From: an uncultured Planctomycetia bacterium
GTDB lineage: Bacteria > Omnitrophota > Gorgyraeia > 1-14-0-20-64-10
Direction of reading: 5' to 3'
NCBI GenBank assembly: GCA_964373715.1
Contig: CAYJVR010000002.1
Coordinates: 182,937-246,936, forward strand
Length of the DNA stretch: 64,000 bases
Positions 1 through 64,000 of this stretch are shown here, one piece after another (the stretch's first letter is position 1; every line of letters starts with the position of its first letter). The notes beneath the pieces were generated by a model. The model was given only the letters and a program-made list of their open reading frames with translations, searched no databases and was not told where the DNA came from. The position numbers and the translations under genes are program-made.

Positions 1-1133
1 ATGTACTCCGAGCAGGGGTTGCTGGCGTTGATCCGTCCGCTGTTGGGGCAGGTGTGCCACTTGTTGATCGTGGTATCGAACTGCATGCCGGGATCGCCGC
101 AGTACCATGTGGCCTCTGCGATGAGACGCAGCATCGCCTTTGCCTCCACCGTCTGGATCGTCCTGCGGTCGGTGACCGCTTTCAGGTCCCACGGCGTGTC
201 CTCCAGGGCCGCCTTCATGAATTCATCCGTTACCCGCACCGAGTTGTTGGCGTTCTGGAAGAAAACGCTTGAGTAGGCTTCTCCATCGAGCGAGGAGTTG
301 TAGCCGGCATCCACAAGGGTCCATGCCTTTTTTTCCTCCTGCCATTTGCACCGGATGAATTTATCGATGTCGGGATGGTCGGCGTTCAGCACCACCATCT
401 TCGCGGCGCGCCGGGTTTTGCCGCCCGATTTAATGACTCCAGCGGAAGCGTCCGCGGCCCGCATAAAGGAAACCGGCCCGGAGGCGGTGCCGCCTCCAGC
501 CAGTTGTTCTTCAGCCGATCGGATGGGTGAAAGATTGATGCCGGCCCCCGACCCGTACTTAAAGATCATCCCTTCGACCTTGTACCAGTCGAGGATCGAT
601 TCCATAGTGTCCTCGACGGAAAGGATGAAGCAGGCGGAACACTGAGGTTTGGTTTCGATGCCGACGTTGAACCAGACGGGGGAGTTAAAAGCAGTTTTTT
701 GGTGGAGCAACAGGTGGGTCAGCTCTGCCCGAAAATTATCGGCGTCTTCGGTGGAAGAGAAATAACCGTCCTTAATGCCCCACTCGGTGATGGTGTCCGC
801 CACTCGGCTGATGAGCTGCTTGACGGAGGTTTCTCTCTTGGGTGTTCCCAGGGGGCCGCGGAAATATTTTGAGACGACAACGTTTGTAGCGGTTTGAGAC
901 CAGAAGATGGGGATCTCGACGTTGGTCTGCTCGAAGACGACCTCGCCATGTTCATTGCCTATAGTAGCGCTCCGAAGTTCCCAGGTGACTTCTTTGAAGG
1001 GGTCCGATCCCGGCTGGGTGAAATGACGTGGGATGCTCAAACCGTGGGATTGGGCAGATCCGGTGCCTGCTGTCTTTTTTGTTTGCATAGCAGAGACCTC
1101 TCCGAAGGCAATCGGGTTTACGTCCTTCGACAT
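1..1133 (-). CDS. nrdJ: Ribonucleotide reductase, probably class II adenosylcobalamin-dependent (NrdJ-like). Only the N-terminal part is in the window; the gene continues beyond the left edge.
   Basis: Hand translation of the minus strand from the ATG at 1133..1131 gives MSKDVNPIAFGEVSAMQTKKTAGTGICPSHGFEHPRHFTQPGSDPFKEVTWELRSATIGNEHGEVVFEQTNVEIPIFWSQTATNVVVSKYFRGPLGTP... with no stops over the stretch checked (about 1133..840). The Q..A.N...SKYFRG block is typical of RNR large subunits. A GGAGT RBS lies upstream. The ORF is absent from the supplied track because it has no stop codon inside the window. Confidence 0.55.
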   Translation of the reverse strand, partial: MSKDVNPIAFGEVSAMQTKKTAGTGSAQSHGLSIPRHFTQPGSDPFKEVTWELRSATIGNEHGEVVFEQTNVEIPIFWSQTATNVVVSKYFRGPLGTPKRETSVKQLISRVADTITEWGIKDGYFSSTEDADNFRAELTHLLLHQKTAFNSPVWFNVGIETKPQCSACFILSVEDTMESILDWYKVEGMIFKYGSGAGINLSPIRSAEEQLAGGGTASGPVSFMRAADASAGVIKSGGKTRRAAKMVVLNADHPDIDKFIRCKWQEEKKAWTLVDAGYNSSLDGEAYSSVFFQNANNSVRVTDEFMKAALEDTPWDLKAVTDRRTIQTVEAKAMLRLIAEATWYCGDPGMQFDTTINKWHTCPNSGRINASNPCSEY

Positions 1134-1585
1134 AGAAATGATACTCCTCTTTGCTTATCGCTGGGAACAGACAATTCCGCTGTCGATTTTCAGCGAGACA
1201 GCCTTATTTTCAGTTGTTCAAACCAATCCGAGTCGAAATTTGCCCCAGGACCTGGGAAGAGAGGGAAGGGCTTCCTTCGGGGAGCTTAAGGAATGAAGCC
1301 GTTGTCGTTCTGAGCTTACGAGGACCTGGTCTGCCTTCTTTAAGAGGCTGACGAGATCCTCTGAAGCTGCCAAACGCCCTCCTCCACCTCCACAATATCT
1401 TGAGGCTTACTCCCCTTTTACATCAACCTGTAGAGTTTTGTCAAGCAAAATGTACAGATTCTGAATGTTCAATTTTCTTATACTAGATTATAATTTATTT
1501 AACAATTTTAAGTAGATGTAAAAATCAGAAAGAGCTAGATTCTAGGTTTTGTGGTGATACAATAACTGCCTACGAAGAGGGTGGT

Positions 1586-2167
1586 ATGACAAAGGAGAGA
1601 GGTGTCCGTATGGTGACAGCTGACGTGGCTTTGAAAGAATGGGCGGCGGTGGTGGGGGCGCTGGCTTCCGGAGAACAGCTGCTGATTATCCGCAAAGGGG
1701 GAATCCAGGACCCGAAGGGGACATTTCAGCTGGAGTACCGGGAGTTCTTCCTTTATCCAACTCTCGAACATCAAAAGGAGGAGCTTCTCCGGCCTGAGTT
1801 CCGCGGCCGGTTTTCCTTTTCAGGTGATCCGGAAAAAATCCCCTTTCAGGTCTATGCCGGAGTGGCTTTCTGCGCTGAGGTCAAAAATCCGAATATTTTT
1901 TTGAAGCTGCAAAAATACCATATCTGGATGCCCGAGTTTTTTGAAAAAAGGATGGAGTACAAATCGGATGAACCGGCGCTGGCGGTGGTCCTAAGGGCTT
2001 ACCGGTTAAAGGAGATCCTCCTTCATCCGGTCAGGCCGGAATATGCCGGCTGCAGGTCGTGGGTGAAATTGGCGGAACCGGCACAGGCGGCGGCCCCTGA
2101 TCCGGTTATTGACAACCGGCGTTTTCGGTTGGCACTGGAGGAAATTGCTGGTTGTTTCGGGACATGA
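1586..2167 (+). CDS. Conserved hypothetical protein (193 aa)
   Basis: Clean ORF with an AGAGGG RBS 6 nt upstream of the ATG. No motif I can assign with confidence. Confidence 0.45.
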   Translation: MTKERGVRMVTADVALKEWAAVVGALASGEQLLIIRKGGIQDPKGTFQLEYREFFLYPTLEHQKEELLRPEFRGRFSFSGDPEKIPFQVYAGVAFCAEVKNPNIFLKLQKYHIWMPEFFEKRMEYKSDEPALAVVLRAYRLKEILLHPVRPEYAGCRSWVKLAEPAQAAAPDPVIDNRRFRLALEEIAGCFGT

Positions 2168-2196
2168 ACCCTTTTCTGGGATATAATCTGGATTAA

Positions 2197-2601
2197 ATGG
2201 ACGGTGCTATGGAAGAAAAAAGGAAGATCCTTATAGCGGATGATGAATCGGATTCCCTCCAGCTGATCAGTACCCGCTTGAGGGCCAACGGGTACAATGT
2301 GGTTACCGCGGCTGATGGGCAGGAGGTTTTGACAAAGGTGAAGGATGAGCATCCGGACCTGGTTATACTTGACTTAATGATGCCGAAGCTTGACGGGTAT
2401 AAGGCGTGCCGCTTGTTGAAATTCGATGTGCGCTATAGAAAGATACCGATCGTTATCCTTTCCGCGCGCGCCCAGCCGGAAGATATGCAGTTGATCAAAG
2501 AATGCGGAGCAGACGTTTACTTTGTCAAACCGTTTGATCCGCCCGTCTTTTTGGAGAAATTGAAAGAGCTGCTGACCGGGGCCGGTTCAGCCGGCGTGTA
2601 A
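2197..2601 (+). CDS. Single-domain response regulator receiver (CheY-like, PilG/PilH-like context)
   Basis: KILIADDE...DLVILDLMMPKLDGYKACRLLK...KPFDP receiver-domain signature, including the phospho-acceptor Asp context. Confidence 0.85.
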   Translation: MDGAMEEKRKILIADDESDSLQLISTRLRANGYNVVTAADGQEVLTKVKDEHPDLVILDLMMPKLDGYKACRLLKFDVRYRKIPIVILSARAQPEDMQLIKECGADVYFVKPFDPPVFLEKLKELLTGAGSAGV

Positions 2602-2638
2602 TGCGCGATCCGGCGTGTCCGGCGGAGAAAACGGAGCA

Positions 2639-3076
2639 ATGTCTCAAAAAATTCTGATTGTGGATGATGAGACGGATGTGGTGGCTCCCTTAAAATTTTC
2701 TCTGGAGGCGCAGGGTTTTACCGTTCTGACTTCTTTCAACGGCGTGGATGCTCTTGAAACGGCCCGCAAAGAATCTCCGGATCTTATCCTGCTCGACCTG
2801 ATGATGCCCAAGCTGGACGGCTATAAGGTCTGCCGTCTTCTGAAATTCGATGCCCGCTATAAAGGGATCATGGTTTTGATCCTCTCGGCTCGTGGGCAAC
2901 AGGAGGATATCGAGTTGGCCAGCGCTTGCGGGGCCGACGCTTATCTGACCAAACCGTTTGATCCTCAGCGGTTGTTTGAAGAGCTCAAACGCCTCCTTCA
3001 GGAAGCCAAGAGGGTGAAGAACCTGATGTGCGTCCGCCGTTCCAACCGAGAAGCCCGCGATCTGCTGCAGGAGTAG
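2639..3076 (+). CDS. Second single-domain response regulator receiver, a tandem paralogue of the upstream gene
   Basis: MSQKILIVDDE...DLILLDLMMPKLDGYKVCRLLKFDARYK...KPFDP. It matches the preceding receiver nearly residue for residue in the core. The track ORF begins at a GTG at 2615; the ATG at 2639 is the more likely start. Confidence 0.8.
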   Translation: MSQKILIVDDETDVVAPLKFSLEAQGFTVLTSFNGVDALETARKESPDLILLDLMMPKLDGYKVCRLLKFDARYKGIMVLILSARGQQEDIELASACGADAYLTKPFDPQRLFEELKRLLQEAKRVKNLMCVRRSNREARDLLQE

Positions 3077-3214
3077 AACTATTTTTTATTCGTAACGCCC
3101 TGTTTTGATTGACCTTAATGTCCTGCCGAATTAGAATGTGGTCAATGCGAGGACCGATCGCTCTTGGGCCGATGCGCACCCTTCGAAGGGGAATTCGCCA
3201 CAGTCAGGTAAGGC

Positions 3215-4078
3215 GTGCCTTCATTTATTAAAGAGACGTTCTTTAAAATCTACCGCAGGGGCACCCCTGATTCCGTTTGGCCGGTCGGAACGTCCCTCAA
3301 ACTGCCTACCCGCTTAAAGCAGATTGCCGTCATCAACCAGAAAGGAGGGTGCGGCAAGACCACGACTGCAGTTAATCTCTCCGCCTGTCTGGCTGAGTTG
3401 GGCGCACGCGTTTTATTGGTAGATGTGGATCCTCAGGCGCATGCCACGTTGGGTCTTGGGCTCCGCGCCGATGAGCTGGAGAGGTCCCTTTACAACGCGA
3501 TGCAGCCGGGCGGCTCCTCGGTCACGCAGGTGATTTTGCCGACGTATCATCCGAATCTAAAGCTTATCCCGGGCAGTTCCCTTCTGTCCTCCCTGCAAGT
3601 GGAATTGGTGGATAGACCGGGTCGCGAAAGGATTTTGGCGGACTGTTTAAGCCGGGTGGGCTCCGATTTCCACTTTGTCTTTATGGATTGTCCGCCGAGC
3701 CTGAACCTTCTGACGATCAACGCGCTGACGGCGGCCTCCCACGTCTTGATTCCGCTGCAGACCCACTACCTTTCTTTGGACGGGATGCGGGAATTGTTCA
3801 AAACGATTGAACTGGTGCAGGGGCAGATGAACCCTCACCTGGAGATCCTCGGTATTTTGCCGACGTTGTTTGATCACCGGACCCGGATGAACCGCGCGAT
3901 GCTGCAGACGATCAAGGAATATTTTCAGGGGAAGGTTTTTGACACTGTGATTCATCTGAGCACCTCGTTGACGGAATCCCCCATGATGGGGCAGCCGATT
4001 AGCCGGTACGCGCCCCAAAGCCGGGGGGCCAAAGATTATCAGGCGCTTGCCGAAGAGTTGTTGAGGTCCGATGCCTGA
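3215..4078 (+). CDS. ParA/MinD-family P-loop ATPase
   Basis: IAVINQKGGCGKTTTAVNLSACLAELGARVLLVDVDPQAHAT is a deviant Walker A (KGGxGKT) of the ParA/Soj/MinD family. The GTG start at 3215 is uncertain; there is about a 30-aa N-terminal extension before the Walker box. Confidence 0.75.
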   Translation: MPSFIKETFFKIYRRGTPDSVWPVGTSLKLPTRLKQIAVINQKGGCGKTTTAVNLSACLAELGARVLLVDVDPQAHATLGLGLRADELERSLYNAMQPGGSSVTQVILPTYHPNLKLIPGSSLLSSLQVELVDRPGRERILADCLSRVGSDFHFVFMDCPPSLNLLTINALTAASHVLIPLQTHYLSLDGMRELFKTIELVQGQMNPHLEILGILPTLFDHRTRMNRAMLQTIKEYFQGKVFDTVIHLSTSLTESPMMGQPISRYAPQSRGAKDYQALAEELLRSDA

Positions 4079-5387
4079 TCCTGAAAAGGAGCTGCCCGAC
4101 CTTCATAAGGTTTTCGACAGGATGTTCTCCAGGACGGCGAAAAAACAAGGCCCGCAGAAGCAGATCCTTTTTGAGCGCACCGACGGGCCAGGGGCTAAGA
4201 GGCCGTCGGCTAAAGAGACGAGAGGCAGCTCCGTCCATGCGGCGGCGCTTCAGGGGGGGCGGGCTCTTCTCTCAAGGTTTTCGTGGTCCGGAGCGGCCGG
4301 GTTTTCTTCAGTTGTTGGGGTTGATCTGGGAGCCAGCGCGCTGAAAGTTGTCTGCGTGAATACCGCCAAAGAATTCCCTCAGGTGACGGCGGTTATTTTA
4401 GAAGAGATGCCCCCGGGGCTGGATGAGCAAGGAAGAAAGGTTTTTTACCAGAAACATTTGAAGGCTCTTAAAAAACAGGGTATCTTAAACGGCCGCGTCG
4501 TGATGGGGGTTGTGGATGACCGGATGGCGGTGGAGATGGTGTCGATGCCCAAAATGCCGCAAGCCGATTTGGAAAAAGCCGTGATTTGGGAAGCGAAGGC
4601 CCGGATGGCGGCGGAAGCCTCTGCCTACTGCATCCGCCATCTCATTATAGAAGAGACGATGGTGGATGGGCAGCCGCATAAAGAGGTGCTGATCTTCGCG
4701 GTCCCTCGGGAGGAGATCGTCCAGCCGTACCAGCTAATCGCCGGGTACAATTCTCGCGTTACCGCTGCCGAACCGGGGATATTGGCTTCTGTCTCGGCGT
4801 TAGAGCAGGGAAGATTTATCCGGCAGGACCAGTTCATAGGGGTTCTGGATATCGGCAGCCGCCATTCGACGCTGGGTTTGATTTTCGGGGGCAAGGTCCG
4901 TTTCGTGCGGTCTTTTTCGGTGACCGGAGAGACGATCACGCAAAGTATTGTCCAGTACTGCAAGGTGAGCCAGGCCGAGGCGGAGGCCCAGAAGAAACAG
5001 AGAGGCCTTCCCCACGCAAAGGCACTAGAGTCGCACAAAGAGGGAGCGAGCGCGCATGTCGGCCTGCAGGCGGGCCATGCGATGACGCTCCATTTAGAGC
5101 AGCTGGCCACGGAATTGGATCATTCCCTGAGGTATGTGACCTACTATTCATTGGGGCGCGGCAAGGTTAACCGTTTGGACCGTCTTTTCTTGGTGGGCGG
5201 CGGCGCTTTACTGAAGAATCTCCCGGCTTTTTTGGAAAGCCGGCTGGACACGAAGGTCGAGGCGGCTGACCCGTTCCAGGAAGTCTCTGTATCGGATTTG
5301 GTTAAGCCTCAGATTGGCTCATTTGAACTGAAAGTCCGTATGGCGGCCGCGGTCGGTCTGGCGCTTCGCCCGATGGAAAAGGGATAA
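4071..5387 (+). CDS. pilM: Type IV pilus assembly protein PilM (actin-like ATPase fold) with an N-terminal extension
   Basis: VVGVDLGASALKVVCV..., GVLDIGSRHSTLGLIFGG... and LFLVGGGALLKNLPAFLESRL are the PilM/FtsA-like motifs. The gene immediately precedes pilN. Confidence 0.75.
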   Translation: MPDPEKELPDLHKVFDRMFSRTAKKQGPQKQILFERTDGPGAKRPSAKETRGSSVHAAALQGGRALLSRFSWSGAAGFSSVVGVDLGASALKVVCVNTAKEFPQVTAVILEEMPPGLDEQGRKVFYQKHLKALKKQGILNGRVVMGVVDDRMAVEMVSMPKMPQADLEKAVIWEAKARMAAEASAYCIRHLIIEETMVDGQPHKEVLIFAVPREEIVQPYQLIAGYNSRVTAAEPGILASVSALEQGRFIRQDQFIGVLDIGSRHSTLGLIFGGKVRFVRSFSVTGETITQSIVQYCKVSQAEAEAQKKQRGLPHAKALESHKEGASAHVGLQAGHAMTLHLEQLATELDHSLRYVTYYSLGRGKVNRLDRLFLVGGGALLKNLPAFLESRLDTKVEAADPFQEVSVSDLVKPQIGSFELKVRMAAAVGLALRPMEKG

Positions 5388-5391
5388 CGGA

Positions 5392-6036
5392 ATGGAACGG
5401 ATCAACCTGCTTCCGGAAGATTTGACGCTGACGCCGGTCAACCGGTTCATATACTCGGTGAACCAGAGGTTTTTTCCGACGTTGGGACGGACTTTAGCCG
5501 CCGCCGCCGGCCTGGTGTTTTTGGTTGCCGTTATCCAGATCTTTTTGACGCAGCATTACTTGTCGAGCACCGACCGGGTAAAACAGAAGAAAGCCAAGGC
5601 GGCGGTGGAACTGAAGAAGATGTCCGGCACCGTTGCCCGTTTAAGCCAAAGGGAAACCGAACTTTTGAGGCAGATGGAATGGCAGAATGAGAGGGTTCAG
5701 TATCTGAGAACCTATCAGGATTCGGCGGGGGAATGGTCGCCGGTTCTCGAGGAGGTCAAAAGCGCGCTTCCTTTCGGTGTTTGGCTGACCGAGTTGGAGG
5801 CAGACCCGAAGAGGACCCTGCGCGTGGCGGGCGGCGCTTTTGAAGAGGACCTGGTCGTCAAGTTTATGGGAGCGCTGAAGGAGACGCCGAAATTCCGAGA
5901 TGTGGCTTTTAATTTTACGAAAAAAGCCATCATCGGAAAAACAGGAGTCGTCCAGTTTGAAATCGTTTCGAAAGTTGCCGGGCCTCCGGAGCCGGCCGAG
6001 GGGATTGTGAAAGTTCCGCGGGTGACAACGCCATGA
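5392..6036 (+). CDS. pilN: Type IV pilus assembly protein PilN
   Basis: N-terminus MERINLLPEDL matches the canonical M.RINLLP PilN start. A single TM helix is followed by a coiled coil. Confidence 0.75.
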   Translation: MERINLLPEDLTLTPVNRFIYSVNQRFFPTLGRTLAAAAGLVFLVAVIQIFLTQHYLSSTDRVKQKKAKAAVELKKMSGTVARLSQRETELLRQMEWQNERVQYLRTYQDSAGEWSPVLEEVKSALPFGVWLTELEADPKRTLRVAGGAFEEDLVVKFMGALKETPKFRDVAFNFTKKAIIGKTGVVQFEIVSKVAGPPEPAEGIVKVPRVTTP

Positions 6037-6977
6037 GCAGCCTGATGGAGAGATTCAAGGGTTTTGAGCCCCGCTTCGGCCAGAGGGAAAAGGTGTGGGG
6101 TCTTTTCTTGGCGGCGGTGATGGTCGTTGTATGGGGCTCCAGAGTTGTTCTGAAGCCGCGCGCGGAGGCGTTCCGGGAAGCACGGCGGGATTCCCTCAAG
6201 GCGCATGATGAGTTGATCGAGATGGAGGCCCAGAAGCCGGACATGAACGAGCTCCGTGCCCGCATAAGGCAGCTGCAGTCCCAGGTGGGTTCCAGTTATA
6301 AGGAATTGGATAAGTTGGAGAAAGGCCTGTTGTACAGCCAGGATCAGGATCTGCTGCTGGAGCGCCTTGTGGCCGATAGAAAGAGATATGATCTTCAGAT
6401 CAACGCTGTGGAGCCGATCCGGGAAGATGCGCAGAAAACCCAGCAGACCCAAGCGTCTGCGACAGGGGCCTCCCGCGGTTTTTTTTACAAACAGCTTCTG
6501 GTCAAGGTGGATGCCTCCGCCACGTATAATAACTTGAGTTCCTATGTCAAAGTGCTGGAAGGCCAGGGGTCTTATCAAAAAGTGCGCGGTGTAAAGGTCG
6601 AGATGGACAAGGATGAAAAGGCGCTTCCCCGTGCCAAGGTGCTGATAGAGGTGTTGCTTTCTGACGCGCCGATGAAAAAGGCCGAAATGCGCGACAAGGT
6701 TTTTTCGATGATTGAGGAAGAGGAGTCCGCCGCCCGGGAAGCCAAAGATCCGTTTCTGGCACAGGAAAGGCCTCGGGAGGAAGAGGAGATGATCGGCCTG
6801 GAGCTGACAGGCATTTTCGGCGTCACCGGCAGGTTAACCGCACTCATTGATGGGAATGCTTATCAGGAGGGGGATGTGATACAGGGCAAACGGATCGTGA
6901 AGATCCTTTCCGACAAGGTTGTTTTCGAGCATGGAAACAAAAGGTACTTTCTGCACGAAAGCCCGGTGTCTCAATGA
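6033..6977 (+). CDS. PilO-like protein fused to a PilP-like C-terminal beta-domain
   Basis: An N-terminal TM segment and a coiled-coil region (PilO-like). The C-terminal LELTGIFGVTGRLTALIDGNAYQEGDVIQGKRIVKILSDKVVFEHG resembles the PilP/GspC core. The gene overlaps pilN and pilQ by 4 nt each, as expected in an operon. Confidence 0.55.
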   Translation: MSSLMERFKGFEPRFGQREKVWGLFLAAVMVVVWGSRVVLKPRAEAFREARRDSLKAHDELIEMEAQKPDMNELRARIRQLQSQVGSSYKELDKLEKGLLYSQDQDLLLERLVADRKRYDLQINAVEPIREDAQKTQQTQASATGASRGFFYKQLLVKVDASATYNNLSSYVKVLEGQGSYQKVRGVKVEMDKDEKALPRAKVLIEVLLSDAPMKKAEMRDKVFSMIEEEESAAREAKDPFLAQERPREEEEMIGLELTGIFGVTGRLTALIDGNAYQEGDVIQGKRIVKILSDKVVFEHGNKRYFLHESPVSQ

Positions 6978-8761
6978 GAATCGCTCGGGCTGTCTTTATC
7001 GTATTTTTTCTGTCATCGGCCTGTCCCGCGTGGGCGGACGCTCCGCAGGAAGAGGTGGCTGCTGTGGTGAAGGGAGAGTTTTCTCCGTTCCGTGCCGAGG
7101 CCGGTTTTTCGGCTGAACAGGCGCAGGGCTCCGCCGATTCCGCGCCCCTGTTGCCGCCCGACGCGACTCAGGCTGAACGGCTGAAAACGGTTGTGAACCT
7201 CTCCTTCACCAATGCGAACCTGAAGAACGTGTTGAGTTCCCTGGCTAAGATTTACGGGTTGAACATCGTCGCCGATGATGCGGTTGCCGGAACCGTCACC
7301 TTGACCCTGCGGGGGGTGACGTTAGAGGAAGGTTTGCGCCAGATGCTGAAACGCAACGGGTTCGGTTTCTCTGCGCGCGGGGAGATCCTGGAGGTCTCGA
7401 AACTTGAGGCCAAAAGGGGAGCCGGCGTCTTGATGGTCAATTACATTGATCTGGATACCGCGCTCGAATTCCTGCAGCCGATGGCTTCGCAGGGAGCCGT
7501 GCTGAAGGTGGATGAAACCTCCAACGGTATTCTGGTCAGCGATTACATGAGCCGGATTGAAGAGATGCGGGCCCTTTTGAAAGAGATAGACCAGCCGCCC
7601 CAGCAGGTTTTCATTGAGTCGAAGCTGATGGACATCACGCACAACGATCTGGACAACCTGGGCCTTGCGCTGTCTTCCGTGTCGAACACCTTGCCGCTGA
7701 AAGCCGGATCGAATCCTCTGGACCTCTCTTCCGGCGCTTTCAGCCTGGCGGGTCCGTCGAGCACCTTGTTGAATAAGGAGTTTCAGCTGACGATCGGGAG
7801 AGGGTCTGATTCGATTACCGCATCGCTGAACCTGTTGATTCAGAACAAGAAGGTGAAGGTCATCGCGAATCCGACCGTGCTGACGCTCAATAACTCCGAG
7901 GCGAGGATCATCATCGGCGAGAAATTCCCGATCCGCGAGCAGATGCAGACAACCACCGGCACTTTGGAAACAACCCGATTCGTGGATGTCGGAACGGCCC
8001 TGCGGGTAACGCCCCGGATCAACCCTGGCGGGACGATCCAGCTGCACATCCACCCGGAGGTCAGCTCGGTCAGCGCCACTCTTGAGGCGGGCCCCCGGAT
8101 TACGACCCGTGAAGCGGACACCACCGTTGTGGTAAAAAACGGGGAGCCGGTTGTCATCGGAGGCCTCATCCAGCAGGATGAGACACTCATCCGAGGCAGG
8201 ATCCCCTTCCTGGGGCACGTCCCCTTTTTGGGCCTCCTTTTCCAGAACCGGTCCAAAGACCACCAGCAGAAGGAATTGGTGATCGTAATCACACCGCACA
8301 TCGTCAAAACCACGATCGCCGAATCCAATCAGCCTTACACGGAAACCCACGATACGGCCGTCAAACTCGACGTGTTGGATCTGTTTTCCCAAGCGAAGTC
8401 GTTTGAGGAGGGAACAGGCATCCGGGCCCGGCAGACGCCGGAGACGCTGAGAAATCTTCAGGCGGTGGATCTGTACCAGAGGGTAGCAGACCGTTTCCCG
8501 ACCCATCCATACGCGATGGAATCTCTTTGGAGAATGGGTCTGCTGACGAGGGATAAGCTGTACGATTTGGACCGCTCGGAAGAGGCCTTCCGGCGGCTCG
8601 TGGGCCAGTTCCCCGACAGCAAATACAGAAATCCGGCCACACGGCAAATCAAGGAGATTGTTTGGCAGCGGGAACAGATCGCCAAAAGAGGCATTAAGGT
8701 GAAGGCTTTGGCGAGCGGGCAGCAGCAGAAGTCGTCTAAGACCAACATCCGACGCCGGTAG
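6974..8761 (+). CDS. pilQ: Type IV pilus secretin PilQ
   Basis: Signal peptide MRIARAVFIVFFLSSACPAWA. N0/N1-like domains are present. The secretin C-domain motifs are VKVIANPTVLTLNNSEARIIIGEKFPI and VVVKNGEPVVIGGLIQQDETLIRGRIPFLGHVPFLGLLFQNRSKDHQQKELVIVITPHIV. There is a C-terminal TPR-like tail. Confidence 0.85.
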   Translation: MRIARAVFIVFFLSSACPAWADAPQEEVAAVVKGEFSPFRAEAGFSAEQAQGSADSAPLLPPDATQAERLKTVVNLSFTNANLKNVLSSLAKIYGLNIVADDAVAGTVTLTLRGVTLEEGLRQMLKRNGFGFSARGEILEVSKLEAKRGAGVLMVNYIDLDTALEFLQPMASQGAVLKVDETSNGILVSDYMSRIEEMRALLKEIDQPPQQVFIESKLMDITHNDLDNLGLALSSVSNTLPLKAGSNPLDLSSGAFSLAGPSSTLLNKEFQLTIGRGSDSITASLNLLIQNKKVKVIANPTVLTLNNSEARIIIGEKFPIREQMQTTTGTLETTRFVDVGTALRVTPRINPGGTIQLHIHPEVSSVSATLEAGPRITTREADTTVVVKNGEPVVIGGLIQQDETLIRGRIPFLGHVPFLGLLFQNRSKDHQQKELVIVITPHIVKTTIAESNQPYTETHDTAVKLDVLDLFSQAKSFEEGTGIRARQTPETLRNLQAVDLYQRVADRFPTHPYAMESLWRMGLLTRDKLYDLDRSEEAFRRLVGQFPDSKYRNPATRQIKEIVWQREQIAKRGIKVKALASGQQQKSSKTNIRRR

Positions 8762-8779
8762 CCGCTCTCCCGCCCTCCT

Positions 8780-10006
8780 ATGGCCACCTTCCGTTACAAG
8801 GCCAGAGACAAAAAAGGGTCTCCGTTTGTCTCGACAGTCGAGGCGGACAGTCCGAAAGAGGTAGCCGACCTCTTGCGCAAGCAGGGACTCCAGATTATTT
8901 ATCTCGAAGAGCCTCAAAAAGATTATTCCGCCGCGCTTTATCAAGGGGTTCTTCAGCGCCTCAAGGCGGCCTCCCGTCCGGTCGAAGTTGTTCTGTTCAC
9001 GCGCCAGCTTGCGCTCATGGTCAGGGCGGGGTTGCCGCTGGTGGACGGCATCGAAGGGATTGCACAGCAGGACATTTCGCCGGCGCTGAAGATGGTGATT
9101 GGCTCTTTAAGCGAGAATCTCCGTTCCGGGAAAGCTTTCTCCGAGGCGCTCAGCCAGCACCCGGCCTTTTTCCCTGCATTCTATGTCAGCATGGTGAAGT
9201 CTGGCGAAACCGCGGGTATTCTCGAGGAGGTGCTGGAACGTTTGGCCGACATCGGCGAGAGAGGTATGGAATTGAAGGGGCGCGTCCGCGCCGCCTTGGC
9301 CTATCCGGTCCTGTTGGTCTTCCTTTCCTGCGGGATTGTGACTTTTTTGCTGGTCCATGTCCTGCCGAGATTTTTCCTGATTTTTGAAGAGTCGGGCGTT
9401 GTTCTTCCGCTGCCGACGAGGATACTGCTGGCGGTTAGTTTCTTGTTGCAGAAATGTTGGTTTCTCGTTCCACTCGGGTTGATCGCTGTTTTCTACGGTT
9501 TTCTCAAGATGAAGGCCAGGCCCGAAGGGCGTTACCGGATTGACGAGGCGATTTTGAGAATCCCTTTTTTGGGTCCCTTGCTTTTAAGAACGGTTTTTGC
9601 CCGCGCGTTCGGGATCATGGCCTCCCTTTTGAAAAGCGGGATCGCCGTTGTGCCGGCGCTTATCGTGGTGGAGGACCTGGTTGGCAATCAGGCGGTGGCC
9701 CGGGCCCTCGTTCGGGTCCGGGAGGCGGTGGTCGGGGGGGCCTCTCTCTCCGCGCCGTTTAGGGCGGAGAAGATATTCCCGCCGACAATCTCCCAGCTGG
9801 TTTCTGTCGGAGAAAGGACCGGATCGCTGGACGAAACGTTCAGGCACCTGGGGAATTATTATGAGAGAGAGGTGGAGCGGGCTTTGCGGATGATGACTTC
9901 GGTGCTCGAGCCTCTATTGCTGCTGGTGGTCGGTTCGCTCGTGGCCTTCATCGCCCTGTCGGTGCTGCTGCCGATATTCCAGTTGATCAAGGTCTTCAGA
10001 AGATAG
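8780..10006 (+). CDS. pilC: Type IV pilus platform protein PilC (GspF family)
   Basis: N-terminal MATFRYKARDKKG...VEADSPKEVADLLRKQGL is PilC-like. Two T2SS-F repeats and three predicted TM segments are present. Confidence 0.85.
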   Translation: MATFRYKARDKKGSPFVSTVEADSPKEVADLLRKQGLQIIYLEEPQKDYSAALYQGVLQRLKAASRPVEVVLFTRQLALMVRAGLPLVDGIEGIAQQDISPALKMVIGSLSENLRSGKAFSEALSQHPAFFPAFYVSMVKSGETAGILEEVLERLADIGERGMELKGRVRAALAYPVLLVFLSCGIVTFLLVHVLPRFFLIFEESGVVLPLPTRILLAVSFLLQKCWFLVPLGLIAVFYGFLKMKARPEGRYRIDEAILRIPFLGPLLLRTVFARAFGIMASLLKSGIAVVPALIVVEDLVGNQAVARALVRVREAVVGGASLSAPFRAEKIFPPTISQLVSVGERTGSLDETFRHLGNYYEREVERALRMMTSVLEPLLLLVVGSLVAFIALSVLLPIFQLIKVFRR

Positions 10007-10047
10007 AGGTTCCGGTCTTTTAACGGTTTTTATGGGAGGAGAATCGG

Positions 10048-10494
10048 ATGAAGCAACGGGGATTCACTCTGATGGAATTGCTGATCGTCATGACGATTAT
10101 CGCCATCCTTGCGGCGGCGATCATTCCGAATTTCATCGGGTTTGACGCCGAAGCTAAGGTAGCGGCCACAAAGTCGAATCTGGATACCCTGCGGTCGCGT
10201 GTGACTCTCTTTCGAGCGAAGGAGGGGAGATACCCGTCCTCTTTGGAGGAGCTGGTGCAGAAGTCGTATCTCGATGCCGGCGTCAAACGTCCTTACCTCA
10301 AGAAGATCCCTCTGGAGTTGGTGTCGAGCAAAAAAGGGAGCAGTGCCTCCGCTACGAGCACTTCGGAGGAATCCCTAGCCAACACCGGCGGCTGGGTCTA
10401 TGTCTCCGATACGGCCGAGATCCGGATCAACGTGTCGGAGCCTCTCGATAAATCATGGGGGGAATATGCCGGGCAAGTTCCCGCCGACTGGTAA
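10048..10494 (+). CDS. Type IV pilin with a class III prepilin signal (candidate major pilin)
   Basis: Leader MKQRG, then FTLMELLIVMTIIAILAAAIIPNF. This is the G|FTLxE prepilin peptidase site with Glu at +5. 148 aa. Confidence 0.75.
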   Translation: MKQRGFTLMELLIVMTIIAILAAAIIPNFIGFDAEAKVAATKSNLDTLRSRVTLFRAKEGRYPSSLEELVQKSYLDAGVKRPYLKKIPLELVSSKKGSSASATSTSEESLANTGGWVYVSDTAEIRINVSEPLDKSWGEYAGQVPADW

Positions 10495-10855
10495 CGCTGC
10501 CTCTTCGGTGCGATCTGAGAAAGGGGTGGCGTTGATCATAACCATTATTATTCTGCTGACGCTGGGGGCGCTCGGGGCCGCGCTCAGCGGTATGGTTAAT
10601 TCCCGCGTTCTTTCAGCCACCCTTGAGGTTGAACGGCTTCAGGCAGCCTATCTGGCGGAGGCTGGTTTGGCCAAGGCCCTCTATGAAATCTCGAATGACC
10701 GGGATATCTCGGGCAAGGACGGCATAGGCAAGATTCCGCCGACTCCGTACGGCCCCGGGTTTTTCCTGGTGGAGCATGACCCCGATAGCAGAAGCCTCCT
10801 CGGCATGGGTGTGGTGGGGGATGTGCGGCGCGTGATTGTTTCCCAATACGAATGA
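10463..10855 (+). CDS. Minor pilin-like protein (PilX N-terminal-like hydrophobic segment)
   Basis: EKGVALIITIIILLTLGALGAALSGMVNSRVLSATLEVERLQAAYLAEAGL resembles PilX/GspK-type N-termini. The start is uncertain (ATG at 10463, or a TTG near 10528). The gene overlaps the upstream pilin gene. Confidence 0.5.
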   Translation, partial: NMPGKFPPTGNAASSVRSEKGVALIITIIILLTLGALGAALSGMVNSRVLSATLEVERLQAAYLAEAGLAKALYEISNDRDISGKDGIGKIPPTPYGPGFFLVEHDPDSRSLLGMGVVGDVRRVIVSQYE

Positions 10856-10887
10856 CCCCACCACCTCTTTCAAAAGGTGGTGAGGTG

Positions 10888-11265
10888 ATGAAGAACGGTT
10901 CCTGCCGCGGGTTCACCTTCATCGAGGTGTTGATCACCCTCTTCATTTTGGCGGTTGCTGTGGCCCCCCTCATGCAGCTGTATGCTACCGCCGTCGAGCA
11001 GATCGGCTACACGGATGATGTGAGCACCGCGCTTGATCTGGCGAGGGAAGAGATTGAGAAGGTGAAGAACCTGGCCCTGACCGAAAGGCAGATCAAACAG
11101 ATGGGCAACATCATCAGCCCGCCCATCCGCCTTCAGAAAAGAACTTGGTACACAGTCCGGGTTGTGGATCCCGATCTGACCCCGCTGGAGGTCCAGGTCT
11201 ACGTTTACCGGGAGAAACTGAACGGCCCTCCGGTGGTCCAGCTGATGACGATTGTGAATAAATGA
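10888..11265 (+). CDS. Minor pseudopilin with a prepilin signal
   Basis: Leader MKNGSCRG, then FTFIEVLITLFILAVAVAPL. A GGTGAGG RBS lies 3 nt upstream. The track ORF starts earlier at 10852, but that start sits inside a hairpin. Confidence 0.6.
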   Translation: MKNGSCRGFTFIEVLITLFILAVAVAPLMQLYATAVEQIGYTDDVSTALDLAREEIEKVKNLALTERQIKQMGNIISPPIRLQKRTWYTVRVVDPDLTPLEVQVYVYREKLNGPPVVQLMTIVNK

Positions 11266-12536
11266 AAAAGAGTTTATCCGCCGGGGTCACCCCACCACTT
11301 ACGTTGAGCTTAAGTGGTGGGGTGACCCTGGTTGAGCTGCTTGTTTCGCTGGCGGTCCTCGGGATCATCGGCGGCGTCAATGGAGCTATCCTTTCAGCGG
11401 GGCTCGATTCCTGGAGCCATATCCAGCAGCAGCTGTCGCTCCAGCAGGTATCGGATGAAACGATGGGGATGCTGATGGAAGGAGGTTTTGACGAACAGGG
11501 GCTGCGCGACGCGGTGGAGCTGAAGGAGGCGCGGACCGAACAGATGGCGTTCGTTCCCCTGTGGATTGATCTCTCGCACAAGCCGAACCCGATCTTGAAC
11601 AAAGGGCAGAGGTTTATCCTGGAGAAGCAGTTTAAAACCGGCGCGGCGATTCCGGTCGGCCAGGTCCGCTTGCCTGAGAGCGATGAGTGGCAGACAGTGC
11701 CGGTGGCGTTCGAGAGCAGTCCCGGGCTTGACCCGAAACACCCGGATGACGCTGTCACCTTTCTGAACCCGATCCCGCTTGGCAGCGCGATACGGGTCAT
11801 TTACACGCCCGACGCCTCCGTGCATCCGGAGACGGTCATGGCATTTCGCTTCGATCCGGAATCGAAGAAGATTTTTCGCTCGTATTCGGGAAAAACCGAG
11901 ATGATCCCGAAACGCCTGCAAGGGGTGGAGACGGACCGGCTGGCGTTCCTCTATTACGACAACTTGAACCGGCTGCTCCCGTCAAACCGCTCCCCGGGTT
12001 CTTCGGAACTTCGGCGGATAACCGGCGTGAAGGTTTACCTGGCCTTCTCCAAGAATCAGGAGAGACGGGAAAGCACCTCCTTCACGAATGTCCGGAACGT
12101 CCAGACGCTCGGCGTGACGATCTCGAAAGGATCGGTCGTCCCGATTTCCGGCCCTCAGGCGGTTCGGGCGTTCTCGATGGGGGATCTTTCCGGGCTGACA
12201 AAAAGGGAAGGCACGGTGGAACTGGCCGTCAAATCCCAGGGGCGTTTCCGCTGGAAGATCCGCTTGCAGTTTCGGGCGGGAGAGGATTCTTCCCGGTTGG
12301 TCTTGGAGCGGTTTGAGATCCAAGCGCCGATCGGACAGATCCGGACCTCCGGCATCGTTAACCAGCCTGTTTCCCGGAGCGAGTTCGTAGATTTGATGAG
12401 CATAGACCGTACGGGCCTGTTTGATTACGATGACGATGAGGATATTTCAGACACGATTGTTGTGCCGGAGGGGCCGAATTTCCTGGAGGTGACGGAATGC
12501 GATTTCGAAACAGCGGCGTTATTCATAAGGCCATAA
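11262..12536 (+). CDS. Large (424 aa) prepilin-type protein, a candidate minor or tip pilin
   Basis: ...SGG|VTLVELLVSLAVLGIIGG is a prepilin cleavage motif followed by a 400-aa globular region. The true start is ambiguous: the ATG at 11262 or a TTG at 11304 that would give the leader MSLSGG. Confidence 0.55.
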   Translation: MKKSLSAGVTPPLTLSLSGGVTLVELLVSLAVLGIIGGVNGAILSAGLDSWSHIQQQLSLQQVSDETMGMLMEGGFDEQGLRDAVELKEARTEQMAFVPLWIDLSHKPNPILNKGQRFILEKQFKTGAAIPVGQVRLPESDEWQTVPVAFESSPGLDPKHPDDAVTFLNPIPLGSAIRVIYTPDASVHPETVMAFRFDPESKKIFRSYSGKTEMIPKRLQGVETDRLAFLYYDNLNRLLPSNRSPGSSELRRITGVKVYLAFSKNQERRESTSFTNVRNVQTLGVTISKGSVVPISGPQAVRAFSMGDLSGLTKREGTVELAVKSQGRFRWKIRLQFRAGEDSSRLVLERFEIQAPIGQIRTSGIVNQPVSRSEFVDLMSIDRTGLFDYDDDEDISDTIVVPEGPNFLEVTECDFETAALFIRP

Positions 12537-12562
12537 TCGGTTCTCATCAGGAGGTAAGGACG

Positions 12563-12928
12563 ATGAAAAGGAGAGCGGTCAGTATTATCACGCTGGTCGC
12601 GGTGATGTCAGCGGTGTCTCCGGCGTACGCCGATAACGACAATCCGTTCCGGAAATTTACCCGGGGGCTGACGAACATCGTTACCGGATGGCTCGAGGTG
12701 CCGGTCCAGATCTCCCGCGTGACCGAATCGGAAGGAAGCATTTCCGGTTCCACGGTCGGGTTCGTCAAGGGGTTGCTTTTCGGGATCGGCCGCACCGGCG
12801 TCGGGGTTCTGGAGGCGGTGACCTTCCTGCTTCCAAACCATGTCTCCGGCGACGGAGCGAACGAGCAGGCGTACGGCCCGATTGTGACCCCGGAGTTTGT
12901 GGTCTTCCGGTCGAGTGACATCGAATAA
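12563..12928 (+). CDS. Small secreted protein (signal peptide, about 121 aa), function unknown
   Basis: MKRRAVSIITLVAVMSAVSPAYA|DN signal peptide. Possibly of the exosortase-associated small-protein type, but I cannot verify this. Confidence 0.4.
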   Translation: MKRRAVSIITLVAVMSAVSPAYADNDNPFRKFTRGLTNIVTGWLEVPVQISRVTESEGSISGSTVGFVKGLLFGIGRTGVGVLEAVTFLLPNHVSGDGANEQAYGPIVTPEFVVFRSSDIE

Positions 12929-13499
12929 GGAAGCGGAACTTGTAACTCGCGCCCGCAGCGGGGACCGGGAAGCGTTCGCCGAGCTGATAGAGCCTTACCG
13001 GGACCGCCTCTACGCGATGGTGTTCGGGCTTCTAGGCAACCGGCAGGACGCCGAGGAGGTCTGCCAGGAGGCTTTCTTGAAGACCTTCTGGAAGATCGCC
13101 GGGTTCCGGGGGGATGCCCTGTTCTATACCTGGCTTTACCGGGTCGCGCTCAACCTCTGCTACAGGCGGCTCAAAACACGGAGGACGGAACCGGCCCCGT
13201 TTTCCTCCCTTGGTGCCGCGGAGGAGGAGGGTACGGAACCGAAAGGCCAGCCGGTGGATCCTGCCGGCTCCCCTCGTGAAGAGGCGCAGAAGAGGGAGCG
13301 GGCGGCGCTGGTGCGCCGCGCGATGGCGAAGCTGAAACCGGCCGATTTCAAGATGCTGGTTTTCAGGGAGTTTGAGGAGCTTTCCTACGATGAGATCGCC
13401 CGCCGGTTGGGGATTCCCAAGGGGACGGTAATGTCCAGGCTCCACAGGGCCCGTCTCGCGCTGGCTGCCTATTTGGCAAAATGTGGAATTGCACCATAG
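12897..13499 (+). CDS. ECF-type RNA polymerase sigma-70 factor
   Basis: ELVTRARSGDREAFAELIEPYRDRLYAMVFGLLGNRQDAEEVCQEAFLKTFWKIAGFRG (region 2) and SYDEIARRLGIPKGTVMSRLHRARLAL (region 4). The start is uncertain (TTG at 12897 or GTG at 12915). Confidence 0.8.
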   Translation: MWSSGRVTSNKEAELVTRARSGDREAFAELIEPYRDRLYAMVFGLLGNRQDAEEVCQEAFLKTFWKIAGFRGDALFYTWLYRVALNLCYRRLKTRRTEPAPFSSLGAAEEEGTEPKGQPVDPAGSPREEAQKRERAALVRRAMAKLKPADFKMLVFREFEELSYDEIARRLGIPKGTVMSRLHRARLALAAYLAKCGIAP

Positions 13500-13579
13500 G
13501 ATAGAGGGAAGCCCGCGTCGGTTTTTTGGAATTTCCGCCCCTGCGGGGTATCTAATAGGGTGAAAGGGGAAAAACGGCG

Positions 13580-14509
13580 ATGAGATGCGGGGAGATTCAA
13601 GAGAGGTTGTCCGGTTGGATGGATGGGGAACTTTCCGGGGCGGAATCCTCGGAGGTGAAACTCCATCTCGGGGATTGCCCGGAGTGCAGCCGTATTCACG
13701 AATCGGTGAAACAGGCCTCGCACGCCTGCACGGCGATGAAAAGCCCCGTCCCCGCTGTTCCCGGAAATCTGCTGGAAAAGGTCCGGAACGTCCCGCAGTG
13801 GAAGATCCGGGCGGTTGTTTTCCGCCGCCCGCTTATTGCCGGGGCGCTGATTGGTTTGGCGGCCGGGGTTGTGAACATGGTTTCTTATCTGTCGGATCCT
13901 GTTCCGGTGGCGATGACCTACCGGTCGGGAGACAAGGTTGCCAGCGTGGTGAACACGCTGGTTCTTTTCCCGGGGATGAAAATTTCCACGCAGGAGAATG
14001 AGGAGGTGGAAGTCAGCATTCCCTCGGGGGCCGGATGGATCCGGCTCCACAGCCAGAGTTCCCTTTCTGTGCGGCGCGCCGGCATCCGGAAAATCGGCGG
14101 CCTACATGCTGTGGAACTAGAGCTTCCGAAAGGGGCGGTGTCGCTTTGGTTCCGTCCGGGGATCTTTCCTCACGACCTCAGGCTTGCCACTTCGCAGGCG
14201 ATGATCTGGCTGACCGGAACATGGGTTGAGGTCCATGCGATAGCCGGTTTGACCCGTGTCCGTGTTTTAAACGGGTTTGCCAGCGTCCGGAACCGGGCGA
14301 CCGGCGAACGGATGATTGTTCCGGCCGGAAATTGTGCCGAAATAGGGAGAAGGACATTCGCCCTCCGGAAGATTGTGGTAAAGAATCCGGAAACAGTTCC
14401 ATCTCTGGTAACAGGGCCGACAACAGGGCAAGGTGATCAGCAGGAAAAACCCCCGGGAGAAAATGGGCCAAACCCCGATTCTCCCCTTTGGTATGAGGTG
14501 GAAAAATGA
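13580..14509 (+). CDS. Anti-sigma factor (zf-HC2 N-terminal domain, a TM helix, FecR-like C-terminal domain)
   Basis: CGEIQERLSGWMDGELSGAESSEVKLHLGDCPECSRIHE is the RskA/ChrR-type zinc-finger anti-sigma motif. A TM helix RPLIAGALIGLAAGVV follows. The gene sits directly after the ECF sigma gene. Confidence 0.7.
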   Translation: MRCGEIQERLSGWMDGELSGAESSEVKLHLGDCPECSRIHESVKQASHACTAMKSPVPAVPGNLLEKVRNVPQWKIRAVVFRRPLIAGALIGLAAGVVNMVSYLSDPVPVAMTYRSGDKVASVVNTLVLFPGMKISTQENEEVEVSIPSGAGWIRLHSQSSLSVRRAGIRKIGGLHAVELELPKGAVSLWFRPGIFPHDLRLATSQAMIWLTGTWVEVHAIAGLTRVRVLNGFASVRNRATGERMIVPAGNCAEIGRRTFALRKIVVKNPETVPSLVTGPTTGQGDQQEKPPGENGPNPDSPLWYEVEK

Positions 14510-17500
14510 GACCGCGGTTTTCCCTGATCTTTTTCCTGGCGCTGGCGGTTCTGATTGTTTCCGGCGGGGCCGCCGAGGCGGCGACCCGCACCTGGGACGG
14601 CGGGGGCGGCGCGGACACCAACTGGAACACCGCGGCCAACTGGAGTTCAAACTCGATCCCAGGCTCTTCCGATACTGCCCGCTTTGACAACTCCAGCAGC
14701 AACAACTGCACGATCAACGTGAACATCGATGTGCAGGGAATCGACATCCGCAGTACCTACACCGGCACGATCACGCAGTCTTCGGGCAAAACGGTTACTG
14801 TCGGAACCGCCGATTTCAGCCAGGCGGGCGGCACATTCACGGGCGGCGATTCCACGATTGACTGCAACGACCGGTTCACCCTCTCCGGAGGCACATTTAC
14901 CGCCACCTCCGGCACTCTCTTTGTAGATGATAACTTTACGGTCAGCGGCGGCACCTTCACTCATAATTCCGGCACCGTTACGCTGGATGGAGGGGGCGCC
15001 ACGGCCAGCATCGGGAGCGCTATTCTCAACCATCTGACTCTCGTCAAAGGGAGCAACGATCTGGCTGTCACCGGGACGCTGGATGTGAACGGAAATCTGA
15101 CGATCACCTCCGTCGGGCAGATCAACACCGGCACAATCTCCGTCGCGGTGGATGTGACGACCAGCGACACAGCTGTGACCGGTTCCGGCACCATTCAATT
15201 TGACGGCACAGGCGGCCAGACCCTGGCGGCGGGCGGAGGAACTGGCCAGCTGCCCAAAGTGACGGTCAACAAGAGCGGCGGCACGCTGACGATCCAGGAC
15301 ACGATCGGGGTGACCGGCGGCTGGACCTATACGGCGGGAACGGTGGATTCGGGGACAAGCACGGTCCAATTTGCGACGAGTGCCCAGACCGTGAATTCCG
15401 GAGCGATGTCGTTCAAAAATGTGGAGATTGCGACAGGCACGAACAACTTGACTGTGACCGGCACGATGGATGTGAACGGGAATTTGACGATCACTTCCGT
15501 GGGGAGCATCAACACCGGTACGATCACGATAGCCGGCAACCTGACCACTACCGACACCGCGGTCGCCGGTACGGCAGGGATCACGCTGGACGGGACCGGC
15601 AGTCAGACGCTGGGGGCGGACGGCGGAACGGGGCAGCTGCCGCGGCTCACGATCAACAAAAGCGGGGGGACCTTGACGATCCAGGATACGATCGAATCGG
15701 TCGGCAACTGGACCTACACCGCCGGGACGGTCAACGCCGGCACCAGCACCGTCCGGTTCGCGACGAACGCCGTCACGGTTAGTTCGGGGACGATGGTTTT
15801 CAACAATGTGGCGATTGCTACCGGCGGAAATAACCTGATCGTGACCGGCACGATGGATGTGAACGGGAACCTCACGATCACTTCAGTCGGCAACATCAAC
15901 ACCGGCACAATCACGGTGGCGGGGAACCTCACCTCGAACGACACCAGTTTAGGGGGGACCGGCACGATCAAACTGGACGGCACCGGCACTCAGACGATTT
16001 CTGCCGCTGCCGGAGGCCAAATTCCGATCATTGCCATTGATAAATCGGCTGGTACCGCCCAGTTGGGAAGCACTGGTACATTCGTCTCGACCTTCACGAT
16101 CACCAACGGGACATTCAGCCAAGGGGCCAGCTTCAACCTGACCGTCACCGGAGCTACCACGGTCGCCGCGGGGGGGGTCTTCACGAATACTGGCACGGGG
16201 GACCTGACGCTCGGCGGGAATGTGAGCAACAGCGGCATCATCAGTTTTGACGCGAACGGGGGGGGTAGCGGAGCCGACGATATTCTTATCCGTTCCACCG
16301 CTGTCACCCAGCGGACATGGTCCGGCGCGGGCACATTCACGATGGTGGATGTGGATGTGCAGAGGCAGGGGGTTGGGGCCACGCCGGGAATCATCACCGT
16401 TATTTCCGGAACAGACAGCGGGAACAATACCAACTGGAGTTTCGGGCAGGCCGCGCCGGTCCTTTACTTGAAGCTTGATGACGGGGGCGGTTTGACCGCG
16501 GCCGACTCGAGCGGCAACGGGTTTAACGGGACCCTGCTCGGAGGGGCCCTCTGGAGCAGCGCGACGCATGCCCCGCTGACGGTTTCTGATCCCTACAGCG
16601 TCAGTTTTGACGGGGTGGACGACAGCGTCAGCGTGACGAGCGCCGCGCTGCTCAATCCAGGGCTTTCTTTCACGATCAGCGGCTGGGTTTACCCGAACGC
16701 CACCGCCAGCGGCATCCTCCTGGCCAAATGGAACACCACCGGCAATGCCCGGCAATACAGCCTTGACTTGAGCAGCAACAAGCTCCGTTTCCAGGTGAGC
16801 ACCAACGGCCAATCCGGCACCATACGCAGTGTGACCTCCAGCGGCAACGTGACGGCCGGTATCTGGACGCATGTGGCGGCCGTTTATGCCGGCGATGAGA
16901 TGCACGTCTATATTGACGGGACGAAGACCTCCTCTACCGGATTGAGCACGTCGAGCGCTTTCTCGAGTACCCCTGCTTTACGGCTGGCCCGGGACGAGCA
17001 GGGGACCTTTTTAAACGGTTTTATTGACGAGGTCCGCTTGTACAACATCCCGCTGAGCGACGCCGAGATCAGCGCGCTGGCGCAAAGGGATTCGACGCCG
17101 CCGTCTAAACCTCTGAACCTGATTCTTGCTGCTAACGCCGACAAGACGCAGATCACCGCCACAGTGACCGCTCCGTCCGACAGCGACGTCTCGGAGCTGA
17201 TCTGGCGGTATACCGCGGTGGATGGTGACACTACCCCCTCGTATCCCTCTACCCCGACGTCAGGAACCTCTTTGGGCGATGGGGTGACTACCGATGTGAC
17301 CCCCTCCTCCAACCAGACGAAGATCCAGGGATCACTCGCCCAGTTGAAAACCTACGGTGTGGCGGTCTGGGCGAAAGACGTGGCGGGCAACATCAGCGCC
17401 GAGGCGGCGAAGGCCTCTTTATACCTGTCGCCCCCGAGCCCCCGTTTGGTGATTACGCCGGCAACCGGCGAGTCATCCATTGAAGCCGGTTCAACCAAGA

Positions 17501-19047
17501 TGTTTGTGGTCACCGCCAAGGATTCAAGCAACAATACGATCACCGGCTACTCCGGGCCGTATACCCTGACCTGGACGCCGACCGGTGGTTCGGCTCTAAC
17601 GATTGTCAGTGCATCCGCCTCCGGTTGGGTGAACGGGGCGGTGACTGTGTCGGTGACGATCGGCGGCAGCAATGCGGGGAAAGGAACTTTTCTGGCGGCT
17701 GATAACTCCAGCAACAACCTGCAGTCCGGGTCTTTGCCTTATACCTGGTATCCGGCGCTCTTTACCGTCGGCTCGGTTCCGGAAGAGACCCTCACGTCCG
17801 GGTCCCCGTTTAACCTTATCATCACGGCGAAAGATCTTAGCGGCGCCGTCGTCAGCCGTTATGCGGGGACCGCGGAGCTGGCTATGATTTACCAGCTGCC
17901 GGTGACTGGGACGCTGAAGCTTTCAAAAAAAGCCGTGGTTCCCGCCGATTTCGTCAGCGGGATTGCCAGGGTTTCTGTAAATTACATAGATGCCGGCAAG
18001 GTTAAAATCGAGGCGAAAGACACCACCTATGTCCCGACGAAAACGATTTCAGGCACCAGCAACACTCTGACTTTCTTCCCTGCTTCTTTCGGCGTCAAGA
18101 TGTCCTCTCTGCCGCTCCGCTTAAGTAAGGTTTATGTTGGCCAGCCGTTCTCAGTGACCGTCCAGGCTTTTGCCGCTGACGGGACGACAATAACCCCCAA
18201 CTATAACGGGACCGTGACCGTCTCCGGGTTGGGCGTGACAATGGAGTCCAGGACAGCGATCTTCAGCCCCTCCGCGGACAAGGGAACGCATATTTTTGAA
18301 TCGATGACCGCCTCCTCCACCGGAACGGCAGTAGTGGAGGCCAAGGCGGGGAGCGTCTCAGGGAAATCGGACCCGATGGGGGTGCGGGCCGGTCTGCTGG
18401 TGATTAATCCGGCTTCGGCCTCTCCTCCCGGGACGGTGCAGACGACGGCCTTCATTCTGGATTCGGAGACCGGGTCGGTTGTTTCGGACGATGATTCCAC
18501 CCTCTTTATCCTGGTTTTAGGGACTCCGACGGCCGGGACCGCGGCGGCCTCGCCGGCCGCCTCCGCTCCGGCGAAGATGGCTTCCGGGGTTGTCCCGATT
18601 TCGGTAAGCAAGCAGGATGCCGGAGAGGTGACGGTCTCCGCCTCCGTCGTCGGTTTTTCAATGCCTGTGACACCTGCGGTTCTGCGGTGGACGACTGGCG
18701 GCAGGCGGACGGGGACCGGATTAAAAGTCTTGCAGTTCGAGCAGCGGCCCGGCAGATGGGGAAAATTTCAGACGCCGCCGCTTCGCAGCAAGGGGCAGGA
18801 AAAACTTCCCCCCTCTTTCCAGAAGCTGGAGCAGTCCGGCTCCTTCACAAAGGGGGGGACGCCGTATGATTCCGGGGTCTCTTCGGGACAGCCTCTGGCG
18901 GTTCCCACTCAAGGACAAGCCCCTGCGGAGGGATTCTTAAAAGGGGAATTTCCCGAAGGGTTTAATTCGCCGGAATGGGAACAGCAGCAATTGGAGGAGG
19001 AGAAAGAGCTGATGGACGGAAAGGCCGAGGGAAATTCAGAAAAATGA
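14506..19047 (+). CDS. Giant (1513 aa) secreted surface protein with autotransporter-associated beta-strand repeats, a LamG/concanavalin-like domain and Ig/FN3-like repeats
   Basis: Signal peptide MRPRFSLIFFLALAVLIVSGGAAEA. TWDGGGGADTNWNTAANWSSNSIPGSSDTARFDNS is the canonical start of autotransporter-associated beta-strand-repeat (PATR) proteins. It has three near-identical internal repeats of about 129 aa. A LamG-like block follows (FDGVDDSVSVTS...FTISGWVYPNATASGILLAKWN...HVAAVYAGDEMHVYIDG...FIDEVRLYN). The C-terminal region is Gln/Glu-rich. Confidence 0.75.
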   Translation: MRPRFSLIFFLALAVLIVSGGAAEAATRTWDGGGGADTNWNTAANWSSNSIPGSSDTARFDNSSSNNCTINVNIDVQGIDIRSTYTGTITQSSGKTVTVGTADFSQAGGTFTGGDSTIDCNDRFTLSGGTFTATSGTLFVDDNFTVSGGTFTHNSGTVTLDGGGATASIGSAILNHLTLVKGSNDLAVTGTLDVNGNLTITSVGQINTGTISVAVDVTTSDTAVTGSGTIQFDGTGGQTLAAGGGTGQLPKVTVNKSGGTLTIQDTIGVTGGWTYTAGTVDSGTSTVQFATSAQTVNSGAMSFKNVEIATGTNNLTVTGTMDVNGNLTITSVGSINTGTITIAGNLTTTDTAVAGTAGITLDGTGSQTLGADGGTGQLPRLTINKSGGTLTIQDTIESVGNWTYTAGTVNAGTSTVRFATNAVTVSSGTMVFNNVAIATGGNNLIVTGTMDVNGNLTITSVGNINTGTITVAGNLTSNDTSLGGTGTIKLDGTGTQTISAAAGGQIPIIAIDKSAGTAQLGSTGTFVSTFTITNGTFSQGASFNLTVTGATTVAAGGVFTNTGTGDLTLGGNVSNSGIISFDANGGGSGADDILIRSTAVTQRTWSGAGTFTMVDVDVQRQGVGATPGIITVISGTDSGNNTNWSFGQAAPVLYLKLDDGGGLTAADSSGNGFNGTLLGGALWSSATHAPLTVSDPYSVSFDGVDDSVSVTSAALLNPGLSFTISGWVYPNATASGILLAKWNTTGNARQYSLDLSSNKLRFQVSTNGQSGTIRSVTSSGNVTAGIWTHVAAVYAGDEMHVYIDGTKTSSTGLSTSSAFSSTPALRLARDEQGTFLNGFIDEVRLYNIPLSDAEISALAQRDSTPPSKPLNLILAANADKTQITATVTAPSDSDVSELIWRYTAVDGDTTPSYPSTPTSGTSLGDGVTTDVTPSSNQTKIQGSLAQLKTYGVAVWAKDVAGNISAEAAKASLYLSPPSPRLVITPATGESSIEAGSTKMFVVTAKDSSNNTITGYSGPYTLTWTPTGGSALTIVSASASGWVNGAVTVSVTIGGSNAGKGTFLAADNSSNNLQSGSLPYTWYPALFTVGSVPEETLTSGSPFNLIITAKDLSGAVVSRYAGTAELAMIYQLPVTGTLKLSKKAVVPADFVSGIARVSVNYIDAGKVKIEAKDTTYVPTKTISGTSNTLTFFPASFGVKMSSLPLRLSKVYVGQPFSVTVQAFAADGTTITPNYNGTVTVSGLGVTMESRTAIFSPSADKGTHIFESMTASSTGTAVVEAKAGSVSGKSDPMGVRAGLLVINPASASPPGTVQTTAFILDSETGSVVSDDDSTLFILVLGTPTAGTAAASPAASAPAKMASGVVPISVSKQDAGEVTVSASVVGFSMPVTPAVLRWTTGGRRTGTGLKVLQFEQRPGRWGKFQTPPLRSKGQEKLPPSFQKLEQSGSFTKGGTPYDSGVSSGQPLAVPTQGQAPAEGFLKGEFPEGFNSPEWEQQQLEEEKELMDGKAEGNSEK
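15061..16020. repeat. Intragenic tandem repeat of about 387 bp (two full copies and a partial third) encoding the repeated beta-strand-repeat module
   Basis: Near-identical DNA at 15098, 15485 and 15869 (ctgacgatcacctccgtcgggcagatcaacaccggc / ttgacgatcacttccgtggggagcatcaacaccggt / ctcacgatcacttcagtcggcaacatcaacaccggc). The three minus-strand ORFs in this interval are repeat artefacts. Confidence 0.8.
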
Positions 19048-19148
19048 TTCAGAACGCCACTGGAGTCGTTGGGTTCGGAGCCGTCTAGAAGCGTCTTGAC
19101 GGACTGTTGGCCGAAAGAGTAAACTTTCATCCAGGTAAAGGAGGTTTT

Positions 19149-20924
19149 ATGCCGCCAGTCCGGCATATTGTAAAGCTGACGGGAGAGCGTCTCATCGAAA
19201 AAAAGCTGATTACGTCCGAGCAGCTTGAAAAGGCGCTTCGAAAACAGAAGACCGATTCCCGCCCGCTGGGTGAGATCCTCATCTCCGAGGGGATCCTCAC
19301 GGAAAATCAGTTGATGGAGGTGCTCAGCGAGCAGCTGGGCATCCCGTTCCTCAGCGTTGAGTTCTACGAGGTGGATAAGGAAGCCCTCGCTCTTTTCCCA
19401 AAAGATTTTCTCTGCGAACATCTGGCAATTCCCCTCTTTAAGGTCCACAACACCGTGACGGTGGCGATGGCCGATCCGCTCGATATCCGTACGGTGGATC
19501 GCCTAAGACTTCTTTCAAAATGCGAGATTCAGCCCGTTTTTGCGACCGAAATCGAGATTACAAGAGCGCTCGACCGGTTTTTCGGAGCGGGTGATTCTCT
19601 GGAGAGGGCGATTCAGGAAGCCGAGGCGGGCGTTAAGATGGCGTTGGGGGCGGGGCCCGCCGTTTCACCGGTAAAACCCGCGTGGGCTGGGGAAAAATCC
19701 CCTTCCGCGGAACAGGTCGAGGGGCTGGCCGCCGCCGCGGAGAAGGCGCCGATCGTCAGGCTGGTCGAGACTATCCTCCGGCAGGCGGTCGAAAGCCGGG
19801 CCAGCGATATCCACATCGAGCCGGATGAAGAGGCCTGCCGGGTGCGCTACCGGGTGGACGGCATCCTTTACGATGTTTCTCCGCCGCCGAAGCAACTGGA
19901 ACCTGCGATTATTTCAAGGCTAAAGATCATGGCTTCGCTCGATATTGCTGAGAGGCGCTTGCCTCAGGATGGCCGGATGCAGGTGAGGTTCGGCGATAGG
20001 GAGGTGGATTTCCGCATCTCCACTTTTCCGACGATCTACGGGGAGAATGTGGCAATCCGCGTGCTGGATAAAAGAGCGATTCTGCTGTCTCTGGAAGATC
20101 TTGGTTTTATGCCGGATGCGCTGCACAAATTCAAGAAATTGATCACTCGGCCTAACGGGATACTTTTGGTGACCGGTCCCACCGGCTCGGGCAAGACCAC
20201 CACCCTTTACGCGGCTTTAAGATTGGTTGACGCCGCCCAGCAGAACGTCATCACGCTGGAAGACCCGGTCGAGTACCGGATCCCAAGGGTCCGCCAGTCG
20301 CAGATTGACGTCAAGGCAGGGCTTACGTTCGCTTCGGGGCTGCGGTCCATCGTTCGCCAGGATCCCGATATCATCATGATCGGCGAGATCCGGGACAGGG
20401 AAACGGCGGAGATCGCCATCCACGCCGCCCTCACCGGCCATCTGGTTTTTTCCACCCTTCACACGAACGACGCGGCGGGAGCAATCGCGCGTTTGATTGA
20501 TATGGGGGTTGAGCCTTTTCTCGTGGCCTCCTCCCTGATCGGTGTTCTGGCCCAGCGGCTTGTGCGCACCCTTTGCCCGAAATGCAAGAAGCCTGAGAAC
20601 CTTCCGAAAGAGGGGTTGTTTTCTTTAGGCTTGAAAGAGTTGCCCCCCAAGACAGCGGTATTCCGGGCGGAAGGATGCGATGAGTGCAAGAAATCCGGCT
20701 ACAGAGGAAGAACCGGCATCTATGAATTGCTCGAGATGTCCGAACCGCTGAGGAACCTTACCGTTGCCAAAGCCTCTTCGGGCGACCTTCAGGCGCAGGC
20801 GGTCAAAGAGGGGATGGTGATCCTGCGGCAGGCGGGAGTGGCGAAGGTGATGGAGGGGATCACCACTATCGGTGAGATCCTGCGCAGCACCGACATCCAG
20901 CGGCCGTTGGACAACCAAAGCTGA
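19149..20924 (+). CDS. pilB: Type IV pilus assembly ATPase PilB (GspE family)
   Basis: AAGGAGG RBS, then the ATG at 19149. GspE N-terminal domains are present. Walker A is GPTGSGKTTTLYAAL. The zinc tetracysteine is CPKCKK...EGCDECKKSGYRGRTGIYELL. Confidence 0.85.
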   Translation: MPPVRHIVKLTGERLIEKKLITSEQLEKALRKQKTDSRPLGEILISEGILTENQLMEVLSEQLGIPFLSVEFYEVDKEALALFPKDFLCEHLAIPLFKVHNTVTVAMADPLDIRTVDRLRLLSKCEIQPVFATEIEITRALDRFFGAGDSLERAIQEAEAGVKMALGAGPAVSPVKPAWAGEKSPSAEQVEGLAAAAEKAPIVRLVETILRQAVESRASDIHIEPDEEACRVRYRVDGILYDVSPPPKQLEPAIISRLKIMASLDIAERRLPQDGRMQVRFGDREVDFRISTFPTIYGENVAIRVLDKRAILLSLEDLGFMPDALHKFKKLITRPNGILLVTGPTGSGKTTTLYAALRLVDAAQQNVITLEDPVEYRIPRVRQSQIDVKAGLTFASGLRSIVRQDPDIIMIGEIRDRETAEIAIHAALTGHLVFSTLHTNDAAGAIARLIDMGVEPFLVASSLIGVLAQRLVRTLCPKCKKPENLPKEGLFSLGLKELPPKTAVFRAEGCDECKKSGYRGRTGIYELLEMSEPLRNLTVAKASSGDLQAQAVKEGMVILRQAGVAKVMEGITTIGEILRSTDIQRPLDNQS

Positions 20925-20940
20925 AGGGAGGGGACAAACC

Positions 20941-21135
20941 ATGAATTCTCTGTGCGCGACGAACTGGCTGTTGCTGGCTCTGCTGACGGCTCTTCTGCTC
21001 GACGTCGGGCTGAGGCTCGCAGACCGGCCGGCGGTCGCGGAAACCTTCCAGCTGGATCACTGTATCACGGCCAAGCCGAACGATAAACCGGAGGCCTACC
21101 TGCATACCGCCCACCACACTTACACCGGTCCCTGA
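20941..21135 (+). CDS. Small (64 aa) predicted membrane/secreted peptide
   Basis: Strong GGGAGGGG RBS 7 nt upstream of the ATG. Hydrophobic N-terminus NWLLLALLTALLLDVGL. It lies between convergent pilB and pilT. The call rests on the ORF and RBS only. Confidence 0.3.
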   Translation: MNSLCATNWLLLALLTALLLDVGLRLADRPAVAETFQLDHCITAKPNDKPEAYLHTAHHTYTGP

Positions 21136-21138
21136 AGT

Positions 21139-22581
21139 TTACTGCTTCTGGGCGGAGCCGTAGAGAGTGAGATGAGTTTTCGCGACCTCTTCCGACACAA
21201 TGCCTTGCGCCACCAGGTGGCGAATGGATTTTTCCAGCGTCTGCATATGGTGCGCGGCGCCGGTTTCAATCACGGTGTAGATCTGGGACAGTGAGTTGGT
21301 CCGGATATAGGTGCGGGCCGCGTCGGTCGGCATAAAGACTTCGGTGGCCAGCACTCTGCCGGCCCCGCTGATCTCTTCGCGCGGCAGCAGGTACTGGGTC
21401 AAGATTCCCCTCAGGCAGTTTCCCAGTTGGAGTGCTATTTGAGACCGATGCTGGGAGGACACGAGGGAAAGGAACCGGTCAATCGCCTGGATGGTGTTTG
21501 CCGCGTGGAAAGAGGCCATAACAAGGTTGCCGCTTTCGGCCGCGTTTAAGACGATCTGGGCCGTCTCCGCGTCCTCAATTTCTCCCACGACAATGATGTT
21601 TGGGTCCTGCCGCAGTGCGCGGCGGACCGCCTCCGCGTAGGAAAGAGTGTCGGTTCCGATCTCCCTTTGCTTGATTACGGATTTGATGTTCTGGTGCACG
21701 TACTCAATCGGTCTTTCCAAACAGATGATAACCGCTTCCCTCTCCTGGTTAATCGTGTGGACAAGGCTGTTGAGCGTGGTTGTTTTTCCGGCCCCTGTCG
21801 GTCCGGCGATGAGGATCAGCCCATTGGGAGAACGCGTCCATTCCACAACCGCAGAGGGTATTCCCAATTTCTCTGCGGAAGAAACGTGCGACGGAATGAC
21901 CCGGATGGCCGTCTCCACCTGATTGCGTTGCCAGTGGAGGTTGAACCGGAATCTCTCTGACAGGGAAAGAGAGTAGGCAAAATCCAGCTCCCTCTGCTCT
22001 TCGAAGGTCTCGATTTGTTTCTGCGACATGATGCCGTAGATAATGGCCCGGATCTCTCCCGGTTTGAAAGGAGGCCAGTTTAAAGGAACCAAGTGGTCTC
22101 CCACCCGGGCGATGGGGGGCTGGCCTGTCGTTAAGTGAAGATCAGACCCCCGTTGTTTCACCAAAGCTTGCAGAAGCCGTTGGAGATCAAACGTCTCCAT
22201 GCGGGTCAAAAACTCGACCTGCTGCACCGGTTCAATATGGTCGAATGAGACGCCTAAGAGATACCTTTGCGCGAATTCCTCTTCTTCTACCCGGACGATG
22301 CGTCCGGTAGCGTACAGCTCCCCCTTGGTCCACGGCACTTGAATCTGGATCCTTAGTATTGTGCCCATTTCCAGGGTTTGTTGTGTCCGCAGGAGGACCC
22401 CTTTTGTGCTGAGATCAATAGTCGATGCGGGGTTGATGGGGCCTGTCGTTTTGCCTGCTTCGACGAGTTGGTAGGTGGCGGGGCAGGTTAGATGGATGCG
22501 ATGAGAGAGCCTGGTTTCTTTAAGCCGCTGCGGTTCTTCAGCTTCTTTTTCTTTGATTTCTTTGTTTATGTCATCCGCCAC
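21139..22581 (-). CDS. pilT: Twitching-motility retraction ATPase PilT with an N-terminal PilZ (c-di-GMP-binding) domain fused
   Basis: GTG start with an AGGAGG RBS. The N-terminal 120 aa carry the PilZ motifs RLSHR (RxxxR) and DLSTKG (DxSxxG). The PilT core follows: IAGPTGAGKTTTLNSL Walker A, Asp/His boxes, ...VVGEIEDAETAQIVLNAAESGNLVMASFHAANT. Confidence 0.8.
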   Translation of the reverse strand: MADDINKEIKEKEAEEPQRLKETRLSHRIHLTCPATYQLVEAGKTTGPINPASTIDLSTKGVLLRTQQTLEMGTILRIQIQVPWTKGELYATGRIVRVEEEEFAQRYLLGVSFDHIEPVQQVEFLTRMETFDLQRLLQALVKQRGSDLHLTTGQPPIARVGDHLVPLNWPPFKPGEIRAIIYGIMSQKQIETFEEQRELDFAYSLSLSERFRFNLHWQRNQVETAIRVIPSHVSSAEKLGIPSAVVEWTRSPNGLILIAGPTGAGKTTTLNSLVHTINQEREAVIICLERPIEYVHQNIKSVIKQREIGTDTLSYAEAVRRALRQDPNIIVVGEIEDAETAQIVLNAAESGNLVMASFHAANTIQAIDRFLSLVSSQHRSQIALQLGNCLRGILTQYLLPREEISGAGRVLATEVFMPTDAARTYIRTNSLSQIYTVIETGAAHHMQTLEKSIRHLVAQGIVSEEVAKTHLTLYGSAQKQ

Positions 22582-22686
22582 GAGCTTTATCCTCCTGTTC
22601 AGGATGAAGATTGCTTCTCAAACCGAATAACCCTTTGCTAGTATGGAGTAAATGGAACAATTCTGTCAAGGTAAGAACCTCCCGGC

Positions 22687-23697
22687 ATGAGATGGCTTGT
22701 GGTAGGCGCGGGGGCCATCGGTTCGGTGGTCGGAGGGCTGCTCGCCCGTGCGGGAGAGGAGGTCTGGCTGCTGGGCAGACCCTGGCACCTGGACCGGGTC
22801 AGGGAGAAAGGGCTTTTTATTCGCGGGTTCCTCGGGGAGCACCGGGTGACCTCCTGCCATTTGGCCGAAGGCACCCATCAGCTGCCAGCGCTCCAATGGG
22901 ATGTCATCCTTGTCGCGGTCAAATCCTATTCCACTGAGCAGGCGGCAGAGCTTCTGCCTCCCCTGCTGTCTTTGTCTACAAAAGTAGTTTCTCTTCAAAA
23001 CGGTTTGGGCAACTGGGAGTTTCTTTCCCGATACGTTCCTCCGGGCCAGCTGGTCGGAGGGCGGGTGATTTTCGGAGTGGAGCTGAAGCCGGGAGTGGCC
23101 ACAGTCACCGTGTGGGGCGGGGATATACTGTTGGGGCCGGTCTTTTCGCAGATGAAGGGAGAGGAGGTCGAACCGATTGCTCAGAGATTGTCAGCCGCTG
23201 GACTCCCTTCCAGGGTGACGCCAACCATAAAGGAAGCGCTGTGGTCCAAGGTGATTTACAACAGTTGTTTGAATCCTCTCTCCACCCTCCTGGAGGTTCC
23301 TTACGGCCGGCTTTTGGAGACGGAGGAGACTCGCCGGATAATGAAGCAGGTGGCTCGAGAAGCTTATGAGGTGGCTCAGGCTGAGAAACTTGAGTTGGAA
23401 CCTTCTTCGCCGGATGCTTATGTAGAGGAGCTTTTCAGCCGTTTAATCCCTGCCACGGCGGCGCACCATCCTTCGATGCTTCAGGATATCCATCTTGGCA
23501 GGCGGACCGAGATCGATTTCCTCAACGGGGCTCTGGTCCGGCTGGCGGCGGCCCGCAGGATTCCTGCGCCGGCGAACGAGTTTTTAACAGGGCTGATCAA
23601 AGCCAAGGAGAACTTTTCGAGGCTGCCGGGGTCTCATTCAGAGAAAGAAAAAATCACCTCTTCAAGGCGGGAAGATGGGACCGATTACCGAGACTGA
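22687..23697 (+). CDS. panE: 2-dehydropantoate 2-reductase (ketopantoate reductase, PanE/ApbA family)
   Basis: Rossmann N-terminus MRWLVVGAGAIGSVVGGLLARAG. The C-terminal PSMLQDIHLGRRTEIDFLNGALV matches the PanE signature. It has an unusual 40-aa C-terminal tail that overlaps the next gene. Confidence 0.7.
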   Translation: MRWLVVGAGAIGSVVGGLLARAGEEVWLLGRPWHLDRVREKGLFIRGFLGEHRVTSCHLAEGTHQLPALQWDVILVAVKSYSTEQAAELLPPLLSLSTKVVSLQNGLGNWEFLSRYVPPGQLVGGRVIFGVELKPGVATVTVWGGDILLGPVFSQMKGEEVEPIAQRLSAAGLPSRVTPTIKEALWSKVIYNSCLNPLSTLLEVPYGRLLETEETRRIMKQVAREAYEVAQAEKLELEPSSPDAYVEELFSRLIPATAAHHPSMLQDIHLGRRTEIDFLNGALVRLAAARRIPAPANEFLTGLIKAKENFSRLPGSHSEKEKITSSRREDGTDYRD

Positions 23698-24271
23698 CGA
23701 CAAAGAGCTGGTCCGGCTCGCCCAGCAGGGGGACAGAGGCGCGTTTGATGCCCTCATGTTGAAATACCAGGGGCAGATTATCGGGTTGGCGTACAGGATG
23801 CTCGACAATATGGATGAGGCAGCGGATATCGCGCAGGAGGCTTTTTTCCGGGCTTACCGGGGGTTGAACGGTTTCCGCCGGGAGGCGGCTTTCAGGACCT
23901 GGCTCTACGGGATCACGATCAACCTGGTCCGGCACAAGCGGCGCTGGCACAGCCGGCATAGGACGTCCCAGACTTTTTCGATTACTTTGCCCGAGGAGGA
24001 GGGTTTGGAATCCTCTGCGGCGGAGGAGATCCCGGACCCCGCGCCGGACCCGAGACGGCGGGCGGCCGTCGGGGAGGCTAACGCCAGGGTATCGGAGGCT
24101 CTCGGCAGGTTGCCTGCGCCGCTGAGAACGGTGGTGCTCTTGCGCGACGTGAACGGGTTGCCTTATGAGGAGATTGCCCAGATCTGCAAAGAAAATATCG
24201 GCACCGTGAAATCCCGTCTTCACCGGGGGAGGGGGATGCTGCGGGAGATGCTTGGAGGGATGGAACGATGA
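23675..24271 (+). CDS. ECF-type sigma-70 factor (second copy)
   Basis: LVRLAQQGDRGAFDALMLKYQGQIIGLAYRMLDNMDEAADIAQEAFFRAYRGLNGFRREAAFRTWLYGITINL plus a region-4 HTH (PYEEIAQICKENIGTVKSRLHRGR). Confidence 0.8.
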   Translation: MGPITETDDKELVRLAQQGDRGAFDALMLKYQGQIIGLAYRMLDNMDEAADIAQEAFFRAYRGLNGFRREAAFRTWLYGITINLVRHKRRWHSRHRTSQTFSITLPEEEGLESSAAEEIPDPAPDPRRRAAVGEANARVSEALGRLPAPLRTVVLLRDVNGLPYEEIAQICKENIGTVKSRLHRGRGMLREMLGGMER

Positions 24272-25326
24272 ACTGCGCCAGATATCGTGACCAGTTTTCG
24301 CTTTACCTGGAAGGGGAACTGACAGCCGACCGGAAAGCGGAGATGGAAAACCATCTGAAAGACTGTGCCGCCTGCTCTGCTGAGTTGAAGGCGATGCGCA
24401 AGCTGGTCGCAGAATTGAAAGGACTGCCTCAGCCGGTCGTGCCGGATGGGTTCAGGCAGGGGGTCTGGAACCGGATCAATGCTCCGGCGCCGTGGGCCCG
24501 GTTGCTCGGGGTTTTCGATTCCTGGTTCGTGAAGCTGCCGGTCGGGGCGCTCGCGACGGCTGCCGTTGCCCTTTTAGTGATCAATGTTTTTCATTCCGCC
24601 GGTCCCGAGATGATGGACATGAATAAAAGCCGGCTTGAAGCGCCTGCCTCCGTGGCGGGTAAAACCGATTTGGCTGAGAAAGAACACCTGAATGTCATGG
24701 ATGCTGTTGTGGAGGAGGCCTCAAGAAAACAGGGGAAGCTGAAGGAAAACATTGGCCAATTCCGCCGGACAATGCAAAGCTCTTCCGACAAGAAAGAAGG
24801 TTCACAGAGGGGAGATTTTGCAGGTTCGGATCTTTTTACCGGCCGGGAAGCGGTGATGGAGGCGGAGATGGCCAAAGAGGCCGTTGTTTCCGCGCCGAAA
24901 CCGGCGGCGCCGGCGCTTCAGCCTGTTGCCGAGCCTGCCAAGAGGAGAACCGCTGTTCCTCTGGATGGAAAAGATGATGAGGATGATTCCGTGCGGAACG
25001 AAGTTTCTGAGCGGCAGAGATGGCCGGAAGTAGACTATGTCTGCCTCCGATCGGCCGATCTGCCCGCGGCGGAACAGGCGGTTGTACAGTTCCTCAAGGA
25101 GGTCCCGGTCCAAGAAGTCAGCTGGCCGCTGCCGACCCGGTATTCCCTCACGATGACTTCCGAACAGTTTGATCTCCTTATCGCCCGGCTGAAGAAGCTC
25201 GGAGAGGTGGAAATCCAGCAACCGGCCTTTGAGGGCCGAATGAAAGCCGATGGGAAAAAAGAGCAGCCCGAGCTCAAACGGGTTATTTTGGACCTCCTGC
25301 CTGCGAAAACTCTGGAAAAAGATTAA
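24268..25326 (+). CDS. Anti-sigma factor (zf-HC2 N-terminus and a single TM helix)
   Basis: CARYRDQFSLYLEGELTADRKAEMENHLKDCAACSAELKAM, then the TM helix LPVGALATAAVALLVINVF. Translationally coupled to the sigma gene by a 4-nt overlap. Confidence 0.65.
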   Translation: MNCARYRDQFSLYLEGELTADRKAEMENHLKDCAACSAELKAMRKLVAELKGLPQPVVPDGFRQGVWNRINAPAPWARLLGVFDSWFVKLPVGALATAAVALLVINVFHSAGPEMMDMNKSRLEAPASVAGKTDLAEKEHLNVMDAVVEEASRKQGKLKENIGQFRRTMQSSSDKKEGSQRGDFAGSDLFTGREAVMEAEMAKEAVVSAPKPAAPALQPVAEPAKRRTAVPLDGKDDEDDSVRNEVSERQRWPEVDYVCLRSADLPAAEQAVVQFLKEVPVQEVSWPLPTRYSLTMTSEQFDLLIARLKKLGEVEIQQPAFEGRMKADGKKEQPELKRVILDLLPAKTLEKD

Positions 25327-25587
25327 CAGCGGTCGTCTGGAGCGCAGGGACTAAATCCGTCATTGCGAGCCGATCGTAGCGAGGCGCGGCAATCTCATGC
25401 AAAATTCAATTACGGTTAGCCAGTTCGCGTGTTTGCCGGTTTGCCAGTTAACTCGAAAACTGGCTAACCCGCCAACGCTCTGTTTCAAAACGGAGATGGC
25501 GCTTGTCGTCCGCCACAGATCCTTGGCGGACTCTTCGCAATGACGCATCATTATTTATTGCAATAAGTTACACAACGCAAATTTCGC

Positions 25588-25615
25588 GGAACTTTTTCCG
25601 CCGCGCGGGGTCTTA
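25588..25615 (+). promoter_or_regulatory. Candidate ECF (sigmaE-type) promoter: GGAACTT-N16-TCTTA
   Basis: GGAACTT at 25588..25594, a 16-nt GC-rich spacer, TCTTA at 25611..25615. It lies about 40 nt upstream of the start of the first secreted-protein gene (25657) and directly downstream of the sigma/anti-sigma pair. Confidence 0.4.
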
Positions 25616-25656
25616 CATCAGTGGAACCGATCAACAAGGAAAAAGGAGGAATCACA

Positions 25657-27084
25657 ATGAACAAGAAGTGGACCGCTTCTTTAACCGCCCTGCTTGTCGG
25701 GATGACCACCGCCGCGTGGGCTGATGAGCCTGTTTTGAAAAGCACGATGGAAGACCAGACCGGCGTGGAGCTGACGGTATACAACGGCAACCTGGGCCTT
25801 GTGAAAGACACACGGACCATCGATCTTTCCCGGGGAGAGGGGGAGCTCCGGTTTATGGATGTCGCCGCCAGTATTATGCCGGTTACCGTTTCGGTCAAAT
25901 CGCTCAACCAGCCGGAAGGTTTTACCGTGCTGGAACAGAATTACGAGTACGACCTGATGAGCCCGGACAAGCTTTTGGATAAGTTCGTCGGAAGAAAAAT
26001 CAAGTTGATTGACCGGAACGAATTTCAGGGAACGGAAAAGGTGGTGGAGGCGGAGCTGTTGAGCAATAACGGCAGCCCTATCTATAAGATTGGCGACCAA
26101 ATCTTCCTCGGCCATCCCGGCTACCGGGTTTTGTCGGAGATTCCGGAGAACTTGATCGCCAAGCCGACGCTCACCTGGCTTTACAGCAACAAAGGGCGCA
26201 AAAGCCACGACGTCGAGGTTTCGTATCTGACGAACAACATCAGCTGGAAGGCCGATTACGTCGTCATTCTCAACGATTCGGATACGCAGGCGGATCTTTC
26301 CGGCTGGGTGACGGTCAACAACCAGAGCGGCGCCATCTATAAAGAGGCGAAACTCAAGTTGATCGCCGGCCAGATCAACCGGGCGATAAACAATATGCCC
26401 CAGGTGCGCTACGCGATGGAGGCGATGGCGGCTGGGGCCACCGCAGCCGACAGTTTTGTCGAGCAGGCCTTCTTCGAGTATCACATCTACGACCTGCAGA
26501 GGAAAACCACCATCAAGAACAACCAGACGAAACAGATCAGCCTGCTGGCGGCCGAGGGGGCCGGGGTCCAGAAAGAGATGCTCGTTTACGGGGAGCAGGG
26601 TTACTTTACCCGGCGCTACCACGAGCAGAACCCGAAACAGCCGGTCAATGTCTACGTGAAGATCAAAAACTCGGAAGCCAACAAGCTCGGGATGCCTCTT
26701 CCGGCCGGCGTCATGCGGCTCTATAAAAAGGACGGCAGCGGTTCTCTCCAGTTCATCGGAGAAGACAATGTCGAGCACACGCCGAAAGAGGAGCAGATCA
26801 AACTGAAGGTGGGAGAGGCCTTCGACGTTGTCGCCGAGAGGCGCCAGACCGACTGGAAAGAGATCGCTTCCGACGTCTACGAGTCGGAGTGGGAGATCAC
26901 GCTGAGAAACCACAAGAAGGAGGATGTCACGGTCAGCCTCATCGAGCCTCTCTACGGAACTTGGCAGGTGCTGAACAACAGCCACCCGTTCACCAAAGAG
27001 GATGCTTTCACAATCCGGTTCGATGTCCCTGTGGCGAAAGACAAAGAGGTCAAGGTGATCTACCGGATCCGGGTCCAGGTTTAA
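25657..27084 (+). CDS. Secreted DUF4139/DUF4140-family (MuiA-like) protein
   Basis: AAAAGGAGG RBS. Signal peptide MNKKWTASLTALLVGMTTAAWA. The core VELTVYNGNLGLVKDTRTIDLSRGEGELRFMDVAASIMPVTVSVKSL ... SWKADYVVILND ... follows the pattern I recall for this conserved-hypothetical family. The 472-aa antisense ORF is judged an artefact. Confidence 0.5.
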   Translation: MNKKWTASLTALLVGMTTAAWADEPVLKSTMEDQTGVELTVYNGNLGLVKDTRTIDLSRGEGELRFMDVAASIMPVTVSVKSLNQPEGFTVLEQNYEYDLMSPDKLLDKFVGRKIKLIDRNEFQGTEKVVEAELLSNNGSPIYKIGDQIFLGHPGYRVLSEIPENLIAKPTLTWLYSNKGRKSHDVEVSYLTNNISWKADYVVILNDSDTQADLSGWVTVNNQSGAIYKEAKLKLIAGQINRAINNMPQVRYAMEAMAAGATAADSFVEQAFFEYHIYDLQRKTTIKNNQTKQISLLAAEGAGVQKEMLVYGEQGYFTRRYHEQNPKQPVNVYVKIKNSEANKLGMPLPAGVMRLYKKDGSGSLQFIGEDNVEHTPKEEQIKLKVGEAFDVVAERRQTDWKEIASDVYESEWEITLRNHKKEDVTVSLIEPLYGTWQVLNNSHPFTKEDAFTIRFDVPVAKDKEVKVIYRIRVQV

Positions 27085-27237
27085 TAAGCCGGCCTCCAAC
27101 GCAAGTCCCGGCGGCCCGCGGCGCGTTCAGCGCTGCGGGCTGCGCTGTTTTTTTGAAAGCCTTCTTTTTCATGGAACTTTTCCCTCCTCTCGGGGTCTCA
27201 TTCTCCGGTAGAACCAATCACAAAGGAGGGATTTCCA

Positions 27238-29259
27238 ATGAACAGGAAGCATCTTTTTATGGCGGTGGTTGTGGGATTGCTGTGCTTCATCGGGGTGGTG
27301 GAGCCTCCCCCTTCGGGCGCGGATGAGGGGTATGCCGGCGCGAGTTGGACGATCGAGCAGGCGGCCTACACGGGCCGGGTGGAAGGGGATATCGCCCGTA
27401 TCAACGCGGAGCTGACGATCAAGGTTCTTCAAAACGGTTACGCGGAGATTCCGCTTATCTTCGGAAACGCGGTGATTACGGATGTGAAAGCCGGCGGCTC
27501 TTCGGCGACTCTCGTTGTGCGGGATGACCAGTACGCGTTGGCCGTCCAGAAGAAGGGAACCTACCGTGTCAGTGTTCAGTTTTCAACATCGCTTGGGCGC
27601 GATGAGAGGTATGAACAGATATCGGTCGATATCCCGCAGGCTGTTTTTTCCAGGTTGACGCTTGAAATACCGCGGATGGATCTGGAGCTCGCGCCGGACC
27701 AGGTTTTAACGGTGAACAAAGAGGTACGCAAAGAGAGTGTTCTGCTTTCCGGTTCGCTCGGTTTCAGCAGGCAGATCCATTTGCGGTGGGCCGCCCGGCC
27801 GGTGAAGCAGGATCCGGTGGAGCCGGCGTTCGTCACCGACCTGAGAGTTTTGGCGACTCTCGAGGAGGAGGCTCTGCGGATGACCGCTCTGGTGAGATAC
27901 CAGGTTCTTCAGGGGGAGCTGAATTCCGTCGCTTTTGATCTGCCGGCTGGCCTGACGGTCCTTTCCATCCGGGGCGGGGCGATAGAGGATTGGAAGATCG
28001 CTCCGGCGGAAGGGGCGCAGAGGGTCACGGTCTCCTTCCGGGATCCGCTGAAGGTCGGGCTCACCCAGCTGATCGTCGAGGCGGAACAGCCGATCACGAA
28101 GTCTTCCACGCAGGCGGTTTTCCCGAGCCTCGTTCCTCTGGGCAGCAAGCGGATTACCGGTTATCTGGCTATCGCCACCGGCACGACGATAGAACTCCAG
28201 AATCCGGTGACCGACGGGTTGAACCGGATTGACGTCCGGGAGATTCCGGATGATTTGAGGAGTTTTGCCTCGGCGCCGCTGGTGGCGGCTTTCCGTTACG
28301 CGCAGGCCCCTTACCGGCTGACCGCCGCCCTTTATCAGCCGGAGAACCTGGCTGTGCTGGTGGCGATCGCCGAATCGGGGGATCTCGCCACGATCCTGAC
28401 GCCGACCGGAGAGGCGATCACCCGGGCGATTTACCAGGTTCGGAACAACAAGAAGGCTTCTCTCGCCGTTTCTCTGCCGAAAGGGGCGACGCTCTGGTCG
28501 GTTCTGGTGGACCGCCGCTCGGTCAAGCCGGCGGCCGGCCCGGACGGCCAGGTCCTGGTTCCTCTTTCGGTCAATACGGGACCGGAGAGGTCTTTCCCGG
28601 TGGAAGTCGTTTACGTGGAGAAGGCGGCGCCGTTTCAGTGGCTCGGAAAAACGGAGTACAAGGGACCGGTGCTGGATATTCCGCTGACCGTCGTCCGGTG
28701 GAATCTTTTCATGCCGGAAGAGGTGCGCGGCTACTGGTTTTCCGGCAACCTCCAGCAGCATCTGAAAATGGCCGGTTTCTTGTCCGATCCCTCTCCGATA
28801 GCGGAGGGACAAGTGCGGTTGGCTTCGCTGAATGAGGAGAAGGCCGCCACCGGAACTTCGCTCAATACTGTCCGCGCGAAGAGGGCGTCCCAGAGAGGTT
28901 TTCGAGAGGCGGAAATGAGCAAGATGGCTTGTGATTCGGCCGCCCCCCAAGCGCAGCCGGCGGACTATCTTGACGGCCGGGACGACAAGGAGGAGATGGA
29001 TAATTTCAGGCAGATGGCCGCCGAAGTCCAGCAGGCTGGGGTCCTGCCTTTCCGGATAGCGATTCCCAGCAGCGGGCGGGCCCACTCGTTCAGCCGTTTG
29101 CTGACGACCGGAGAACCTCTAACGATCCGGATTCGTTACGTGAAGATTGCCCCGCAGGTTTTCTCTGTGACGACTGGCGGCATCGGCCTGGCCGGTTTCC
29201 TGCTCATTGGGGGAGGTCTTCGCGCCGGTTTTCGCCGCCGCCGCCCTCTTACGGCGTAA
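27238..29259 (+). CDS. Large secreted protein (673 aa) with a C-terminal TM anchor, possibly a distant paralogue of the upstream gene
   Basis: Signal peptide MNRKHLFMAVVVGLLCFIGVV. The N-terminal block ASWTIEQAAYTGRVEGDIARINAELTIKVLQNGYAEIPLIFGNAVITDVKAGGSSATLVV has a DUF4140-like pattern. The C-terminal helix is GGIGLAGFLLIGGGL, followed by an RRRR stop-transfer sequence. Confidence 0.45.
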   Translation: MNRKHLFMAVVVGLLCFIGVVEPPPSGADEGYAGASWTIEQAAYTGRVEGDIARINAELTIKVLQNGYAEIPLIFGNAVITDVKAGGSSATLVVRDDQYALAVQKKGTYRVSVQFSTSLGRDERYEQISVDIPQAVFSRLTLEIPRMDLELAPDQVLTVNKEVRKESVLLSGSLGFSRQIHLRWAARPVKQDPVEPAFVTDLRVLATLEEEALRMTALVRYQVLQGELNSVAFDLPAGLTVLSIRGGAIEDWKIAPAEGAQRVTVSFRDPLKVGLTQLIVEAEQPITKSSTQAVFPSLVPLGSKRITGYLAIATGTTIELQNPVTDGLNRIDVREIPDDLRSFASAPLVAAFRYAQAPYRLTAALYQPENLAVLVAIAESGDLATILTPTGEAITRAIYQVRNNKKASLAVSLPKGATLWSVLVDRRSVKPAAGPDGQVLVPLSVNTGPERSFPVEVVYVEKAAPFQWLGKTEYKGPVLDIPLTVVRWNLFMPEEVRGYWFSGNLQQHLKMAGFLSDPSPIAEGQVRLASLNEEKAATGTSLNTVRAKRASQRGFREAEMSKMACDSAAPQAQPADYLDGRDDKEEMDNFRQMAAEVQQAGVLPFRIAIPSSGRAHSFSRLLTTGEPLTIRIRYVKIAPQVFSVTTGGIGLAGFLLIGGGLRAGFRRRRPLTA

Positions 29260-29311
29260 GAAGCGGGTCAAACGCAGGCGGAATTGACAGTGTCGCGCGG
29301 CCCATGGTAGG

Positions 29312-29899
29312 GTGAGCCCCATGGGCCGCCTTCGCTCTCTCTTTTTCTTCTGCATGACGTTTCTGCTAGCGCTGACACTGGGAATGGCGGTCGGCTTCAT
29401 GGCGGGAAGGTTCAGCCGGCCGGCGGGCAAAGGCAAAACGGCGCAGCCCTTGGCCCCCCTTTTCCCGGAGGCAACCGCATGGCTGGAGCAGCAGCTCCTG
29501 GGGCACGAGAAGGAAGAGGAGGAAGAGGAGGAAGAGAGGAAACCCCAAATGCGGATCACCGGTATTGTGGATATCCAGCCGGAGTTAAGAAAGCGTCTGA
29601 AACCGACCGACACATTGTTCCTCATTGTCACTCTGGTGGGTGATACGGTCCCTCTGGCCGTAAAGAGAGTGCAGCCGGTCGAGCTCCCTCTGATCTATAC
29701 GGTCGGTCCGGAAGACCAGATGATAGTGGACAAGCCTTTCGAAGGGTTGGTCACCGTCAAGGCCCGCGTGGATAGAGACGGGCAGGCCAACTCCCCGAAA
29801 CCTGACGATATGACCGGCCAATCGGCGGGGACCTATTCGATCCCCGCACGAGGTGTCCACATCTTGATAGATACCCTGGTGACCGGTAAAAAGGGCTGA
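29312..29899 (+). CDS. Hypothetical membrane-anchored protein with a poly-Glu linker
   Basis: N-terminal TM LFFFCMTFLLALTLGMAVGFMAG, then an EKEEEEEEEE run, then a C-terminal globular region. No recognisable family. Confidence 0.4.
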   Translation: MSPMGRLRSLFFFCMTFLLALTLGMAVGFMAGRFSRPAGKGKTAQPLAPLFPEATAWLEQQLLGHEKEEEEEEEERKPQMRITGIVDIQPELRKRLKPTDTLFLIVTLVGDTVPLAVKRVQPVELPLIYTVGPEDQMIVDKPFEGLVTVKARVDRDGQANSPKPDDMTGQSAGTYSIPARGVHILIDTLVTGKKG

Positions 29900-30014
29900 C
29901 GGCGGCTTCGATTCGCGATAAAATACTCTTTTAAGCATGACCCTCGCCACCTTTTGCATATCGGTATCGGTCCGTTAAAAAACTGAAGAGAATGAGCCAG
30001 GAAGAGGTGAAGGG

Positions 30015-30464
30015 ATGACCCGTTTTTCGCAACTTCTATCTAATAGAGTACTTCTGGCTACAATAGCAGGGTGGGTTGTTGCCCAAACGATTAAGGTCAT
30101 GCTGGCTGTCCGCCGGGAAGGCCGGTTCGATTTCCGGTGGTTCTTGGGAACCGGCGGGATGCCGTCGGCCCATTCTTCCGGGGTGTCGGCGCTGGCCACG
30201 GGGGTCGGTTTGGAGGTCGGTTTTCACACCGCGCTTTTTGCCGTTTCCCTTGTTTTGGCCGTGGTGACGATGTTCGACGCCCAGGGTGTGCGCCGTGCGG
30301 CGGGCCGGCAGGCGGTGGCCCTCAACAAGATGCTGGATGAGGTCTACGCCAAAGGGCAGGTCAGTGAAGAGCGCTTGAAGGAGTTATTGGGGCACACGCC
30401 GATCGAGGTTTTTGCCGGCGGATTGCTTGGGATTTTCCTGGCTGTCGTCATCTGCCGTCTGTAA
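30015..30464 (+). CDS. Divergent PAP2-family membrane protein (YuiD/DUF212-like)
   Basis: GGMPSAHSSGVSALATGVG motif and four TM segments. Size and pattern fit the acid phosphatase/vanadium-haloperoxidase-related divergent PAP2 family. Confidence 0.6.
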   Translation: MTRFSQLLSNRVLLATIAGWVVAQTIKVMLAVRREGRFDFRWFLGTGGMPSAHSSGVSALATGVGLEVGFHTALFAVSLVLAVVTMFDAQGVRRAAGRQAVALNKMLDEVYAKGQVSEERLKELLGHTPIEVFAGGLLGIFLAVVICRL

Positions 30465-30487
30465 CATTTAGGGTGGTTTTAAGGAAT

Positions 30488-31324
30488 ATGAAACGTCAGA
30501 GATTTTTCATTGGGCCGGTCACGGCAGCCGCTTTAGCGGCTCAGCTCTCTTTTTTTGTTTTTCCGCATGAGCTTGTGATGGCTGCCCCTTCTGCTGCGCC
30601 TGTGGAAGAGGGGAAGACGGTTCTTTCCCCCAAGGTTTTGTTGGCCGAAGCCGAGAGGGCCAGGGCGGAGGGTCGTTATCTTGAGGCAAAACCACTCTAC
30701 CAACAGGTTCTTCAACAGGCTCCCCCCGCCGAGGTTGCCGCCACCGTTCAAAAAGGATTGAGCGAGGTGAACATCAAGCTGATCTTTTCCTCGGTGTTGG
30801 TCCCGAACTCGGAAACGTACATTATCGTGAAGGGGAACACCCTTTCCAAGATCGCCAAAAAATATCGCACTACGGTTGAGCTGTTGAAAGCCTCCAACGG
30901 CCTAACCAGCGACCGGATCCGGGTCGGCCAACGGCTGAAGGTGTCTAAGGCAAAATTCAGTGTGGTTGTGGATAAATCGCAGAACACGCTCATTCTGAAG
31001 GACGGAGAAGAGGTGCTGAAGGTTTACAGGTGCGCTACCGGTATGGAAGGGATCACTCCCGTTGGGAACTTTAAGATCGCCAACCGGATTGTGGATCCTC
31101 CGTGGTATTCCCCGAACGGCCTCATTCCGCCGGGCGATCCCAGGAACCAGCTGGGGTCCCGGTGGCTTGGGTTTGACATCCAGGGTTACGGGATACACGG
31201 GACGACCGATCCTGATTCCATAGGGAAACCGGTGACCCACGGGTGCATCCGTTTGACCAACGGCGATGTGGAGGAGCTTTTCATCATGCTACCCGAGGGA
31301 GCGCCGGTCTCCATCGTGGAATAA
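30488..31324 (+). CDS. LysM domain-containing L,D-transpeptidase (YkuD family)
   Basis: LysM: YIIVKGNTLSKIAKKYRTTVELLKASNGLTSDRIRVGQRLKV. YkuD catalytic motif: ...GIHGTTDPDSIGKPVTHGCIRLTNGDVEEL (HGC triad). The ATG at 30488 with an AAGGA RBS is preferred over the track's GTG at 30473. Confidence 0.8.
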   Translation: MKRQRFFIGPVTAAALAAQLSFFVFPHELVMAAPSAAPVEEGKTVLSPKVLLAEAERARAEGRYLEAKPLYQQVLQQAPPAEVAATVQKGLSEVNIKLIFSSVLVPNSETYIIVKGNTLSKIAKKYRTTVELLKASNGLTSDRIRVGQRLKVSKAKFSVVVDKSQNTLILKDGEEVLKVYRCATGMEGITPVGNFKIANRIVDPPWYSPNGLIPPGDPRNQLGSRWLGFDIQGYGIHGTTDPDSIGKPVTHGCIRLTNGDVEELFIMLPEGAPVSIVE

Positions 31325-31336
31325 CCCAAAGAGCCT

Positions 31337-32290
31337 ATGTTTACACTCGATTTCGAAAAACACATCGTTGAACTGGAACAGCAGATCCATCAGCTGAGGA
31401 ACGGCACTGTCGCCAAAAAAGTGAACCTCGAGAAAGCGATCCGCGAGTTGGAGGAACAGCTCTCCCGCGCCCGCAAGGATGTTTACGACCGCCTTACCCC
31501 CTGGCAGCGGGTTCAGATGGCCCGCCATCCGAAGCGCCCCTACACCCTCGACTATATCCAGAAGTTCATGACCGATTTTGTTGAGCTTCACGGGGATAGG
31601 GTTTTCTCGGATGACCATGCTCTGATCGGCGGTTTCGCCACGCTGGACGGTATGAGATTGATGATCGTCGGCCATCAGAAGGGGAAGGACACCAAGGAGA
31701 ACCTCTACAGGAACTTCGGTTCCGCCCATCCGGAAGGTTACCGTAAAGCGATCCGCTTGATGCAGATGGCCGCCAAGTTCAAGCTGCCGATCCTTTCCTT
31801 CATTGACACCCCAGGTGCTTATCCAGGCATCGGCGCCGAAGAGCGGGGGCAGTCTCAGGCGATCGCCTGGAATTTGAGGGAGATGGCTCGCCTTGCCGTG
31901 CCGGTCGTTTGCGCGGTGATTGGCGAAGGCGGATCGGGCGGCGCTTTAGGGATCGGCGTTGGCGACAGGATCCTTGTCATGGAGAACGCCTACTACTCCG
32001 TGATCTCCCCTGAAGGGTGCGCCGCGATTCTCTGGAAAGACCGGGCTAAAGCCCCGGAGGCGGCCGCATGTCTTAAGCTGATTGCGAGGGACCTCCTCGC
32101 GCTTGGGATTATTGATGAAATGGTGCCGGAACCTCTGGGCGGCGCCCACCGGGACCCGGATACCGCCTCCGCCAACCTCAAAGCGGCGCTCAAAAGAAAC
32201 CTGCTTGATCTTCAGAAGCTCTCTCCCGAACAGATCATCGCCCAGCGAGCGGAGAAATACCGCAAGATCGGTCTCTTCTACGAGGTCTAG
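31337..32290 (+). CDS. accA: Acetyl-CoA carboxylase carboxyltransferase alpha subunit
   Basis: TPWQRVQMARHPKRPYTLDYI...LIGGFATLDGMRLMIVGHQKG...SFIDTPGAYPGIGAEERGQSQAIA...VIGEGGSGGALGIGVGDRILVMENAYYSVISPEGCAAILWKD. The match runs the full length. Confidence 0.9.
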   Translation: MFTLDFEKHIVELEQQIHQLRNGTVAKKVNLEKAIRELEEQLSRARKDVYDRLTPWQRVQMARHPKRPYTLDYIQKFMTDFVELHGDRVFSDDHALIGGFATLDGMRLMIVGHQKGKDTKENLYRNFGSAHPEGYRKAIRLMQMAAKFKLPILSFIDTPGAYPGIGAEERGQSQAIAWNLREMARLAVPVVCAVIGEGGSGGALGIGVGDRILVMENAYYSVISPEGCAAILWKDRAKAPEAAACLKLIARDLLALGIIDEMVPEPLGGAHRDPDTASANLKAALKRNLLDLQKLSPEQIIAQRAEKYRKIGLFYEV

Positions 32291-32301
32291 CCAAAACCGA
32301 A

Positions 32302-32853
32302 ATGGCAAAACGCAAAGGGCTCGTCATCGTTTATACCGGCGACGGGAAAGGGAAAACCTCTGCCGCTTTGGGGGCCGCGATGCGGGCGCTGGGCCACGGC
32401 TGGAAAGTTCTCATCATCCAGTTTTTCAAGGGGGACTGGCCGGTCGTTTACGGCGAGCTGGAACTGGCCAAGAGGCTCTATCCCCAGATCGAAGTCCTGC
32501 AGCTGGGCAAAGGGTTCGTCAAGATCATGGGGGATAAAAAGCCGTTTCAGGAGCATGTCCAGGCGGCTGAGACAGCCCTCACAATCACCCGAGAGAAAAT
32601 GCTCTCCGGCCAGTACGACCTGATCATCTTGGATGAGGTGATCTACGCGTTAGGCTACATGGACTTCAAGCTGATCGAACTGGCCGACGTGCTGCAGCTG
32701 ATCAAGGAGAAACCCCCGCTGACCCACCTGATCCTCACCGGGCGCAACGCGCCGAAAGAGCTTATCGAGGCGGCTGATCTGGTGACGGAGATGAGGGAGA
32801 TCAAGCACCCGATGGCTAAAGGAATCCCCGCCCAGCAAGGCGTAGATTTCTAG
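32302..32853 (+). CDS. cobO: Cob(I)yrinic acid a,c-diamide / cob(I)alamin adenosyltransferase (CobO/BtuR family)
   Basis: KGLVIVYTGDGKGKTSAALGAAMRALGHGWKVLIIQFFKG P-loop, and the DEVIYALGYMDFKLIELADVLQLIKEKPPLTHLILTGRNAPKELIEAADLVTEM core. Confidence 0.8.
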   Translation: MAKRKGLVIVYTGDGKGKTSAALGAAMRALGHGWKVLIIQFFKGDWPVVYGELELAKRLYPQIEVLQLGKGFVKIMGDKKPFQEHVQAAETALTITREKMLSGQYDLIILDEVIYALGYMDFKLIELADVLQLIKEKPPLTHLILTGRNAPKELIEAADLVTEMREIKHPMAKGIPAQQGVDF

Positions 32854-32978
32854 AAGCTATCTCACAAATACCGTTCGCCCTTCGACAATCTCAGCACGAA
32901 CGTCCCAGCTATTTATGAGACGGGTTCTAATACGTCATTCGCTTTTATATTGAATATTAGTATTAAATATGATACATT

Positions 32979-33497
32979 TTGTATATGCTTCCATTTGGAG
33001 AAACCGTTTTATTATGGCGTTCTGAACGCCGGATGTCCCAAGAGACGTTGGCTCAGCGCGCCTACATCTCGCGCCCGAATCTTTCCGCGATTGAGAAAGG
33101 GAAGAGGGAGGTTTCATTAAAGACACTCCGCTCTCTTGCAGTTGCTTTGGAAGTGTCGCCCGGCATTTTGGTGGATGGAGTGGGTCCATGGTTTAAAGAC
33201 CCTAAGCCGCTCTCTAGGGAGGTCTTTGAGAGAGTTGCGGAAGCCGTCGTGAATAATGGACCGGTTTCTTCGGACCGTGAGATTCAGCTGGTTGATTTGT
33301 TAAGGTTGATTTCTAGAACTCAGCTTATGATGGCTCGAAACGCTTCCAAAAGCTCTTACCTTGTCGGTAAGAAACGAGTCCAGGCGGCTTGGTTGAAGCT
33401 TTCCTCCGCGTATTCCCCCGAAGACATCCAAAGCTTTATTCGTCGAATAATGGAGCGCAAAAACGAGCAGCCCATTGAGTCCTCAAAAGGTCGATAG
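32979..33497 (+). CDS. XRE-family helix-turn-helix protein (candidate antitoxin/regulator) with a C-terminal extension
   Basis: MSQETLAQRAYISRPNLSAIEKGKREVSLKTLRSLAVALEVSPGIL is a Cro/C1-type HTH. The gene sits in a low-GC (about 47%) islet behind an AT-rich promoter region and overlaps the downstream gene by 23 nt. Confidence 0.7.
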   Translation: MYMLPFGETVLLWRSERRMSQETLAQRAYISRPNLSAIEKGKREVSLKTLRSLAVALEVSPGILVDGVGPWFKDPKPLSREVFERVAEAVVNNGPVSSDREIQLVDLLRLISRTQLMMARNASKSSYLVGKKRVQAAWLKLSSAYSPEDIQSFIRRIMERKNEQPIESSKGR

Positions 33498-34095
33498 GTT
33501 TTTCAGGGTATTGGAAAAACATATCCATGAACCGGTCAGGATTATTTTGACGGGCGCTGCAGCGGGAGCTTTGATGGGGCATGTTCGGCCCAGTTTGGAT
33601 GTCGATTTCGCCATTCAACCGGTTCGCGGTGATTCGAAGAGATGGACCCATATTGAGGAAGCCATCCAGCGCACCCGGCAACTGACGGGAATATCGGCAC
33701 AGTATGCCCAGGATATCGATCGGTGGGGGGCTATTTCATTGATGGATTATCAAAGGCATACTCGTCCTTATCGTAAATTCGGGAAAATCGAAGTTCGGCT
33801 TTTAGATCCTCTTTATTGGTCTATCGGGAAAATCACTCGTTATCTGGAACCGGACATTCAAGACTTAATAGCTGTTTTTAAAAATCAAAACACCCCTATT
33901 GATCTTGTTGCGAAAATATGGGGTAAGGCTTTAAAAAGCAGCCCTCCTTCCGATGCTTGTTTTAGATTTAGGCAGCATGTGGAGAACTTCCTTAAAATAT
34001 ACGGAACTCGGATATGGGGTAAGCGGTTTGATTTTGACGCAGCGATGGAGAAATTCAGAAAAGCAGCGGGGATTGTGAGGAAACCCACGGCGTAG
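33475..34095 (+). CDS. Minimal nucleotidyltransferase of the AbiEii/AbiGii-like toxin type
   Basis: ILTGAAAGALMGHVRPSLDVDFAI fits the Pol-beta-superfamily hG[GS]x9-13DhD motif. It also resembles the AbiEii N-terminus (KGGTAL...R.S.DIDF). 206 aa. Translationally coupled to the upstream HTH gene. Confidence 0.55.
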   Translation: MSPQKVDRFFRVLEKHIHEPVRIILTGAAAGALMGHVRPSLDVDFAIQPVRGDSKRWTHIEEAIQRTRQLTGISAQYAQDIDRWGAISLMDYQRHTRPYRKFGKIEVRLLDPLYWSIGKITRYLEPDIQDLIAVFKNQNTPIDLVAKIWGKALKSSPPSDACFRFRQHVENFLKIYGTRIWGKRFDFDAAMEKFRKAAGIVRKPTA

Positions 34096-34098
34096 GGT

Positions 34099-34488
34099 TT
34101 ACTTCTTGCCGGTGAGCATTTGGTGGACGGTGTCCAACAACTCATCCATCCGTCCGGGCTTCTCGAAGTAGCGGTCCGATTTTTGCTCGAATGTCGGTAT
34201 CTCTCCCACGATGTCCGGTTTGGCGGTCAACAGCATCACCGGGATCATCTTGGTGATCGGGTCGTCCCTGAGAGTTTTAAAGACTTGAGTTCCGGGGATG
34301 TCCGGCAGCACGATGTCGAGGATGATAAGCGCGGGCCACTCCGATTTGGCTTTCTGGAGCACCTCGCCTCCGCGGCTGAGCTCGATCACTTCGTAGCCCT
34401 TGGCCCGGAGCATGCGGGACAGACCTATGCGGGCGTCCGCTTCGTCATCCACCACAAGTATCTTCAACTGGGGCGTTCCCATACTCAC
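34099..34488 (-). CDS. Single-domain response regulator receiver
   Basis: KILVVDDEADARIGLSRMLRAKGYEVIEL...ALIILDIVLPDIPGTQVFKTLR...IPVMLLTAKPD receiver signature. Confidence 0.8.
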   Translation of the reverse strand: MSMGTPQLKILVVDDEADARIGLSRMLRAKGYEVIELSRGGEVLQKAKSEWPALIILDIVLPDIPGTQVFKTLRDDPITKMIPVMLLTAKPDIVGEIPTFEQKSDRYFEKPGRMDELLDTVHQMLTGKK

Positions 34489-34526
34489 CTCTCGCGGTTA
34501 AAGTTTCGGATTTTCTCGGCGAATTA

Positions 34527-34610
34527 TGCCGAGGGAGAGAATCGAACTCTCATGAGGTTTCCCCCACGGGTTTTTGAGACCCGCGCGTCTGCCAGTTTCG
34601 CCACCTCGGC
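34527..34610 (-). tRNA. tRNA-Leu (anticodon CAA), type II with a long variable arm, no encoded CCA
   Basis: The minus strand reads GCCGAGGTGGCGAAACTGGCAGACGCGCGGGTCTCAAAAACCCGTGGGGGAAACCTCATGAGAGTTCGATTCTCTCCCTCGGCA. The acceptor GCCGAGG/CCTCGGC pairs. The anticodon stem is CGGGT/ACCCG with loop CTCAAAA. The T-arm is GAGAG-TTCGATT-CTCTC. Confidence 0.8.
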
Positions 34611-34659
34611 GAGTTGGATTTCCAAAGAACCGGCTGTCAGACCGGATTATGAGAAAAAG

Positions 34660-34680
34660 TGGTGGAGCTGAGGGGGATCG
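34660..34680 (-). repeat. 21-bp direct duplicate of the tRNA-Ala 3' end (T-loop to CCA). It has att-site character.
   Basis: tggtggagctgagggggatcg occurs at 34660..34680 and again at 34781..34801 (the real tRNA 3' end). The flanks diverge at once, and the 120 bp between the copies do not fold into a tRNA. Confidence 0.5.
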
Positions 34681-34780
34681 GCGCCTTTCAGGTCGGCCAC
34701 TCGCCCCGCATATCTGATGCTCCGTTTGTCGCATCTGCGGGGCTCTCTTCGATCCCCTTCGGTAATGTATGTAAAAGACC

Positions 34781-34856
34781 TGGTGGAGCTGAGGGGGATC
34801 GAACCCCTGGCCTCCTGCATGCCATGCAGGCGCTCTCCCAGCTGAGCTACAGCCCC
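34781..34856 (-). tRNA. tRNA-Ala (anticodon GGC) with encoded CCA
   Basis: The minus strand reads GGGGCTGTAGCTCAGCTGGGAGAGCGCCTGCATGGCATGCAGGAGGCCAGGGGTTCGATCCCCCTCAGCTCCACCA. The Ala identity pair G3:U70 is present. Anticodon loop ATGGCAT. T-loop TTCGATC. Confidence 0.85.
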
Positions 34857-34919
34857 GCTTAGACCCTTCAGTCTAAGGGGCGACCATCTCGTTGTCAACA
34901 TTTCAGGGGGCGTGCTAGA

Positions 34920-37451
34920 ATGCCTATTCCGACGATGAGTTACTCCTTTAACGAGTGTGAACCCAAATGGCAGCGCCGCTGGAAGGAGGCGGGGTCTTTT
35001 AAGGCCGTCCCTCATTCCACCCCTCTCCCTGGGGGAGAGGGAAAGGGTGAGGGGAAAAAGTATTACCTGCTTGAAATGTTCCCATACCCCTCCGGCCGGA
35101 TCCACATGGGGCACGTGCGCAACTACACGATCGGAGATATCCTCGCCCGCTACCGGCTCGCGCAGGGGTTCAGGGTGCTCCACCCGATGGGGTTTGACGC
35201 GTTTGGTCAGCCGGCCGAGAATGCCGCGATCAAAAGAGGGGTGGACCCCGTCGCTTGGACACTCGACTGCATCGGGCAGATGCAGGCCGGGTTAAAGCGG
35301 CTTGGTTTTTCTTACGACTGGGACCGGGAGGTGTCCACCTGCAGCGCCGACTATTACCGCTGGAACCAGTGGATTTTCCTGAAAATGTTTGAAAAGGGGC
35401 TGGCCTACCGGGCGGGCGCGCCAGTCAACTGGTGTCCCAGCTGTCAGACGACGCTGGCGAATGAGGAGGTCGTGCAGGAGGGGTGCTGGCGCTGCGGCAC
35501 CGCCGTCGAGAAGAAGGAGCTGGAGCAGTGGTACCTGAAGATCACCGCCTACGCGCCGGAGCTGCTCGATGACCTCTCGAAATTGATCCACTGGCCTGAC
35601 CGGGTTCTCACGATGCAGAGAAACTGGATCGGCAGGAGCGAGGGGACGCAGATCCGTTTCATGCTCCAGGACAGCGCCAAGACATTCGACGTCTTCACTA
35701 CGAGGCCTGACACGATCTTCGGCGCGACCTACGTGGTGCTGGCCCCCGAACATCCGCTGGTTTCGGAGCTGATCCAGGGGAAGCCTCAGGAAAAACAGGT
35801 TCGCGTGTTTATCGGAAAGGTTTCCCGCCAGTCGAAGCAGGACCGGGTCGCCGAAGGGGTCAAAAAAGAGGGGATATTCACCGGGGCTTTCGCGGTCAAC
35901 CCGGTGAACGGGGAGTCGGTCCCGGTTTGGGTGGCCGATTACGTCCTGTTCGAATACGGCACCGGCGCGGTGATGGCGGTGCCGACGCACGACCAGAGGG
36001 ATTTTCTCTTTGCGCGGGAGCATAATCTGCCGATGCGCGTCGTGATTTCCCCTCCCGATGGGAAAACGGACCCGGACGGCTGGAAAGAGGCTTATGAGGG
36101 GGAAGGCAAACAGGTCAACTCCGGCCAGTTTGACGGGATGCCCAATGCCGAAGGGAAGAAAAAGATTGCGCTCTGGATGGAGGAAAAGGGGTGGGCGAAA
36201 AGGACCGTCCAATGGCGGCTCCGGGATTGGTTGATTTCCAGGCAGCGCTACTGGGGCACGCCGATCCCGGTGATTTACTGCGGTGCGTGCGGCGTTGTTC
36301 CGGTGCTGGAGGATCAACTGCCGGTCATTCTTCCGGAGAAGATCGAGATCACTGGCACCGGCGGGTCACCGCTGGCCAAGGTGAAGGAATTCGTCGAGAC
36401 CGCCTGCCCGAAATGCCGGAAACCGGCGAGGCGGGAGACCGACACGATGGCGACCTTCATCGACTCCTCCTGGTATTTCCTCCGGTTCTGCTCGCCCGGC
36501 GAGCAAAAACTGCCGTTTGACTCCGCCGCGGCGGATTTCTGGATGCCGGTGGATCAGTACATCGGCGGCATTGAGCACGCGATCCTCCATCTGCTCTACT
36601 CCCGGTTTTTCACCAAATTCCTCCGGGACCTCGGGCTCTTAAAACTGGAGGAGCCGTTCTCCCGTTTGCTGACGCAGGGGATGGTGCTGAAGGACGGCGA
36701 AGTGATGTCAAAATCCAAGGGAAACGTGGTGGACCCCGATGGTGTGATCGCCAAATACGGGGCCGACGCATTAAGAGTATTCATCCTGTTCGCCGCCCCT
36801 CCCGAAGACCAGCTGGAATGGAACGACAGCGCGATCGAAGGGATCTGGCGGTTTTTGAACAGGGTATGGGATCTTGCGGAGCGGTTTAGCGTTCAAAGTT
36901 TAAAGTTCAAAGAAGAAGAGAGTGAATCAAAAGATTCGGGTCCTGAACATGAAACGTTAAACCTTAAACTTGAAACTGAACTTAAGCGGAAAGTCCACGC
37001 CGCGATCAAACGGGTGACCGAGGATATCGAATTGTTCAAGTTCAACACGGCGATCAGCGGCTTGATGGAACTGAGGAACGGGATGGAAAAGGGATTGAGC
37101 GGCTGTTCGCCAGCGGCTGCCCGGGAGGCGGTCGAAGCGCTCATCCGGCTGCTCAATCCGTTCGCTCCGCACATGACTGAAGAGCTTTGGGAGATGCTCG
37201 GCCACAAAGAGATGCTGGCCGCCGGCCCCTGGCCTGCTTATGATGCCGGCCTGTTGACCGAGAGCGAAGTGACAATCGTCGTGCAGGTCAACGGCAAGGT
37301 CCGTTCCCGCATCACCGTGCCTGTAAACATGGAAAAAGAGCAGCTCAAGAGCCTTATTTTAGCCGATCCTGCGCTTAAAAAGTGGATTGACGGCAATACC
37401 GCAAAAGAGTGGGTGATTGTCCCCAACCGGGTCGTCAACATCGTTGTTTAA
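34920..37451 (+). CDS. leuS: Leucyl-tRNA synthetase
   Basis: [55 protein letters not shown] (HIGH region). The KMSKS motif is VMSKSKGN. The match runs the full length of 843 aa. Confidence 0.9.
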
Positions 37452-37542
37452 ACCAGCACACCAGTTCATTAATAGTAAATAAATCTATATTATCGGCCTT
37501 GTTTTCTCTCTCTCGTACAGGTAAACTTTTTATAAACCCCTG

Positions 37543-40500
37543 ATGTTAAAGAAGAAAGCCTCGAGCAGAGCTATTTTTTTTGCCCGCTTATTGAGCTCTT
37601 TTTTGATCGTGGAGCTGGCGGTAGGGGGAACCCCTGCCCATGCTCTGCGTCCGATCAACGCTCCTGAATCGGGCACTGCCTTAGATCTTCAGGGAGCTCT
37701 CCGTACAGGCCTCCCGGATCTCTCTCCTTTGAACGCCGGCCTCGAAGAGGTCCCTCCCGGTTGGTATTCTCAAGCTGTTTTCTACAGCATGGAGATGGAC
37801 CGGTTTGTTGATGGGTTGACGCCGGATGCTCTCACCCGGGATGAGATGGAGGTGGTCAGGGGTTTCCTCGAGAACCGGGAGACTGCTCTGCTGGAGGGGG
37901 TCAGCCAGATCATGAGCGACAAGAACTCGGCGATCCACTTTGTCCCGGAAATGACCGAGTCGGAGATTCTCCGGGAGTACCAGAACGACCCGGACCGCCG
38001 CCAGCAGACGCCGTACTACTGGGGTACGGCGCGTGTTCCGTTCGTTGACCTGAAAAAGATGGTCGGAACCTTCAACCTGCCGAAGGATTTCCCAGACCAG
38101 TTCAAGGACCTCGTGTATAGGGCGCTCCGCCGCCGTCATCCTCTGGGAAAGTCGCCTCTCTACGGCGGAGTTCGCGGAGGGGCTCTCGGCGCCCGCATCG
38201 TGATGATGCACCAGGCCCCTGACCAGTTTGCGCTCAGCGTGCGGGAGGCGATTGACGAGGCCCGGGACCGGATCAAAGAGCTTTATCCGGAGGTTTTTGT
38301 GGGAAACATGAGTGTCCAAGGCCAGGCCGAAGTGCCGCGTTCGCAACTGTTCGACCAGATCATCGCCAAGCTCCGCTTTTACTCTTCCCATGTGTCAATC
38401 ACTCTGCCTGACCCTCCGGAATCCCCATCGATCAGCCTCGCATTCGACGGGATGATGCGTGTGCCGCTCAAAGATGTTCCGCGGACGCTTGAACGGGGTG
38501 AGGTTGAGGCGATTGACGAGGGCAGGAAGCCCCCTTATCTGAATCCAGACCAGCTTGCCCTCCTCGCTGAGGACCCCGCCACAGCGGCCGAATTAGTCCA
38601 ACAGTATCTCGACTGGGACCGGTACTTCAGCGAGCGCCGCGGCAAGTACTCGACCGCCGCTCGGTACTGGCTCCGGCAGGTGGCGCTGCTCCGGGCCAGG
38701 GGCGAGGAGAACGACCGGGCCCGCGCCATAGCGAGTTTCTTCATCGAGAGACTGATGTCCGACCGGTGGGCCAGTTTGAACGCGCGGCTTCCACTGTCAG
38801 AGGTGATCTACTTCCCGGATATTGATCCGGAGTTGACCCAGGCTATCCGCCAGGTGATGCCGCCCGAGATGCTCCCGGCCCCGGAGCACCCGGAACGGAT
38901 CCTGGTCATTGACGACGCGTTCATCAGCGTATTGATCGAGGGGTTCCGCAGCATGATAAAGAAGAGTCCGACCCGGTCGCAGCAGCAGATGCAGTCCATG
39001 CGGATGCTCGGCCGGATTTTCAAGATCATGCTCGAAGGGTACAGGGGGACCGTCCCCTTGGCGAACTACCACACCGCGCGCAATCCGCGGCTCCGCCACG
39101 CGATCGACCGGGTGTACAACCTGGACCGGCCGGAGGGGACCTCCTCGAAGCGGATGATGGACGCCTGGGAACATCTGGACCAGCGCCGGCTGCTGCTGGA
39201 CCGGGCCGTCCGTGAGAAGAGCGATCAGGTCCAACCGCTCCGGGACCAGATGCAGGTTGCGCTTGATCAGTTCAAGGAGGAGTACCGGCGTTACCGGCTC
39301 GACGCCTACGAAGCGATGATGCTCGCGCCCCGGGATCCCCGCGTGGAGGAGGTTGTGAAGCTGTACTGGGTTGACCAGTACGCCGAAGCCGACCGGTCGG
39401 GACATATCGCCTCCCTCCGGGGACATCTCACCGGCGAGAGGGACCGTCTGATCGCCCGCCGGGACCAGATTGTTGCAGGCACTCCCGCAACGGTCGAGCT
39501 CGATTCCGCTATCGGCCGCTTGAACCGGCTCATCGGGCTCTTGAATCCCGGCGCGTTTATCGTCAAGCGCCCGGAAGGGGACGAGATCGCGCCCGTGATG
39601 CGGCACTCGAACGGTCTGTTCGTGATGGGGTTAACCGAGCGGAACAAGGGATGGTCGCACGACCAGACTTATCCGCCCGGCCCGACCGACGAGATCTATT
39701 CGGCGATTACGCTAAGGTCTCTTGACGACGCGGTGAAAAAATATTCCGAATCGGGCGGCGACACCCGCCGGGCAATGGTCGGCGCGCTGGCGAACACGAA
39801 CGCGGTTATCCTGCAGGTGGAGCCGCGCGACTTCCCGACTTACGAGAAACATCTGGAAAACGGACTGGTTGTCCGTATGGAGTCGTACGCCCCCCCCGGG
39901 TTGCCCGCCCCGACCAGCTTGCGCAGCCCCCGCAGCCGGAACTGGTACCGCTGGCTGGCAGACCGGGACGCCAAGGGCAGCCCATGGCAGGAGGACCCGG
40001 CCCGGACCGGCCCCGCCGAGAGGCACCCCGACCTCCGGCGTTTCCGGGACAAGTTGTCGGTTGCCGCGATCTACAACGAGGTTTTGCTGTCGCCCGATCT
40101 TTTGCCGGAGATGTTCGCCCAGCTTGAGTTGGCGACCGACATCCAGAAGAAACGGCCTGACCTGGTGTCCCGGGTCGTAGAGATCCATGAGATTGTCAAG
40201 GAGCCCGAGAGCGTGTGGGATCTCCCGCCCGACGCGTTGGCCGGACTCGAAGAACTTGAGGCCGGTTTTCAGAGGATGGAGACGGCCGGCGACGTGTCCG
40301 GGCTGGAAGAGACGCCCCTTCAACAGAAGATTTTTCTCAGGCTGCGCACTCAGAGCCGGAGGATTTCCGAGCGCCTTCAAGGCCACCCTTTTCCTATAAA
40401 AATTCTGTTGGGCCCCGGTCAGATGCCGGTTTACCGGGCGGAGAATGACGGTCTGCCTATGAACCGGATGACATTGTGGCTGTTCAGCCGCGGCGTCGAG

Positions 40501-43500
40501 AACCTGATCCTGCGCGAGGCGGGCCCGGAGTTTCAGCAGGAATTTTCCGATGCGGTGCGGGAGTTCGGCGCCAACCAGCCTTTTACGATGTACGACGGTC
40601 AGACGGTCCTGACGATGGCCAGCACCGATGAGGTCAGGCAGTTGGTTGAGGGAGACGCGCGGCTTAACCCTCAGCAAAGAGCGAGAGTCATTTTACTCAA
40701 AGAGTTTATCGACCGCAGCCGGGGGTTGAACCCGGACGCCGTTGTTGAAGCCGCCGTTAACTTTCTGTTTGATGATAATTACCGAAACCTGTTGGAGAAC
40801 GTCAATCACGTCCGGACCAACCCGGGCAAGAATCCCCGGTTGGCCGGCGGCAAACCGCCGGTCCGGTCGGCCGGCGAGATTGATTCGCAGAGAGGGGTCG
40901 AGATCTGGCTGGTCAAAGAGGGCAACGATACGATGGTTGCCCAGGTCTCCGTTTTCTTGAAGGACGGCACTCGCTCCTTGTTTGTGGTCAACGTTGCAAA
41001 GGATTTAACCGACGCGGGAAGAATCTTGACGGAAGTTGTTCAGGTGCTCGACGCGAACTACGAGCGGCATCCGGGCTACAGCATGGAGACCTTCCAGTTC
41101 GGCGAAGGGACGGCTTTCGTGGGAACCAGAGAACAGAAGATCCCGCTTTTCACCGGAGAATGGCTTGAGGGATACGAAGAGTCCCATCTGTTTGCGGTCC
41201 CCGAAGATTCCGGCCAGCCGGCCCGCTTCCATGTCTGGTGGGGCCAGAACTCCCGTTTGAGCGAGCCTCTTTCAGAGACCGAATCGGACAGCGTTTGGTC
41301 GGCGTTGATAGAAGCCCAAACCGTTCTCTCCTGGATCGAAGGTCGCGGCAAAAATAGGAGGGCCATATTGAGCCAGCCCAACGTGAATGCCGGGGATATG
41401 CCGGTGATCAAGCCGGGAAACGGCTGGAAGGGGGTCCTCATCTGGGACCGCCGGATGGTACCGCCCGAGAAATTCGACCTTGGCCAGATGGTTTTGGAAG
41501 GGCTTCTTAAACAGGTCGTCGATTCGCGCGGCGGCCAGATTCGCAGGATTTGGTGGGGAAAGCCGGAGAAGGCAGTGGAGGCGATCCGCCGCGGTTTCGT
41601 GGAAGCGGCCCGCTACCAGGCGGAGAAAGCGGGGAAGGACCAAAGACGGGCCATGCGGCAGGCTCAGGCGAGCTTGAACCGGATTTTCGAGAGGGTTTAT
41701 GAGGGGACCTTACAGGCATGGGCCAACGATCCCAGCCTCTATCCTGGGTGGAGCGATTTCACGGCTTCGGAAAAACAGCGTTTTTCGGAAATCGTTGCGC
41801 AGGCGCGCCATGTGGTCGGCGTTGTTATCGGAGAAGAGGAGCCTCAATCGCTGGAAGAATCGGGTCTTGAGGAAGGGTACGCAGCGAAGTCGGACCGGCT
41901 GGAGCGGTTGATTCCTGAGGTTGAACAGCTCATGGCGGCCGAAACCAAAAGCGGCCTCCTTCGCAGGACCATCGGGGAGATCCGGAGCGATTCGTATTTT
42001 GTCGAGGGGCAGATCGCTTACATTCCCGTGCGCCAGGGAGCGCTCTACGTGATCGGCGATAACCACGGCGATTACAAGAGCCTGCGCAAGGCGATCCAGC
42101 GGAGTGGCTATGATCCGGAGGATCCGGACCGGCCCCATCTTGTTTTTGTCGGCGATTACGGGGATGTCGGGAAGAAAAGCTTGGATGTGGTTCTTCAGGT
42201 GTTGGAAATGAAGCTGGCCGATCCGGAGCGGATCACCCTGCTGGCGGGCAATCACGACCGGGACCGGCCCACCCGCGGGTCGGAAGACGTCCAAAAGTGG
42301 ATCGCCGCCGGCAACGAACCGTCCCGCTGGTTTTTCTGGGAGTTGGAGGAGAAGATTGGCCCTCAGCGGGGTTCCGCCCTGTTTGACCGGCTTACCCGGT
42401 TGGCCAGAAGTTTGCCGATGCTGGTTGTGACGGCCAACGGGATCGCCGTAACGCACGCAAGTCCCCCCTCCGCGCTTGATCCTTTGTACAAGCCGGAAGA
42501 GGGGCTCCTGGGGATCGCGGGCAATCAGAAACTGCTGGACCGGTTTGCCTTCAACCTGATCCGATATCCGGATGCTGAAGCGGATGAGCAGAACACCACC
42601 TTTCACCGGATGCATCCCCGTTTGGAGATGGGACATTGGATCGGCCGGCAGGGGATCGACACTTTCCTGAACAGCATCGGGGCGACGGTCTTGGTTCGGG
42701 GGCACAACCGGACCGGGCCCGTTCTGCCGACCCACCAGGGGAAGGTGCTGACCGTCATCACCACCGACTGGCGTTCCAACGACGGCGGCTATCCGAAGCA
42801 GGACAGAGGGGTTGCCCGGATCGCCAAGTTTGACTTGGCCGCCTCCTATGCTCAGATACCGTCCGAAGTCATCCTCTCCGTTTGGGACGCCGCAGGCCGG
42901 CTGCCGCGGCAGTCGCCGTCGGGTCTCGAGGAGGTGTCGGAGCGGGTACCGTTTGAGTTAGGACAGCTTGCCGAACGGAGCCGGTCGGATCTTCCGTTGA
43001 TTGTTGATCTGCAGACCCTTCCGCCGGGACTCCTGCGCGATTTCATCGAATGGCTTAACCAGATCGAGGCGGATGATGTGGTGGTGATCGGCGGGATGCT
43101 GCGCGATACGCTTCTCGGATATGAGCCGGGCGACGTTGATTTTGCCGTCAAGGTAGAGTTGCCCGCTGACCTACAGCAGTCTTGGCAGGAGGATGTGCGG
43201 CGGCTGACGCCGATTGCTTTGAATGAGAAGTACAAGCTCCAATATCGAGCCGACAAGGTGCTTTACCAAGTCGCAAAGAAAATGCAGATCTCTCCTAGCC
43301 GGCTACTCCGGCTGAGAGAACGGTTTCAGGAGCAGGGTTTGGAGTTCAGCTTCAGCGCGGTGGTTGCGGGAAATTTCTTGATTGATTTCGGACGGCAGGC
43401 AACCTTTACAGTTAATCAGATTGCGATGGACCGGAAGGGCCGTGTTTATCTGCCTGAATCGCGGAGAGGGTTCGAGGATCTTTTCAACCGGTTGATCGTT

Positions 43501-45306
43501 GTGCCGCGCAGTTCCGGCAGCGGGCCAATTGCGGGAATCGGATTAAAAACCGCTCTCCAAGGGGTTCGGTACCATCATCAATATGGAATGACAATCGATC
43601 CGGCCACTTATCAGCTTTTCCGACGGGTTGCGGAGCGAGGACAGTCTGAGCCACCGTCCCGTATCCGGAGGATTTGGTGGACGGTCAAGGGAACGATCCG
43701 CGAACTCGGCAGGGCTGTCGCTCATCCGTCTCTTGCGGGGGCCCATCTGCGTTCCGCTCGCCGGTTGGCCGCTCGTATGCTTTGGGATTCTTGGATGCAC
43801 GATGCCCCCGGCCGATGGTTGGAAAAAGTGCTCGAATCGGTTCCCGATCCGGTACCGGTGTTGCGGGAATTGGCCGAGCTGGGTTTGCTGGACGTATTGC
43901 GGATTTCCGGTGCGGATGTGGACGGGATCATTGACCGTCGAATGGGCGGTCCGCCGGCCTCAGCCGGGTTGGAGGAGTTGACCGTGGAAAAGGTGGATCA
44001 GTGGATTCATCTCCTCGAACAGGGGTGGCCGGATCAGCGATGGATCACTTTAGGGAATGCCGGGTGGGCTCTCTTCCTGCGTTCCGCCCCGCCGGAGGCG
44101 ATGGTCCTGCGGGCCGACCGGTTGGTTTCTGCGGTCGTCTCCAATCTGGCCCCGCCCAAGCAATCCTGGGGGTCTTTTCTCTTCGCAGAACAGAGGGATG
44201 TCCGGGAGGACGCGCAGAAGTTGGTGAATACCTTTCTGCGAGTTCCCCGGTTTCGCAAGGCGCTTGCTGCCGACCCGGATCGGGTGGTTTCCCATACGCT
44301 CCGTAATTTTGTTTTACGCAAAGGTTTTCTGGGATTCAACGCCGCGGGGTCGATTCGTCTCATGGTTGGTTTGGAGCCTTTTCAGGAATCGTTGGCCGGC
44401 CGGATCCCCTCCTTGGTTGACCTTCTAGAGGGGGCCGATCCGGTCATCGCTTTAAGGGCCCGTGAGATCCTGATCGATTTTTTGGAACAACCCGGTTTCC
44501 GCCCGTTTCTGGCGGATGAGGTCTCGACGCTGGTGTGGTTCCTCCGGAAAGGGAATCTCTCGGCCGGCGTTCATTCGGGAGAAATCCTGAAGGCCATGGC
44601 TTCCATCGAGACTTTCCGCCCGGCGCTGGCTCGCGAGGCCCCTTCGCTCAGGGAGCTGACGGAAAGCGAAGGCGAGTACCTTTCGCCACGCGCTTACGCG
44701 AGGGATATCCTGGAACTGCTGGGCCCGACGGGGATCTGGTTTGGGAACGGCATCCAGGTGCTCGATCGACGGCCGGTTTTGCCGAGCGGCAGCATCCGTT
44801 TTGGATTCTCCGCCGGTTTGGAAGAGTTGGGGTCCCTCCGCCAGCGGATGCCGGAGTGGCTGCGGGGGATTATCTCCCCGGACCGTCTGCCGGACCTGGT
44901 CCGCGGGGTGCATGAGATCTCCAATGCCTCTGACAAGGTGGCCGTGCTGATCCATCCGGGGCTCTTTCCGGCCGATGCCGACCCGTTTGATCTCGAGGTG
45001 AACCTGGTCGGGCTTTCGGGCAATGTGCGGGCTTCTTTGGGCCTGCGTGAAGGGACTGACCTGAGAATTGGTCTTTTGACCGAAGAGAACTTGAAAACCT
45101 ACAACGGGTACCGGATCGTCCAGGTGTTGAGGGATCCGGCCGCCGCGCACCGGGAAGCGCTGCCTCTGGAGGCGGTCCCTCTCGTGGTGGCCGAGGCTCT
45201 CTCTGTGCGGGGAAACACCTTCTGGGTGGATGTGACCCCCTATCTCGCGGTGAGTGAGTTGACGATGCCGGAGGTTCTCTCCACGCTCACCGATCTCTTC
45301 GCGTGA
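37543..45306 (+). CDS. Giant (2587 aa) multi-domain protein: N-terminal hydrophobic leader, about 1450 aa of unassigned sequence, a calcineurin-like (PPP-family) metallophosphoesterase domain, a poly(A)-polymerase/CCA-type nucleotidyltransferase head domain, and about 600 aa of unassigned C-terminus
   Basis: Uninterrupted 7.76-kb ORF with an AT-rich promoter region upstream and a terminator hairpin downstream. PPP motifs at about 42040..42260: VIGDNHGD (GDxHG), VFVGDYGDVG (GDxxDRG-like) and LLAGNHD (GNHE-like). NTase head at about 43084..43150: VVIGGMLRDTLLGYEPGDVDFAV, which matches the GGxxRDxxLGxxxxDxD pattern of PcnB and CCA-adding enzymes. Six [S/A]GLEE motifs lie at predicted domain boundaries. 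Confidence 0.7.
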   Translation: MLKKKASSRAIFFARLLSSFLIVELAVGGTPAHALRPINAPESGTALDLQGALRTGLPDLSPLNAGLEEVPPGWYSQAVFYSMEMDRFVDGLTPDALTRDEMEVVRGFLENRETALLEGVSQIMSDKNSAIHFVPEMTESEILREYQNDPDRRQQTPYYWGTARVPFVDLKKMVGTFNLPKDFPDQFKDLVYRALRRRHPLGKSPLYGGVRGGALGARIVMMHQAPDQFALSVREAIDEARDRIKELYPEVFVGNMSVQGQAEVPRSQLFDQIIAKLRFYSSHVSITLPDPPESPSISLAFDGMMRVPLKDVPRTLERGEVEAIDEGRKPPYLNPDQLALLAEDPATAAELVQQYLDWDRYFSERRGKYSTAARYWLRQVALLRARGEENDRARAIASFFIERLMSDRWASLNARLPLSEVIYFPDIDPELTQAIRQVMPPEMLPAPEHPERILVIDDAFISVLIEGFRSMIKKSPTRSQQQMQSMRMLGRIFKIMLEGYRGTVPLANYHTARNPRLRHAIDRVYNLDRPEGTSSKRMMDAWEHLDQRRLLLDRAVREKSDQVQPLRDQMQVALDQFKEEYRRYRLDAYEAMMLAPRDPRVEEVVKLYWVDQYAEADRSGHIASLRGHLTGERDRLIARRDQIVAGTPATVELDSAIGRLNRLIGLLNPGAFIVKRPEGDEIAPVMRHSNGLFVMGLTERNKGWSHDQTYPPGPTDEIYSAITLRSLDDAVKKYSESGGDTRRAMVGALANTNAVILQVEPRDFPTYEKHLENGLVVRMESYAPPGLPAPTSLRSPRSRNWYRWLADRDAKGSPWQEDPARTGPAERHPDLRRFRDKLSVAAIYNEVLLSPDLLPEMFAQLELATDIQKKRPDLVSRVVEIHEIVKEPESVWDLPPDALAGLEELEAGFQRMETAGDVSGLEETPLQQKIFLRLRTQSRRISERLQGHPFPIKILLGPGQMPVYRAENDGLPMNRMTLWLFSRGVENLILREAGPEFQQEFSDAVREFGANQPFTMYDGQTVLTMASTDEVRQLVEGDARLNPQQRARVILLKEFIDRSRGLNPDAVVEAAVNFLFDDNYRNLLENVNHVRTNPGKNPRLAGGKPPVRSAGEIDSQRGVEIWLVKEGNDTMVAQVSVFLKDGTRSLFVVNVAKDLTDAGRILTEVVQVLDANYERHPGYSMETFQFGEGTAFVGTREQKIPLFTGEWLEGYEESHLFAVPEDSGQPARFHVWWGQNSRLSEPLSETESDSVWSALIEAQTVLSWIEGRGKNRRAILSQPNVNAGDMPVIKPGNGWKGVLIWDRRMVPPEKFDLGQMVLEGLLKQVVDSRGGQIRRIWWGKPEKAVEAIRRGFVEAARYQAEKAGKDQRRAMRQAQASLNRIFERVYEGTLQAWANDPSLYPGWSDFTASEKQRFSEIVAQARHVVGVVIGEEEPQSLEESGLEEGYAAKSDRLERLIPEVEQLMAAETKSGLLRRTIGEIRSDSYFVEGQIAYIPVRQGALYVIGDNHGDYKSLRKAIQRSGYDPEDPDRPHLVFVGDYGDVGKKSLDVVLQVLEMKLADPERITLLAGNHDRDRPTRGSEDVQKWIAAGNEPSRWFFWELEEKIGPQRGSALFDRLTRLARSLPMLVVTANGIAVTHASPPSALDPLYKPEEGLLGIAGNQKLLDRFAFNLIRYPDAEADEQNTTFHRMHPRLEMGHWIGRQGIDTFLNSIGATVLVRGHNRTGPVLPTHQGKVLTVITTDWRSNDGGYPKQDRGVARIAKFDLAASYAQIPSEVILSVWDAAGRLPRQSPSGLEEVSERVPFELGQLAERSRSDLPLIVDLQTLPPGLLRDFIEWLNQIEADDVVVIGGMLRDTLLGYEPGDVDFAVKVELPADLQQSWQEDVRRLTPIALNEKYKLQYRADKVLYQVAKKMQISPSRLLRLRERFQEQGLEFSFSAVVAGNFLIDFGRQATFTVNQIAMDRKGRVYLPESRRGFEDLFNRLIVVPRSSGSGPIAGIGLKTALQGVRYHHQYGMTIDPATYQLFRRVAERGQSEPPSRIRRIWWTVKGTIRELGRAVAHPSLAGAHLRSARRLAARMLWDSWMHDAPGRWLEKVLESVPDPVPVLRELAELGLLDVLRISGADVDGIIDRRMGGPPASAGLEELTVEKVDQWIHLLEQGWPDQRWITLGNAGWALFLRSAPPEAMVLRADRLVSAVVSNLAPPKQSWGSFLFAEQRDVREDAQKLVNTFLRVPRFRKALAADPDRVVSHTLRNFVLRKGFLGFNAAGSIRLMVGLEPFQESLAGRIPSLVDLLEGADPVIALRAREILIDFLEQPGFRPFLADEVSTLVWFLRKGNLSAGVHSGEILKAMASIETFRPALAREAPSLRELTESEGEYLSPRAYARDILELLGPTGIWFGNGIQVLDRRPVLPSGSIRFGFSAGLEELGSLRQRMPEWLRGIISPDRLPDLVRGVHEISNASDKVAVLIHPGLFPADADPFDLEVNLVGLSGNVRASLGLREGTDLRIGLLTEENLKTYNGYRIVQVLRDPAAAHREALPLEAVPLVVAEALSVRGNTFWVDVTPYLAVSELTMPEVLSTLTDLFA

Positions 45307-45314
45307 CCGTCAAT

Positions 45315-45337
45315 CGGCCAGACCGGCCGCTTTTTTT
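45315..45337 (+). terminator. Rho-independent terminator after the giant ORF
   Basis: cggcc-agacc-ggccg is a hairpin with a 5-bp GC stem. It is followed by cttttttt, 9 nt after the stop codon. Confidence 0.5.
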
Positions 45338-45374
45338 ATGCCTTTATATTTGTAGATTATGATAATTTAATGCT

Positions 45375-45734
45375 ATGAAGCTAAAATTCTTCCTCAGGGG
45401 CCGCTTGGACAGCCTATTTACCCGGCAGGAACAGCTGGCGCTGGGTTTTGTTTTAGCGGTTGGGTTTTTCGGTTTGCTGTTGGGCGCTTCGGAATCCCGC
45501 CGGCTGAAGGAGTTCCTGCCGCCGGAGAGAGCGGTCCGCCTCTCTGTGCGGGTGAATTCGGCTTTGGCGGAAGAGCTGGCGGCGCTGCCGGGAATCGGTC
45601 CTGTGCTGGCGGGCCGGATCGTTAAAGAGAGGCAGATCCGGGGGGCGTTCCTTACGCTGCGCGATCTGGCGAGGGTCAAAGGGATGTCGTCGAAGGTTCT
45701 CTCGAGGATCGAGGGGCTCGTTCGCTTCGATTGA
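45375..45734 (+). CDS. comEA: Competence protein ComEA (helix-hairpin-helix DNA-binding)
   Basis: N-terminal TM segment. The C-terminal VNSALAEELAALPGIGPVLAGRIVKERQIRGAFLTLRDLARVKGMSSKVLSRIEGL is the classic ComEA HhH signature. Confidence 0.75.
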   Translation: MKLKFFLRGRLDSLFTRQEQLALGFVLAVGFFGLLLGASESRRLKEFLPPERAVRLSVRVNSALAEELAALPGIGPVLAGRIVKERQIRGAFLTLRDLARVKGMSSKVLSRIEGLVRFD

Positions 45735-47179
45735 CCTCCATGCGGGCCCCTCTTGCGGCTGCGGCGGCCTCTTTCGCCGCGGGGATTCTCTGCGGTTGGT
45801 GGCTGCATCTTCCGTTGTTTGCAGTTCTGTTCTCTTCGGGGGTTGTCTTCTTGTTTGCCGTCCGGCCGGGGAGACGGCGCTCGCTGTTCCTGCTGATTCT
45901 TTTCACCTTGCTAGGGGCGGGCAGGGCTGCTCTCGATGAAGAGTTTTCCAGGAGTGCCGTCTTCCGGTTTTTGACCGAAGAGGCCAGGCCGGTGACATGC
46001 GAAGGGGTTATTGTCAGCGGTATTTCTTCCGGCCGTCCGGCGGGAAAATTTCTCAGCCGCCGCGGACGGCTGCGCATTATTTCTCTGTCGGGGCCGGCGG
46101 GGACCGTTCCTGTCTCGGGAGTCCTGCTCGTCCATCTGCCGGGAGTGGGCCCTCCCCTGGAGTATGGCGACCGGGTTCTTTTAACGGGGATGGTTCGCCG
46201 GCCACGCACTCTTTCCTCAAAAGGGTTTCGGGAGGCCGACTGGTTCTGGTCGGAGGGTCTTTCCGGCCTCTTGAATATTTCCGATCCTGCCGCTGTCCGC
46301 CGTCTCAGTACCGAGCCCGGGGTATGGGTCCGGTACTGCCGCCTGATCGGCGCCTGGCGGGCGGCACTCAAGGCTCGGGGGCGGCTTTTGATGGAAACCG
46401 GTGACGCGGTTTATCTGGAGGCTCTTTTGCTTGGCGAAGCGGGCGGAATCCCCAGGAGGGATTGGGATCTGTTCCGCGCCACCGGAACGGTCCATATCCT
46501 CGTGGTCAGCGGATTGCACGTCAGCCTTATCGCTTTTCTGATTTTGGTTCTCGCTTCTCTTTTTCGTGTTTCGCGCATGGTGAGGTTTCTTATGATGGTT
46601 TTCGGGTTGGTGGTCTACTGTACATTGACCGGCAGCGAGCCCTCCATTCTGCGCGCCACCCTCATGGGGCTGCTCACCTGTCTTGGGGCGATTTTTGGCT
46701 CCGGAGCGTTTGCTCTCAACGGGCTCGGGTTGTCAGGGTTTTTGATTCTGTGGGCCGATCCGAGGGCGTTGGCAAGCGTCAGCTTTCAGCTCTCTTTTTC
46801 GGCCGTGTTGGGTTTGTTGGTGATCGCCCCGTGGTTTGAAAAGAAGGCCTACGGTTTTCTCTTGGGGGAGGGGAAGCCGGGAGTTTTTTGGGAGGTTTTC
46901 TTAAAGGGATTGTCCGCTTCGGTGGCGGCGTGGGCCGCCACCGCGCCGTTGATTTTCTGGCATTTCAAAATGGTTTCTCCGGTCGCAGTTGCCGCCAATA
47001 TGGTTCTTGTCCCTTGGTCCACGGTGCTGATTTTTATCGGATGTGCAGTCTACCTTTTCGGCTCCGTAAGTTTAATCATTGCAGCCCCATTCGCAGCGGT
47101 GTTTTCATTAAATATTAAAAATTTTATTGTTTTAACGATTTTAATACAAAAGGTATTTAAGGCAGTTTTTGGTGTATAA
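45731..47179 (+). CDS. comEC: DNA internalisation competence protein ComEC/Rec2, membrane core only, lacking the C-terminal metallo-beta-lactamase domain
   Basis: DUF4131-like N-terminus plus the competence domain (...DWDLFRATGTVHILVVSGLHVSLIAFLIL...). It has multiple TM helices. The last ~25 codons lie in about 25%-GC DNA. Confidence 0.7.
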   Translation: MTSMRAPLAAAAASFAAGILCGWWLHLPLFAVLFSSGVVFLFAVRPGRRRSLFLLILFTLLGAGRAALDEEFSRSAVFRFLTEEARPVTCEGVIVSGISSGRPAGKFLSRRGRLRIISLSGPAGTVPVSGVLLVHLPGVGPPLEYGDRVLLTGMVRRPRTLSSKGFREADWFWSEGLSGLLNISDPAAVRRLSTEPGVWVRYCRLIGAWRAALKARGRLLMETGDAVYLEALLLGEAGGIPRRDWDLFRATGTVHILVVSGLHVSLIAFLILVLASLFRVSRMVRFLMMVFGLVVYCTLTGSEPSILRATLMGLLTCLGAIFGSGAFALNGLGLSGFLILWADPRALASVSFQLSFSAVLGLLVIAPWFEKKAYGFLLGEGKPGVFWEVFLKGLSASVAAWAATAPLIFWHFKMVSPVAVAANMVLVPWSTVLIFIGCAVYLFGSVSLIIAAPFAAVFSLNIKNFIVLTILIQKVFKAVFGV

Positions 47180-47405
47180 AATTATTAGTTTTAAAGTATT
47201 GATTTAATTAACTAAATATGGTATATATTTCTTTAGGAATAAAACCGGTCTCTAGAAAAGGACAATAATACCCTCCAATCTTGGTAGGGGATACCCCTTT
47301 GCGGGCTTGGAATATAAAAACCTTGTAATGAGTCCTATTCTGGAGTATAAAGGAGTGCAAGACACTCCGTGTGTTTTGCAGTCTACGGCAGAGTGAAAGG
47401 AGTAG

Positions 47406-47825
47406 ATGCTCGCGATGGGGGCCTCAGTAGGCACATCCAAGCCTCTCGTTGAGCGGCGCCGGTATAGGCGACTGAACTCCCATGCTCCAGTTCAATTCCG
47501 TAACGTTTTAAAACCTCAAGAGCTATTCGACGGAACCCTTTCCAAAGATATAAGCGCTGGCGGTCTTTGCATGACCACCGAAAATTTTATTTCCCCGGAA
47601 TCAAGGCTTGTTCTTCTGGTCTCCCTTCCCGGAACTTTAAAATCGATTCGGCTCATCTGTCAGGTGACCTGGACTCAGCAGCAGCGATTTGCCGATGGCT
47701 ATGAATGCGGGGTTGAGTTTATCGAAATCAACCCGGAGGACCGCCAGGAGATAGATTCTTTCGTCCAACGCGCTCGAGAGGTCTCTTCGGCCACCTACAC
47801 GCAGTCCAAGCGCCTGTCCGCGTAG
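47406..47825 (+). CDS. Stand-alone PilZ-domain c-di-GMP receptor
   Basis: RRRYRR (RxxxR) followed by DISAGG (DxSxxG), then a beta-barrel-type C-terminal region. AAAGGAG RBS. Confidence 0.6.
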   Translation: MLAMGASVGTSKPLVERRRYRRLNSHAPVQFRNVLKPQELFDGTLSKDISAGGLCMTTENFISPESRLVLLVSLPGTLKSIRLICQVTWTQQQRFADGYECGVEFIEINPEDRQEIDSFVQRAREVSSATYTQSKRLSA

Positions 47826-47924
47826 TTTTCTGTTTTATCCGCCGGCTCTCTCCAAGAATGGTTTACGATTTCTCCACCCTGTGGTATCGTGAATAAACCA
47901 ACCAAGACGTTTAGGTGAACTCCA

Positions 47925-48887
47925 ATGAAAATCCGGACTCTTATATCCTTCGTGCTTTTTACGGCACTCGTTGTTCCTGAAGCCAACGCAGCCTGGGTGT
48001 GGACGCCCCAGAGCCGCCGGTGGGTGAATCCGAAATATGCCGCTAAAGACAGCCCCCAAGCCCAGATGGAATGGGCTCAGGGATTTTTTGAGCAAAAGGA
48101 TTATCCTCGGGCGGCGAAAGAGTATCTGCGCCTTGTTCAGGCCTATTCGAGGTCGGAGTTGGCGCCTGAAGCCCAGTACCTGGCCGGGCTTTCGTACGAA
48201 TTGGCCGATAATCCGGAGGAAGCCTTCGGCGCCTACAAAAAACTGGTCGAAATCTATCCGTTCAGCAAGCGGTTTAAAGATGCGATTGAAAGGGAATTCT
48301 TCATCGCGGAGAGCCTGCGCGGCGGCAAGCGATTGAAGTTGGTCGGCCCGGTCAGCTTGCCGTCTCTCGATAAAGCGGTTGAAATCTACCAGCATATTTT
48401 GGAGCAGGCCCCTTACAGCGATTACGGCGATAAAGCGCAGTTCCAGCTGGGGGAATGTTATATCCTCCAGAAACGTTTTGAGGAAGCCAACCGCACTTTC
48501 CAGAGGATGCTGACCGATTATCCGGCCTCTGCGCTCGTGGATGAGGCCAAATACCGGGTCGCCTTCTGCGCCCGGCAGCTTTCCTTGAAGCCGAGCTACG
48601 ACCAGTCGGCGACCGATGAGGCGATTGAATGGTATGAAGAGTTCATCAAGAGCCATCCCGAAAGTTCCCTGCTTTCGCAGGCCCAGGAATCCCTCCGGCA
48701 GTTGAAGGGATTCAAGGCCCAGGGCCTGGCCAAAGTCGCGCAATTTTATGAGAAGCAGCATAAGCCGGCCAGCGCGGCGATCTATTACCGGCAGATTGTC
48801 GAGAATTATCCGGACAGTTCGGAGGCGGCCGAGGCCGCCGGCAGGCTTACCGAATTTGAGCGGGAAGGGATTGTTAAAAAGCAGTAG
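47925..48887 (+). CDS. Secreted TPR-repeat protein (BamD/YfiO-like family)
   Basis: Signal peptide MKIRTLISFVLFTALVVPEANA (a signal peptidase I site with no lipobox cysteine). The TPR-like repeats resemble those of the outer-membrane assembly factor. The missing Cys argues against a canonical BamD. Confidence 0.45.
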   Translation: MKIRTLISFVLFTALVVPEANAAWVWTPQSRRWVNPKYAAKDSPQAQMEWAQGFFEQKDYPRAAKEYLRLVQAYSRSELAPEAQYLAGLSYELADNPEEAFGAYKKLVEIYPFSKRFKDAIEREFFIAESLRGGKRLKLVGPVSLPSLDKAVEIYQHILEQAPYSDYGDKAQFQLGECYILQKRFEEANRTFQRMLTDYPASALVDEAKYRVAFCARQLSLKPSYDQSATDEAIEWYEEFIKSHPESSLLSQAQESLRQLKGFKAQGLAKVAQFYEKQHKPASAAIYYRQIVENYPDSSEAAEAAGRLTEFEREGIVKKQ

Positions 48888-48905
48888 TCTGTACTAAGGG
48901 GAAAG

Positions 48906-49475
48906 ATGAAACAGCGTCAGCAGCCCGGTTTTCTCTCCACAGGGTTACTCCTTGCCGCGTGCACGCTGTCCTTGCTGTCGGGCGGCTGCGGATACTCCGC
49001 CACCCGCCTTCTGCCGGCCGAATACCGGACGATTTACATTGAGCCTTTTGAGAACAAGATTGCCATCAACCGCGATGTCACGGGGCGGGAAGGGTTCCAG
49101 ACGAACCTCCCTTTGATTGAAGAGCAAGTGACCCGTTCGGTGATCGACCGTTTCTTTTTCGACGGGAACTTGCGGGTGACGAACAAGATGGAACAGGCGG
49201 ATCTCATCATGACCGGGACGTTAAGGGATTTCTTCCGCCAGCAGGTCCGCCGCACAGCCAATGACAGCACGACCGAGGAGTACAGGTTAAACCTTGTCGC
49301 CTCCCTATCGGTCCGCAAGCAGGATGGGAGCATTATTGTTGATGAGCCGAATCTTGTCGGGGACGCCACCTATTTCGTGACGGGCATTTCCGCCACCAGC
49401 GAAACGACGGCCGTCATCAACCTCATTGCTGATTTTTCCCGCCGGGTCGTGGAGCGGGTCGTTGAAAACTGGTAA
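48906..49475 (+). CDS. lptE: LPS-assembly lipoprotein LptE-like
   Basis: Lipobox LLSGG|C. 189 aa. It sits immediately upstream of holA, the conserved leuS-lptE-holA neighbourhood of didermic bacteria. Confidence 0.55.
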   Translation: MKQRQQPGFLSTGLLLAACTLSLLSGGCGYSATRLLPAEYRTIYIEPFENKIAINRDVTGREGFQTNLPLIEEQVTRSVIDRFFFDGNLRVTNKMEQADLIMTGTLRDFFRQQVRRTANDSTTEEYRLNLVASLSVRKQDGSIIVDEPNLVGDATYFVTGISATSETTAVINLIADFSRRVVERVVENW

Positions 49476-50409
49476 CCCGTCCTCTTCGCCTCCTCCGGTC
49501 CTGCTCTGCGCCGGTCCCGAGAAATGGCTCAAGGCCCAGGCGATCGAGCGCCTTAAATCCCTCTGTATTCTGCCCGGTTTCGAAGAGATGGATATGGCCA
49601 CCTTCGATCAGACGCAGGAGTATGACCAGGCCATCATGGAGGCCGTAAAGACGGCCCCATTCGGGTCTCCTTATCGGCTTGTCATCATCAGCGGCCTCGA
49701 TGAGGCAAGCATTGACTCATTGCCATGGCTCGTCCATTACCTGAATGGTCCGAATCCCAAAGCGAGCGTCGTCCTGTGCGCGGAAAAAATCTCCGAAGAG
49801 ATCCGTTCTTTAGCGCAGAAAAAACCGGACGTTGTCCATCTCCTCTGGTGCCACCCTTTGAAAGGGAGGGATCTCCGGGACTGGGTTGTGAACCAAGCCC
49901 GTCTGCTGGACAAGACCCTTGATTCCGCCGCCGCTCACCTGTTGATCGCCCGGTGCGGCGACCAGCTTCAGTCCCTCTTTCTGGCTGTCGAGGCTCTTTC
50001 GCTTTTGGTGGGTTCGGCCGCGAAGATTACAGAGGCCGATGTGGAGGCCATTATCTCTCCGTCGGTGCGGGAAACGGTTTTTGATATTCTGGACCGGGCG
50101 GCGGCCGGGCAGCCGCAGAAGGCGATAGAACTTCTCCATCAGGCGCTGGCGCAGGGACAATTGACCGTGGAACAGTTGATGGGGGCGCTAGGCTGGTATT
50201 ACCGGATGGTGTGGAAGAACAAGACAGGTATGGGATCCTCCTGGGGTTCTGCCGACAGGCAGACCGCCTTATCCCGGCTCAAACGCTGGCCGCAGCAGAA
50301 GCTGAAAGCCGCTTTAGACGAGGTGCTGGAGGCAGACACCCGCTTGAAGCTGGGCTATCCCTCTTCTGAACTGTTGGCGGATCAGCTCTTGCTGAAGTTG
50401 GGGGCTTGA
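49426..50409 (+). CDS. holA: DNA polymerase III delta subunit
   Basis: PVLLCAGPEKWLKAQAIERLK...YRLVIISGLDEA... has a delta-subunit N-terminal pattern and lies in the conserved position after lptE. The start is uncertain (the track start overlaps lptE by 50 nt). Confidence 0.65.
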   Translation: MLIFPAGSWSGSLKTGNPSSSPPPVLLCAGPEKWLKAQAIERLKSLCILPGFEEMDMATFDQTQEYDQAIMEAVKTAPFGSPYRLVIISGLDEASIDSLPWLVHYLNGPNPKASVVLCAEKISEEIRSLAQKKPDVVHLLWCHPLKGRDLRDWVVNQARLLDKTLDSAAAHLLIARCGDQLQSLFLAVEALSLLVGSAAKITEADVEAIISPSVRETVFDILDRAAAGQPQKAIELLHQALAQGQLTVEQLMGALGWYYRMVWKNKTGMGSSWGSADRQTALSRLKRWPQQKLKAALDEVLEADTRLKLGYPSSELLADQLLLKLGA

Positions 50410-50414
50410 GCGCT

Positions 50415-50681
50415 TTAAGACTGGACCTTGGCGAGGCGCAGGGCGAACCGGCTTTTCTTTCTCGAAGCGGTGTTTTTGTGGAGGATGCTTTTAGTGACAC
50501 CCTGGTCCAACCGCTTGACGAGAGACTGGTAAAGCTCTTTGGCCTCATTTGCCTGGTCCGGTTTGAGGGCGGCGAGGAACTGCTTAGTCAGAGTTTTGAG
50601 TCCAGACTTGAATTCCAGGTTCCGCAGGCGGAGTTTTTTGTCCGCCCGAACTCTTTTTACAGCTGAATGAATGTTCGGCAT
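50415..50681 (-). CDS. rpsT: 30S ribosomal protein S20
   Basis: MPNIHSAVKRVRADKKLRLRNLEFKSGLKTLTKQFLAAL...SILHKNTASRKKSRFALRLAKV matches the S20 family throughout. The internal ATG at 50681 is preferred over the track start. Confidence 0.8.
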   Translation of the reverse strand: MPNIHSAVKRVRADKKLRLRNLEFKSGLKTLTKQFLAALKPDQANEAKELYQSLVKRLDQGVTKSILHKNTASRKKSRFALRLAKVQS

Positions 50682-50732
50682 AGCGGTTGAAACTAGCATA
50701 ATCGGCGTCGGATTGTCAACCTTGTTTTCCCT

Positions 50733-52322
50733 TTGGAGAGGTTCAGCACAGTGAAAAGCCACGCCCGACTCTATCAGGCCGCTGGCATCATGGGCTTGTT
50801 CACCGCCGTCAGCCGCGTGCTCGGTTTCATTCGGGACTGCCTGATCGCCTCCTTCTACGGCACCTCCATTACCGCCCAGGCTTTTGTCGTCGCGTTCCGC
50901 ATACCGAACCTGTTCAGGGACCTGGCCGGCGAGGGGGCCGCCAACAGCGCTTTCGTTCCCGTTTTAAGCCGGACCCGCGAACTCGAAGGGGAACGGTCAT
51001 GGGTGGATCTGGCCGACGCCATGTGGTGCCGTATCTTTCTCGGGTTTCTGTTTGTTTCGCTGGTTGGCATCGTTGCGGCCCCCGCGCTGGTGACGGTGGT
51101 CGCCCCCGGGTTCCGGGGGGAGCCCGAGTTGATGCGGCACGCTGTTTTGCTGACGAGGATACTGTTCCCGTTCATCGGGCTCGTGGGCATCGCCGCCTTC
51201 TTCATGGGGCTGCTGAACAGCATCCACCATTTCGCGCTGCCGAGCCTCGGCCCGGCGATCCTTAACGTCTGCATGATTGCCGGCATCTACCTATGGAGGC
51301 CGGATGCGCTGGGCCTCTCCTGTGGCGTGATCGTCGGCGGGGTCCTCCAGCTGGCCGTGCAGGTGCCTCTGCTGCGCAGCGCCGGGGTGAAGCTCCATTT
51401 CCGGTGGAAGCGGCATCCGGGGGTCGCCCAGATCCGGCGCCTGCTTGTGCCGCGCCTGCTCGGGACCGGCGTTTACCAGCTCGGCGTTTTGGTGGACACG
51501 GTTTTCGCCTCTTTCCGGACCCTCGTTGGGGAAGGGGGGATCGCCGCCCTTTATTTTGCGTTCCGGTTCCTGCAGCTGCCGATGGCGCTGTTCGGGATAT
51601 CGATGGCGCAGGCGGCCCTTCCGGCGATGGCCAAGCAGGTTGCTTCCGGCGATCTGGATTCGGTGAAAACAACCTGTTTCATGGCGCTGAAATCGGCCCT
51701 TTTTATCGCGATCCCGGCCAGCGCCGGTTTAATCTTCCTGGGCCGCCCGATCATCCAGACGATGCTTGAAAGAGGGGCTTTCACCGCCGAGGCCACCGCG
51801 ACGACGGTGGCAACCCTGCAGTGGTACGCGGTCGGCCTGGCCTCGATGTGCGCGGTGAAGGTGCTGGCCAACACGCTGTACGCGTTTCATGACACCTGGA
51901 CGCCGGTCCGCTCCGCCGCTATGGCGCTGGTCTCGAACATCGTTTTGAACGGCCTTCTCGTCTGGTCGATGAAACTGCCGGGCCTCGCGCTGGCCACATC
52001 GGTCAGCTCAACGGTCAACAGCGTCCAGCTCTATTACGCGGTCCGAAAGAGGGTGGGGCCGTTCGACCACCGGATGCGCTATTGGATCGGGCGCGTGGTT
52101 GTTGCCTCGGTCGCGATGGGGGCGGTTTCCCTCGGGTTTTGGCATTGCGGAACAGGGCCGCTGGGGCTGAAGAACCCTGCTGCGGTTTTCGGGTGGCTTC
52201 TCGCCACGATCGGGGTCGGATTGGTCAGTTTCTTTCTCTTCTGCTTTCTGTTGCGTGTTGAAGAGTCACGGCAGGTGATCGAATGGCTGAAACGCACAAC
52301 GACCGGCTTAAAGAGAAATTAG
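50733..52322 (+). CDS. murJ: Lipid II flippase MurJ (MviN)
   Basis: ITAQAFVVAFRIPNLFRDLAGEGAANSAFVPVLS is the hallmark MurJ N-terminal motif. It is a 14-TM protein of 529 aa. Confidence 0.85.
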   Translation: MERFSTVKSHARLYQAAGIMGLFTAVSRVLGFIRDCLIASFYGTSITAQAFVVAFRIPNLFRDLAGEGAANSAFVPVLSRTRELEGERSWVDLADAMWCRIFLGFLFVSLVGIVAAPALVTVVAPGFRGEPELMRHAVLLTRILFPFIGLVGIAAFFMGLLNSIHHFALPSLGPAILNVCMIAGIYLWRPDALGLSCGVIVGGVLQLAVQVPLLRSAGVKLHFRWKRHPGVAQIRRLLVPRLLGTGVYQLGVLVDTVFASFRTLVGEGGIAALYFAFRFLQLPMALFGISMAQAALPAMAKQVASGDLDSVKTTCFMALKSALFIAIPASAGLIFLGRPIIQTMLERGAFTAEATATTVATLQWYAVGLASMCAVKVLANTLYAFHDTWTPVRSAAMALVSNIVLNGLLVWSMKLPGLALATSVSSTVNSVQLYYAVRKRVGPFDHRMRYWIGRVVVASVAMGAVSLGFWHCGTGPLGLKNPAAVFGWLLATIGVGLVSFFLFCFLLRVEESRQVIEWLKRTTTGLKRN

Positions 52323-53740
52323 AGTCGGTTCCCGACAAACCCGGGGTTTACCTCTATAAGGACTCCCGCGGACAGGTGATCTACGTCGGGAAGGCCCTCT
52401 CCCTGCGCAAACGAGTTTTCAGCTATTTTCAGCCGGGCAGGCCGCTGGATGCCAAGCTCTCGCGGCTTGTGCAGGACATCCGGGACATCGAGTGGATCGT
52501 CACCGGTTCCGAAGCGGAGGCCCTGCTGGTCGAGTCCGGCATGATCAAGGAGGACCAGCCGAAATACAACGCTTTCCTGAAGGACGACAAGTCGTACCCC
52601 TACCTAAAGGTGACCGCGGATGAGAAGTTTCCCCGTCTTTTCATCGGCCGCGGCCCGCACAAGCCTGGTACCCAGGAGATAGGACCGTTCACCAACGCCA
52701 CGCTCCTCAAGCAGGCGTTCAACGCGATCCGTAGAGTCATTCAGTTTCGCACCTGCCGCGTGATGCCGAAAAGAGCCTGCCTCGATTACCACTTGCGCCT
52801 CTGTTCCGCCCCCTGCGAAGGGAAAATCTCCGAGCAGGAATACAGGGAGAACCTTTCCAAAGTGTTCCGCCTCATGGAGGGGAAGAAGGAGGAGGTGATC
52901 CATGATCTGCAGGTCCGGATGAAGGAGGCTTCCGTGCAGAGGAGGTATGAAGAAGCGGCCAAGTTCCGGGACCAGATCGACGGCCTGATCCAGCTTCAGG
53001 TGCGCCGGAGGCAGTTTGTCCCTGCGCAGTCTTTGGCCGAACTGCAGTCGGTGCTCCGGCTGCCGGCCCTTCCTCGCCGGATCGAGGGGTTCGACATTTC
53101 GAACATTTACGGTAAAGAGGCGGTCGGCTCGATGGTCACCTTTGCGGACGGTAAGCCTTTCAAGGACGGCTACAAGAGGTTCAAGATCAAAACCGTCTCC
53201 GGGATTGACGATTACGCGATGATGAAGGAGGTGGTTCGCCGCCGATACGAAAAGATGGGGCGAGGGGCGGGGGGCAGGAGACAGGGGGCAGGGGGCAGGG
53301 GGCAGAAAGAACCTTTGCCGGATTTGGTGGTGATTGACGGGGGGAAAGGCCACCTGGCGGCCGCGGTGGGGGTTCTCAAAGAGCTGAAACTGAACCTGCC
53401 GGCGGTAGGGATCGCCAAGGAGTTCGAGGAGCTTTTCCTGCCGGGGCGAAGCGAACCGATTCTCCTGCCGCCTCAATCGAAGGCGCTTCAGGTGATTCAG
53501 CGGGTTCGGGATGAGGCGCACCGGTTCGCGATCGGGTACCACCGGTTGCTGCGGGGCAAGAAGGCCCTGCTCTCGGTGCTGGATAACATCCCGGGGATCG
53601 GGCCGAGGAGGAAACAGGATCTTCTTGTGCGGTTCGGGTCGGTCGAAATGATGCGCAGTGCGCCGGCGGAGGATTTTATGCAGGTGCGCGGGATCTCCAA
53701 GATGCTTGCCGAGAGAATCCTCAGGGAGCTGAGAAAATGA
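52283..53740 (+). CDS. uvrC: Excinuclease ABC subunit C (short form, with a Gly-rich insert)
   Basis: GIY-YIG N-terminus: PGVYLYKDSRGQVIYVGKALSLRKRVFSYF. UvrBC-interacting and RNase H-like/HhH regions are present. It has a GRGAGGRRQGAGGRGQ insert. 485 aa. Confidence 0.8.
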   Translation: MAETHNDRLKEKLESVPDKPGVYLYKDSRGQVIYVGKALSLRKRVFSYFQPGRPLDAKLSRLVQDIRDIEWIVTGSEAEALLVESGMIKEDQPKYNAFLKDDKSYPYLKVTADEKFPRLFIGRGPHKPGTQEIGPFTNATLLKQAFNAIRRVIQFRTCRVMPKRACLDYHLRLCSAPCEGKISEQEYRENLSKVFRLMEGKKEEVIHDLQVRMKEASVQRRYEEAAKFRDQIDGLIQLQVRRRQFVPAQSLAELQSVLRLPALPRRIEGFDISNIYGKEAVGSMVTFADGKPFKDGYKRFKIKTVSGIDDYAMMKEVVRRRYEKMGRGAGGRRQGAGGRGQKEPLPDLVVIDGGKGHLAAAVGVLKELKLNLPAVGIAKEFEELFLPGRSEPILLPPQSKALQVIQRVRDEAHRFAIGYHRLLRGKKALLSVLDNIPGIGPRRKQDLLVRFGSVEMMRSAPAEDFMQVRGISKMLAERILRELRK

Positions 53741-54033
53741 AAAAGAATTGGCGGACACAGGTGACTCCGTTTCAGAAAAAGGTGTACAAAGCAATTTTGA
53801 GAATCCCGAAAGGGGAGGTGAGAACTTACGCCTGGGTGGCGAAGAGGATCGGCAAGCCGAAGGCGGCCCGCGCGGTCGGGCAGGCGCTGAAAGCGAACCG
53901 CTGGGCGCCGATGATCCCTTGCCATCGGGTGATTGGTTCCAACGGCACGCTCACCGGTTACTCGGCGACCGGCGGGATCATCGCCAAGCGCCGCCTCCTT
54001 GCCCGCGAAGGGGCCTCTTTCCGGAGCAGTTAG
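53737..54033 (+). CDS. Methylated-DNA--protein-cysteine methyltransferase, DNA-binding domain protein (Ogt C-domain only)
   Basis: YAWVAKRIGKPKAARAVGQALKANRWAPMIPCHRVIGSNG shows the PCHRV active-site motif. It is only 98 aa, so the N-terminal domain is absent. Confidence 0.65.
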   Translation: MKKNWRTQVTPFQKKVYKAILRIPKGEVRTYAWVAKRIGKPKAARAVGQALKANRWAPMIPCHRVIGSNGTLTGYSATGGIIAKRRLLAREGASFRSS

Positions 54034-54106
54034 TAGATATATAATTTAAATATTTTCTGACATCCCACCTCCCTACCGGGTATACTCTTTACAAGGTAAA
54101 CCCGGC

Positions 54107-57100
54107 ATGAAACCTACAAAAACAGCTCTCCAAACTGCTCTCGGGCTCTTTCTCTGCCTCGCTCTTGCTCTGCCTGGTTCCTCCTACGCTTTGCGAATCG
54201 AACAGGTCGGAGATAGCTCTTTTGCGCTCAACGGATTGGAGCAGAGACTGAAGCAAGATGCCTTACTGCCCGCCTCCGGGCTAGAAGAGAAATGGAGCTC
54301 TTTCCCCTGGAGGTCACTCGAGGGGAAAACGCTCCGCCAAAAACTTCTTCGGCTGAGACGATTCGCGGATCTTACACAGCGCCGTTTTGCCGAAGAGGCG
54401 GGCATCAGTGTGCATTATTACTTTGCTCTCGAGAAAGGGACGAAGATTCCGTCCCTGCGTATGCGCCGGAGAATAGCCGATTTCTATGTGGAGCGGCAGG
54501 GCGCTCCCCGTTGGGCAATCTATGAACTATTTGAGATCCGGGACCCGGAAGAGATCCTGAAGGGGTTGAAAGGGAAACCGGTTCATGAAGTTGTTCGAGG
54601 GCTGCGTGAATCGGTGGGGGTTTTTAAAGAAGGGGACACGGGTATTGCAAAGATAGTGGGAATGGACAGGCTTGAATACAGGCTTCTCGAGCGGGGTCAA
54701 GTCGCCCCGACAACAAGGCTGCTCCGCAAGCTGATCACCTACTATTCGGAAGAGCACGATTTTCCACCCGATGCTCTCGCAAGGGTTCTTGGGATCAAGT
54801 CCGCGGAGGAAATGCTCGATGGGATAGAAGGGGAAGAGCTTCCCAAGATGATCCGTACACTGCGGGATTTTGCAGGGCTGACTCAAAAAGAGCTGGCAGA
54901 GGCCATCAATGTTTCGGAAGCCACTTATCGGGTCTGGGAGTGGGATGGGGCAGGGCCCCCCTCCTTGGCGAATCGCCGGGCGCTTGCCGGTTACTACGAA
55001 ACCGCGCACGGTTTTCCTCCGGTCCGCATAAGAAGGATTTTTAGAGTGGAGATTCCTGCGGCGGAGGTGATGACGCGGCTGGCCGAGGTTTCGAGCTTTT
55101 CCGACGCGCTGCGGCTTCTTCGGACCTCGCAAGGTTTTCTGCCGGCCCGATTGGCTGAAATCCTCGGGGTTTCAAGGAATACCTACTACAGTTGGGAAGA
55201 GAATAGAGTTATTCCCGGACCTGGCGATCAGGAGAAGATCGCCGCTTATTTCAGCGAAAAATGGGGGTTCCCTTACCGTCATCTCTTGAGTCATTTGACA
55301 GGATTGGCGCATGCCCAGCAACCGATACCGCCAGGAGCCCGCGATGTTCCGATGCTGAACATCACAGTGAACGATCAGCGCTTTCGTGTTCCCGCCGCCG
55401 GTCTCATCGGTTCCCAACCGCTTAATTTCAGGCAACTCTTCAACTTGCTGGTGCGGGAAGATCTGCTCGATTACGAAGATTCTCAAGAGGTCGAGAGCAG
55501 GCGTGTGATTATTGAGCGAGAAATGGAGACCGACGAAGGGACCCAGCCCGTCGTCAAGCTGCTTGGATCGCCGGTGACCACGGATGAGTTGAACCGGTTA
55601 CACGTATTTTCAAAGGTCGAGGATAACGATCAGATTGTTATTTCACCCATCGTGATCAGGAGGGGATGGAAACCGCGACAAACCGAGAATGTCGGGAGCC
55701 TCTTAAACCCAACGCGGGTTGTCCGGCACCCGGATGAGGTGGATATTTGGCTTCTATCAGCGGAGGAAAACGAGGATCCGGTACCGGATGATACCGAAGA
55801 GACAGGTACCCAGCCGCCGTCCGACGCTGGGTTGGAGGAGGAAAAGCAGGAGGCGAGCTGGGCACTTCCGGTGCGTCAGGTTTGGGTTCCACAGTTGAAT
55901 CGACATCTCTACGCGACGGATGAGATTGTCGATGCAGATAACCGCGGGGCTTCCCTTTTTCTAGACTTGATCGCGTCTAATCCCGGAGTGTTTCGAGAAA
56001 AAAGAGTCTTGGAAATCGGGACTGGATCGGGCGTTATCGCGATCGCTTTAGCGCGGGCCGGTGCAATCGTGGTTTCGATCGACATCTTGCCCGAAGCATT
56101 GGAATTAGCGCAGGCCAATCTCGTCGGAGAAACCTCAGAGGTTCAAGGGCGGATAACGCTTAGCCAAAGCAACGTCTATGCCCAGATACGGAAGATTACC
56201 GACAAGCTAGACTTTGATATGGTGGTAACCAACAATCCAATTCAAAATAAAGAGCCCTTGCAAGAGCAGAAAATCACTTATGCCCGCTGGGCGGGGAAAG
56301 GTTTCCAATTTGTTCGAGATGTAGTTGAAGGTTTGCCGGCCGTCTTAAAACCACTAGGGCAAAATCGCGAGCTTTACATTTTAACCTTTGAGGAGTCGGC
56401 GCGCGATGATGCCGGTGATTATCTGGTTCCGTCCCGCCTTCAAGACCTCCTGCTTCCCCATTGGACGCTACAACATACGGGATTGGTCTCAGCCCCGGAG
56501 GGGAGACCGCCAATATCCATTCAGCATGTCTTTGATACAAGAACCCAGGTGGCCACTCTTGAAGTAGGCGGATCGTATCTTCGGGGCGGGGTTTTCGGCC
56601 TTTCCGGAAACCTCATCTATCCAATGCAAACCATCTTTTTGCCCAACGTTCTCCCATACCGCCCCGTATCGAATCGTGAGAATCAAGAACCTCTCCTCCA
56701 ACTGATGGTGAATTCGCTTCAGCAGCTCATGCGACAAGCAGGTGGTGTGGGCGGCATTTCGTTGAGTATGGCGACTGACGTTGATCCATCAGGACGCTTG
56801 ATTCCCAGCGGGGCGGAAAACGTTCCGTTCCCAGAATCCTTCGAGCTTGCCGATCTCCTTGAAAAACGGCTTGGCCCGGATGTCCGCGTTTTGCTTTCCA
56901 ATGACATCGTTTCAGCCGCAACCGCCGAAGGGCTGTCAGGTGCTGGGAAAGGGCTTGATTTTTTTCTTTTCGCCACGGTATCCACGGGACATACCACCGC
57001 TGCAAAGTTTCCGGATGGAAAAATTTCGGATCTGGGAACCTGGAACTATAAAGTGGATCTTAACGACAATGTTCGCGGCGTCAACGCAGCTGGCGTACCG

Positions 57101-58807
57101 GTTACCCTGCTGGCCGCCGGCAATGGGATTGCAGATCTGGCTCGTCAAAACACAGGGCGGCCTGGCTATCCGGAGATTTTGGAAATGGCGGGTGGAGATC
57201 CAAACGCTATTACTGGAAAAACAGTCGGGGAAGCTTTTCTGAAGGGAAATCCTCTCGCAGCAGAGCTTGTTCACCGTTCAACTGCCTTGATTGGGAAGAC
57301 GTTGATGCTGGCTTTACAAAACCTTCGGCAAGAGGGTCGCTTGCAGTCGATCGACCAGTGGAATCAACCTGCAATTCCTATTATTCTCAGTGGTGGCTTT
57401 GCCGCCGGAATAGGCCCTCGTTATGCAGCGGAGGTACAACGGACTATCGATGATCTGGGAGGTCAGACACTCTACGCAAAACCGATCCGAGTCATCCCTC
57501 CTGAATTGGACGCCGATTTGCGCGGACCTGCCGGAGCAGCCATCCATTTTGCTCAACAAAATCTCGCTGGATTGAGAGAAGAAGCTCTCGCTCAAGCAAT
57601 GTCAGAGGAAACGGTACCGGAGAAGCCGGTACGGGGTACCGAAGAGACAGGTACCCAGCCGCTGCCCGACGCAGGGTTGGAGGAGTTCCAGAAGCGGTTG
57701 GTTTTAAGAGAGGAAATAAGGGGGGCCTTTTCTAAGGCGGATGCCTACCACGACGTGTGGAAGCCTTTCGAACAAAAAATCTGGGAACCGTTTAGAAAAA
57801 AGCAGTTCATTACAAACACCTACTATTTCTTTGCGGATGATAAGTTGGGCCTCCCGAAATATCAAGTGCCTTTCAAGGAAGCCTTCTTAAACCTGGCCCT
57901 CCACGGCAATGGAGGATGGGTAGAAATCTACCGGCTTCATCGGGAAGGTCAGGATTCCGACGGGATCGAGTTTGTGCTGAAGGATCACGGCCCGGGCATA
58001 GAAAATCCAAACGTGGTTTTAGAAGCGAGTATTCAAGCGCAAAATGACAAAGCTCAGAAGGGATTGGGTTTTGCGCTTATCTCGATGTTTCCCGATCGAA
58101 TAATCTTTCATTCGAAAGGTGTGCAGTGGGAAAAACGAGAGTTTCCAGATCGGAGATTCCGGCCTGCCGGGCCTTCGGACGTCGCGCAGGGAGACGGAAG
58201 CCGCTGGCATCTGATTTACGAGAAGCTGCCGTATGCGATGAGCCCGCAACAGGCTCCTTGGGGCGCCTGGAAAGCGCCGTTTTCCGGGGAGAGCCCTACC
58301 GGCCAAGAGGGGGATAAGACCGCCGGCATGGAGGAGATACCGTTGGAGAAAGCGATCGATCTCCTCGAGGAGGCGATGCCACAAGGGCCGGGGATTTTGG
58401 TGATTGAGGCCGGGGTGGTCAGCCGGCGGATGGGGCTGGCGGAGTTTGTCGCGCGCGTTCCACGGAGTCTGGGAGACCGGATCGTTCTCTTCGGGCCGGA
58501 GAGCGCGGAGGCCAGGGAGATCGCCGTCCGCAACGGCATCGCCGTGGTGGACAGCGACAAACTGAGCGATCTGATTCTTCAGCTTATGGTTCTTGGAGAT
58601 GAAGCCGACCGGGTTGGCTATCTCGGAGATCCGGAAACCGCCGCGGTGCTTTCCGCCAGGCTGCCCTCTTCCATGGAGGTGACGCCGCTTGATCCTGAGA
58701 CGGCGCTTGACCGGCTCCTGCTTTATCTCGGATTCCCCCAAGGGGTGCTGGAGACGATCGACGCGATGGGGATGGAAGAGCTGTTCGCCCAGGCCCGGGC
58801 GGCGTAA
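54107..58807 (+). CDS. Giant (1566 aa) mosaic protein: signal peptide, four tandem Xre-type HTH modules, a class I SAM methyltransferase, a ROK/BadF-like sugar-kinase fold, an anti-sigma-type GHKL (HATPase_c) kinase domain, and a C-terminal domain
   Basis: Signal peptide MKPTKTALQTALGLFLCLALALPGSSYA|LR. The four HTH repeats are LRRFADLTQRRFAEEAGISVHYYFALEKG, ...DRLEYRLLERGQ, LRDFAGLTQKELAEAINVSEATYRVWEWDG and GFLPARLAEILGVSRNTYYSWEENR, each ending in an aromatic-GFPP/HDFPP motif. The MTase motifs are VLEIGTGSGVIAIALA and VVTNNPI. ROK-like: VRVLLSNDIVSAATAEGLSGAGKGLDFFLFATVSTG. GHKL: NLALHGNGG, LKDHGPGI and KGLGFALIS. There are two copies of a 45-bp linker repeat. Confidence 0.7.
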   Translation: MKPTKTALQTALGLFLCLALALPGSSYALRIEQVGDSSFALNGLEQRLKQDALLPASGLEEKWSSFPWRSLEGKTLRQKLLRLRRFADLTQRRFAEEAGISVHYYFALEKGTKIPSLRMRRRIADFYVERQGAPRWAIYELFEIRDPEEILKGLKGKPVHEVVRGLRESVGVFKEGDTGIAKIVGMDRLEYRLLERGQVAPTTRLLRKLITYYSEEHDFPPDALARVLGIKSAEEMLDGIEGEELPKMIRTLRDFAGLTQKELAEAINVSEATYRVWEWDGAGPPSLANRRALAGYYETAHGFPPVRIRRIFRVEIPAAEVMTRLAEVSSFSDALRLLRTSQGFLPARLAEILGVSRNTYYSWEENRVIPGPGDQEKIAAYFSEKWGFPYRHLLSHLTGLAHAQQPIPPGARDVPMLNITVNDQRFRVPAAGLIGSQPLNFRQLFNLLVREDLLDYEDSQEVESRRVIIEREMETDEGTQPVVKLLGSPVTTDELNRLHVFSKVEDNDQIVISPIVIRRGWKPRQTENVGSLLNPTRVVRHPDEVDIWLLSAEENEDPVPDDTEETGTQPPSDAGLEEEKQEASWALPVRQVWVPQLNRHLYATDEIVDADNRGASLFLDLIASNPGVFREKRVLEIGTGSGVIAIALARAGAIVVSIDILPEALELAQANLVGETSEVQGRITLSQSNVYAQIRKITDKLDFDMVVTNNPIQNKEPLQEQKITYARWAGKGFQFVRDVVEGLPAVLKPLGQNRELYILTFEESARDDAGDYLVPSRLQDLLLPHWTLQHTGLVSAPEGRPPISIQHVFDTRTQVATLEVGGSYLRGGVFGLSGNLIYPMQTIFLPNVLPYRPVSNRENQEPLLQLMVNSLQQLMRQAGGVGGISLSMATDVDPSGRLIPSGAENVPFPESFELADLLEKRLGPDVRVLLSNDIVSAATAEGLSGAGKGLDFFLFATVSTGHTTAAKFPDGKISDLGTWNYKVDLNDNVRGVNAAGVPVTLLAAGNGIADLARQNTGRPGYPEILEMAGGDPNAITGKTVGEAFLKGNPLAAELVHRSTALIGKTLMLALQNLRQEGRLQSIDQWNQPAIPIILSGGFAAGIGPRYAAEVQRTIDDLGGQTLYAKPIRVIPPELDADLRGPAGAAIHFAQQNLAGLREEALAQAMSEETVPEKPVRGTEETGTQPLPDAGLEEFQKRLVLREEIRGAFSKADAYHDVWKPFEQKIWEPFRKKQFITNTYYFFADDKLGLPKYQVPFKEAFLNLALHGNGGWVEIYRLHREGQDSDGIEFVLKDHGPGIENPNVVLEASIQAQNDKAQKGLGFALISMFPDRIIFHSKGVQWEKREFPDRRFRPAGPSDVAQGDGSRWHLIYEKLPYAMSPQQAPWGAWKAPFSGESPTGQEGDKTAGMEEIPLEKAIDLLEEAMPQGPGILVIEAGVVSRRMGLAEFVARVPRSLGDRIVLFGPESAEAREIAVRNGIAVVDSDKLSDLILQLMVLGDEADRVGYLGDPETAAVLSARLPSSMEVTPLDPETALDRLLLYLGFPQGVLETIDAMGMEELFAQARAA
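55796..55840 (+). repeat. 45-bp intragenic linker repeat, copy 1 (encodes EETGTQPPSDAGLEE)
   Basis: gaagagacaggtacccagccgccgtccgacgctgggttggaggag. It is 42/45 identical to the copy at 57641..57685. Both are preceded by a KpnI site (ggtacc). Confidence 0.8.
57641..57685 (+). repeat. 45-bp intragenic linker repeat, copy 2 (encodes EETGTQPLPDAGLEE)
   Basis: gaagagacaggtacccagccgctgcccgacgcagggttggaggag. Confidence 0.8.
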
Positions 58808-58860
58808 CCGGACCCGCACCACCGCTCCTGAAGTTTCCTCCTCGTGGTATACTGACCCGC

Positions 58861-59977
58861 ATGGACGCCGCATTAGGCATTCAATTAGCCACTCTTCGGG
58901 AGAATCTCTCGAAACTGCGGAGGTATCTTTGACCTGGACACCGTCGAGTCCAGGATAAAAACCCTCGAAGCGAACCTCGCCACCCCCGGTTTTTGGGACA
59001 ACCAGACGAAGGCCAACACCACGGTCCAGGAGATGAAGCGGTTGAAGTCGGTGGCGGATCCGTGGGCCGCCGCGTGGGCCGAGGTGGAAACGCTGCAGGA
59101 GTTGGCCTCCCTTGTCGAAGCGTCCGACGCGGCCGGTACCGCCGAATTGAGCCGTTCCGCCGAGGCGCTCGAGAAAAGCGTCGCCGGTTTGGAGAAAAAG
59201 ACCCTCTTTCAGGGGGGAAACGACCCCAATAACGCTATACTCTCGATTGCCGCCGGTGCCGGAGGGACCGAGGCGTGCGATTGGGCCTCGATGCTCTTTA
59301 GGATGTACAGCCGTTGGGCGGAATCGAAAGGGTTCACCGTCGAATCTCTGGACCACCTGGCGGGTGAAGATGCCGGCCTTAAATCGGCGACCGTAATCAT
59401 CAAGGGGGATTACGCGTACGGCCTTCTGCAGGGGGAATCGGGGGTGCACCGGCTGGTCCGGATCTCCCCGTACGATTCCAACAAAAGGAGACATACCTCG
59501 TTCGCCGCGGTCGATGTGGTGCCGGAGATCTCCGAGGATATCCAGGTGGACATCCAGGAGAAGGACCTGCGCGTGGATGTCTACCGCTCGAGCGGGCCCG
59601 GCGGTCAGGGGGTGAACACGACCGATTCGGCGGTCCGGATCACGCACATCCCGACCGGCATTGTGGTGCAGTGCCAGAACGAGCGCTCCCAGCTGAAGAA
59701 TAAAGGCTCTGCGATGAAAGTTCTGCGCGCCAGGCTTTATGAAGCGGAGCGCAAGAGAAGAGAGGATGCGGCGACGAAACAGCACGCCGAGAAACAGAAG
59801 ATCGAATGGGGCAGCCAGATCCGCTCCTACGTGCTGCAGCCTTACCAGATGGTAAAGGACCACAGGACCGACGTGGAAAGCGGCAAGACCGGCGGGATGC
59901 TGGACGGCGATGAGCTGGACCTTTTCCTGGACGCTTATTTGCGCTGGAAGGCGCAGCGGAAGGTGGAGTCGAGATAA
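58861..59977 (+). CDS. prfB: Peptide chain release factor 2 with a programmed +1 ribosomal frameshift
   Basis: Frame 0 (ATG at 58861) reads [23 protein letters not shown] and then hits TGA within the motif ggAGGtatCTTTGAC. That is an SD-like AGG upstream of CUU UGA C, as in E. coli prfB. The +1 frame continues [39 protein letters not shown]... into the 59033 track ORF, which carries the [18 protein letters not shown] and [25 protein letters not shown]2 signatures. Confidence 0.8.
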
Positions 59978-59981
59978 AAGC

Positions 59982-62903
59982 ATGATTGACTGGATTTTGA
60001 AGAAAGTGATCGGTTCCCAGAACGAGCGGATGCTGAAAAGCGTGCGCCCGGTCGTGGAAAAGATCAACTCGTTTGAGCCGCAGATGCAGGCTCTTTCCGA
60101 CCCCCAGCTGAAGGAAAAAGCGCAGGAACTCAAGGCCCGCCTCCATAAAAGGATCGCCGAGATGGGCGGAGAGGTTCTGGCCGAGGAGCCGGTCGAATCG
60201 TCGAACGGGGACGAGCCGCTGAATGAGGACGCCGTCAAAGCCCGCCGGCACAAACGGCTGAAGATCGAGAACCAGGCGATGGAGGAGGTCCTGCCGGAGG
60301 TTTTCGCGCTTGTGCGGGAGACCTCGAAGCGGACGCTCAATATGCGGCACTTTGACGTCCAGATGATCGGAGGTGTTGTGCTGCACCGGGGGATGATCGC
60401 CGAGATGGCGACCGGAGAAGGGAAAACTCTCGTGGCGACCCTGCCGGTGGTGCTGAACGCCTTGATGGGCCGCGGCGTCCATTTGGTGACCGTGAACGAT
60501 TACCTGGCGCGTCGCGACCGGAATTGGATGGGGCCGATCTACGAGACTTTGGGACTGACGGTCGGCGTGATCCAGCACGACATGGATCCGGAAGAGAGGC
60601 GGGTCTCCTACGGTTGCGACATCACCTACGGCACGAACAATGAATACGGTTTCGATTACCTGCGCGACAACATGACGATTGACGCCCGGGAATGCGTGCA
60701 GAGGGACCTTTACTTCGCGATCGTGGACGAGGTGGACTCGATCCTGATCGATGAGTCCAGGACCCCTCTCATCATCTCCGGTCCCGCCGAAGAATCCACC
60801 GAACTGTATTACAAACTGGACAGGATCGTCCCGAGTCTTTCCAAAGGGACCGACTACACGGTGGATGAAAAGGCCCATGCGGTGATTTTGACCGAGGACG
60901 GGGTGAAGAAGGCGGAGTCCCTACTGGGCGTCTCCAACCTCTACGAAGACGTCCACATGGACCTCGTGCACCACATTACCCAGGCGCTGCGCGCCCACGC
61001 GCTGTATCGGCGCGACGTCGAGTACATGATCAAAGACGGGCAGGTGGTGATCGTGGACGAGTTTACCGGGCGGCTCATGCCGGGAAGGAGATGGTCCGAC
61101 GGCCTGCATCAGGCGGTGGAGGCAAAAGAGGGTTTGAAGATCGAGAGAGAAAACCAGACGCTCGCCACAATCACATTCCAGAACTATTTCCGGATGTACG
61201 GCAAGCTGGCCGGCATGACCGGCACCGCCTCCACCGAGGCGGCGGAGTTTTCCGAGATCTACAAGCTGGATGTGGTGACGGTCCCGCCGAACCGGCCGCT
61301 GGCGCGGCTGAACCACGCCGACGTTGTTTTCAAGACCGAGCAGGAAAAGTTCCAGGCGGTTGTCCAGGAAATCACCGGGCTGCATGCGAAGGGCCAGCCG
61401 ATGTTGGTGGGAACCGTTTCGATTGAGAAATCGGAGCGTTTGAGCGCTCTGCTCAAACGGGCGCAGATCCCGCACCATGTTTTAAACGCCCGATACCACG
61501 AACAGGAGGCCCAGATTGTCGCTCAGGCGGGCCGGTTCGGCGGTGTGACGATCGCCACGAATATGGCCGGCCGAGGGACCGACATCCTGTTGGGAGGCAA
61601 CCCGGAGTTCCTGATCGCCGCTGAATTGAACCGGCTGCGGGGGGATGATCCGGAAGCGCCGGAACTTTCGCCGGAGAAGGTGGAAGAAGTTCGCAGGATT
61701 TCCCAGGCACAATCGGCCGAGGAACACGATAAGGTGGTGTCTGTCGGCGGCCTCCACGTGATCGGCACCGAGCGGCATGAGGCGCGCCGGATTGACTTGC
61801 AGCTGCGCGGGCGTTCCGGGCGCCAGGGGGATCCCGGATCGAGCCGTTTTTATATCTCTTTGGAAGATGACCTGATCCGGATTTTCGGCGAAAACAAAAT
61901 GCTCGAGTGGACGAAAGCGCAGCTGCCCGAGGGAGAGGCGATCGAGCACCCCTGGCTGACCAAGGCGATCGAGACCGCGCAGAAGCGGGTGGAGATGCAT
62001 AACTTTGAGATCCGCAAGCAGCTGCTGAAGTACGACAACGTGATGAACCGTCAGAGGGAGGTGATCTACAAGGAACGCCGCGAAATCCTGGAGGGCAGGG
62101 AGATCAAGCCGAAGATCATCGAGATGATCGAGGAGGATGTCGAGAATCTGATCGCGCTGCATGCGCCTGAACACCAGGATCCCCAGGAGTGGGACCTGAA
62201 GGGTTTGTGGGAGGCGATGCAGGCGAAATTCGGAGCCTCCGTGCCGTTGGAGGCGCTGGGTGCTCAGGCCGAGGAGGAGAAGCCCGAGCAAGAGATCAAA
62301 TCTCTTCCGGATGAACTGCACGAAGCGGCGATGAAAGCGTATAGGGATCGCGAAGCCGCATTAGGGAGTCCCGAGCAGTTCGCCCGGATGCAGCGCTGGG
62401 TCACGCTGCGGGTGATCGACATGAAGTGGAAGGACCACCTCTACGCGATGGATCACCTCCGCGAATCGATCGGCTACCGGGCATACGGCCAGCAAGACCC
62501 GCTTGTCGAGTACCAGCATGAAGCGTATGAAATGTTCAAGGGGATGATCCAGACAGTCCGTTCTGAAGTGGTGGATCTGATCTTCCGGATTCAGGTGATG
62601 CGGCCGGAAGAGCAGACTCGGCGGATCATGCGCCCGACGCAGTTCCTTCATCCGGAGGCGACCAGCCCGATTACCGAAGCGCCTGCTTCCTCAGGGCCGC
62701 CGCGCGGCGCGCGGCCGGAAGTGGTCGACGGCCCGCCTGTCCGTCTCCCGTTCAGGGGTCCCCGTCCGGGCATGGGAAGAGGGTCCCCGCAGGCCGCTCC
62801 TCCCCAGCCGGTGAAGCACGACCAGCCGAAAGTCGGCCGAAACGATCCGTGTCCCTGCGGCAGCGGGAAAAAATACAAGAAGTGCCATGGGATTTCTGAG
62901 TAA
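59982..62903 (+). CDS. secA: Preprotein translocase ATPase SecA
   Basis: [54 protein letters not shown] is the canonical SecA N-terminus. DEAD-like motor domains follow. The C-terminal zinc finger is [14 protein letters not shown]. Confidence 0.9.
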
Positions 62904-63507
62904 ACCTAAAGGAGATTTAATCTGGCTGATTGGGCCGGCCGCTATCTTCGGCGGGCTTGGCGGCGAGATCAATGCCTGGTTCTGCTACGCCGAGGTTTTC
63001 GGAACCGTGCGGGAGGTCGGGCACTTCAAATGGACGATCCTCTTAGCGGGTATCTGGCATGGGGCGTGGCTGGCGGCGGTTCCCCTGTTCTTCAGTTTTC
63101 TTTTGTGGAGGCGGCCGGCGGCCGTCCGGTGGTTTGTCCTTCCTCTGGTCGGCTGGATTGCCGCATGGATCTCGTTCATATCGATCCATTTCTATCATGT
63201 AAAGGATCCTCTGGCCGCGGTGACCTGGTCGGTTCAGCCCACCGTTGAGGCTATGTGGGTCCCTTTTTGCTATTTTGGTCTGGTCGGCTGCCTCTATTAT
63301 TTTTTCCTGAACATTTGCCGGATCTTGTCATCCGGCGATCTCCGGAAACACCTGGCCGCCGGTATCTGCAGCGGTTTCTTGGGATCTCTCTGGTGGTGGA
63401 GCGGGTGGAAGCCGTGGTACTCGAGCCTACTGCATGGAACGGTGTGGGGAGTCCTTGTCGGCATAAGCGTATGGAGATTCGCGAAAACAAGAGGAGGAGG
63501 ATTATGA
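62887..63507 (+). CDS. Hypothetical polytopic membrane protein
   Basis: Four or five hydrophobic helices, Trp-rich. No family assigned. Confidence 0.4.
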
Positions 63508-63860
63508 ACCGGTTTAAAAGGATCTCTTCGGGGTTGTTTGTCGCGGTGTTGTTGATGGGCACGGCTGCCCCTTTGCATGCTGAGCAGGAGCTGGAGCAGG
63601 GCGGGGCCGGTTCATCCCAGGCTGGGGCGGGGCCTCAGTTTGCCGATGACCAAAAGCATATGGAGGAGATGGTGGCTCTTATGATGGGCCGAATGATGGA
63701 AGGGATGGCCAAGTCCATGGCGAAAAAGGAGTTTTCCGAGAACTTGGCGGTTTTCACCAAGAACTACTACGATGCGCTGCTGAAAAAAGGGTTCACCGAG
63801 GAACAGGCGATGCAGATCGTTACCTCGGTCGGTATCCCGGCGATGTCCCAGAAGCGCTGA
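63504..63860 (+). CDS. Small secreted protein (about 118 aa)
   Basis: GAGGAGGAGG RBS. Signal peptide [26 protein letters not shown]|EQ. The mature part is Met-rich. Confidence 0.4.
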   Translation: MNRFKRISSGLFVAVLLMGTAAPLHAEQELEQGGAGSSQAGAGPQFADDQKHMEEMVALMMGRMMEGMAKSMAKKEFSENLAVFTKNYYDALLKKGFTEEQAMQIVTSVGIPAMSQKR

Positions 63861-64000
63861 TCCGAGTTTGAACTCAGAAAATGCCGCAGGATAAGCCGCC
63901 TGTCGTCCCCGATATCCCGGGACGATGGGCGGCTCTTTCTTCCTTCTTCCTCGTCTTAAGCTTCCCTTTGTTTGATGTCGGATGGCTTGCCTGGATCGCG

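What the first reader, a model, noticed from the sequence alone, without database searches (positions are those of the whole stretch)
37543..37800. The two giant ORFs share a homologous N-terminal leader (hydrophobic segment, then ALR, then an SxxALxLxxxL block, then LPxxGLEExxxxW)
The 37543 protein reads AHA|LRPINAPESGTALDLQGALRTGLPDLSPLNAGLEEVPPGW. The 54107 protein reads SYA|LRIEQVGDSSFALNGLEQRLKQDALLPASGLEEKWSSFPW. The two align over about 45 residues immediately after the predicted signal peptidase site, although the rest of the proteins are unrelated. A shared post-signal leader on two otherwise different giant proteins looks like a dedicated sorting or secretion-recognition module, or a pro-domain, for an unknown export route. 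The type IV pilus/T2SS-like machinery encoded at the left of this window is an obvious candidate.
Basis: seen in the sequence. Interest (0 to 1): 0.65.

Follow-up and report, generated by a model that had tools for sequence, protein, structure and literature searches.

The report
Shared leader on exported modular proteins
The two giant genes belong to an undescribed family of exported, cysteine-free, mix-and-match proteins from uncultured Omnitrophota-like bacteria, in which a signal peptide, an "ALR" motif, repeated "GLEE" motifs at module borders and a constant tail domain frame very different cargo, which suggests a dedicated but still unknown processing or sorting route.

Summary
The quoted sequences are exact. 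As a pair, the two leaders do not align better than shuffled controls (p=0.41 for the 45 post-signal residues). The shared elements are nonetheless real. A leader HMM built only from six proteins of other genomes picks exactly these two ORFs out of 678 window segments.

An exhaustive search with the C-terminal domain of ORF 37543 finds 65 representative proteins, up to 6251 aa. Of the 29 members of at least 300 aa with a signal-peptide-like N-terminus (27 representatives plus the two window ORFs), 27 carry [AGST][LM]R after the hydrophobic core. In 26 of those, GxEE follows within 60 aa.

It occurs 7 times in P1 and 5 times in P2, against about 0.15 and 0.12 expected, always at module borders. 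Homology blocks shared with other members end at it.

Both proteins also end in an alpha/beta C-terminal domain that follows a GLEE. Mature P1 and P2 contain no cysteine, which supports real export.

My best reading is Sec-exported mosaic polyproteins in which GLEE is a processing or recognition site. No link to the nearby type IV pilus/T2SS genes was found. The family appears undescribed.

The parts
37543..45306 (+). P1, 2587-aa family member with a type-A C-terminal domain. It sits in the slot between leuS and comEC.
   Evidence: ORF. Pfam finds only Metallophos (aa 1502-1721) and PolyA_pol/NTase (aa 1848-1985). Synteny with L007 and L009.
37543..37644 (+). P1 Sec-type signal peptide (aa 1-34, MLKKKASSRAIFFARLLSSFLIVELAVGGTPAHA).
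   Evidence: n/h/c regions and the -3/-1 Ala rule, by inspection. The segment is 58% identical to the N-terminus of P0014, whose cargo is unrelated. The NCBI gene call starts 20 aa too late.
37642..37650 (+). P1 A-L-R motif (aa 34-36), straddling the predicted signal peptidase site.
   Evidence: 27 of 29 signal-peptide-bearing members have [AGST][LM]R here. The motif is absent from other exported proteins of the window.
37645..37749 (+). P1 post-signal leader (aa 35-69). It contains a degenerate first motif (LQGALRTGL) and ends in the first AGLEE.
37738..37749 (+). P1 GLEE motif 1 (aa 66-69), in the leader.
40243..40254 (+). P1 GLEE motif 2 (aa 901-904).
40300..40311 (+). P1 GLEE motif 3 (aa 920-923). 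It is the N-terminal border of the 921-1440 module shared with P0030.
41863..41874 (+). P1 GLEE motif 4 (aa 1441-1444). It is the N-terminal border of the metallophosphatase module shared with P0044 and P0038.
42922..42933 (+). P1 GLEE motif 5 (aa 1794-1797). It ends the metallophosphatase module and starts the nucleotidyltransferase module.
43966..43977 (+). P1 GLEE motif 6 (aa 2142-2145).
44815..44826 (+). P1 GLEE motif 7 (aa 2425-2428), at the start of the C-terminal domain.
44815..45303 (+). P1 type-A C-terminal domain (aa 2425-2587, ending ...MPEVLSTLTDLFA).
   Evidence: The profile finds 65 representative proteins, with the match at or within a few residues of the C-terminus in all but two short fragments. 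AlphaFold2 gives pLDDT 90.5 and a four-stranded alpha/beta fold. No PDB, Pfam or NCBIfam match.
54107..58807 (+). P2, 1566-aa family member with a type-B C-terminal domain. It sits in the slot between the MGMT-like gene and prfB.
   Evidence: The slot is occupied by a different member in L009 and is empty in L007.
54107..54190 (+). P2 Sec-type signal peptide (aa 1-28, ...LALPGSSYA).
   Evidence: It contains the only Cys of the protein. The NCBI gene call (P0070, 1465 aa) is 101 aa shorter.
54188..54196 (+). P2 A-L-R motif (aa 28-30).
54233..54244 (+). P2 degenerate first motif GLEQ (aa 43-46, in ALNGLEQRL). It aligns with L-x-G-L-E-E-x-L of other leaders.
54278..54289 (+). P2 GLEE motif 1 (aa 58-61), at the end of the leader.
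55829..55840 (+). P2 GLEE motif 2 (aa 575-578), between the HTH region and the methyltransferase+ROK module.
57674..57685 (+). P2 GLEE motif 3 (aa 1190-1193), in front of the HATPase_c_2 module.
58325..58336 (+). P2 GMEE motif 4 (aa 1407-1410), at the start of the C-terminal domain.
58769..58780 (+). P2 GMEE motif 5 (aa 1555-1558), 12 residues from the C-terminus.
58325..58804 (+). P2 type-B C-terminal domain (aa 1407-1566).
   Evidence: 39% identical in a MAFFT alignment (36% by BLASTP) to the C-terminal fragment L003:3-560. hhalign shows no detectable relation to type A. The single-sequence AlphaFold2 model has pLDDT 67.6 and shows beta/alpha repeats.
55791..55840 (+). First copy of the P2 linker (TEETGTQPPSDAGLEE), near-identical in DNA to 57636-57685.
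57636..57685 (+). Second copy of the same P2 linker (TEETGTQPLPDAGLEE).

Best explanation
Shown: P1 and P2 are two members of an unannotated family of Sec-exported, mosaic multi-module proteins of 370 to more than 6000 aa. The family is found in MAGs labelled Omnitrophota or Planctomycetia. Every member has the same frame:
1. A cleavable-looking signal peptide.
2. An [A/T]-L-R motif, usually placed so that its Ala is the -1 residue of the signal peptidase site.
3. A short spacer with one or two [A/S/T]-G-[L/M]-E-E motifs.
4. One to many cargo modules. These are mostly of unknown fold, plus phosphatase, nucleotidyltransferase, methyltransferase, ROK, HTH, WD40, TPR, GNAT, SLT and glycogen enzymes. 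The same motif, preceded by a Pro/Ser/Ala-rich linker, separates many of them.
5. A constant alpha/beta C-terminal domain (type A in P1, type B in P2) that itself starts with GLEE.
Cargo is exchanged in GLEE-delimited blocks between members and between related genomes.

Inferred: after Sec export, the GLEE motif is recognised by a dedicated factor, most probably an endopeptidase encoded elsewhere in the genome. This factor would trim the short LR...GLEE pro-segment, separate modules and detach the C-terminal domain. The C-terminal domain would act as the sorting or hand-over domain for the step after the inner membrane. On this reading the 'leader' is a signal peptide plus the first processing site of a polyprotein, not a separate secretion domain.
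For: Frame and family:
- The type-A domain profile finds 65 representatives, nearly always at or within a few residues of the C-terminus.
- Of 29 members with a signal-peptide-like N-terminus, 27 have [AGST][LM]R and 26 of those then have GxEE within 60 aa.
- The independent leader HMM singles out P1 and P2 in the window.
- In P0016, P0030, P0036, P0038 and P0057 the [AT]LRP..GLEE unit lies 15-40 aa behind the hydrophobic core. It is therefore a unit of its own.

Motif specificity:
- GLEE occurs 72 times against 2.7 expected, in 32 of 39 protein bodies. GLED, GLDE, GLEQ and ALEE are not enriched.
- Position -1 is A/S/T/G and positions -3 to -6 are Pro-rich.
- The codons differ between copies, so selection acts on the peptide.

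Module borders:
- P1 921-1440 matches P0030 527-1017, whose GLEE motifs are at 509 and 1009.
- P1 1441-1794 matches P0044 1417-1796 (GLEE at 1419 and 1788) and P0038 1027-1390 (GLEE at 1028 and 1383).
- The WD40 propellers of P0051 start right after the GLEE motifs at 1041 and 1474.
- In the AlphaFold2 model of the C-terminal domain, GLEE is the flexible N-cap of the first helix.

Export:
- The signal peptides fit the Sec pattern.
- There are 0 Cys in 2587 aa of P1 and 0 in mature P2. The family has 0.106% Cys against 0.73% in the other window genes. Exported window proteins are similarly Cys-poor.

Cargo polymorphism at fixed slots.
Against: - No cleavage has been observed, and no protease is encoded next to any member. 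Ten loci show only housekeeping neighbours, apart from an M48 peptidase beside L006a.
- No peptidase domain appears in the cargo census.
- Many domain junctions lack GLEE. Examples are RPE/ThrC/ROK in L006a and methyltransferase/ROK in P2.
- An internal GLEE present in L005 is absent at the same junction of its ortholog P0002. Processing, if it occurs, is therefore not needed at every border.
- GLEE-like strings also occur inside the type-A domain. This fits a structural helix-start role.
- The motif matches no protease specificity known to me.
Confidence: 0.45

Rival explanations
1. GLEE is a non-cleaved short linear motif: a Pro-rich linker followed by the N-cap of an amphipathic helix. It would dock every module, the leader and the C-terminal domain onto a common partner. 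The partner could be a periplasmic chaperone or usher, a surface scaffold or the C-terminal domain itself. The proteins would then stay intact as exported multi-enzyme arrays.
For: - The motif starts a helix in the high-confidence C-terminal domain model.
- Hydrophobic residues recur at +5, +9 and +11 to +15.
- GLEE-like strings occur inside the type-A domain.
- No protease is found nearby or in the cargo.
- Some junctions lack the motif.
Against: - Only the five residues [AST]GLEE are strongly constrained, and the downstream positions are weakly conserved.
- The small -1 residue and the Pro-rich upstream linker are typical of protease sites.
- A sub-HMM of the start of the C-terminal domain finds no significant matches at leader or internal sites.
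- No partner has been identified.
Confidence: 0.25
2. GLEE has no dedicated reader. It is a lineage-typical linker/helix-start 'seam' that spreads passively, because modules are shuffled as cassettes by recombination at these junctions.
For: - Homology blocks end at GLEE.
- The two P2 linkers are near-identical in DNA, which indicates duplication or gene conversion of a junction.
- Cargo differs at the same genomic slot in related genomes.
- Internal GLEE motifs are gained and lost between orthologs.
Against: - Codons of the motif vary freely while the four residues are invariant. Conservative variants such as GLED, GLDE and GLEQ are not tolerated.
- The motif is kept at a fixed place after the signal peptide and before the C-terminal domain in proteins less than 50% identical.
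- It occurs 0 times in 14,379 residues of other genes of the same window.
Together these point to purifying selection on the peptide.
Confidence: 0.15
3. One reading: the post-signal leader is the recognition signal for the type IV pilus/T2SS-like machinery encoded at 4-21 kb in the window.
For: - A PilM/N-secretin-T2SSF-T2SSE cluster is present in the same window.
- T2SS substrates are Sec-exported first, which fits the signal peptide.
Against: - The cluster is more than 16 kb away, separated by housekeeping genes and two tRNAs.
- No T2SS or T4P genes lie within 10 kb of members in L003, L005, L006, L007, L009, L011 or L012.
- There is no prepilin-type signal.
- T2SS substrates are normally folded and often disulfide-bonded, whereas this family is Cys-free.
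- The motif is not confined to the leader.
Confidence: 0.1
4. The similarity of the two leaders is chance plus generic signal-peptide composition.
For: The pairwise alignment is no better than shuffles for the post-signal part (p=0.41), and BLASTP gives E=3.1.
Against: - The independent leader HMM picks out only these two ORFs.
- 27 of 29 and 26 of 29 members show the motifs.
- GLEE enrichment has P of about 1e-10 and 1e-7.
Confidence: 0.02

Closest known systems
MARTX (multifunctional autoprocessing repeats-in-toxin) toxins
   Same: Both are very large single polypeptides. Conserved N- and C-terminal parts frame a central array of exchangeable effector modules. Module content differs between strains. 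In MARTX, inter-module linkers are cleaved to release the modules (PMC6315884, PMC4453568, PMC2900308). The frame, GLEE-bounded cassettes and slot polymorphism seen here follow the same logic.
   Different: MARTX toxins have no Sec signal peptide and leave through a type I system. They also carry long glycine-rich repeat regions and an internal InsP6-activated cysteine protease domain that cuts after Leu. Here there is a Sec-type signal peptide, no GGxGxD repeats and no Peptidase_C80 or any other peptidase domain. The constant end is a 160-aa alpha/beta domain.
Type IX secretion cargo with a conserved C-terminal domain (CTD)
   Same: Both combine an N-terminal Sec signal peptide, highly variable cargo and a constant domain at the extreme C-terminus. 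In T9SS that domain directs the post-periplasmic step and is then removed (established knowledge). Two unrelated C-terminal domain types exist in both cases.
   Different: The T9SS CTD is an Ig-like beta-sandwich recognised by NCBIfam/TIGRFAM models and is confined to Bacteroidota and relatives. Here the domain is a four-stranded alpha/beta fold with no NCBIfam, Pfam or PDB match. The family also has a conserved post-signal element and internal junction motifs, which T9SS cargo lacks.
Giant proteins of Omnitrophota (West-Roberts et al., bioRxiv 10.1101/2023.11.21.568195; bioRxiv 10.64898/2026.06.07.730766)
   Same: They occur in the same or related lineages. They are long ORFs with signal peptides and odd combinations of enzyme and regulatory domains. 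Post-translational cleavage into several products has been proposed.
   Different: [quoted passage not shown] They mention no leader, linker or junction motif. They speculate on C39 and S8 peptidase domains, which are absent here. Most members of this family are 0.4-3 kaa rather than over 10 kaa.
Viral polyproteins and multi-core RiPP precursors (e.g. cyanobactins)
   Same: A short conserved recognition sequence is repeated at every border of the units to be released. A small residue sits next to the scissile position.
   Different: Viral polyproteins encode their own protease and are cytoplasmic. RiPP cores are peptides, not 150-800-aa folded modules. Neither has a Sec signal plus a C-terminal domain.

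Membership tests
Sec/SPase I signal peptide | A positively charged n-region, a hydrophobic h-region of 10-20 residues, and small residues at -3 and -1. | tested here: met
   By inspection and hydropathy scan, P1 ends ...TPAHA|LR and P2 ends ...GSSYA|LR. 29 of 45 family proteins of at least 300 aa pass the scan; the rest look like truncated gene calls. No SignalP-type predictor was available.
Sec/SPase I signal peptide | The mature protein is located outside the cytoplasm. | tested here: inconclusive
   The evidence is indirect. Cysteine is depleted (0.106% against 0.73%; 0 Cys in mature P1 and P2), as in the other exported proteins of the window. No experiment was done.
MARTX toxins | Glycine-rich RTX-type repeat regions at both ends. 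| tested here: not met
   No GG.G.D motif in P1 or P2. No repeat families in Pfam.
MARTX toxins | An internal cysteine protease domain (Peptidase_C80). | tested here: not met
   Pfam scans of P1 and P2 and of four large members found none, and none appeared among the 25 most frequent families listed for 32 members.
MARTX toxins | A type I secretion signal and no N-terminal Sec signal. | tested here: not met
   A Sec-type signal peptide is present.
MARTX toxins | Exchangeable central effector modules between conserved ends. | tested here: met
T9SS cargo | A C-terminal beta-sandwich CTD (TIGR04183 or TIGR04131). | tested here: not met
   No NCBIfam hit. The AlphaFold2 model is alpha/beta.
T2SS/type IV pilus substrates (prepilin-like) | A class III signal: G|(F/M)TLIE followed by a hydrophobic helix. 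| tested here: not met
   The leaders read A-x-A|L-R, and GLEE is followed by polar sequence.
T2SS/type IV pilus substrates | Genomic association with the secretin/ATPase cluster. | tested here: not met
   The cluster is more than 16 kb away in the window and absent from the 10-kb flanks of seven other loci. Whole-genome co-occurrence cannot be tested here.
Tat substrates | A twin-arginine S/T-R-R-x-F-L-K motif in the n-region. | tested here: not met
   Some leaders have only a single Arg (P-R-F-L-K), and P2 has none.
Double-glycine (C39/PCAT) leaders | A non-hydrophobic N-terminal leader ending in GG/GA/GS, with a C39-ABC transporter nearby. | tested here: not met
   The leader is a hydrophobic Sec-type signal. 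The motif is [AST]-G-L, not G-[GAS]. No C39 or ABC exporter lies next to any member.
Autotransporters/T5SS | A C-terminal beta-barrel translocator. | tested here: not met
   The C-terminal domain is a 160-aa alpha/beta fold.
Proteolytically processed polyprotein | A conserved short motif at the borders of the released units. | tested here: met
Proteolytically processed polyprotein | Demonstrated cleavage, and a cognate protease. | not testable with these tools
   This needs proteomics or expression experiments. No candidate protease was found in cis.

The most novel reading that the evidence does not exclude
Omnitrophota-like bacteria possess a so far unknown export and processing pathway for polyproteins. 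Cassettes of enzymes and binding domains are strung together between a fixed 'signal peptide-ALR-GLEE' head and a fixed alpha/beta tail. They are exported by Sec and kept cysteine-free for a further translocation step. A dedicated GLEE-specific enzyme, either a protease or a sortase-like transpeptidase, then cuts or re-attaches them at [AST]-G-L-E-E. This would be a bacterial counterpart of viral polyprotein or MARTX logic, and it would supply the missing 'cleavage points' for the large proteins of this phylum.
Probability: 0.3. Interest if true: 0.85.

Novelty: new variant of a known kind. Interest (0 to 1): 0.68.

Why it matters
Omnitrophota are abundant, uncultured, probably predatory or parasitic nanobacteria. 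Their very long proteins are an open puzzle. Published work states that it is unknown whether and where these proteins are cut.

This finding supplies three things.
1. A concrete, sequence-defined frame: leader, junction motif and two C-terminal domains. None has a Pfam, NCBIfam, PDB or literature counterpart.
2. Testable candidate processing or recognition sites.
3. Evidence that 'cytoplasmic-type' enzymes (kinase, methyltransferase, phosphatase, nucleotidyltransferase, HTH regulators, glycogen enzymes) are exported as cysteine-free cassettes. This points to an effector-delivery or extracytoplasmic-metabolism strategy.

The work also yields HMMs that can inventory this cargo in any genome. 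It further flags systematic start-codon errors that hide the leader in public annotation.

Tried and rejected
- BLASTP of the two N-termini gave no significant alignment.
- Shuffle tests of the pair were not significant for the post-signal part.
- A word-indexed search of 5.8 billion proteins with a 7-sequence leader profile scored nothing at E<=10. This probably reflects the short, compositionally biased profile, so the leader's spread had to be measured through the C-terminal domain instead.
- Type-A against type-B C-terminal domains by hhalign showed no relation (probability 0.3%).
- PDB sequence searches with both C-terminal domains found nothing meaningful; the only hits were de novo TIM barrels and generic proteins.
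- Foldseek of the type-A model against the PDB gave a best E of 0.53 and TM-scores of 0.37 or less. The caspase hits, at E about 3, are not credible, and no Cys or His is conserved.
- The idea that GLEE is a DNA repeat or recombination site was rejected, because the codons differ between copies.
- The idea that GGN-YTN-GAR-GAR acts as an internal Shine-Dalgarno sequence for internal initiation was rejected. Many copies read GAAGAG or GAAGAA, and no consistent in-frame start follows.
- The idea that the GLEE..P.W of the P1 leader is homologous to the start of the type-A domain was rejected. The domain scores 0.8 bits (i-E 14), and a sub-HMM finds no sites outside the C-terminal domain.
- A Tat signal, lipobox, prepilin signal, RTX repeats and C39 leader are all absent.
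- The search for a conserved neighbouring protease or secretion gene found only housekeeping genes, plus one M48 peptidase beside L006a.
- Literature searches for 'GLEE motif', GLEE+polyprotein and AGLEE found nothing relevant.
- The taxon of the window itself could not be established. The listing of cluster members gives no names, and the assembly accession of the syntenic MAG appears in no paper.
Full report
**1. Observation**

The window contains two long plus-strand ORFs: P1 (37543-45306, 2587 aa) and P2 (54107-58807, 1566 aa).
- Both start with a Sec-type signal peptide: P1 ends ...GGTPAHA|LRP and P2 ends ...PGSSYA|LRI.
- As a pair, the similarity is weak. BLASTP gives E=3.1, on another segment.
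- The best local alignment of the 45 post-signal residues is just AGLEE/SGLEE. It scores 21, against 20.4 +/- 4.2 for shuffles (p=0.41). The whole leaders give p~0.03.

**2.

A six-frame scan shows that G[LM]EE is not confined to the leader.
- It occurs 7 times in P1 (aa 66, 901, 920, 1441, 1794, 2142, 2425) and 5 times in P2 (aa 58, 575, 1190, 1407, 1555).
- It does not occur in any other real gene of the window: 0 in 14,379 residues, with 0.66 expected.
- By composition, 0.15 copies are expected in P1 and 0.12 in P2. The Poisson probabilities are 2.5e-10 and 1.7e-7.
- The codons differ from copy to copy, so the constraint acts on the peptide and not on a DNA repeat. The exception is two P2 linkers (TEETGTQP[PL][SP]DAGLEE) that are near-identical in DNA.
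- The motifs bracket the Pfam-detectable units. In P1 these are Metallophos 1502-1721 (between 1441 and 1794) and the nucleotidyltransferase 1848-1985 (between 1794 and 2142). In P2 these are the HTH repeats before 575, methyltransferase+ROK between 575 and 1190, and HATPase_c_2 between 1190 and 1407.

**3. The family**

P1 has almost no full-length homologs. One hit, P0002 (1946 aa), shares only the two ends:
- the leader (...VPAHA|LRQPSAIEADPQTLSGLEES);
- a roughly 160-aa C-terminal domain that follows a GLEE and ends ...TLPEILNVLTDRFA.

A profile of this 'type-A' domain gave the following.
- It found fragments in the 5.8-billion-protein set.
- It found three loci in GTDB genomes. Two are labelled uncultured Planctomycetia and one Candidatus Omnitrophota.
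- It found three metagenome loci.
- In the exhaustive search of 1.84 billion representatives it found 65 proteins at E<=1e-3, 27 of them at E<=1e-30. In all but two short fragments (P0035, P0067) the match ends at or within a few residues of the C-terminus. Lengths reach 6251 aa.

P2 ends in a different domain, 'type B'. It is 39% identical in a MAFFT alignment (36% by BLASTP) to the C-terminal fragment L003:3-560. hhalign shows no relation to type A.

**4. The leader is a family signature**
- Of 45 family proteins of at least 300 aa, 29 have a signal-peptide-like N-terminus. Of these, 27 have [AGST][LM]R directly after the hydrophobic core, and 26 of those have GxEE within 60 residues.
- Several of the remaining 16 are visibly truncated gene calls that still start inside the leader, for example 'MPAHALRQ...' and 'MQEGQPAALAGLEE...'.
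- In P0016, P0030, P0036, P0038 and P0057 the unit [AT]-L-R-P-x(1-5)-G-[LM]-E-E lies 15-40 residues behind the hydrophobic core. ALR...GLEE is therefore an element of its own, not merely the +1/+2 residues of a signal peptidase site.
- Other exported proteins of the window do not have A|LR. These are the secretin, the LamG protein, DUF4139, ORF 27238 and the BamD-like protein.
- A leader HMM made from six non-window proteins ranks P2 (E=1.7e-5) and P1 (E=1e-3) first among 678 window segments. The next best is E=0.34.
That motif is intact in most members and degenerate in P1 (LQGALRTGL) and P2 (LNGLEQRL).
- NCBI's gene calls cut off both leaders, by 20 aa in P1 and 101 aa in P2.

**5. Motif anatomy and module borders**
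- Across 152 sites, position -1 is A/S/T/G and positions -3 to -6 are Pro-rich. G, L (or less often M), E and E are fixed, and the downstream sequence is only weakly patterned.
- In the protein bodies, with the C-terminal domain removed, GLEE is the most widespread over-represented tetrapeptide: 72 observed against 2.7 expected, in 32 of 39 proteins. GLED, GLDE, GLEQ and ALEE are not enriched.
- Homology blocks between members stop at the motif:
  - P1 921-1440 matches P0030 527-1017, whose GLEE motifs are at 509 and 1009.
  - P1 1441-1794 matches P0044 1417-1796 (GLEE at 1419 and 1788) and P0038 1027-1390 (GLEE at 1028 and 1383).
  - The P1 leader is 58% identical to that of P0014, although the cargo is unrelated.
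- The WD40 propellers of P0051 begin right after the GLEE motifs at 1041 and 1474.
- Not every domain junction has the motif. Examples are RPE/ThrC-like/ROK in L006a and methyltransferase/ROK in P2. One internal GLEE of L005 is absent in its ortholog P0002.

**6. Genomic behaviour**

Members sit singly between housekeeping genes, and no shared accessory gene was found.

| Locus | Gene order |
|---|---|
| Window | leuS, **P1**, comEC, BamD-like, lptE, holA, murJ, uvrC, MGMT-like, **P2**, prfB, secA |
| L009 (GCA_016177405.1) | Same order; the first slot holds P0044 (2754 aa) and the second a 1327-aa member with the leader ...PSHA\|LRPQQDVRVGLEEALAPAAGLEET and ARMT1+WD40 cargo; a third, 405-aa GNAT member lies 8 kb upstream |
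| L007 | The first slot holds a 370-aa member; the second slot is empty |

- UvrC and MurJ of the three genomes are 58-72% identical. Cargo therefore turns over at fixed slots among fairly close relatives.
- L005 and L006b share a near-identical leader and position, after comM and a TPR gene, but carry different cargo.
- Other members lie after frr, after xerC, or in tandem with a giant of more than 4666 aa.

**7. Export**
- Besides the signal peptides, the family is strikingly cysteine-poor. P1 has 0 Cys in 2587 residues. The only Cys of P2 is inside its signal peptide. The family has 61 Cys in 57,664 residues (0.106%), against 0.73% in the other window genes.
- Cytoplasmic proteins of the window have about 1-1.5% Cys. 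Its exported proteins (secretin, LamG protein, DUF4139) have 0-0.3%.
- It is established knowledge that proteins which must cross the outer membrane unfolded, or which live outside without a disulfide system, tend to exclude cysteine. This supports the view that the whole polypeptide leaves the cytoplasm, including the kinase, methyltransferase, phosphatase and HTH modules.
- NCBIfam scores of the cargo enzymes are far below the family cut-offs, for example threonine synthase at 136 against 303 bits. They are divergent paralogs, not the housekeeping copies.
- The cargo census of 32 members is mostly 'no Pfam'. Hits are Metallophos, WD40, HATPase_c, GNAT, SLT and PALP. No peptidase family is among the 25 listed.

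**8. C-terminal domains**
- AlphaFold2 models type A with pLDDT 90.5 from only six sequences. The fold is a helical N-terminal part whose first, flexible turn is the GLEE, a four-stranded alpha/beta core and two terminal helices.
- No Cys, His or Ser is invariant, so the domain is not an obvious protease.
- Foldseek against the PDB finds nothing better than E=0.53, and no Pfam, NCBIfam or PDB sequence match exists.
- The type-B single-sequence model is of low confidence (pLDDT 67.6) and also shows beta/alpha repeats ending in two helices. Whether the two types share a fold is open.

**9. Mechanism**

Shown: a constant frame of signal peptide, ALR, GLEE, GLEE-bounded cassettes and a C-terminal domain; peptide-level selection on the motif; cassette exchange; a signature of export.

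Inferred (confidence about 0.45): GLEE is the recognition site of a dedicated processing enzyme encoded elsewhere. That enzyme would trim the short LR...GLEE pro-segment, separate modules and release the C-terminal domain, which would serve the sorting step after the inner membrane.

| Rival | Confidence |
|---|---|
| A non-cleaved docking motif | 0.25 |
| A passively inherited cassette seam | 0.15 |
| Chance | 0.02 |

The T2SS idea has no positive support. The cluster at 4-21 kb is separated from P1 by sigma/anti-sigma pairs, panE, accA, cobO, two tRNAs and leuS. None of the other loci has such genes in its flanks.

**10. Comparison and novelty**
- The logic resembles MARTX toxins, which have conserved ends, swappable central modules and processed linkers (PMC6315884, PMC4453568, PMC2900308). 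It also resembles T9SS cargo, which has a Sec signal, variable cargo and a removable C-terminal domain.
- The defining features of both were tested and are not met. There are no RTX repeats, no CPD and no T1SS-type architecture. The domain is alpha/beta rather than a beta-sandwich.
- The two papers on long Omnitrophota proteins describe no leader, junction motif or cleavage point. One states that cleavage points are unknown. Literature searches for the motif found nothing.
- I therefore class this as a new variant of a known kind: exported modular proteins with a sorting frame or polyprotein logic. The family itself appears undescribed.

**11. Limits**
- There is no experimental evidence.
- The taxon of the window is inferred only from labelled relatives.

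Noticed in passing
window 58861-59977 (shift site CTTTGAC at 58927-58933): prfB (RF2) is split over two frames. It has the classical programmed +1 frameshift signal: GGAGG, a spacer, then TAT CTT TGA C. This is a known feature. The listed ORF at 59033 is only the downstream part.
   Followed up: partly
window 37543-37602 and 54107-54409: Public gene calls truncate both leaders. The NCBI version of P1 (P0001) starts 20 aa downstream at a TTG. The NCBI version of P2 (P0070) is 101 aa shorter. Several family representatives are likewise called from inside the leader. Annotation therefore hides the signal peptide, ALR and GLEE.
   Followed up: partly
window 55791-55840 and 57636-57685: Two linkers inside P2 (TEETGTQP[PL][SP]DAGLEE) are near-identical in DNA over about 50 nt. 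This suggests a recent duplication or gene conversion of a junction.
   Followed up: partly
window 37520-37526, 54079-54085, 54095-54101; also upstream of members in L003, L005, L006, L007, L009: GGTA(A/T)ACT(T) sits 4-45 nt before the start codon of every family member examined. In L005, L006a and L006b it is preceded by TTGACA at about 17 nt, so it is probably a -10 box with a very short 5' UTR. The same GGTATACT precedes prfB, so it seems lineage-general and not family-specific. The simple promoter scan did not call it in front of P1.
   Followed up: partly
window 3215-20924 and 21139-22581(-): A type IV pilus/T2SS-like cluster is present: a ParA-like ATPase, PilM, PilN, a secretin, T2SSF and an MshE-type ATPase. 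It is interrupted by an ECF sigma/anti-sigma(FecR) pair and a 1513-aa signal-peptide protein with a LamG domain. A second, PilZ-fused T2SSE ATPase lies on the minus strand.
   Followed up: no
window 34527-34610(-) and 34784-34856(-): Two tRNA genes lie on the minus strand just upstream of leuS. The mechanical ORF 34120-34671 overlaps them and is probably not a gene.
   Followed up: no
L009:565-1782: A third, small family member lies 8 kb upstream of the leuS slot in the syntenic MAG contig. It is 405 aa, with a GNAT acetyltransferase as cargo, the leader ...SAPALA|LRDPEAREKKPEVLGGLEEVL and a type-A C-terminal domain. That makes at least three members within 28 kb.
   Followed up: partly
L010:1-18262: A WD40-rich giant ORF of more than 4666 aa ends 4 nt into the start of family member P0057 (2753 aa), so two very long ORFs lie in tandem. 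It was not checked whether the upstream one belongs to the family.
   Followed up: no
L006:4217-5122(-): An M48 (HtpX-like) metallopeptidase gene lies divergently next to member L006a. It is the only peptidase seen beside any member. It is not conserved at the other loci.
   Followed up: no
window 54107-58807 (P2, aa 817-962): The ROK-family module of P2 contains no cysteine at all. ROK kinases normally carry a Cys-rich zinc motif (from my own knowledge), so this module is either non-canonical or adapted to an extracytoplasmic setting.
   Followed up: no

Follow-up and report, generated by a model that had tools for sequence, protein, structure and literature searches.

A GLEE pentapeptide at the junctions of exchangeable cassettes in predicted-exported giant proteins of Omnitrophota

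The window (the whole 64-kb stretch of DNA that was analysed) contains two giant genes, both of which, with all their parts described here, are encoded on the + strand. Giant 1 (37543–45306; 2587 aa) is composed of a leader, six cargo segments bounded by the motif GLEE, and a conserved C-terminal domain, referred to as type 1. Its Sec-type signal peptide, as judged by sequence reading, spans aa 1–34 (37543–37644; ...TPAHA↓LR) and runs into a conserved ALR. The leader ends 31 residues after ALR with the first motif, AGLEE (37735–37749), and a second AGLEE (40240–40254) closes the first cargo segment of 835 aa. SGLEE at 40297–40311 opens module M5, which is common to the related proteins P0020 and P0025, while SGLEE at 41860–41874 opens the Metallophos module M6. 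The Metallophos (calcineurin-like phosphoesterase) domain assigned by Pfam covers aa 1502–1721 (42046–42705), and its catalytic residues are invariant across four aligned modules. The next SGLEE (42919–42933) marks both the end of the Metallophos module and the start of a nucleotidyltransferase module with a PolyA_pol head domain (Pfam; aa 1848–1985; 43084–43497). AGLEE at 43963–43977 opens a 283-aa module without Pfam match, and AGLEE at 44812–44826 forms the start of the type-1 C-terminal domain, of alpha/beta fold (44812–45303). The initial annotation had placed motifs just ahead of the phosphoesterase and the nucleotidyltransferase; this placement was borne out by Pfam, with the Metallophos domain lying between the motifs at aa 1441 and 1794 and the PolyA_pol head between those at aa 1794 and 2142. 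The downstream genes are ComEA/ComEC.

Giant 2 (54107–58807; 1566 aa) consists of a leader, an HTH array, a methyltransferase-ROK module, a GHKL module and a C-terminal domain of a second type (type 2). Sequence reading assigns it a Sec-type signal peptide at aa 1–28 (54107–54190; ...GSSYA↓LR), which is 82% conserved in the orthologue P0002, and the leader ends with SGLEE (54275–54289). The array of XRE-type HTH domains (Pfam; aa 78–381; 54338–55249) is followed by the first copy of a linker repeat (55792–55840; T-EETGTQPPSDAGLEE) and then by cargo comprising methyltransferase-ROK, DAGLEE and GHKL (55841–58321), instead of which P0002 has an unrelated module of 306 aa. The second linker copy (57637–57685; T-EETGTQPLPDAGLEE) lies between the ROK and GHKL modules. 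The type-2 C-terminal domain (58322–58804) starts with AGMEE (58322–58336), and MGMEE (58766–58780) is found near the C-terminus. Motifs separating the HTH array from the methyltransferase, and ROK from GHKL, had been proposed previously and agree with the Pfam domain limits. The 45-nt repeats reported at 55796–55840 and 57641–57685 are indeed identical at 42/45 positions; the repeat extends to 49 nt (55792–55840 versus 57637–57685), of which 46 are identical, and similarity stops at the last base of GLEE. PrfB/SecA lie downstream of giant 2, and giant 2 genes identical to this one are present in the runs ERR3478686 and ERR4904390-92. By BLASTP, giants 1 and 2 revealed no homology besides the motif.

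Giant 1 contains seven GLEE compared to 0.12 expected (Poisson P≈7e-11; none of 2000 shuffles reached seven), with the G codons of the motifs starting at 37738, 40243, 40300, 41863, 42922, 43966 and 44815. The six motifs listed in the initial annotation were all found in ORF 37543–45306; the seventh, ALAGLEE at 40243, had not been listed and is located 19 residues before VSGLEE. For giant 2, three GLEE were counted versus 0.10 expected (P≈2e-4), corresponding to the ASGLEE near the N-terminus (54278) and the two DAGLEE copies (55829 and 57674) already described, and two variants were found in addition, TAGMEE at 58325, which opens the C-terminal domain, and MGMEE at 58769. GLEE is the top tetrapeptide of the two giants taken together. 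A six-frame scan of the 64-kb window located all ten GLEE inside giants 1 and 2 and none elsewhere, and the remaining long ORFs of the window contain no G[LM]EE in 11,068 residues. The comparison with shuffled sequences, which had been suggested as a check, puts the motif far above the composition expectation in giant 1. Chance or composition as origin of the motif is excluded by the shuffles and the six-frame scan.

An exhaustive search with a profile of the type-1 C-terminal domain of giant 1 retrieved 61 protein clusters. The domain is always found at the extreme C-terminus, in proteins of 150 to 6251 aa, and the MAGs in which related loci occur bear the label Omnitrophota or "uncultured Planctomycetia". 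Family proteins of full length are all built alike. Behind the Sec-type signal peptide stands a conserved [A/T]LR, and the first [AST]G[LM]EE comes 4–40 residues further on; then come variable cargo cassettes with a motif ahead of each, and last a conserved C-terminal domain, of which there are at least two unrelated types, again opened by the motif. Both giants display all of these features, i.e. signal peptide with [AT]LR, motif before the cassettes and motif-opened C-terminal domain. Signal peptides were called by eye and hydrophobicity alone, and a hydrophobic h-region with x-A-L-R was recognized in this way in 24 of 43 long family members. The signal peptides of both giants, the motif after the signal peptide, the motif opening the C-terminal domain and the family-wide plan are all additional to the initial annotation. 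Cargo includes phosphoesterase, nucleotidyltransferase, methyltransferase-ROK, GHKL, HTH arrays, a sigma-70-like region, Fic, GNAT, TPR and WD40. A single protein carries up to 8 motif copies, and in some members tandem motifs are spaced 12–45 residues apart, also near the N-terminus. Family-wide, 149 G[LM]EE were counted in 60,973 residues versus 3.9 expected, with GLEE as top tetrapeptide and AGLEE as top pentapeptide. The motif, the leader and the C-terminal domains have no entry in Pfam or NCBIfam, and nothing relevant was found in the literature searched. Judged by its sequences, the family thus appears to represent undescribed modular, predicted-exported giant proteins of Omnitrophota. 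With PADLOC defence models, giant 1 gave no match and giant 2 only generic HTH and methyltransferase matches; identity as a defence system was dropped, as only generic domains were matched.

The type-1 domain is predicted with pLDDT 95.2 to adopt an alpha/beta fold of four strands and eight helices. Foldseek retrieved nothing for this model in the PDB (best E 0.6, TM<0.4) nor among viral structures, and the type-1 profile had no match among PDB sequences. A catalytic triad was ruled out by the presence of zero invariant polar residues, which also renders self-processing by the C-terminal domain unlikely. The motif forms the first turn of a helix in this confident model, and some type-1 domains harbour extra GLEE at two conserved positions within the confidently folded domain. 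For the Metallophos module and its flanks (AlphaFold, four sequences), a helix of low confidence follows each motif (pLDDT 45). A separate set of relatives exists for the type-2 domain of giant 2, and in these too the motif stands ahead of the domain; one of them, P0071, is a 212-aa protein without cargo. Against the PDB, the type-2 profile matched only de novo designed TIM barrels, which we read as a composition artefact. No homology between types 1 and 2 was indicated by hhalign (probability 1.8%, for shallow and deeper profiles alike), and their profile comparison lines up units of "GLEE plus amphipathic helix". Nearly all aligned type-1 domains have Ala as their last residue, mostly within ...LFA, and type-2 domains end in ...AA.

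Whether motifs coincide with domain boundaries, a check that the initial annotation had put forward, was evaluated with Pfam in 15 family proteins, and the motifs were found outside domains, with no case of a motif inside a Pfam envelope. Moreover, of 910 break-points of internal homology, 48% were within 10 residues of a motif, compared to 6.4% for random positions. Both results sustain the earlier suggestion of a conserved junction. The motif is missing at some domain boundaries, as for the epimerase, PALP and ROK regions of P0010, which lie within one cassette. Modules occur in many orders and combinations across the family, and an invariant GLEE bounds the Metallophos module at either end in four proteins whose neighbouring modules differ.

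At three conserved chromosomal loci, positional orthologues keep leader and C-terminal domain while their cargo differs. In the locus MGMT-[giant 2 or P0002]-PrfB, protein homology is limited to aa 1–588 and 1406–1566, and nucleotide homology between the two loci ends at 55840, the final base of the GLEE codons. In the locus LeuRS-[giant 1 or P0044], where the LeuRS genes are 69% identical, what the two proteins have in common is confined to leader, Metallophos module and C-terminal domain. In the locus M48 peptidase-[L009b, L012a+b or L014a]-ORF6N-ComM, the leaders can be aligned as far as the final Glu of the second GLEE, and their cargo shows no relationship. Orthologues with unrelated cargo, whose homology stops at the motif, thus show cassette exchange at a selected junction peptide; from one orthologous locus to another, cassettes are added, removed or substituted precisely at the motif. 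The same comparison shows cargo at GLEE loci turning over much faster than the flanking housekeeping genes, similar to conflict or effector loci. On either side of its methyltransferase-ROK cassette, giant 2 has nearly the same 49-nt linker, which resembles the mark left by a single recent exchange of this type.

In CdiA and Rhs proteins, homology between loci begins or ends at the sequence encoding the motif VENN or PxxxxDPxGL, which represents a module-exchange point (PMC3150448). Similarly, in the GLEE family a short conserved peptide bounds variable modules in large exported proteins and divergence is abrupt at the motif; by analogy, a conserved in-frame junction serving as swap point would play the role of VENN in CdiA. 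However, CdiA and Rhs combine one motif with one variable C-terminal toxin and an immunity gene, while the GLEE family has a multi-copy motif, internal variable parts and a conserved C-terminus, and its cargo consists of regulators and enzymes rather than evident toxins. According to Pfam, FHA or YD/RHS repeats, TPS, PAAR or similar trafficking domains are absent from the giants and 13 other family proteins, and no immunity-like gene lies beside giants 1 and 2, the neighbours being housekeeping genes. The cysteine protease domain of MARTX toxins cleaves after Leu. MARTX are giant exported mosaics of effector domains that are strain-variable by recombination and freed by linker cleavage (PMC6315884, PMC2900308). 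The GLEE family likewise appears as a mosaic array of unrelated domains with a conserved linker motif, but the giants carry a Sec-type signal peptide in place of the type I secretion signal of MARTX, and the MARTX linker sites, unlike GLEE junctions, are not a fixed pentapeptide. Pfam detected neither RTX-type repeats, which in MARTX form glycine-rich regions at both ends, nor Peptidase_C80 in the giants and 13 family proteins, nor any peptidase family in either giant; whereas MARTX have an internal protease, any processing in the GLEE family would be in trans.

Giant proteins described for Omnitrophota (West-Roberts et al. 2023 and a 2026 preprint on 176 complete genomes) range from 10,000 aa to over 100,000 aa and contain many transmembrane helices as well as peptidase domains of the C39 or S8 type; both papers suspect post-translational cleavage and state the cleavage points to be unknown. 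The giants described here are similar with respect to phylum, multi-domain organization, signal peptides, mixed enzymatic modules and nearby T2SS/pilus genes, and no mention of GLEE, of the ALR leader or of the C-terminal domains was found in either paper. C39-like domains are reported as common in Omnitrophota giants (West-Roberts et al.), and a cut after the Gly behind a small residue, as for double-glycine/C39 substrates, would suit [A/S/T/G]-G↓L. Double-glycine substrates, however, lack a Sec signal, are cut at one site only, where a short N-terminal leader ends, and are encoded beside a C39-ABC transporter, while the giants have a Sec-type signal and many internal sites; moreover, the conserved Gly of such substrates is at -2 with G/A/S at -1, an order that is reversed in GLEE sites ([ASTG]-G). 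No C39 domain was found in the giants, and no C39 gene is annotated in the window. Signals for sortase, exosortase or rhombosortase consist of a single C-terminal motif with hydrophobic helix and basic tail, whereas the GLEE motif is internal and multi-copy and the proteins end in a soluble alpha/beta domain without terminal hydrophobic helix. The C-terminal domain of type IX secretion, a beta-sandwich of ~80–100 aa, differs from the type-1 domain, which is alpha/beta and has no Pfam or NCBIfam match.

In the 12 sites of the window and 47 sites from other loci, all four Gly codons, six Leu codons and both codons for Glu occur, each at the frequency of background usage. Sites that are defined by the motif have invariant G, E and E; of 147 sites, 139 carry A, S, T or G directly ahead of the G, and residues outside the five are unconserved except for a mild upstream excess of Pro, Ser and Ala. 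As the codons vary freely, the motif is conserved as a peptide, and a peptide that is kept with free synonymous codons and unconserved flanks indicates that something reads it. Cassette-like domain shuffling, one of the possibilities raised in the initial annotation, is thus supported in so far as whole modules are swapped at the motif at three loci, but not as a passive footprint, given this upkeep at the peptide level. A signal at the nucleic-acid level, i.e. a Shine-Dalgarno-like pause, an internal start or a site-specific recombination signal, would fit with the GGAGG contained in CTG GAG GAG, with the Met or Val two residues past the motif in many C-terminal domains (GLEERMPEWL), and with nucleotide homology between loci ending exactly at the motif. 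GGAGG is, however, present in 5 and absent in 7 of the 12 window sites, most motifs have no start codon at a fixed distance, and there is no conserved nucleotide word fit for a recombinase site. Pause, internal start and recombinase site were all rejected on the free codon variation at background usage, and we consider this explanation extremely improbable. The motif is very likely the junction of exchangeable cassettes under peptide-level selection, and such a junction, being conserved and in frame, would also be a point where recombination can swap cassettes without breaking the protein.

A dedicated trans-acting factor probably reads the motif. Without such a reader, the motif could be a structural linker end that caps the first helix of each module and has spread with the linker by recombination. 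Glu is favoured in the first turn of helices, both models put the motif at a helix start, one linker of giant 2 was recently copied from the other (46/49 nt), and the "GLEE plus amphipathic helix" units align between C-terminal domain types. Ordinary helix caps, however, are degenerate, while the motif is near-fixed across unrelated modules at 40-fold over expectation within a wholly unconserved surrounding linker; synonymous codon turnover moreover implies that most copies are old rather than recent duplicates, and the motif is absent from every other protein of the window. We thus regard a purely structural cap as improbable. Alternatively, the motif may be an uncleaved docking peptide to which some part of a secretion or sorting apparatus binds, e.g. 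T2SS/T4P-like machinery, a chaperone of the periplasm or a receptor at the surface; its many copies would give avidity or thread the giant through the machinery one module at a time. Consistent with docking are the extra copies at surface helix starts inside the folded type-1 domain, the tandem copies near the N-terminus, the motif being a defined structural element (first helix turn in the C-terminal model), and the conserved Ala C-termini (...LFA or ...AA), which suggest that the proteins are recognised as whole units. A T2SS/T4P-like cluster is present in the window at 4–21 kb, and West-Roberts et al. place such clusters near Omnitrophota giant genes. But the giants themselves are flanked by housekeeping rather than secretion genes, no binding partner was identified, and docking alone does not account for the motif at cassette boundaries, including directly after the signal peptide. 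We hold docking possible but doubtful.

Processing by a protease would explain the motif as follows: after Sec export, a trans-acting factor would recognise the motif, and this reader would most likely be an endopeptidase that frees the cassettes as separate proteins, in which case the giants would be polyproteins. The position of the motif after the signal peptide, resembling a propeptide end, the short spacers between tandem motifs (12–45 residues, too short for folding), and modules working in many different orders and combinations all argue for processing. On the other hand, neither giant has a protease domain (Pfam) and no cognate protease was identified; the GLEE copies inside the folded type-1 domain would be awkward if all were cut and fit a structural or docking role better; the motif lies at a helix start in the C-terminal model, as in the low-confidence Metallophos model, which is atypical of a protease site in an extended linker; and the motif is missing at some domain boundaries (P0010). 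It would also be biologically odd for HTH arrays and a sigma-like region to be exported. An M48 peptidase adjoins GLEE genes at one conserved locus in three genomes, but as neither giant 1 nor giant 2 has it as a neighbour, it counts as no more than a lead. For the reader we favour a trans-acting processing protease over non-cleaving docking, although the chance that it is a protease falls somewhat below even. As a whole, a selected junction peptide with a trans-acting reader, most likely an endopeptidase, is our best explanation, for which we see roughly equal odds for and against.

More speculatively, Omnitrophota might use a true polyprotein strategy, with Sec-exported precursors being cut at [AST]G↓LEE by a dedicated maturation enzyme, a proposal that we put forward tentatively and rate as rather unlikely. 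Released enzymes and regulators, among them phosphatases, nucleotidyltransferases, Fic, GNAT, HTH arrays and even a sigma-like factor, would then exert their effects beyond the cytoplasm, with the interior of host or prey cells as the most plausible place, and a new sorting pathway would use the conserved leader and C-terminal domains as its handles.

Omnitrophota are ultra-small, uncultured and probably host-dependent bacteria, known for giant genes with products that are hard to dissect. The motif provides the first concrete candidate sites where Omnitrophota giants might be cut or recognised. A pentapeptide at cassette boundaries offers a simple rule for splitting giants into units for structure prediction and annotation, and it is a specific peptide to seek in proteomic termini as well as a bait for the enzyme or receptor reading it. 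The two new C-terminal domains and the leader defined here could be the signature of a new pathway for export or sorting. If the cargo is truly exported (HTH arrays, sigma-like region, phosphatase, Fic, methyltransferase), this would point to host-cell manipulation, and if the polyprotein reading is true, the motif would predict cleavage points in the much larger giants of this phylum.

Giant 1 (37543-45306, plus strand, 2587 aa) and giant 2 (54107-58807, plus strand, 1566 aa), the two large modular ORFs of the window, carry seven and three copies of GLEE, respectively, the usual form of the junction pentapeptide [AST]G[LM]EE. The six giant 1 sites listed in the initial annotation were all recovered by sequence scan, together with a seventh (ALAGLEE at 40243), and giant 2 has the additional variants TAGMEE (58325) and MGMEE (58769). 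From composition, 0.12 and 0.10 GLEE are expected in giants 1 and 2, and 2000 shuffles of each yielded at most two per shuffle; within the two proteins no other tetrapeptide is as frequent. GLEE is absent from the remaining long ORFs of the window (11,068 residues), and a six-frame scan of the 64 kb found none outside the giants, the only other G[LMIV]EE being three GIEE/GVEE in short frames. The 45-nt repeats reported in giant 2 are indeed 42/45 identical; taken as 49 nt they match at 46/49 positions, and similarity goes no further than the final base of GLEE. The proposed coincidence with domain boundaries also held: no Pfam domain of either giant spans a motif, and Metallophos, the PolyA_pol head, the HTH array, the methyltransferase, ROK and HATPase_c_2 each lie between two motifs.

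Codon choice indicates that the motif is conserved as a peptide and not as DNA. At the twelve window sites Gly is encoded by GGC, GGA, GGG and GGT, Leu by CTC, CTG, CTT, CTA and TTG, and Glu by a mixture of GAA and GAG; the same spread is seen at 47 sites from the window and other loci. Because codons vary this freely, at the background frequencies of the giants, and no more than 5 of the 12 window sites contain GGAGG, a nucleotide-level signal, whether Shine-Dalgarno-like or recombinase-type, was ruled out.

Both giants look exported. Each N-terminus has a basic n-region ahead of a hydrophobic core, then an A-x-A site with Leu-Arg behind it; the predicted signal peptides end in ...TPAHA (giant 1) and ...GSSYA (giant 2) directly before LR, and the first motif follows about 30 residues past Leu-Arg in both. 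The NCBI gene model of giant 2 (P0001, 1465 aa) starts at Met102 and thereby loses the signal peptide, ALR and the first SGLEE (54107-54409). A start at 54107 is supported by Logan gene calls and by the orthologue P0002, which is about 82% identical over these upstream 100 residues. The public call for giant 1 is also short, by 20 residues (2567 aa).

Word-based searches with either giant gave almost no homologues; the single distant giant 1 match, P0006, was restricted to the last 160 residues of giant 1. An exhaustive profile search with this type-1 C-terminal domain retrieved 61 cluster representatives (E < 1e-10 for 43); the matched proteins range from 150 to 6251 aa, and all carry the domain at their extreme C-terminus. 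Of the 43 family proteins with 300 aa or more, 24 strictly matched a signal peptide ending ...A[LF]ALR; among the others, at least P0007 and P0012 are N-terminally truncated gene calls. The first [AST]G[LM]EE lies 4-40 residues after ALR, later motifs separate strongly differing cargo regions, and the type-1 domain itself starts with the motif (e.g. GLEERMPEWL). Across 62 family proteins (60,973 residues) G[LM]EE was observed 149 times against 3.9 expected, GLEE being the most frequent tetrapeptide and AGLEE the most frequent pentapeptide. At the 147 sites with full flanks, Gly is preceded by Ala (91), Ser (21), Thr (17) or Gly (10), Pro, Ser and Ala are enriched at -3 to -6, and no conservation was found downstream; in some members the Leu is substituted by Gln, Val, Ile or Ala (GQEE, GVEE, GAEE). 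Giant 2 ends in a different, type-2 domain, without detectable homology to type-1, whose own relatives all follow [AST]G[LAM]EE. The largest members, P0045, P0051, P0058 and P0063 (1407-6251 aa), contain long internal repeats, about 600-1900 residues in length, besides WD40 propellers; they have very few GLEE, and some module boundaries therefore lack the motif.

The type-1 domain is encoded on contigs of MAGs named Candidatus Omnitrophota bacterium or 'uncultured Planctomycetia'. The window matches contig CAMTXI010000002.1 (GCA_947085675.1), and its LeuRS shares 69% identity with the enzyme of an Omnitrophota MAG, with conserved flanking gene order; the window therefore probably stems from an Omnitrophota relative. 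Neither Pfam nor NCBIfam has a model for the leader (signal peptide and [AT]LR up to the first motif), the motif or either C-terminal domain, and no mention of them was found in the literature searched.

In 13 further members all domains recognised by Pfam lie between motifs, including TPR, Metallophos, Fic, GHKL, GNAT, WD40 propellers, HEAT, PALP and ribulose-phosphate epimerase. When all proteins were split at the motif and the pieces clustered, the same kinds of cassette were found beside differing neighbours. The Metallophos cassette (M6) occurs in giant 1, P0032 and P0044, with a fourth copy in P0025 identified by Pfam and alignment; cassette M5 is common to giant 1, P0020 and P0025. The order is M4-M11-C in P0018, M4-M11-extra-C in P0038 and M4-other-C in P0040 (C, C-terminal domain), and M6-M12 of P0032 contrasts with M6-Fic-M12 in P0044. 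In the four aligned Metallophos cassettes both end GLEEs and the catalytic residues are invariant, and the flanks beyond are unalignable. By all-against-all BLAST, 48% of 910 internal homology break-points, the majority of them C-terminal domain starts with cargo-cassette break-points behaving the same way, fell within 10 residues of a motif, versus 6.4% of random positions (maximum 9.5% in 1000 trials).

The cassette shuffling suspected earlier is seen directly at three conserved loci, where orthologous proteins differ in cargo. Between an MGMT-like gene and prfB, giant 2 and P0002 are 82% identical, the alignment being restricted to giant 2 residues 1-588 and 1406-1566; in place of the middle 817 residues (methyltransferase-ROK, DAGLEE, GHKL), P0002 has an unrelated module of 306 residues. 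DNA homology begins at 53761, stops at 55840, the last GLEE base, and returns 18 nt past AGMEE. Downstream of YkuD-AccA-CobA...LeuRS, the similarity of giant 1 and P0044 is confined to leader, Metallophos cassette and C-terminal domain. At the third locus, between an M48 peptidase gene and ORF6N-ComM in three genomes, leaders can be aligned as far as the second GLEE, its final Glu included, and the C-terminal domains also align, with unrelated cargo: a 600-residue region, GNAT, or an epimerase-PALP-ROK cassette. In one GLEE-family protein (L012 5053-8061) the cargo appears, by eye, to combine sigma-70 regions 2-4 with about six downstream XRE-type HTH repeats that are relatives of the giant 2 ones. 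This cargo follows a Sec-type signal peptide, and the protein stops 20 residues past its last GLEE without a C-terminal domain. An exported sigma factor, as this sequence would imply, is hard to explain.

Equivalent junction behaviour is known from VENN in CdiA and DPxGL in Rhs (PMC3150448): modules are exchanged exactly at the motif, as at GLEE. These polymorphic toxin junctions and the linker sites of MARTX toxins are the closest conceptual analogues. Membership of either group was rejected, as the defining features (repeats, cis protease, C-terminal toxin with immunity gene, secretion type) do not match. A type II secretion/type IV pilus-like cluster, a kind reported near Omnitrophota giant genes, occupies 4071-22581 and encodes PilM, PilN, a secretin, GspF-like protein, pseudopilins, ECF sigma/anti-sigma pairs and two GspE-like ATPases, of which the one encoded on the minus strand carries a PilZ domain; embedded in it is a 1513-aa Laminin_G_3 protein (14506-19047) without GLEE. 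AT skew is -0.21 to -0.27 in three of four 2-kb bins of 44001-52000, which holds the giant 1 end and ComEA/ComEC/BamD-LptE, and near zero in the remaining window.

As to what reads the motif, proteolytic maturation by a trans-acting protease is slightly favoured over docking: the motif comes straight after the signal peptide, spacers between tandem motifs are too short to fold, and cassette order is free. Neither giant contains a peptidase domain. The type-1 domain is modelled as an alpha/beta fold with very high confidence, both locally and overall, and has no relatives by structure or sequence in the PDB or among viral models; lacking any invariant polar residue, it is unlikely to be the processing enzyme. 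A 273-aa Peptidase_M48 (HtpX-like) gene on the minus strand (L012 4152-4991, L009 6742-7536, L014 4220-5149) is oriented divergently to the adjoining GLEE-protein genes at the third locus, and could reflect mere synteny or be a candidate processing enzyme; no counterpart adjoins giants 1 or 2. West-Roberts et al. describe the cleavage points of Omnitrophota giants as unknown.

Cutting at every site fits less well with two features that favour docking of the motif instead. AGLEE forms the start of the first helix in the type-1 domain model, a helix-start conformation, and in some C-terminal domains GLEE occupies two conserved surface positions. Some members repeat it two or three times within the folded type-1 domain, at conserved positions (P0006 aa 1877 and 1928; P0032 aa 1626, 1661 and 1719), as in ...ERGGLEERGY... 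and ...YAGLEEVTLPE...; giant 1 has LKTYNGY and LAVSELTMPE there. Family C-termini are nearly always a hydrophobic residue plus Ala (...LTDLFA, ...DLSA, ...ARAA, ...LEAA), tails which we take to resemble those recognised by PDZ-type tail-specific proteases.

A convenient test substrate would be P0071, a cargo-free protein of 212 aa consisting of signal peptide, ALR, SGLEE, a 30-residue spacer, AGMEE and a type-2 domain. Only the junction role of the motif and cassette exchange are demonstrated; the junction peptide would be recognised by a factor acting in trans, for which a protease is the likeliest candidate, and would secondarily permit in-frame exchange of cassettes.

Follow-up and report, generated by a model that had tools for sequence, protein, structure and literature searches.

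The 1566-aa protein encoded near the end of the window (the whole stretch of DNA that was analysed, 64,000 nt) belongs to a hitherto undescribed family of putatively exported proteins, restricted to Candidatus Omnitrophota and its close relatives. Its layout is common to about 60 representatives, one of which is named Candidatus Omnitrophota, and consists of a leader, a recurrent five-residue peptide, shuffled cargo and a C-terminal alpha/beta domain. The peptide, hereafter called the mark, has the form [AST]-G-[LM]-E-E (a small residue, Gly, Leu or Met, and two Glu). The leader ends with one or two marks; the cargo after it comprises one or more segments unrelated in origin, and a short, Pro-rich and weakly hydrophobic linker precedes the mark at each junction. 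The best reading of this organization, which we infer and to which we give a little less than an even chance, is that of an exported multi-cargo precursor, or polyprotein, cut at the marks.

The sequence-only reading had proposed an exported effector, a polyprotein or a membrane-associated scaffold, and among these the data favour the multi-cargo precursor or polyprotein. It had recognised the domains and the leader, and missed the repeated junction motif as the organising feature. Its suggestion that the protein and its 2587-aa neighbour represent a lineage-specific family of modular proteins is borne out by their common leader, junction motif, shuffled cargo and C-terminal domains; "giant" does not describe the family, size not being a defining trait (from 212 aa in P0067 to over 6000 aa). 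The family is covered by no Pfam or NCBIfam model, and nothing specific was found in the literature on the motif, the accessions, bacterial polyproteins or Omnitrophota sorting signals. The features of the gene are collected in Table 1.

Table 1. Features of the 1566-aa gene and of its paralogue, in window coordinates.
Feature	Position	Strand	Remarks
Paralogous family member, 2587 aa	37543..45306	+	Same kind of leader, 7 marks, B-type C-domain
Sigma-70-like promoter match, CTGACA-18 nt-TATACT	54057..54086	+	10/12 consensus match only; ATG 20 nt downstream
Complete coding sequence	54107..58807	+	1566 aa plus stop; ATG start; 0 internal stops
Putative Sec-type signal peptide, aa 1-28, MKPTKTALQTALGLFLCLALALPGSSYA/LR	54107..54190	+	By inspection; kept in P0002; within family leader HMM
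Leader spacer: L-R, degenerate first mark GLEQ (aa 43-46), first full mark S-GLEE (aa 57-61)	54191..54289	+
Four tandem ~85-aa Xre/Cro-C1 HTH units, aa 70-412	54314..55342	+	Pfam HTH_3, HTH_31, HTH_19 and unit alignment
Unknown-fold domain, aa 413-550	55343..55756	+	82% conserved in P0002
49-nt direct repeat, copy 1, encoding TEETGTQPPSDAGLEE	55792..55840	+	Homology with orthologue ends here
Mark 2, GLEE codons	55829-55840	+	Inside 49-nt repeat copy 1
Class I SAM methyltransferase module, ~aa 600-790	55904..56476	+	Pfam MTS, Methyltransf_31
ROK-like ASKHA module, ~aa 810-1170	56534..57616	+	Pfam ROK; PDB; EVGGS and ND motifs present
49-nt direct repeat, copy 2	57637..57685	+	46/49 identical; 1845 nt = 615 codons downstream, in frame
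Mark 3, GLEE codons	57674-57685	+	Inside 49-nt repeat copy 2
GHKL ATPase core, HATPase_c_2-like, aa 1255-1336 within segment aa 1190-1406	57869..58114	+
Mark 4, A-GMEE, aa 1406-1410	58325..58336	+	Homology to orthologue P0002 restarts
A-type C-terminal domain, five-stranded alpha/beta/alpha sandwich	58337..58768	+
Mark 5, M-GMEE, aa 1554-1558, then 8-residue tail LFAQARAA and stop codon	58769..58807	+
Mark-bearing junction sequence: TEETGTQPPSDAGLEEEKQ

Marks, junctions and cassette exchange

The core G[LM]EE occurs five times in the 1566-aa protein against 0.118 expected (P=1.7e-7), seven times in the 2587-aa neighbour (P=2.5e-10) and in none of the other six-frame ORFs of the window. The mark reaches a density of 2.4 per 1000 aa in the family, as compared with 0.07 in control ORFs (63 in 900,210 aa, a single ORF having two or more). 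According to the Pfam assignments, all five marks of the 1566-aa protein lie between domains, mark 4 falling within a disordered stretch of the AF2 model (pLDDT<50). The 10 residues before the marks are rich in Pro and contain few hydrophobic residues, this signal being modest. The Leu and Glu codons of the marks differ synonymously between copies, which argues for constraint on the peptide. A Shine-Dalgarno or other DNA-level cause of the GGAGGAG seen in marks was rejected, as other copies use CTCGAAGAA and similar codons. Several marks of the 1566-aa protein read L-P-x-[AS]-G, Pro being present at the matching position in only ~23% of family marks, and none of the SPase I-like, prepilin-peptidase-like or sortase-like readings of the motif logo fits well.

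The comparative genomics that the sequence-only reading had called for yielded an orthologue, P0002, with the same ends and a different cassette between marks: the two proteins are 82% identical over aa 1-577 and 85% over aa 1406-1566, their middle cassettes are unrelated, and their DNA homology ends and restarts at GLEE codons. The methyltransferase and ROK-like cassette of the 1566-aa protein is bracketed by the in-frame 49-nt repeat. Furthermore, when proteins that otherwise differ are divided at their marks, the resulting segments align over their full length, an example being residues 1441-1793 of the neighbour (B), 1028-1382 of P0030 and 1419-1787 of P0042, and the slot between Ogt and PrfB is occupied in four genomes by family members with different cargo. 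At the level of whole proteins, a search of 5.8 billion sequences returned only the 1566-aa protein itself and one orthologue, and for the 2587-aa neighbour only one distant relative; a protein alignment search for orthologues in the GTDB species genomes gave no relatives.

Breakpoints at the marks, together with a 94% identical repeat flanking the methyltransferase and ROK-like cassette, would also be expected if the mark were a mere structural linker or helix cap spreading with the cassettes, as a by-product of homologous recombination at repeated linker DNA, and P-x-[AST]-G-L-E-E is indeed compatible with a helix N-terminus. This explanation appears quite improbable, since the codons of the mark vary and its flanks are unrelated in most copies, meaning that DNA homology cannot explain its spread. 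In addition, G-[LM]-E-E is retained where two proteins are otherwise 30-50% identical or have nothing else in common, and control proteins, which have helices and linkers too, contain the mark at a frequency lower by a factor of 30 or more. The marks are most simply read as putative processing sites.

Gene integrity, leader and genomic setting

The identical 1566-aa protein is present in the NCBI MAG GCA_947085675.1 and in two independent Logan single-run assemblies (ERR4904390 and ERR4904391), and ORF 54107-58807 is therefore no assembly chimera. A sequencing or assembly error splitting the ORF, which the sequence-only reading had named as a refuting condition, is spoken against by these three assemblies, and the ORF is intact. 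The odd mixture of domains and the GC3 of the cargo (0.51-0.59), lower than that of the C-terminal domain (0.756) and of housekeeping genes (0.75-0.80), could raise the suspicion that several genes were artificially fused by mis-assembly or sequencing error. This is hardly credible in view of the three identical proteins, of the orthologue P0002 being a single ORF with the same ends, and of the junctions, which carry a conserved in-frame peptide and no stop or start signals.

Regarding the start of the gene, the ATG follows the promoter match of Table 1 and an AAGG placed 12 nt before it, the N-terminus is kept in P0002, and the codon differences from this orthologue over aa 1-101 comprise 27 synonymous and 19 non-synonymous changes. 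The start annotated by NCBI is a GTG at codon 102 (1465 aa), located inside HTH unit 1, with loss of the leader. The NCBI start calls cut off the leaders of both family genes in the window, and such truncation has kept the family hidden.

The signal peptide claimed in the sequence-only reading was assessed by inspection, looking for a basic n-region, an h-region of at least 10 hydrophobic residues and small residues at positions -3 and -1. The claim stands: K2 and K5 precede ALGLFLCLALAL, with a hydrophobic core at aa 10-22, S-Y-A/L-R (the slash marking the predicted cut) fits the -3/-1 rule, and full-length relatives present a like pattern. In 23 full-length family proteins, position -1 is Ala and position -3 is A, S, V or L (G in P0017, whose N-terminus was not counted as a signal peptide), followed by L-R except in P0059 (L-H) and P0063 (M-R). 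The 1566-aa protein has all elements of the family leader, namely the signal peptide, A-x-A/L-R, spacer and mark, and its spacer layout is the same in P0031, P0043 and P0062. Besides the signal peptide core, its only TM-like segment is the GxGxG strand of the methyltransferase. A leader HMM built from 18 other members, with the 1566-aa protein left out, finds this protein with E=1.4e-12; among 5,207 ORFs it matched the 1566-aa protein, the 2587-aa neighbour and three L089 genes, with no false hits.

The 1566-aa gene sits among housekeeping genes, and no peptidase gene adjoins either family gene in the window. A conserved T2SS/pilus locus is found nearby in the window.

Cargo and C-terminal domains

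The cargo of the 1566-aa protein can be grouped into (i) the four Xre-HTH units and the unknown domain, (ii) the SAM methyltransferase and the ROK-like ASKHA module and (iii) the GHKL ATPase. When HMM scans were run on the domain inventory of the sequence-only reading, the HTH, methyltransferase and ROK-like modules scored above their Pfam cut-offs and the GHKL domain slightly below. HTH_3 (PF01381) matched three stretches with 77.1 bits (cut-off 23), the divergent fourth unit being visible only when the four ~85-aa repeats are aligned. The domain at aa 413-550, for which a beta-grasp-like fold is a guess from its sequence, has no Pfam match and no PDB sequence match.

The MTS model matched aa 613-717 with 37.5 bits (cut-off 23), and the methyltransferase retrieved PRMT3 and HemK in a PDB sequence search. 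This module, which presents GxGxG (EIGTGSG) and a motif IV reading NNPI in place of NPPY, is a class I SAM methyltransferase. Assignment to the HemK/PrmC-type or N6-adenine methyltransferases failed, (N/D)PPY being absent and the best NCBIfam score being 52.5 bits against a cut-off of 115.5. The ROK model (PF00480) gave 38.7 bits (cut-off 22.9) at aa 817-962, covering profile positions 3-134 of 294 only, that is, the N-terminal half, and the PDB sequence search matched glucokinase 3vov. Pfam and PDB agree with the ASKHA fold proposed earlier, and the Cys/Zn motif of ROK proteins (CxCGxxGC) is absent from aa 960-1100 on sequence inspection; this part is best called a ROK-like ASKHA module. Concerning the anti-sigma-type kinase, N, G1 and G2 boxes of GHKL type are visible and the NCBIfam anti-sigma F factor model (spIIAB, TIGR01925) matches the segment with E=1.5e-4; partner-switching is not established because HATPase_c_2 (PF13581) scores 26.2 bits, slightly under the Pfam cut-off of 27.4.

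MADS or another catalogued defence system was rejected, given the housekeeping neighbours and the PADLOC output, which was limited to partial, generic matches (the SAM-binding core of mad2, profile 280-433 of 492, and HTH models). A phage origin was likewise rejected, the PHROGs matches being to the HTH units plus one weak match over the methyltransferase core.

All recognisable cargo of the 1566-aa protein is of cytoplasmic type and needs SAM, ATP or DNA. This would suit a membrane-anchored signalling protein with an uncleaved N-terminal anchor, whose HTH, methyltransferase, kinase-like and GHKL modules act in the cytoplasm of the producer. Such a topology is nevertheless improbable: the charges before the hydrophobic core and the canonical A-x-A after it predict an N-in/C-out orientation and cleavage, and the leader as a whole is kept in proteins whose cargo is unrelated. 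Other members also speak against it, as certain relatives carry lytic transglycosylase-like sequence (read by eye), among them P0036 with a Tat-like RRxFL N-terminus, and this cargo and start would fit an extracytoplasmic destination. The cargo of the 2587-aa neighbour includes a metallophosphatase and a nucleotidyltransferase.

Two types of C-terminal domain were distinguished. The A-type is found in six proteins, the 1566-aa protein, P0002 and P0064-P0067 (P0067 being the cargo-less member of 212 aa), the last five having the same leader or marks as the first, and all six keep the tail G[AMI]EELFA[RQ]ARAA. An initial STAS-like assignment was dropped, the AF2 model corresponding to a generic alpha/beta/alpha sandwich. 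The B-type has 61 representatives and is C-terminal in all of them. Homology between the A-type domain of the 1566-aa protein and the B-type domain of its neighbour was rejected both by hhalign (probability 1%) and by an HMM of 27 B-type domains. The B-type presents one invariant Arg and otherwise no invariant polar residue, and no structural relative of it was found, making a protease function unlikely. In a confident model of this domain GLEE begins helix 1, and in certain C-domains GLEE is found both in the tail and in a loop within the domain.

These last features suggest another role for the mark, in which it would stay uncleaved and serve as a signal for sorting, docking or modification. 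A chaperone, a modifying enzyme or part of a secretion apparatus would bind it, and the product would be exported and work as one long chain, for instance as a scaffold at the surface or in the periplasm, anchored by its C-terminal domain. The family-wide leader and C-terminal domains would agree with a dedicated trafficking pathway, the B-type domain, without an invariant catalytic residue, looks like a binding module, GLEE begins a helix in its model, and cutting seems counter-productive where marks lie within C-domains or at their tail. We regard this possibility as unlikely, yet far from negligible, since docking does not require the mark to coincide with every module boundary or recombination breakpoint, and the two marks flanking the short conserved leader helix look like those of a removable propeptide.

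Proposed processing and comparison with known systems

In the multi-cargo precursor reading, the 1566-aa protein would be exported by Sec, and a dedicated endopeptidase would recognise the marks and free the leader, the cargo segments and the non-catalytic C-terminal domain, this last component acting as a sorting or assembly handle. Cargo of cytoplasmic type would then work outside the cytoplasm of the producer, plausibly in or on another cell. Cargo passes between genes and genomes by recombination, the surviving products of which retain a mark at every junction. The GC3 of the cargo, lower than that of the C-terminal domain and of housekeeping genes, counts in favour of this reading. Several observations count against it. 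Modules that depend on SAM or ATP, and HTH modules, would be unusual in the periplasm or the extracellular space; the GLEE starting helix 1 in the B-type model could be a helix cap instead of an exposed site; and a cut at an internal-loop GLEE would sever the C-domain. The same applies to the modest upstream linker signal, to the lack of an adjoining peptidase gene in the window, to certain GLEE-bounded segments that hold several domains and to certain very long members that have few marks.

Omnitrophota are widespread, uncultivated bacteria of ultra-small size, and other microbes are believed to be their hosts or prey. A broader and rather doubtful extension, which we put forward tentatively, is that Omnitrophota-like bacteria follow a proteome-scale polyprotein strategy, with an [AST]-G-L-E-E endopeptidase releasing exported cargo (lytic enzymes, kinases, methyltransferases, phosphatases and DNA-binding modules) and novel C-terminal domains serving for sorting. 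Judging by the several family genes found here per tens of kilobases, a genome could contain dozens of them. If true, this would correspond to a new secretion and processing system bringing a recombining arsenal to prey or host cells, and would supply the missing cleavage rule for the giant proteins of the phylum. The motif, leader and C-terminal domains form a searchable signature for cataloguing the cargo repertoire of the lineage, which allows exact processing-site predictions checkable in existing metaproteomes and permits phylogenetic profiling for matching protease and secretion machinery. Should the marks be cleavage sites, the family would provide a bacterial counterpart to viral polyprotein expression, and protein engineers could draw on its junctions as a natural collection of module joints.

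The MARTX toxins of Vibrio and relatives are long secreted chains of several unrelated effector modules, whose sets vary by recombination between close strains and which are released by cutting in inter-module linkers. The present family resembles them in its long secreted polypeptide with unrelated modules that differ between close relatives, cleavage and export being here only predicted. MARTX proteins lack a Sec signal peptide, use type 1 secretion, and have glycine-rich repeats and an internal cysteine protease that cuts after Leu. Pfam and NCBIfam scans revealed no RTX-like repeats or cysteine protease domain in our case, where a Sec leader is present instead, and the Omnitrophota-type family differs further in its fixed five-residue junction motif and separate C-terminal alpha/beta domain.

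C-terminal domains of T9SS cargo are Ig-like beta-sandwiches of ~70-100 aa restricted to Bacteroidota, and we know of no repeated internal motif in such cargo. Here, no T9SS CTD model was matched in Pfam or NCBIfam, and the AF2 models are alpha/beta. The gingipain polyproteins of Porphyromonas, a type IX secretion cargo, are further processed into several domains (PMC11285876, PMC10202324).

With the LPXTG/sortase, PEP-CTERM/exosortase and GlyGly-CTERM/rhombosortase systems the family shares a lineage-restricted short peptide carried by many paralogues with diverse cargo, an arrangement that implies a dedicated processing enzyme. Those signals are single and C-terminal, with a transmembrane helix and a basic tail behind them, whereas the motif described here recurs within the chain and has soluble sequence after it. 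In viral polyproteins and the substrates of phage prohead proteases, several functional units are likewise translated together and then separated at a short recurring motif. T4 gp21 cuts after L/I-x-E, a pattern that the L-E-E of the marks fits, which we take as a lead only. In contrast to those substrates, the 1566-aa protein is encoded by a chromosomal gene between housekeeping genes and has a Sec-type leader and no capsid or protease context.

Finally, the "Archaeovorins" are giant Omnitrophota proteins with signal peptides and multi-domain mosaics, for which post-translational cleavage into several products is suspected by the authors; they are more than 30,000 aa long, are rich in transmembrane segments and contain peptidase domains of type C39 or S8, no cleavage motif being reported (bioRxiv 10.1101/2023.11.21.568195). 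The likeness lies in the same phylum-level lineage, the signal peptides, the multi-domain mosaics and the proximity of a T2SS/pilus locus, whereas members of the present family are 0.2 to 6 kaa long, with only one hydrophobic segment, at the N-terminus, and a defined motif at their junctions.

Reading frame and domain content of the focal protein

The focal ORF is open from its ATG for 1566 codons, and the MAG GCA_947085675.1 (contig CAMTXI010000002.1) and two Logan assemblies, each made independently from a single run, all encode the same protein. Its recurrence in independent assemblies means that the long frame did not arise in assembly, which goes against the sequencing or assembly error considered in the sequence-only reading and against the ORF being an artefact. 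NCBI's shorter gene model starts at a GTG within the first HTH; together with the conservation of codons 1-101 in the orthologue P0002 (27 synonymous versus 19 non-synonymous differences) and a sigma-70-like promoter match 20 nt upstream of the ATG, this identifies the upstream ATG as the genuine start codon. The signal peptide proposed earlier has its classical features visible by inspection (K2, K5, a 13-residue hydrophobic core, then S-Y-A↓L-R), and its core is the sole membrane-like segment of the protein besides a methyltransferase strand.

The earlier domain list was largely borne out by a Pfam scan, which recovered the Xre-type HTH (77 bits, three stretches), an MTS-type SAM methyltransferase (37.5 bits) and ROK (38.7 bits, covering the N-terminal half of the model only), the GHKL ATPase (HATPase_c_2) falling slightly below its cut-off (26.2 versus 27.4 bits). 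NCBIfam and PDB sequence searches concurred with these calls. The claim of four tandem HTH units also held, since aligning four units of ~85 aa revealed a fourth, divergent repeat.

A family with a common leader and a recurrent peptide mark

The focal protein and its 2587-aa paralogous neighbour had been proposed to represent a lineage family of modular proteins, and such a family was indeed recovered, with a common leader, varied cargo separated by a short peptide mark ([AST]-G-[LM]-E-E) and C-terminal domains of two types. The neighbour's sole distant relative, P0004, resembles it only in the leader at the N-terminus and in a C-terminal domain of ~150 aa (B-type). A profile of this domain, searched against 1.84 billion representatives, retrieved 61 proteins of up to 6251 aa, all carrying it at the extreme C-terminus. 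The focal protein ends in a second, non-homologous type (A-type), present in five further proteins, all with marks; one of these, of 212 aa, consists of leader, marks and C-domain alone. Neither type is a T9SS-type beta-sandwich. NCBI's model of the neighbour (P0003, 2567 aa) starts 20 codons late, truncating its signal peptide.

Full-length members have a predicted signal peptide ending A-x-A↓L-R, followed 4-31 residues on by a mark and frequently, after a short conserved helix, by a second one. A leader HMM built from 18 members, leaving out the focal protein, its orthologue and the neighbour, matched five of 5,207 six-frame ORFs: the focal protein at E=1.4e-12, the neighbour at E=5.8e-12, and three L089 genes. 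Sec export of the family is what we infer from these leaders. Less likely, the focal protein could be a membrane-anchored cytoplasmic protein. In P0036, which has a lytic transglycosylase-like sequence, an RRxFL twin-arginine-like signal replaces the Sec-type leader, so some members may use the Tat route. Cargo includes metallophosphatase, GHKL ATPases, a PLP enzyme, ribulose-phosphate epimerase and TPR (Pfam), and WD40, GNAT, lytic transglycosylase-like and helicase-like segments (by eye or precomputed hits).

G-[LM]-E-E occurs five times in the focal protein (0.12 expected, P=1.7e-7) and seven times in the neighbour (0.15 expected, P=2.5e-10), and is absent from every other ORF of the window. 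Density across the family is 2.4 per 1000 aa, against 0.07 in control six-frame ORFs of other bacteria (78 loci; 63 in 900,210 aa), of which one only had two copies. The preceding residue is small almost without exception, the family logo being P(-3)-x-[A>S>T>G](-1)-G-[L>>M]-E-E-[R/A/K]. Leu and Glu codons vary between copies, so that the constraint is on the peptide, not the DNA.

Features of the focal gene, its relatives and the window (window nucleotides unless stated)
Feature	Position	Content
Focal ORF	54107-58807 (+)	all marks between domains
Focal cargo	54107-58324	GC3 0.51-0.59
Focal C-terminal domain	58325-58807	GC3 0.756
Focal mark 1	aa 58	after leader
Focal mark 2	aa 575	between HTH block and methyltransferase
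Focal mark 3	aa 1190	between ROK-like fold and GHKL ATPase
Focal mark 4	aa 1407	before C-terminal domain
Focal mark 5	aa 1555	12 residues from protein end
Neighbour	37543-45306 (+)	leader, 7 marks, Metallophos and PolyA_pol-head cargo, B-type C-domain
Ogt-PrfB slot, window		HTH + MTase/ROK + GHKL
Ogt-PrfB slot, P0002 genome		HTH + unknown segment
Ogt-PrfB slot, L006	6809-8143 (L006)	445-aa HTH-like protein without C-domain
Ogt-PrfB slot, L089		1327-aa member, ARMT1-like + WD40
L089 family genes	565-1782, 10001-18265, 26439-28265 (L089)	one a single-cargo GNAT member
prfB (RF2)	58861-59977 (+)	ATG 58861; CTT TGA C at 58927-58933
Pilus/T2SS-like cluster	3215-10006, 19107-20924 (+), 21139-22581 (-)	ParA-like ATPase, PilM, PilN, secretin, T2SSF, T2SSE, PilZ-T2SSE fusion
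ECF sigma/zf-HC2 anti-sigma pairs	12897-19047 (+), 23675-25326 (+)	1513-aa Laminin_G_3 protein without GLEE marks after first pair
Stand-alone Xre-HTH protein	32979-34671 (+)	then two ORFs without Pfam match; LeuRS just downstream

Module exchange and genomic slots

P0002 (1048 aa; MAG GCA_023248015.1), the sole orthologue among 5.8 billion proteins, likewise follows Ogt. It shares 82% identity with the focal protein across aa 1-577 and 85% across aa 1406-1566, with an unrelated middle segment of ~315 aa. DNA homology ends at the left GLEE codons and restarts at the right ones. Within the focal gene, the methyltransferase and ROK segment is bracketed exactly by a 49-nt direct repeat encoding TEETGTQP..DAGLEE, whose two copies match at 46/49 positions and lie 1845 nt apart, in frame. 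GC3 steps sharply inside the gene; the lower value of the cargo relative to the C-terminal domain and to the surrounding housekeeping genes (0.75-0.80) is consistent with its import from elsewhere. The neighbour's modules vary from 0.62 to 0.80. Cutting family proteins at the marks yields segments that can be aligned from end to end between one protein and another: residues 1441-1793 of the neighbour, its metallophosphatase segment, with P0030 1028-1382 and P0042 1419-1787, and its segment 920-1440 with P0018 509-1008. At sequence level, the marks are thus module boundaries, and they coincide with recombination breakpoints.

The window's SecA is 66-67% identical to those of two MAGs labelled 'Planctomycetia' by ENA and ~55% to those of many Candidatus Omnitrophota MAGs. 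L089 (GCA_016177405.1), the locus of family member P0042, whose annotation names a Candidatus Omnitrophota bacterium, is syntenic with the window over >25 kb (YkuD, AccA, CobO, LeuRS, family gene, ComEC, BamD, LptE, then HolA, MurJ, UvrC, Ogt, family gene). In four genomes the Ogt-PrfB slot is occupied by family members, with different cargo in each, and family genes number two in 64 kb of the window and three in 28 kb of L089. Same slot and synteny with different cargo indicate that the loci are chromosomal and vertically inherited, their contents being rapidly exchanged. The member in L006, the closest relative by SecA, carries three marks and perhaps a lipobox-like LLTC; its leader is divergent and missed by the HMM, and the chain terminates a little beyond two marks.

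Possible role of the mark and neighbouring genes

The mark is probably recognised by a dedicated factor, and endoproteolysis at the marks would make these proteins multi-cargo precursors. This reading is favoured because the same mark stands at every kind of junction (leader to cargo, between cargoes, and cargo to C-domain), because the leader's two marks flank a short helix resembling a removable propeptide, and because cleavage of mosaic proteins has already been suspected in Omnitrophota (bioRxiv 10.1101/2023.11.21.568195). Against it, the mark starts a helix in the modelled B-type domain and some marks lie within C-domains, and it could instead be an uncleaved docking signal or, less likely, a mere linker. 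We therefore hold processing as tentative, at slightly less than an even chance. The motif, leader and C-domains are undescribed in Pfam, NCBIfam, PADLOC, PHROGs and the searchable literature, no Pfam or NCBIfam model covering the leader or either C-domain. The family is similar in kind to lineage-specific sorting/processing systems and to multi-effector toxins, but is a member of none; there is an appreciable chance, though well under even, that it constitutes a new processing and secretion system.

The window's pilus/T2SS-like cluster is similar to the conserved secretion locus reported near Omnitrophota giant genes (bioRxiv 10.1101/2023.11.21.568195). Downstream of the focal gene, prfB has a classical programmed +1 frameshift, with GGAGG immediately upstream of the shift site; only its downstream frame appears in ORF lists and in NCBI's model of the gene.
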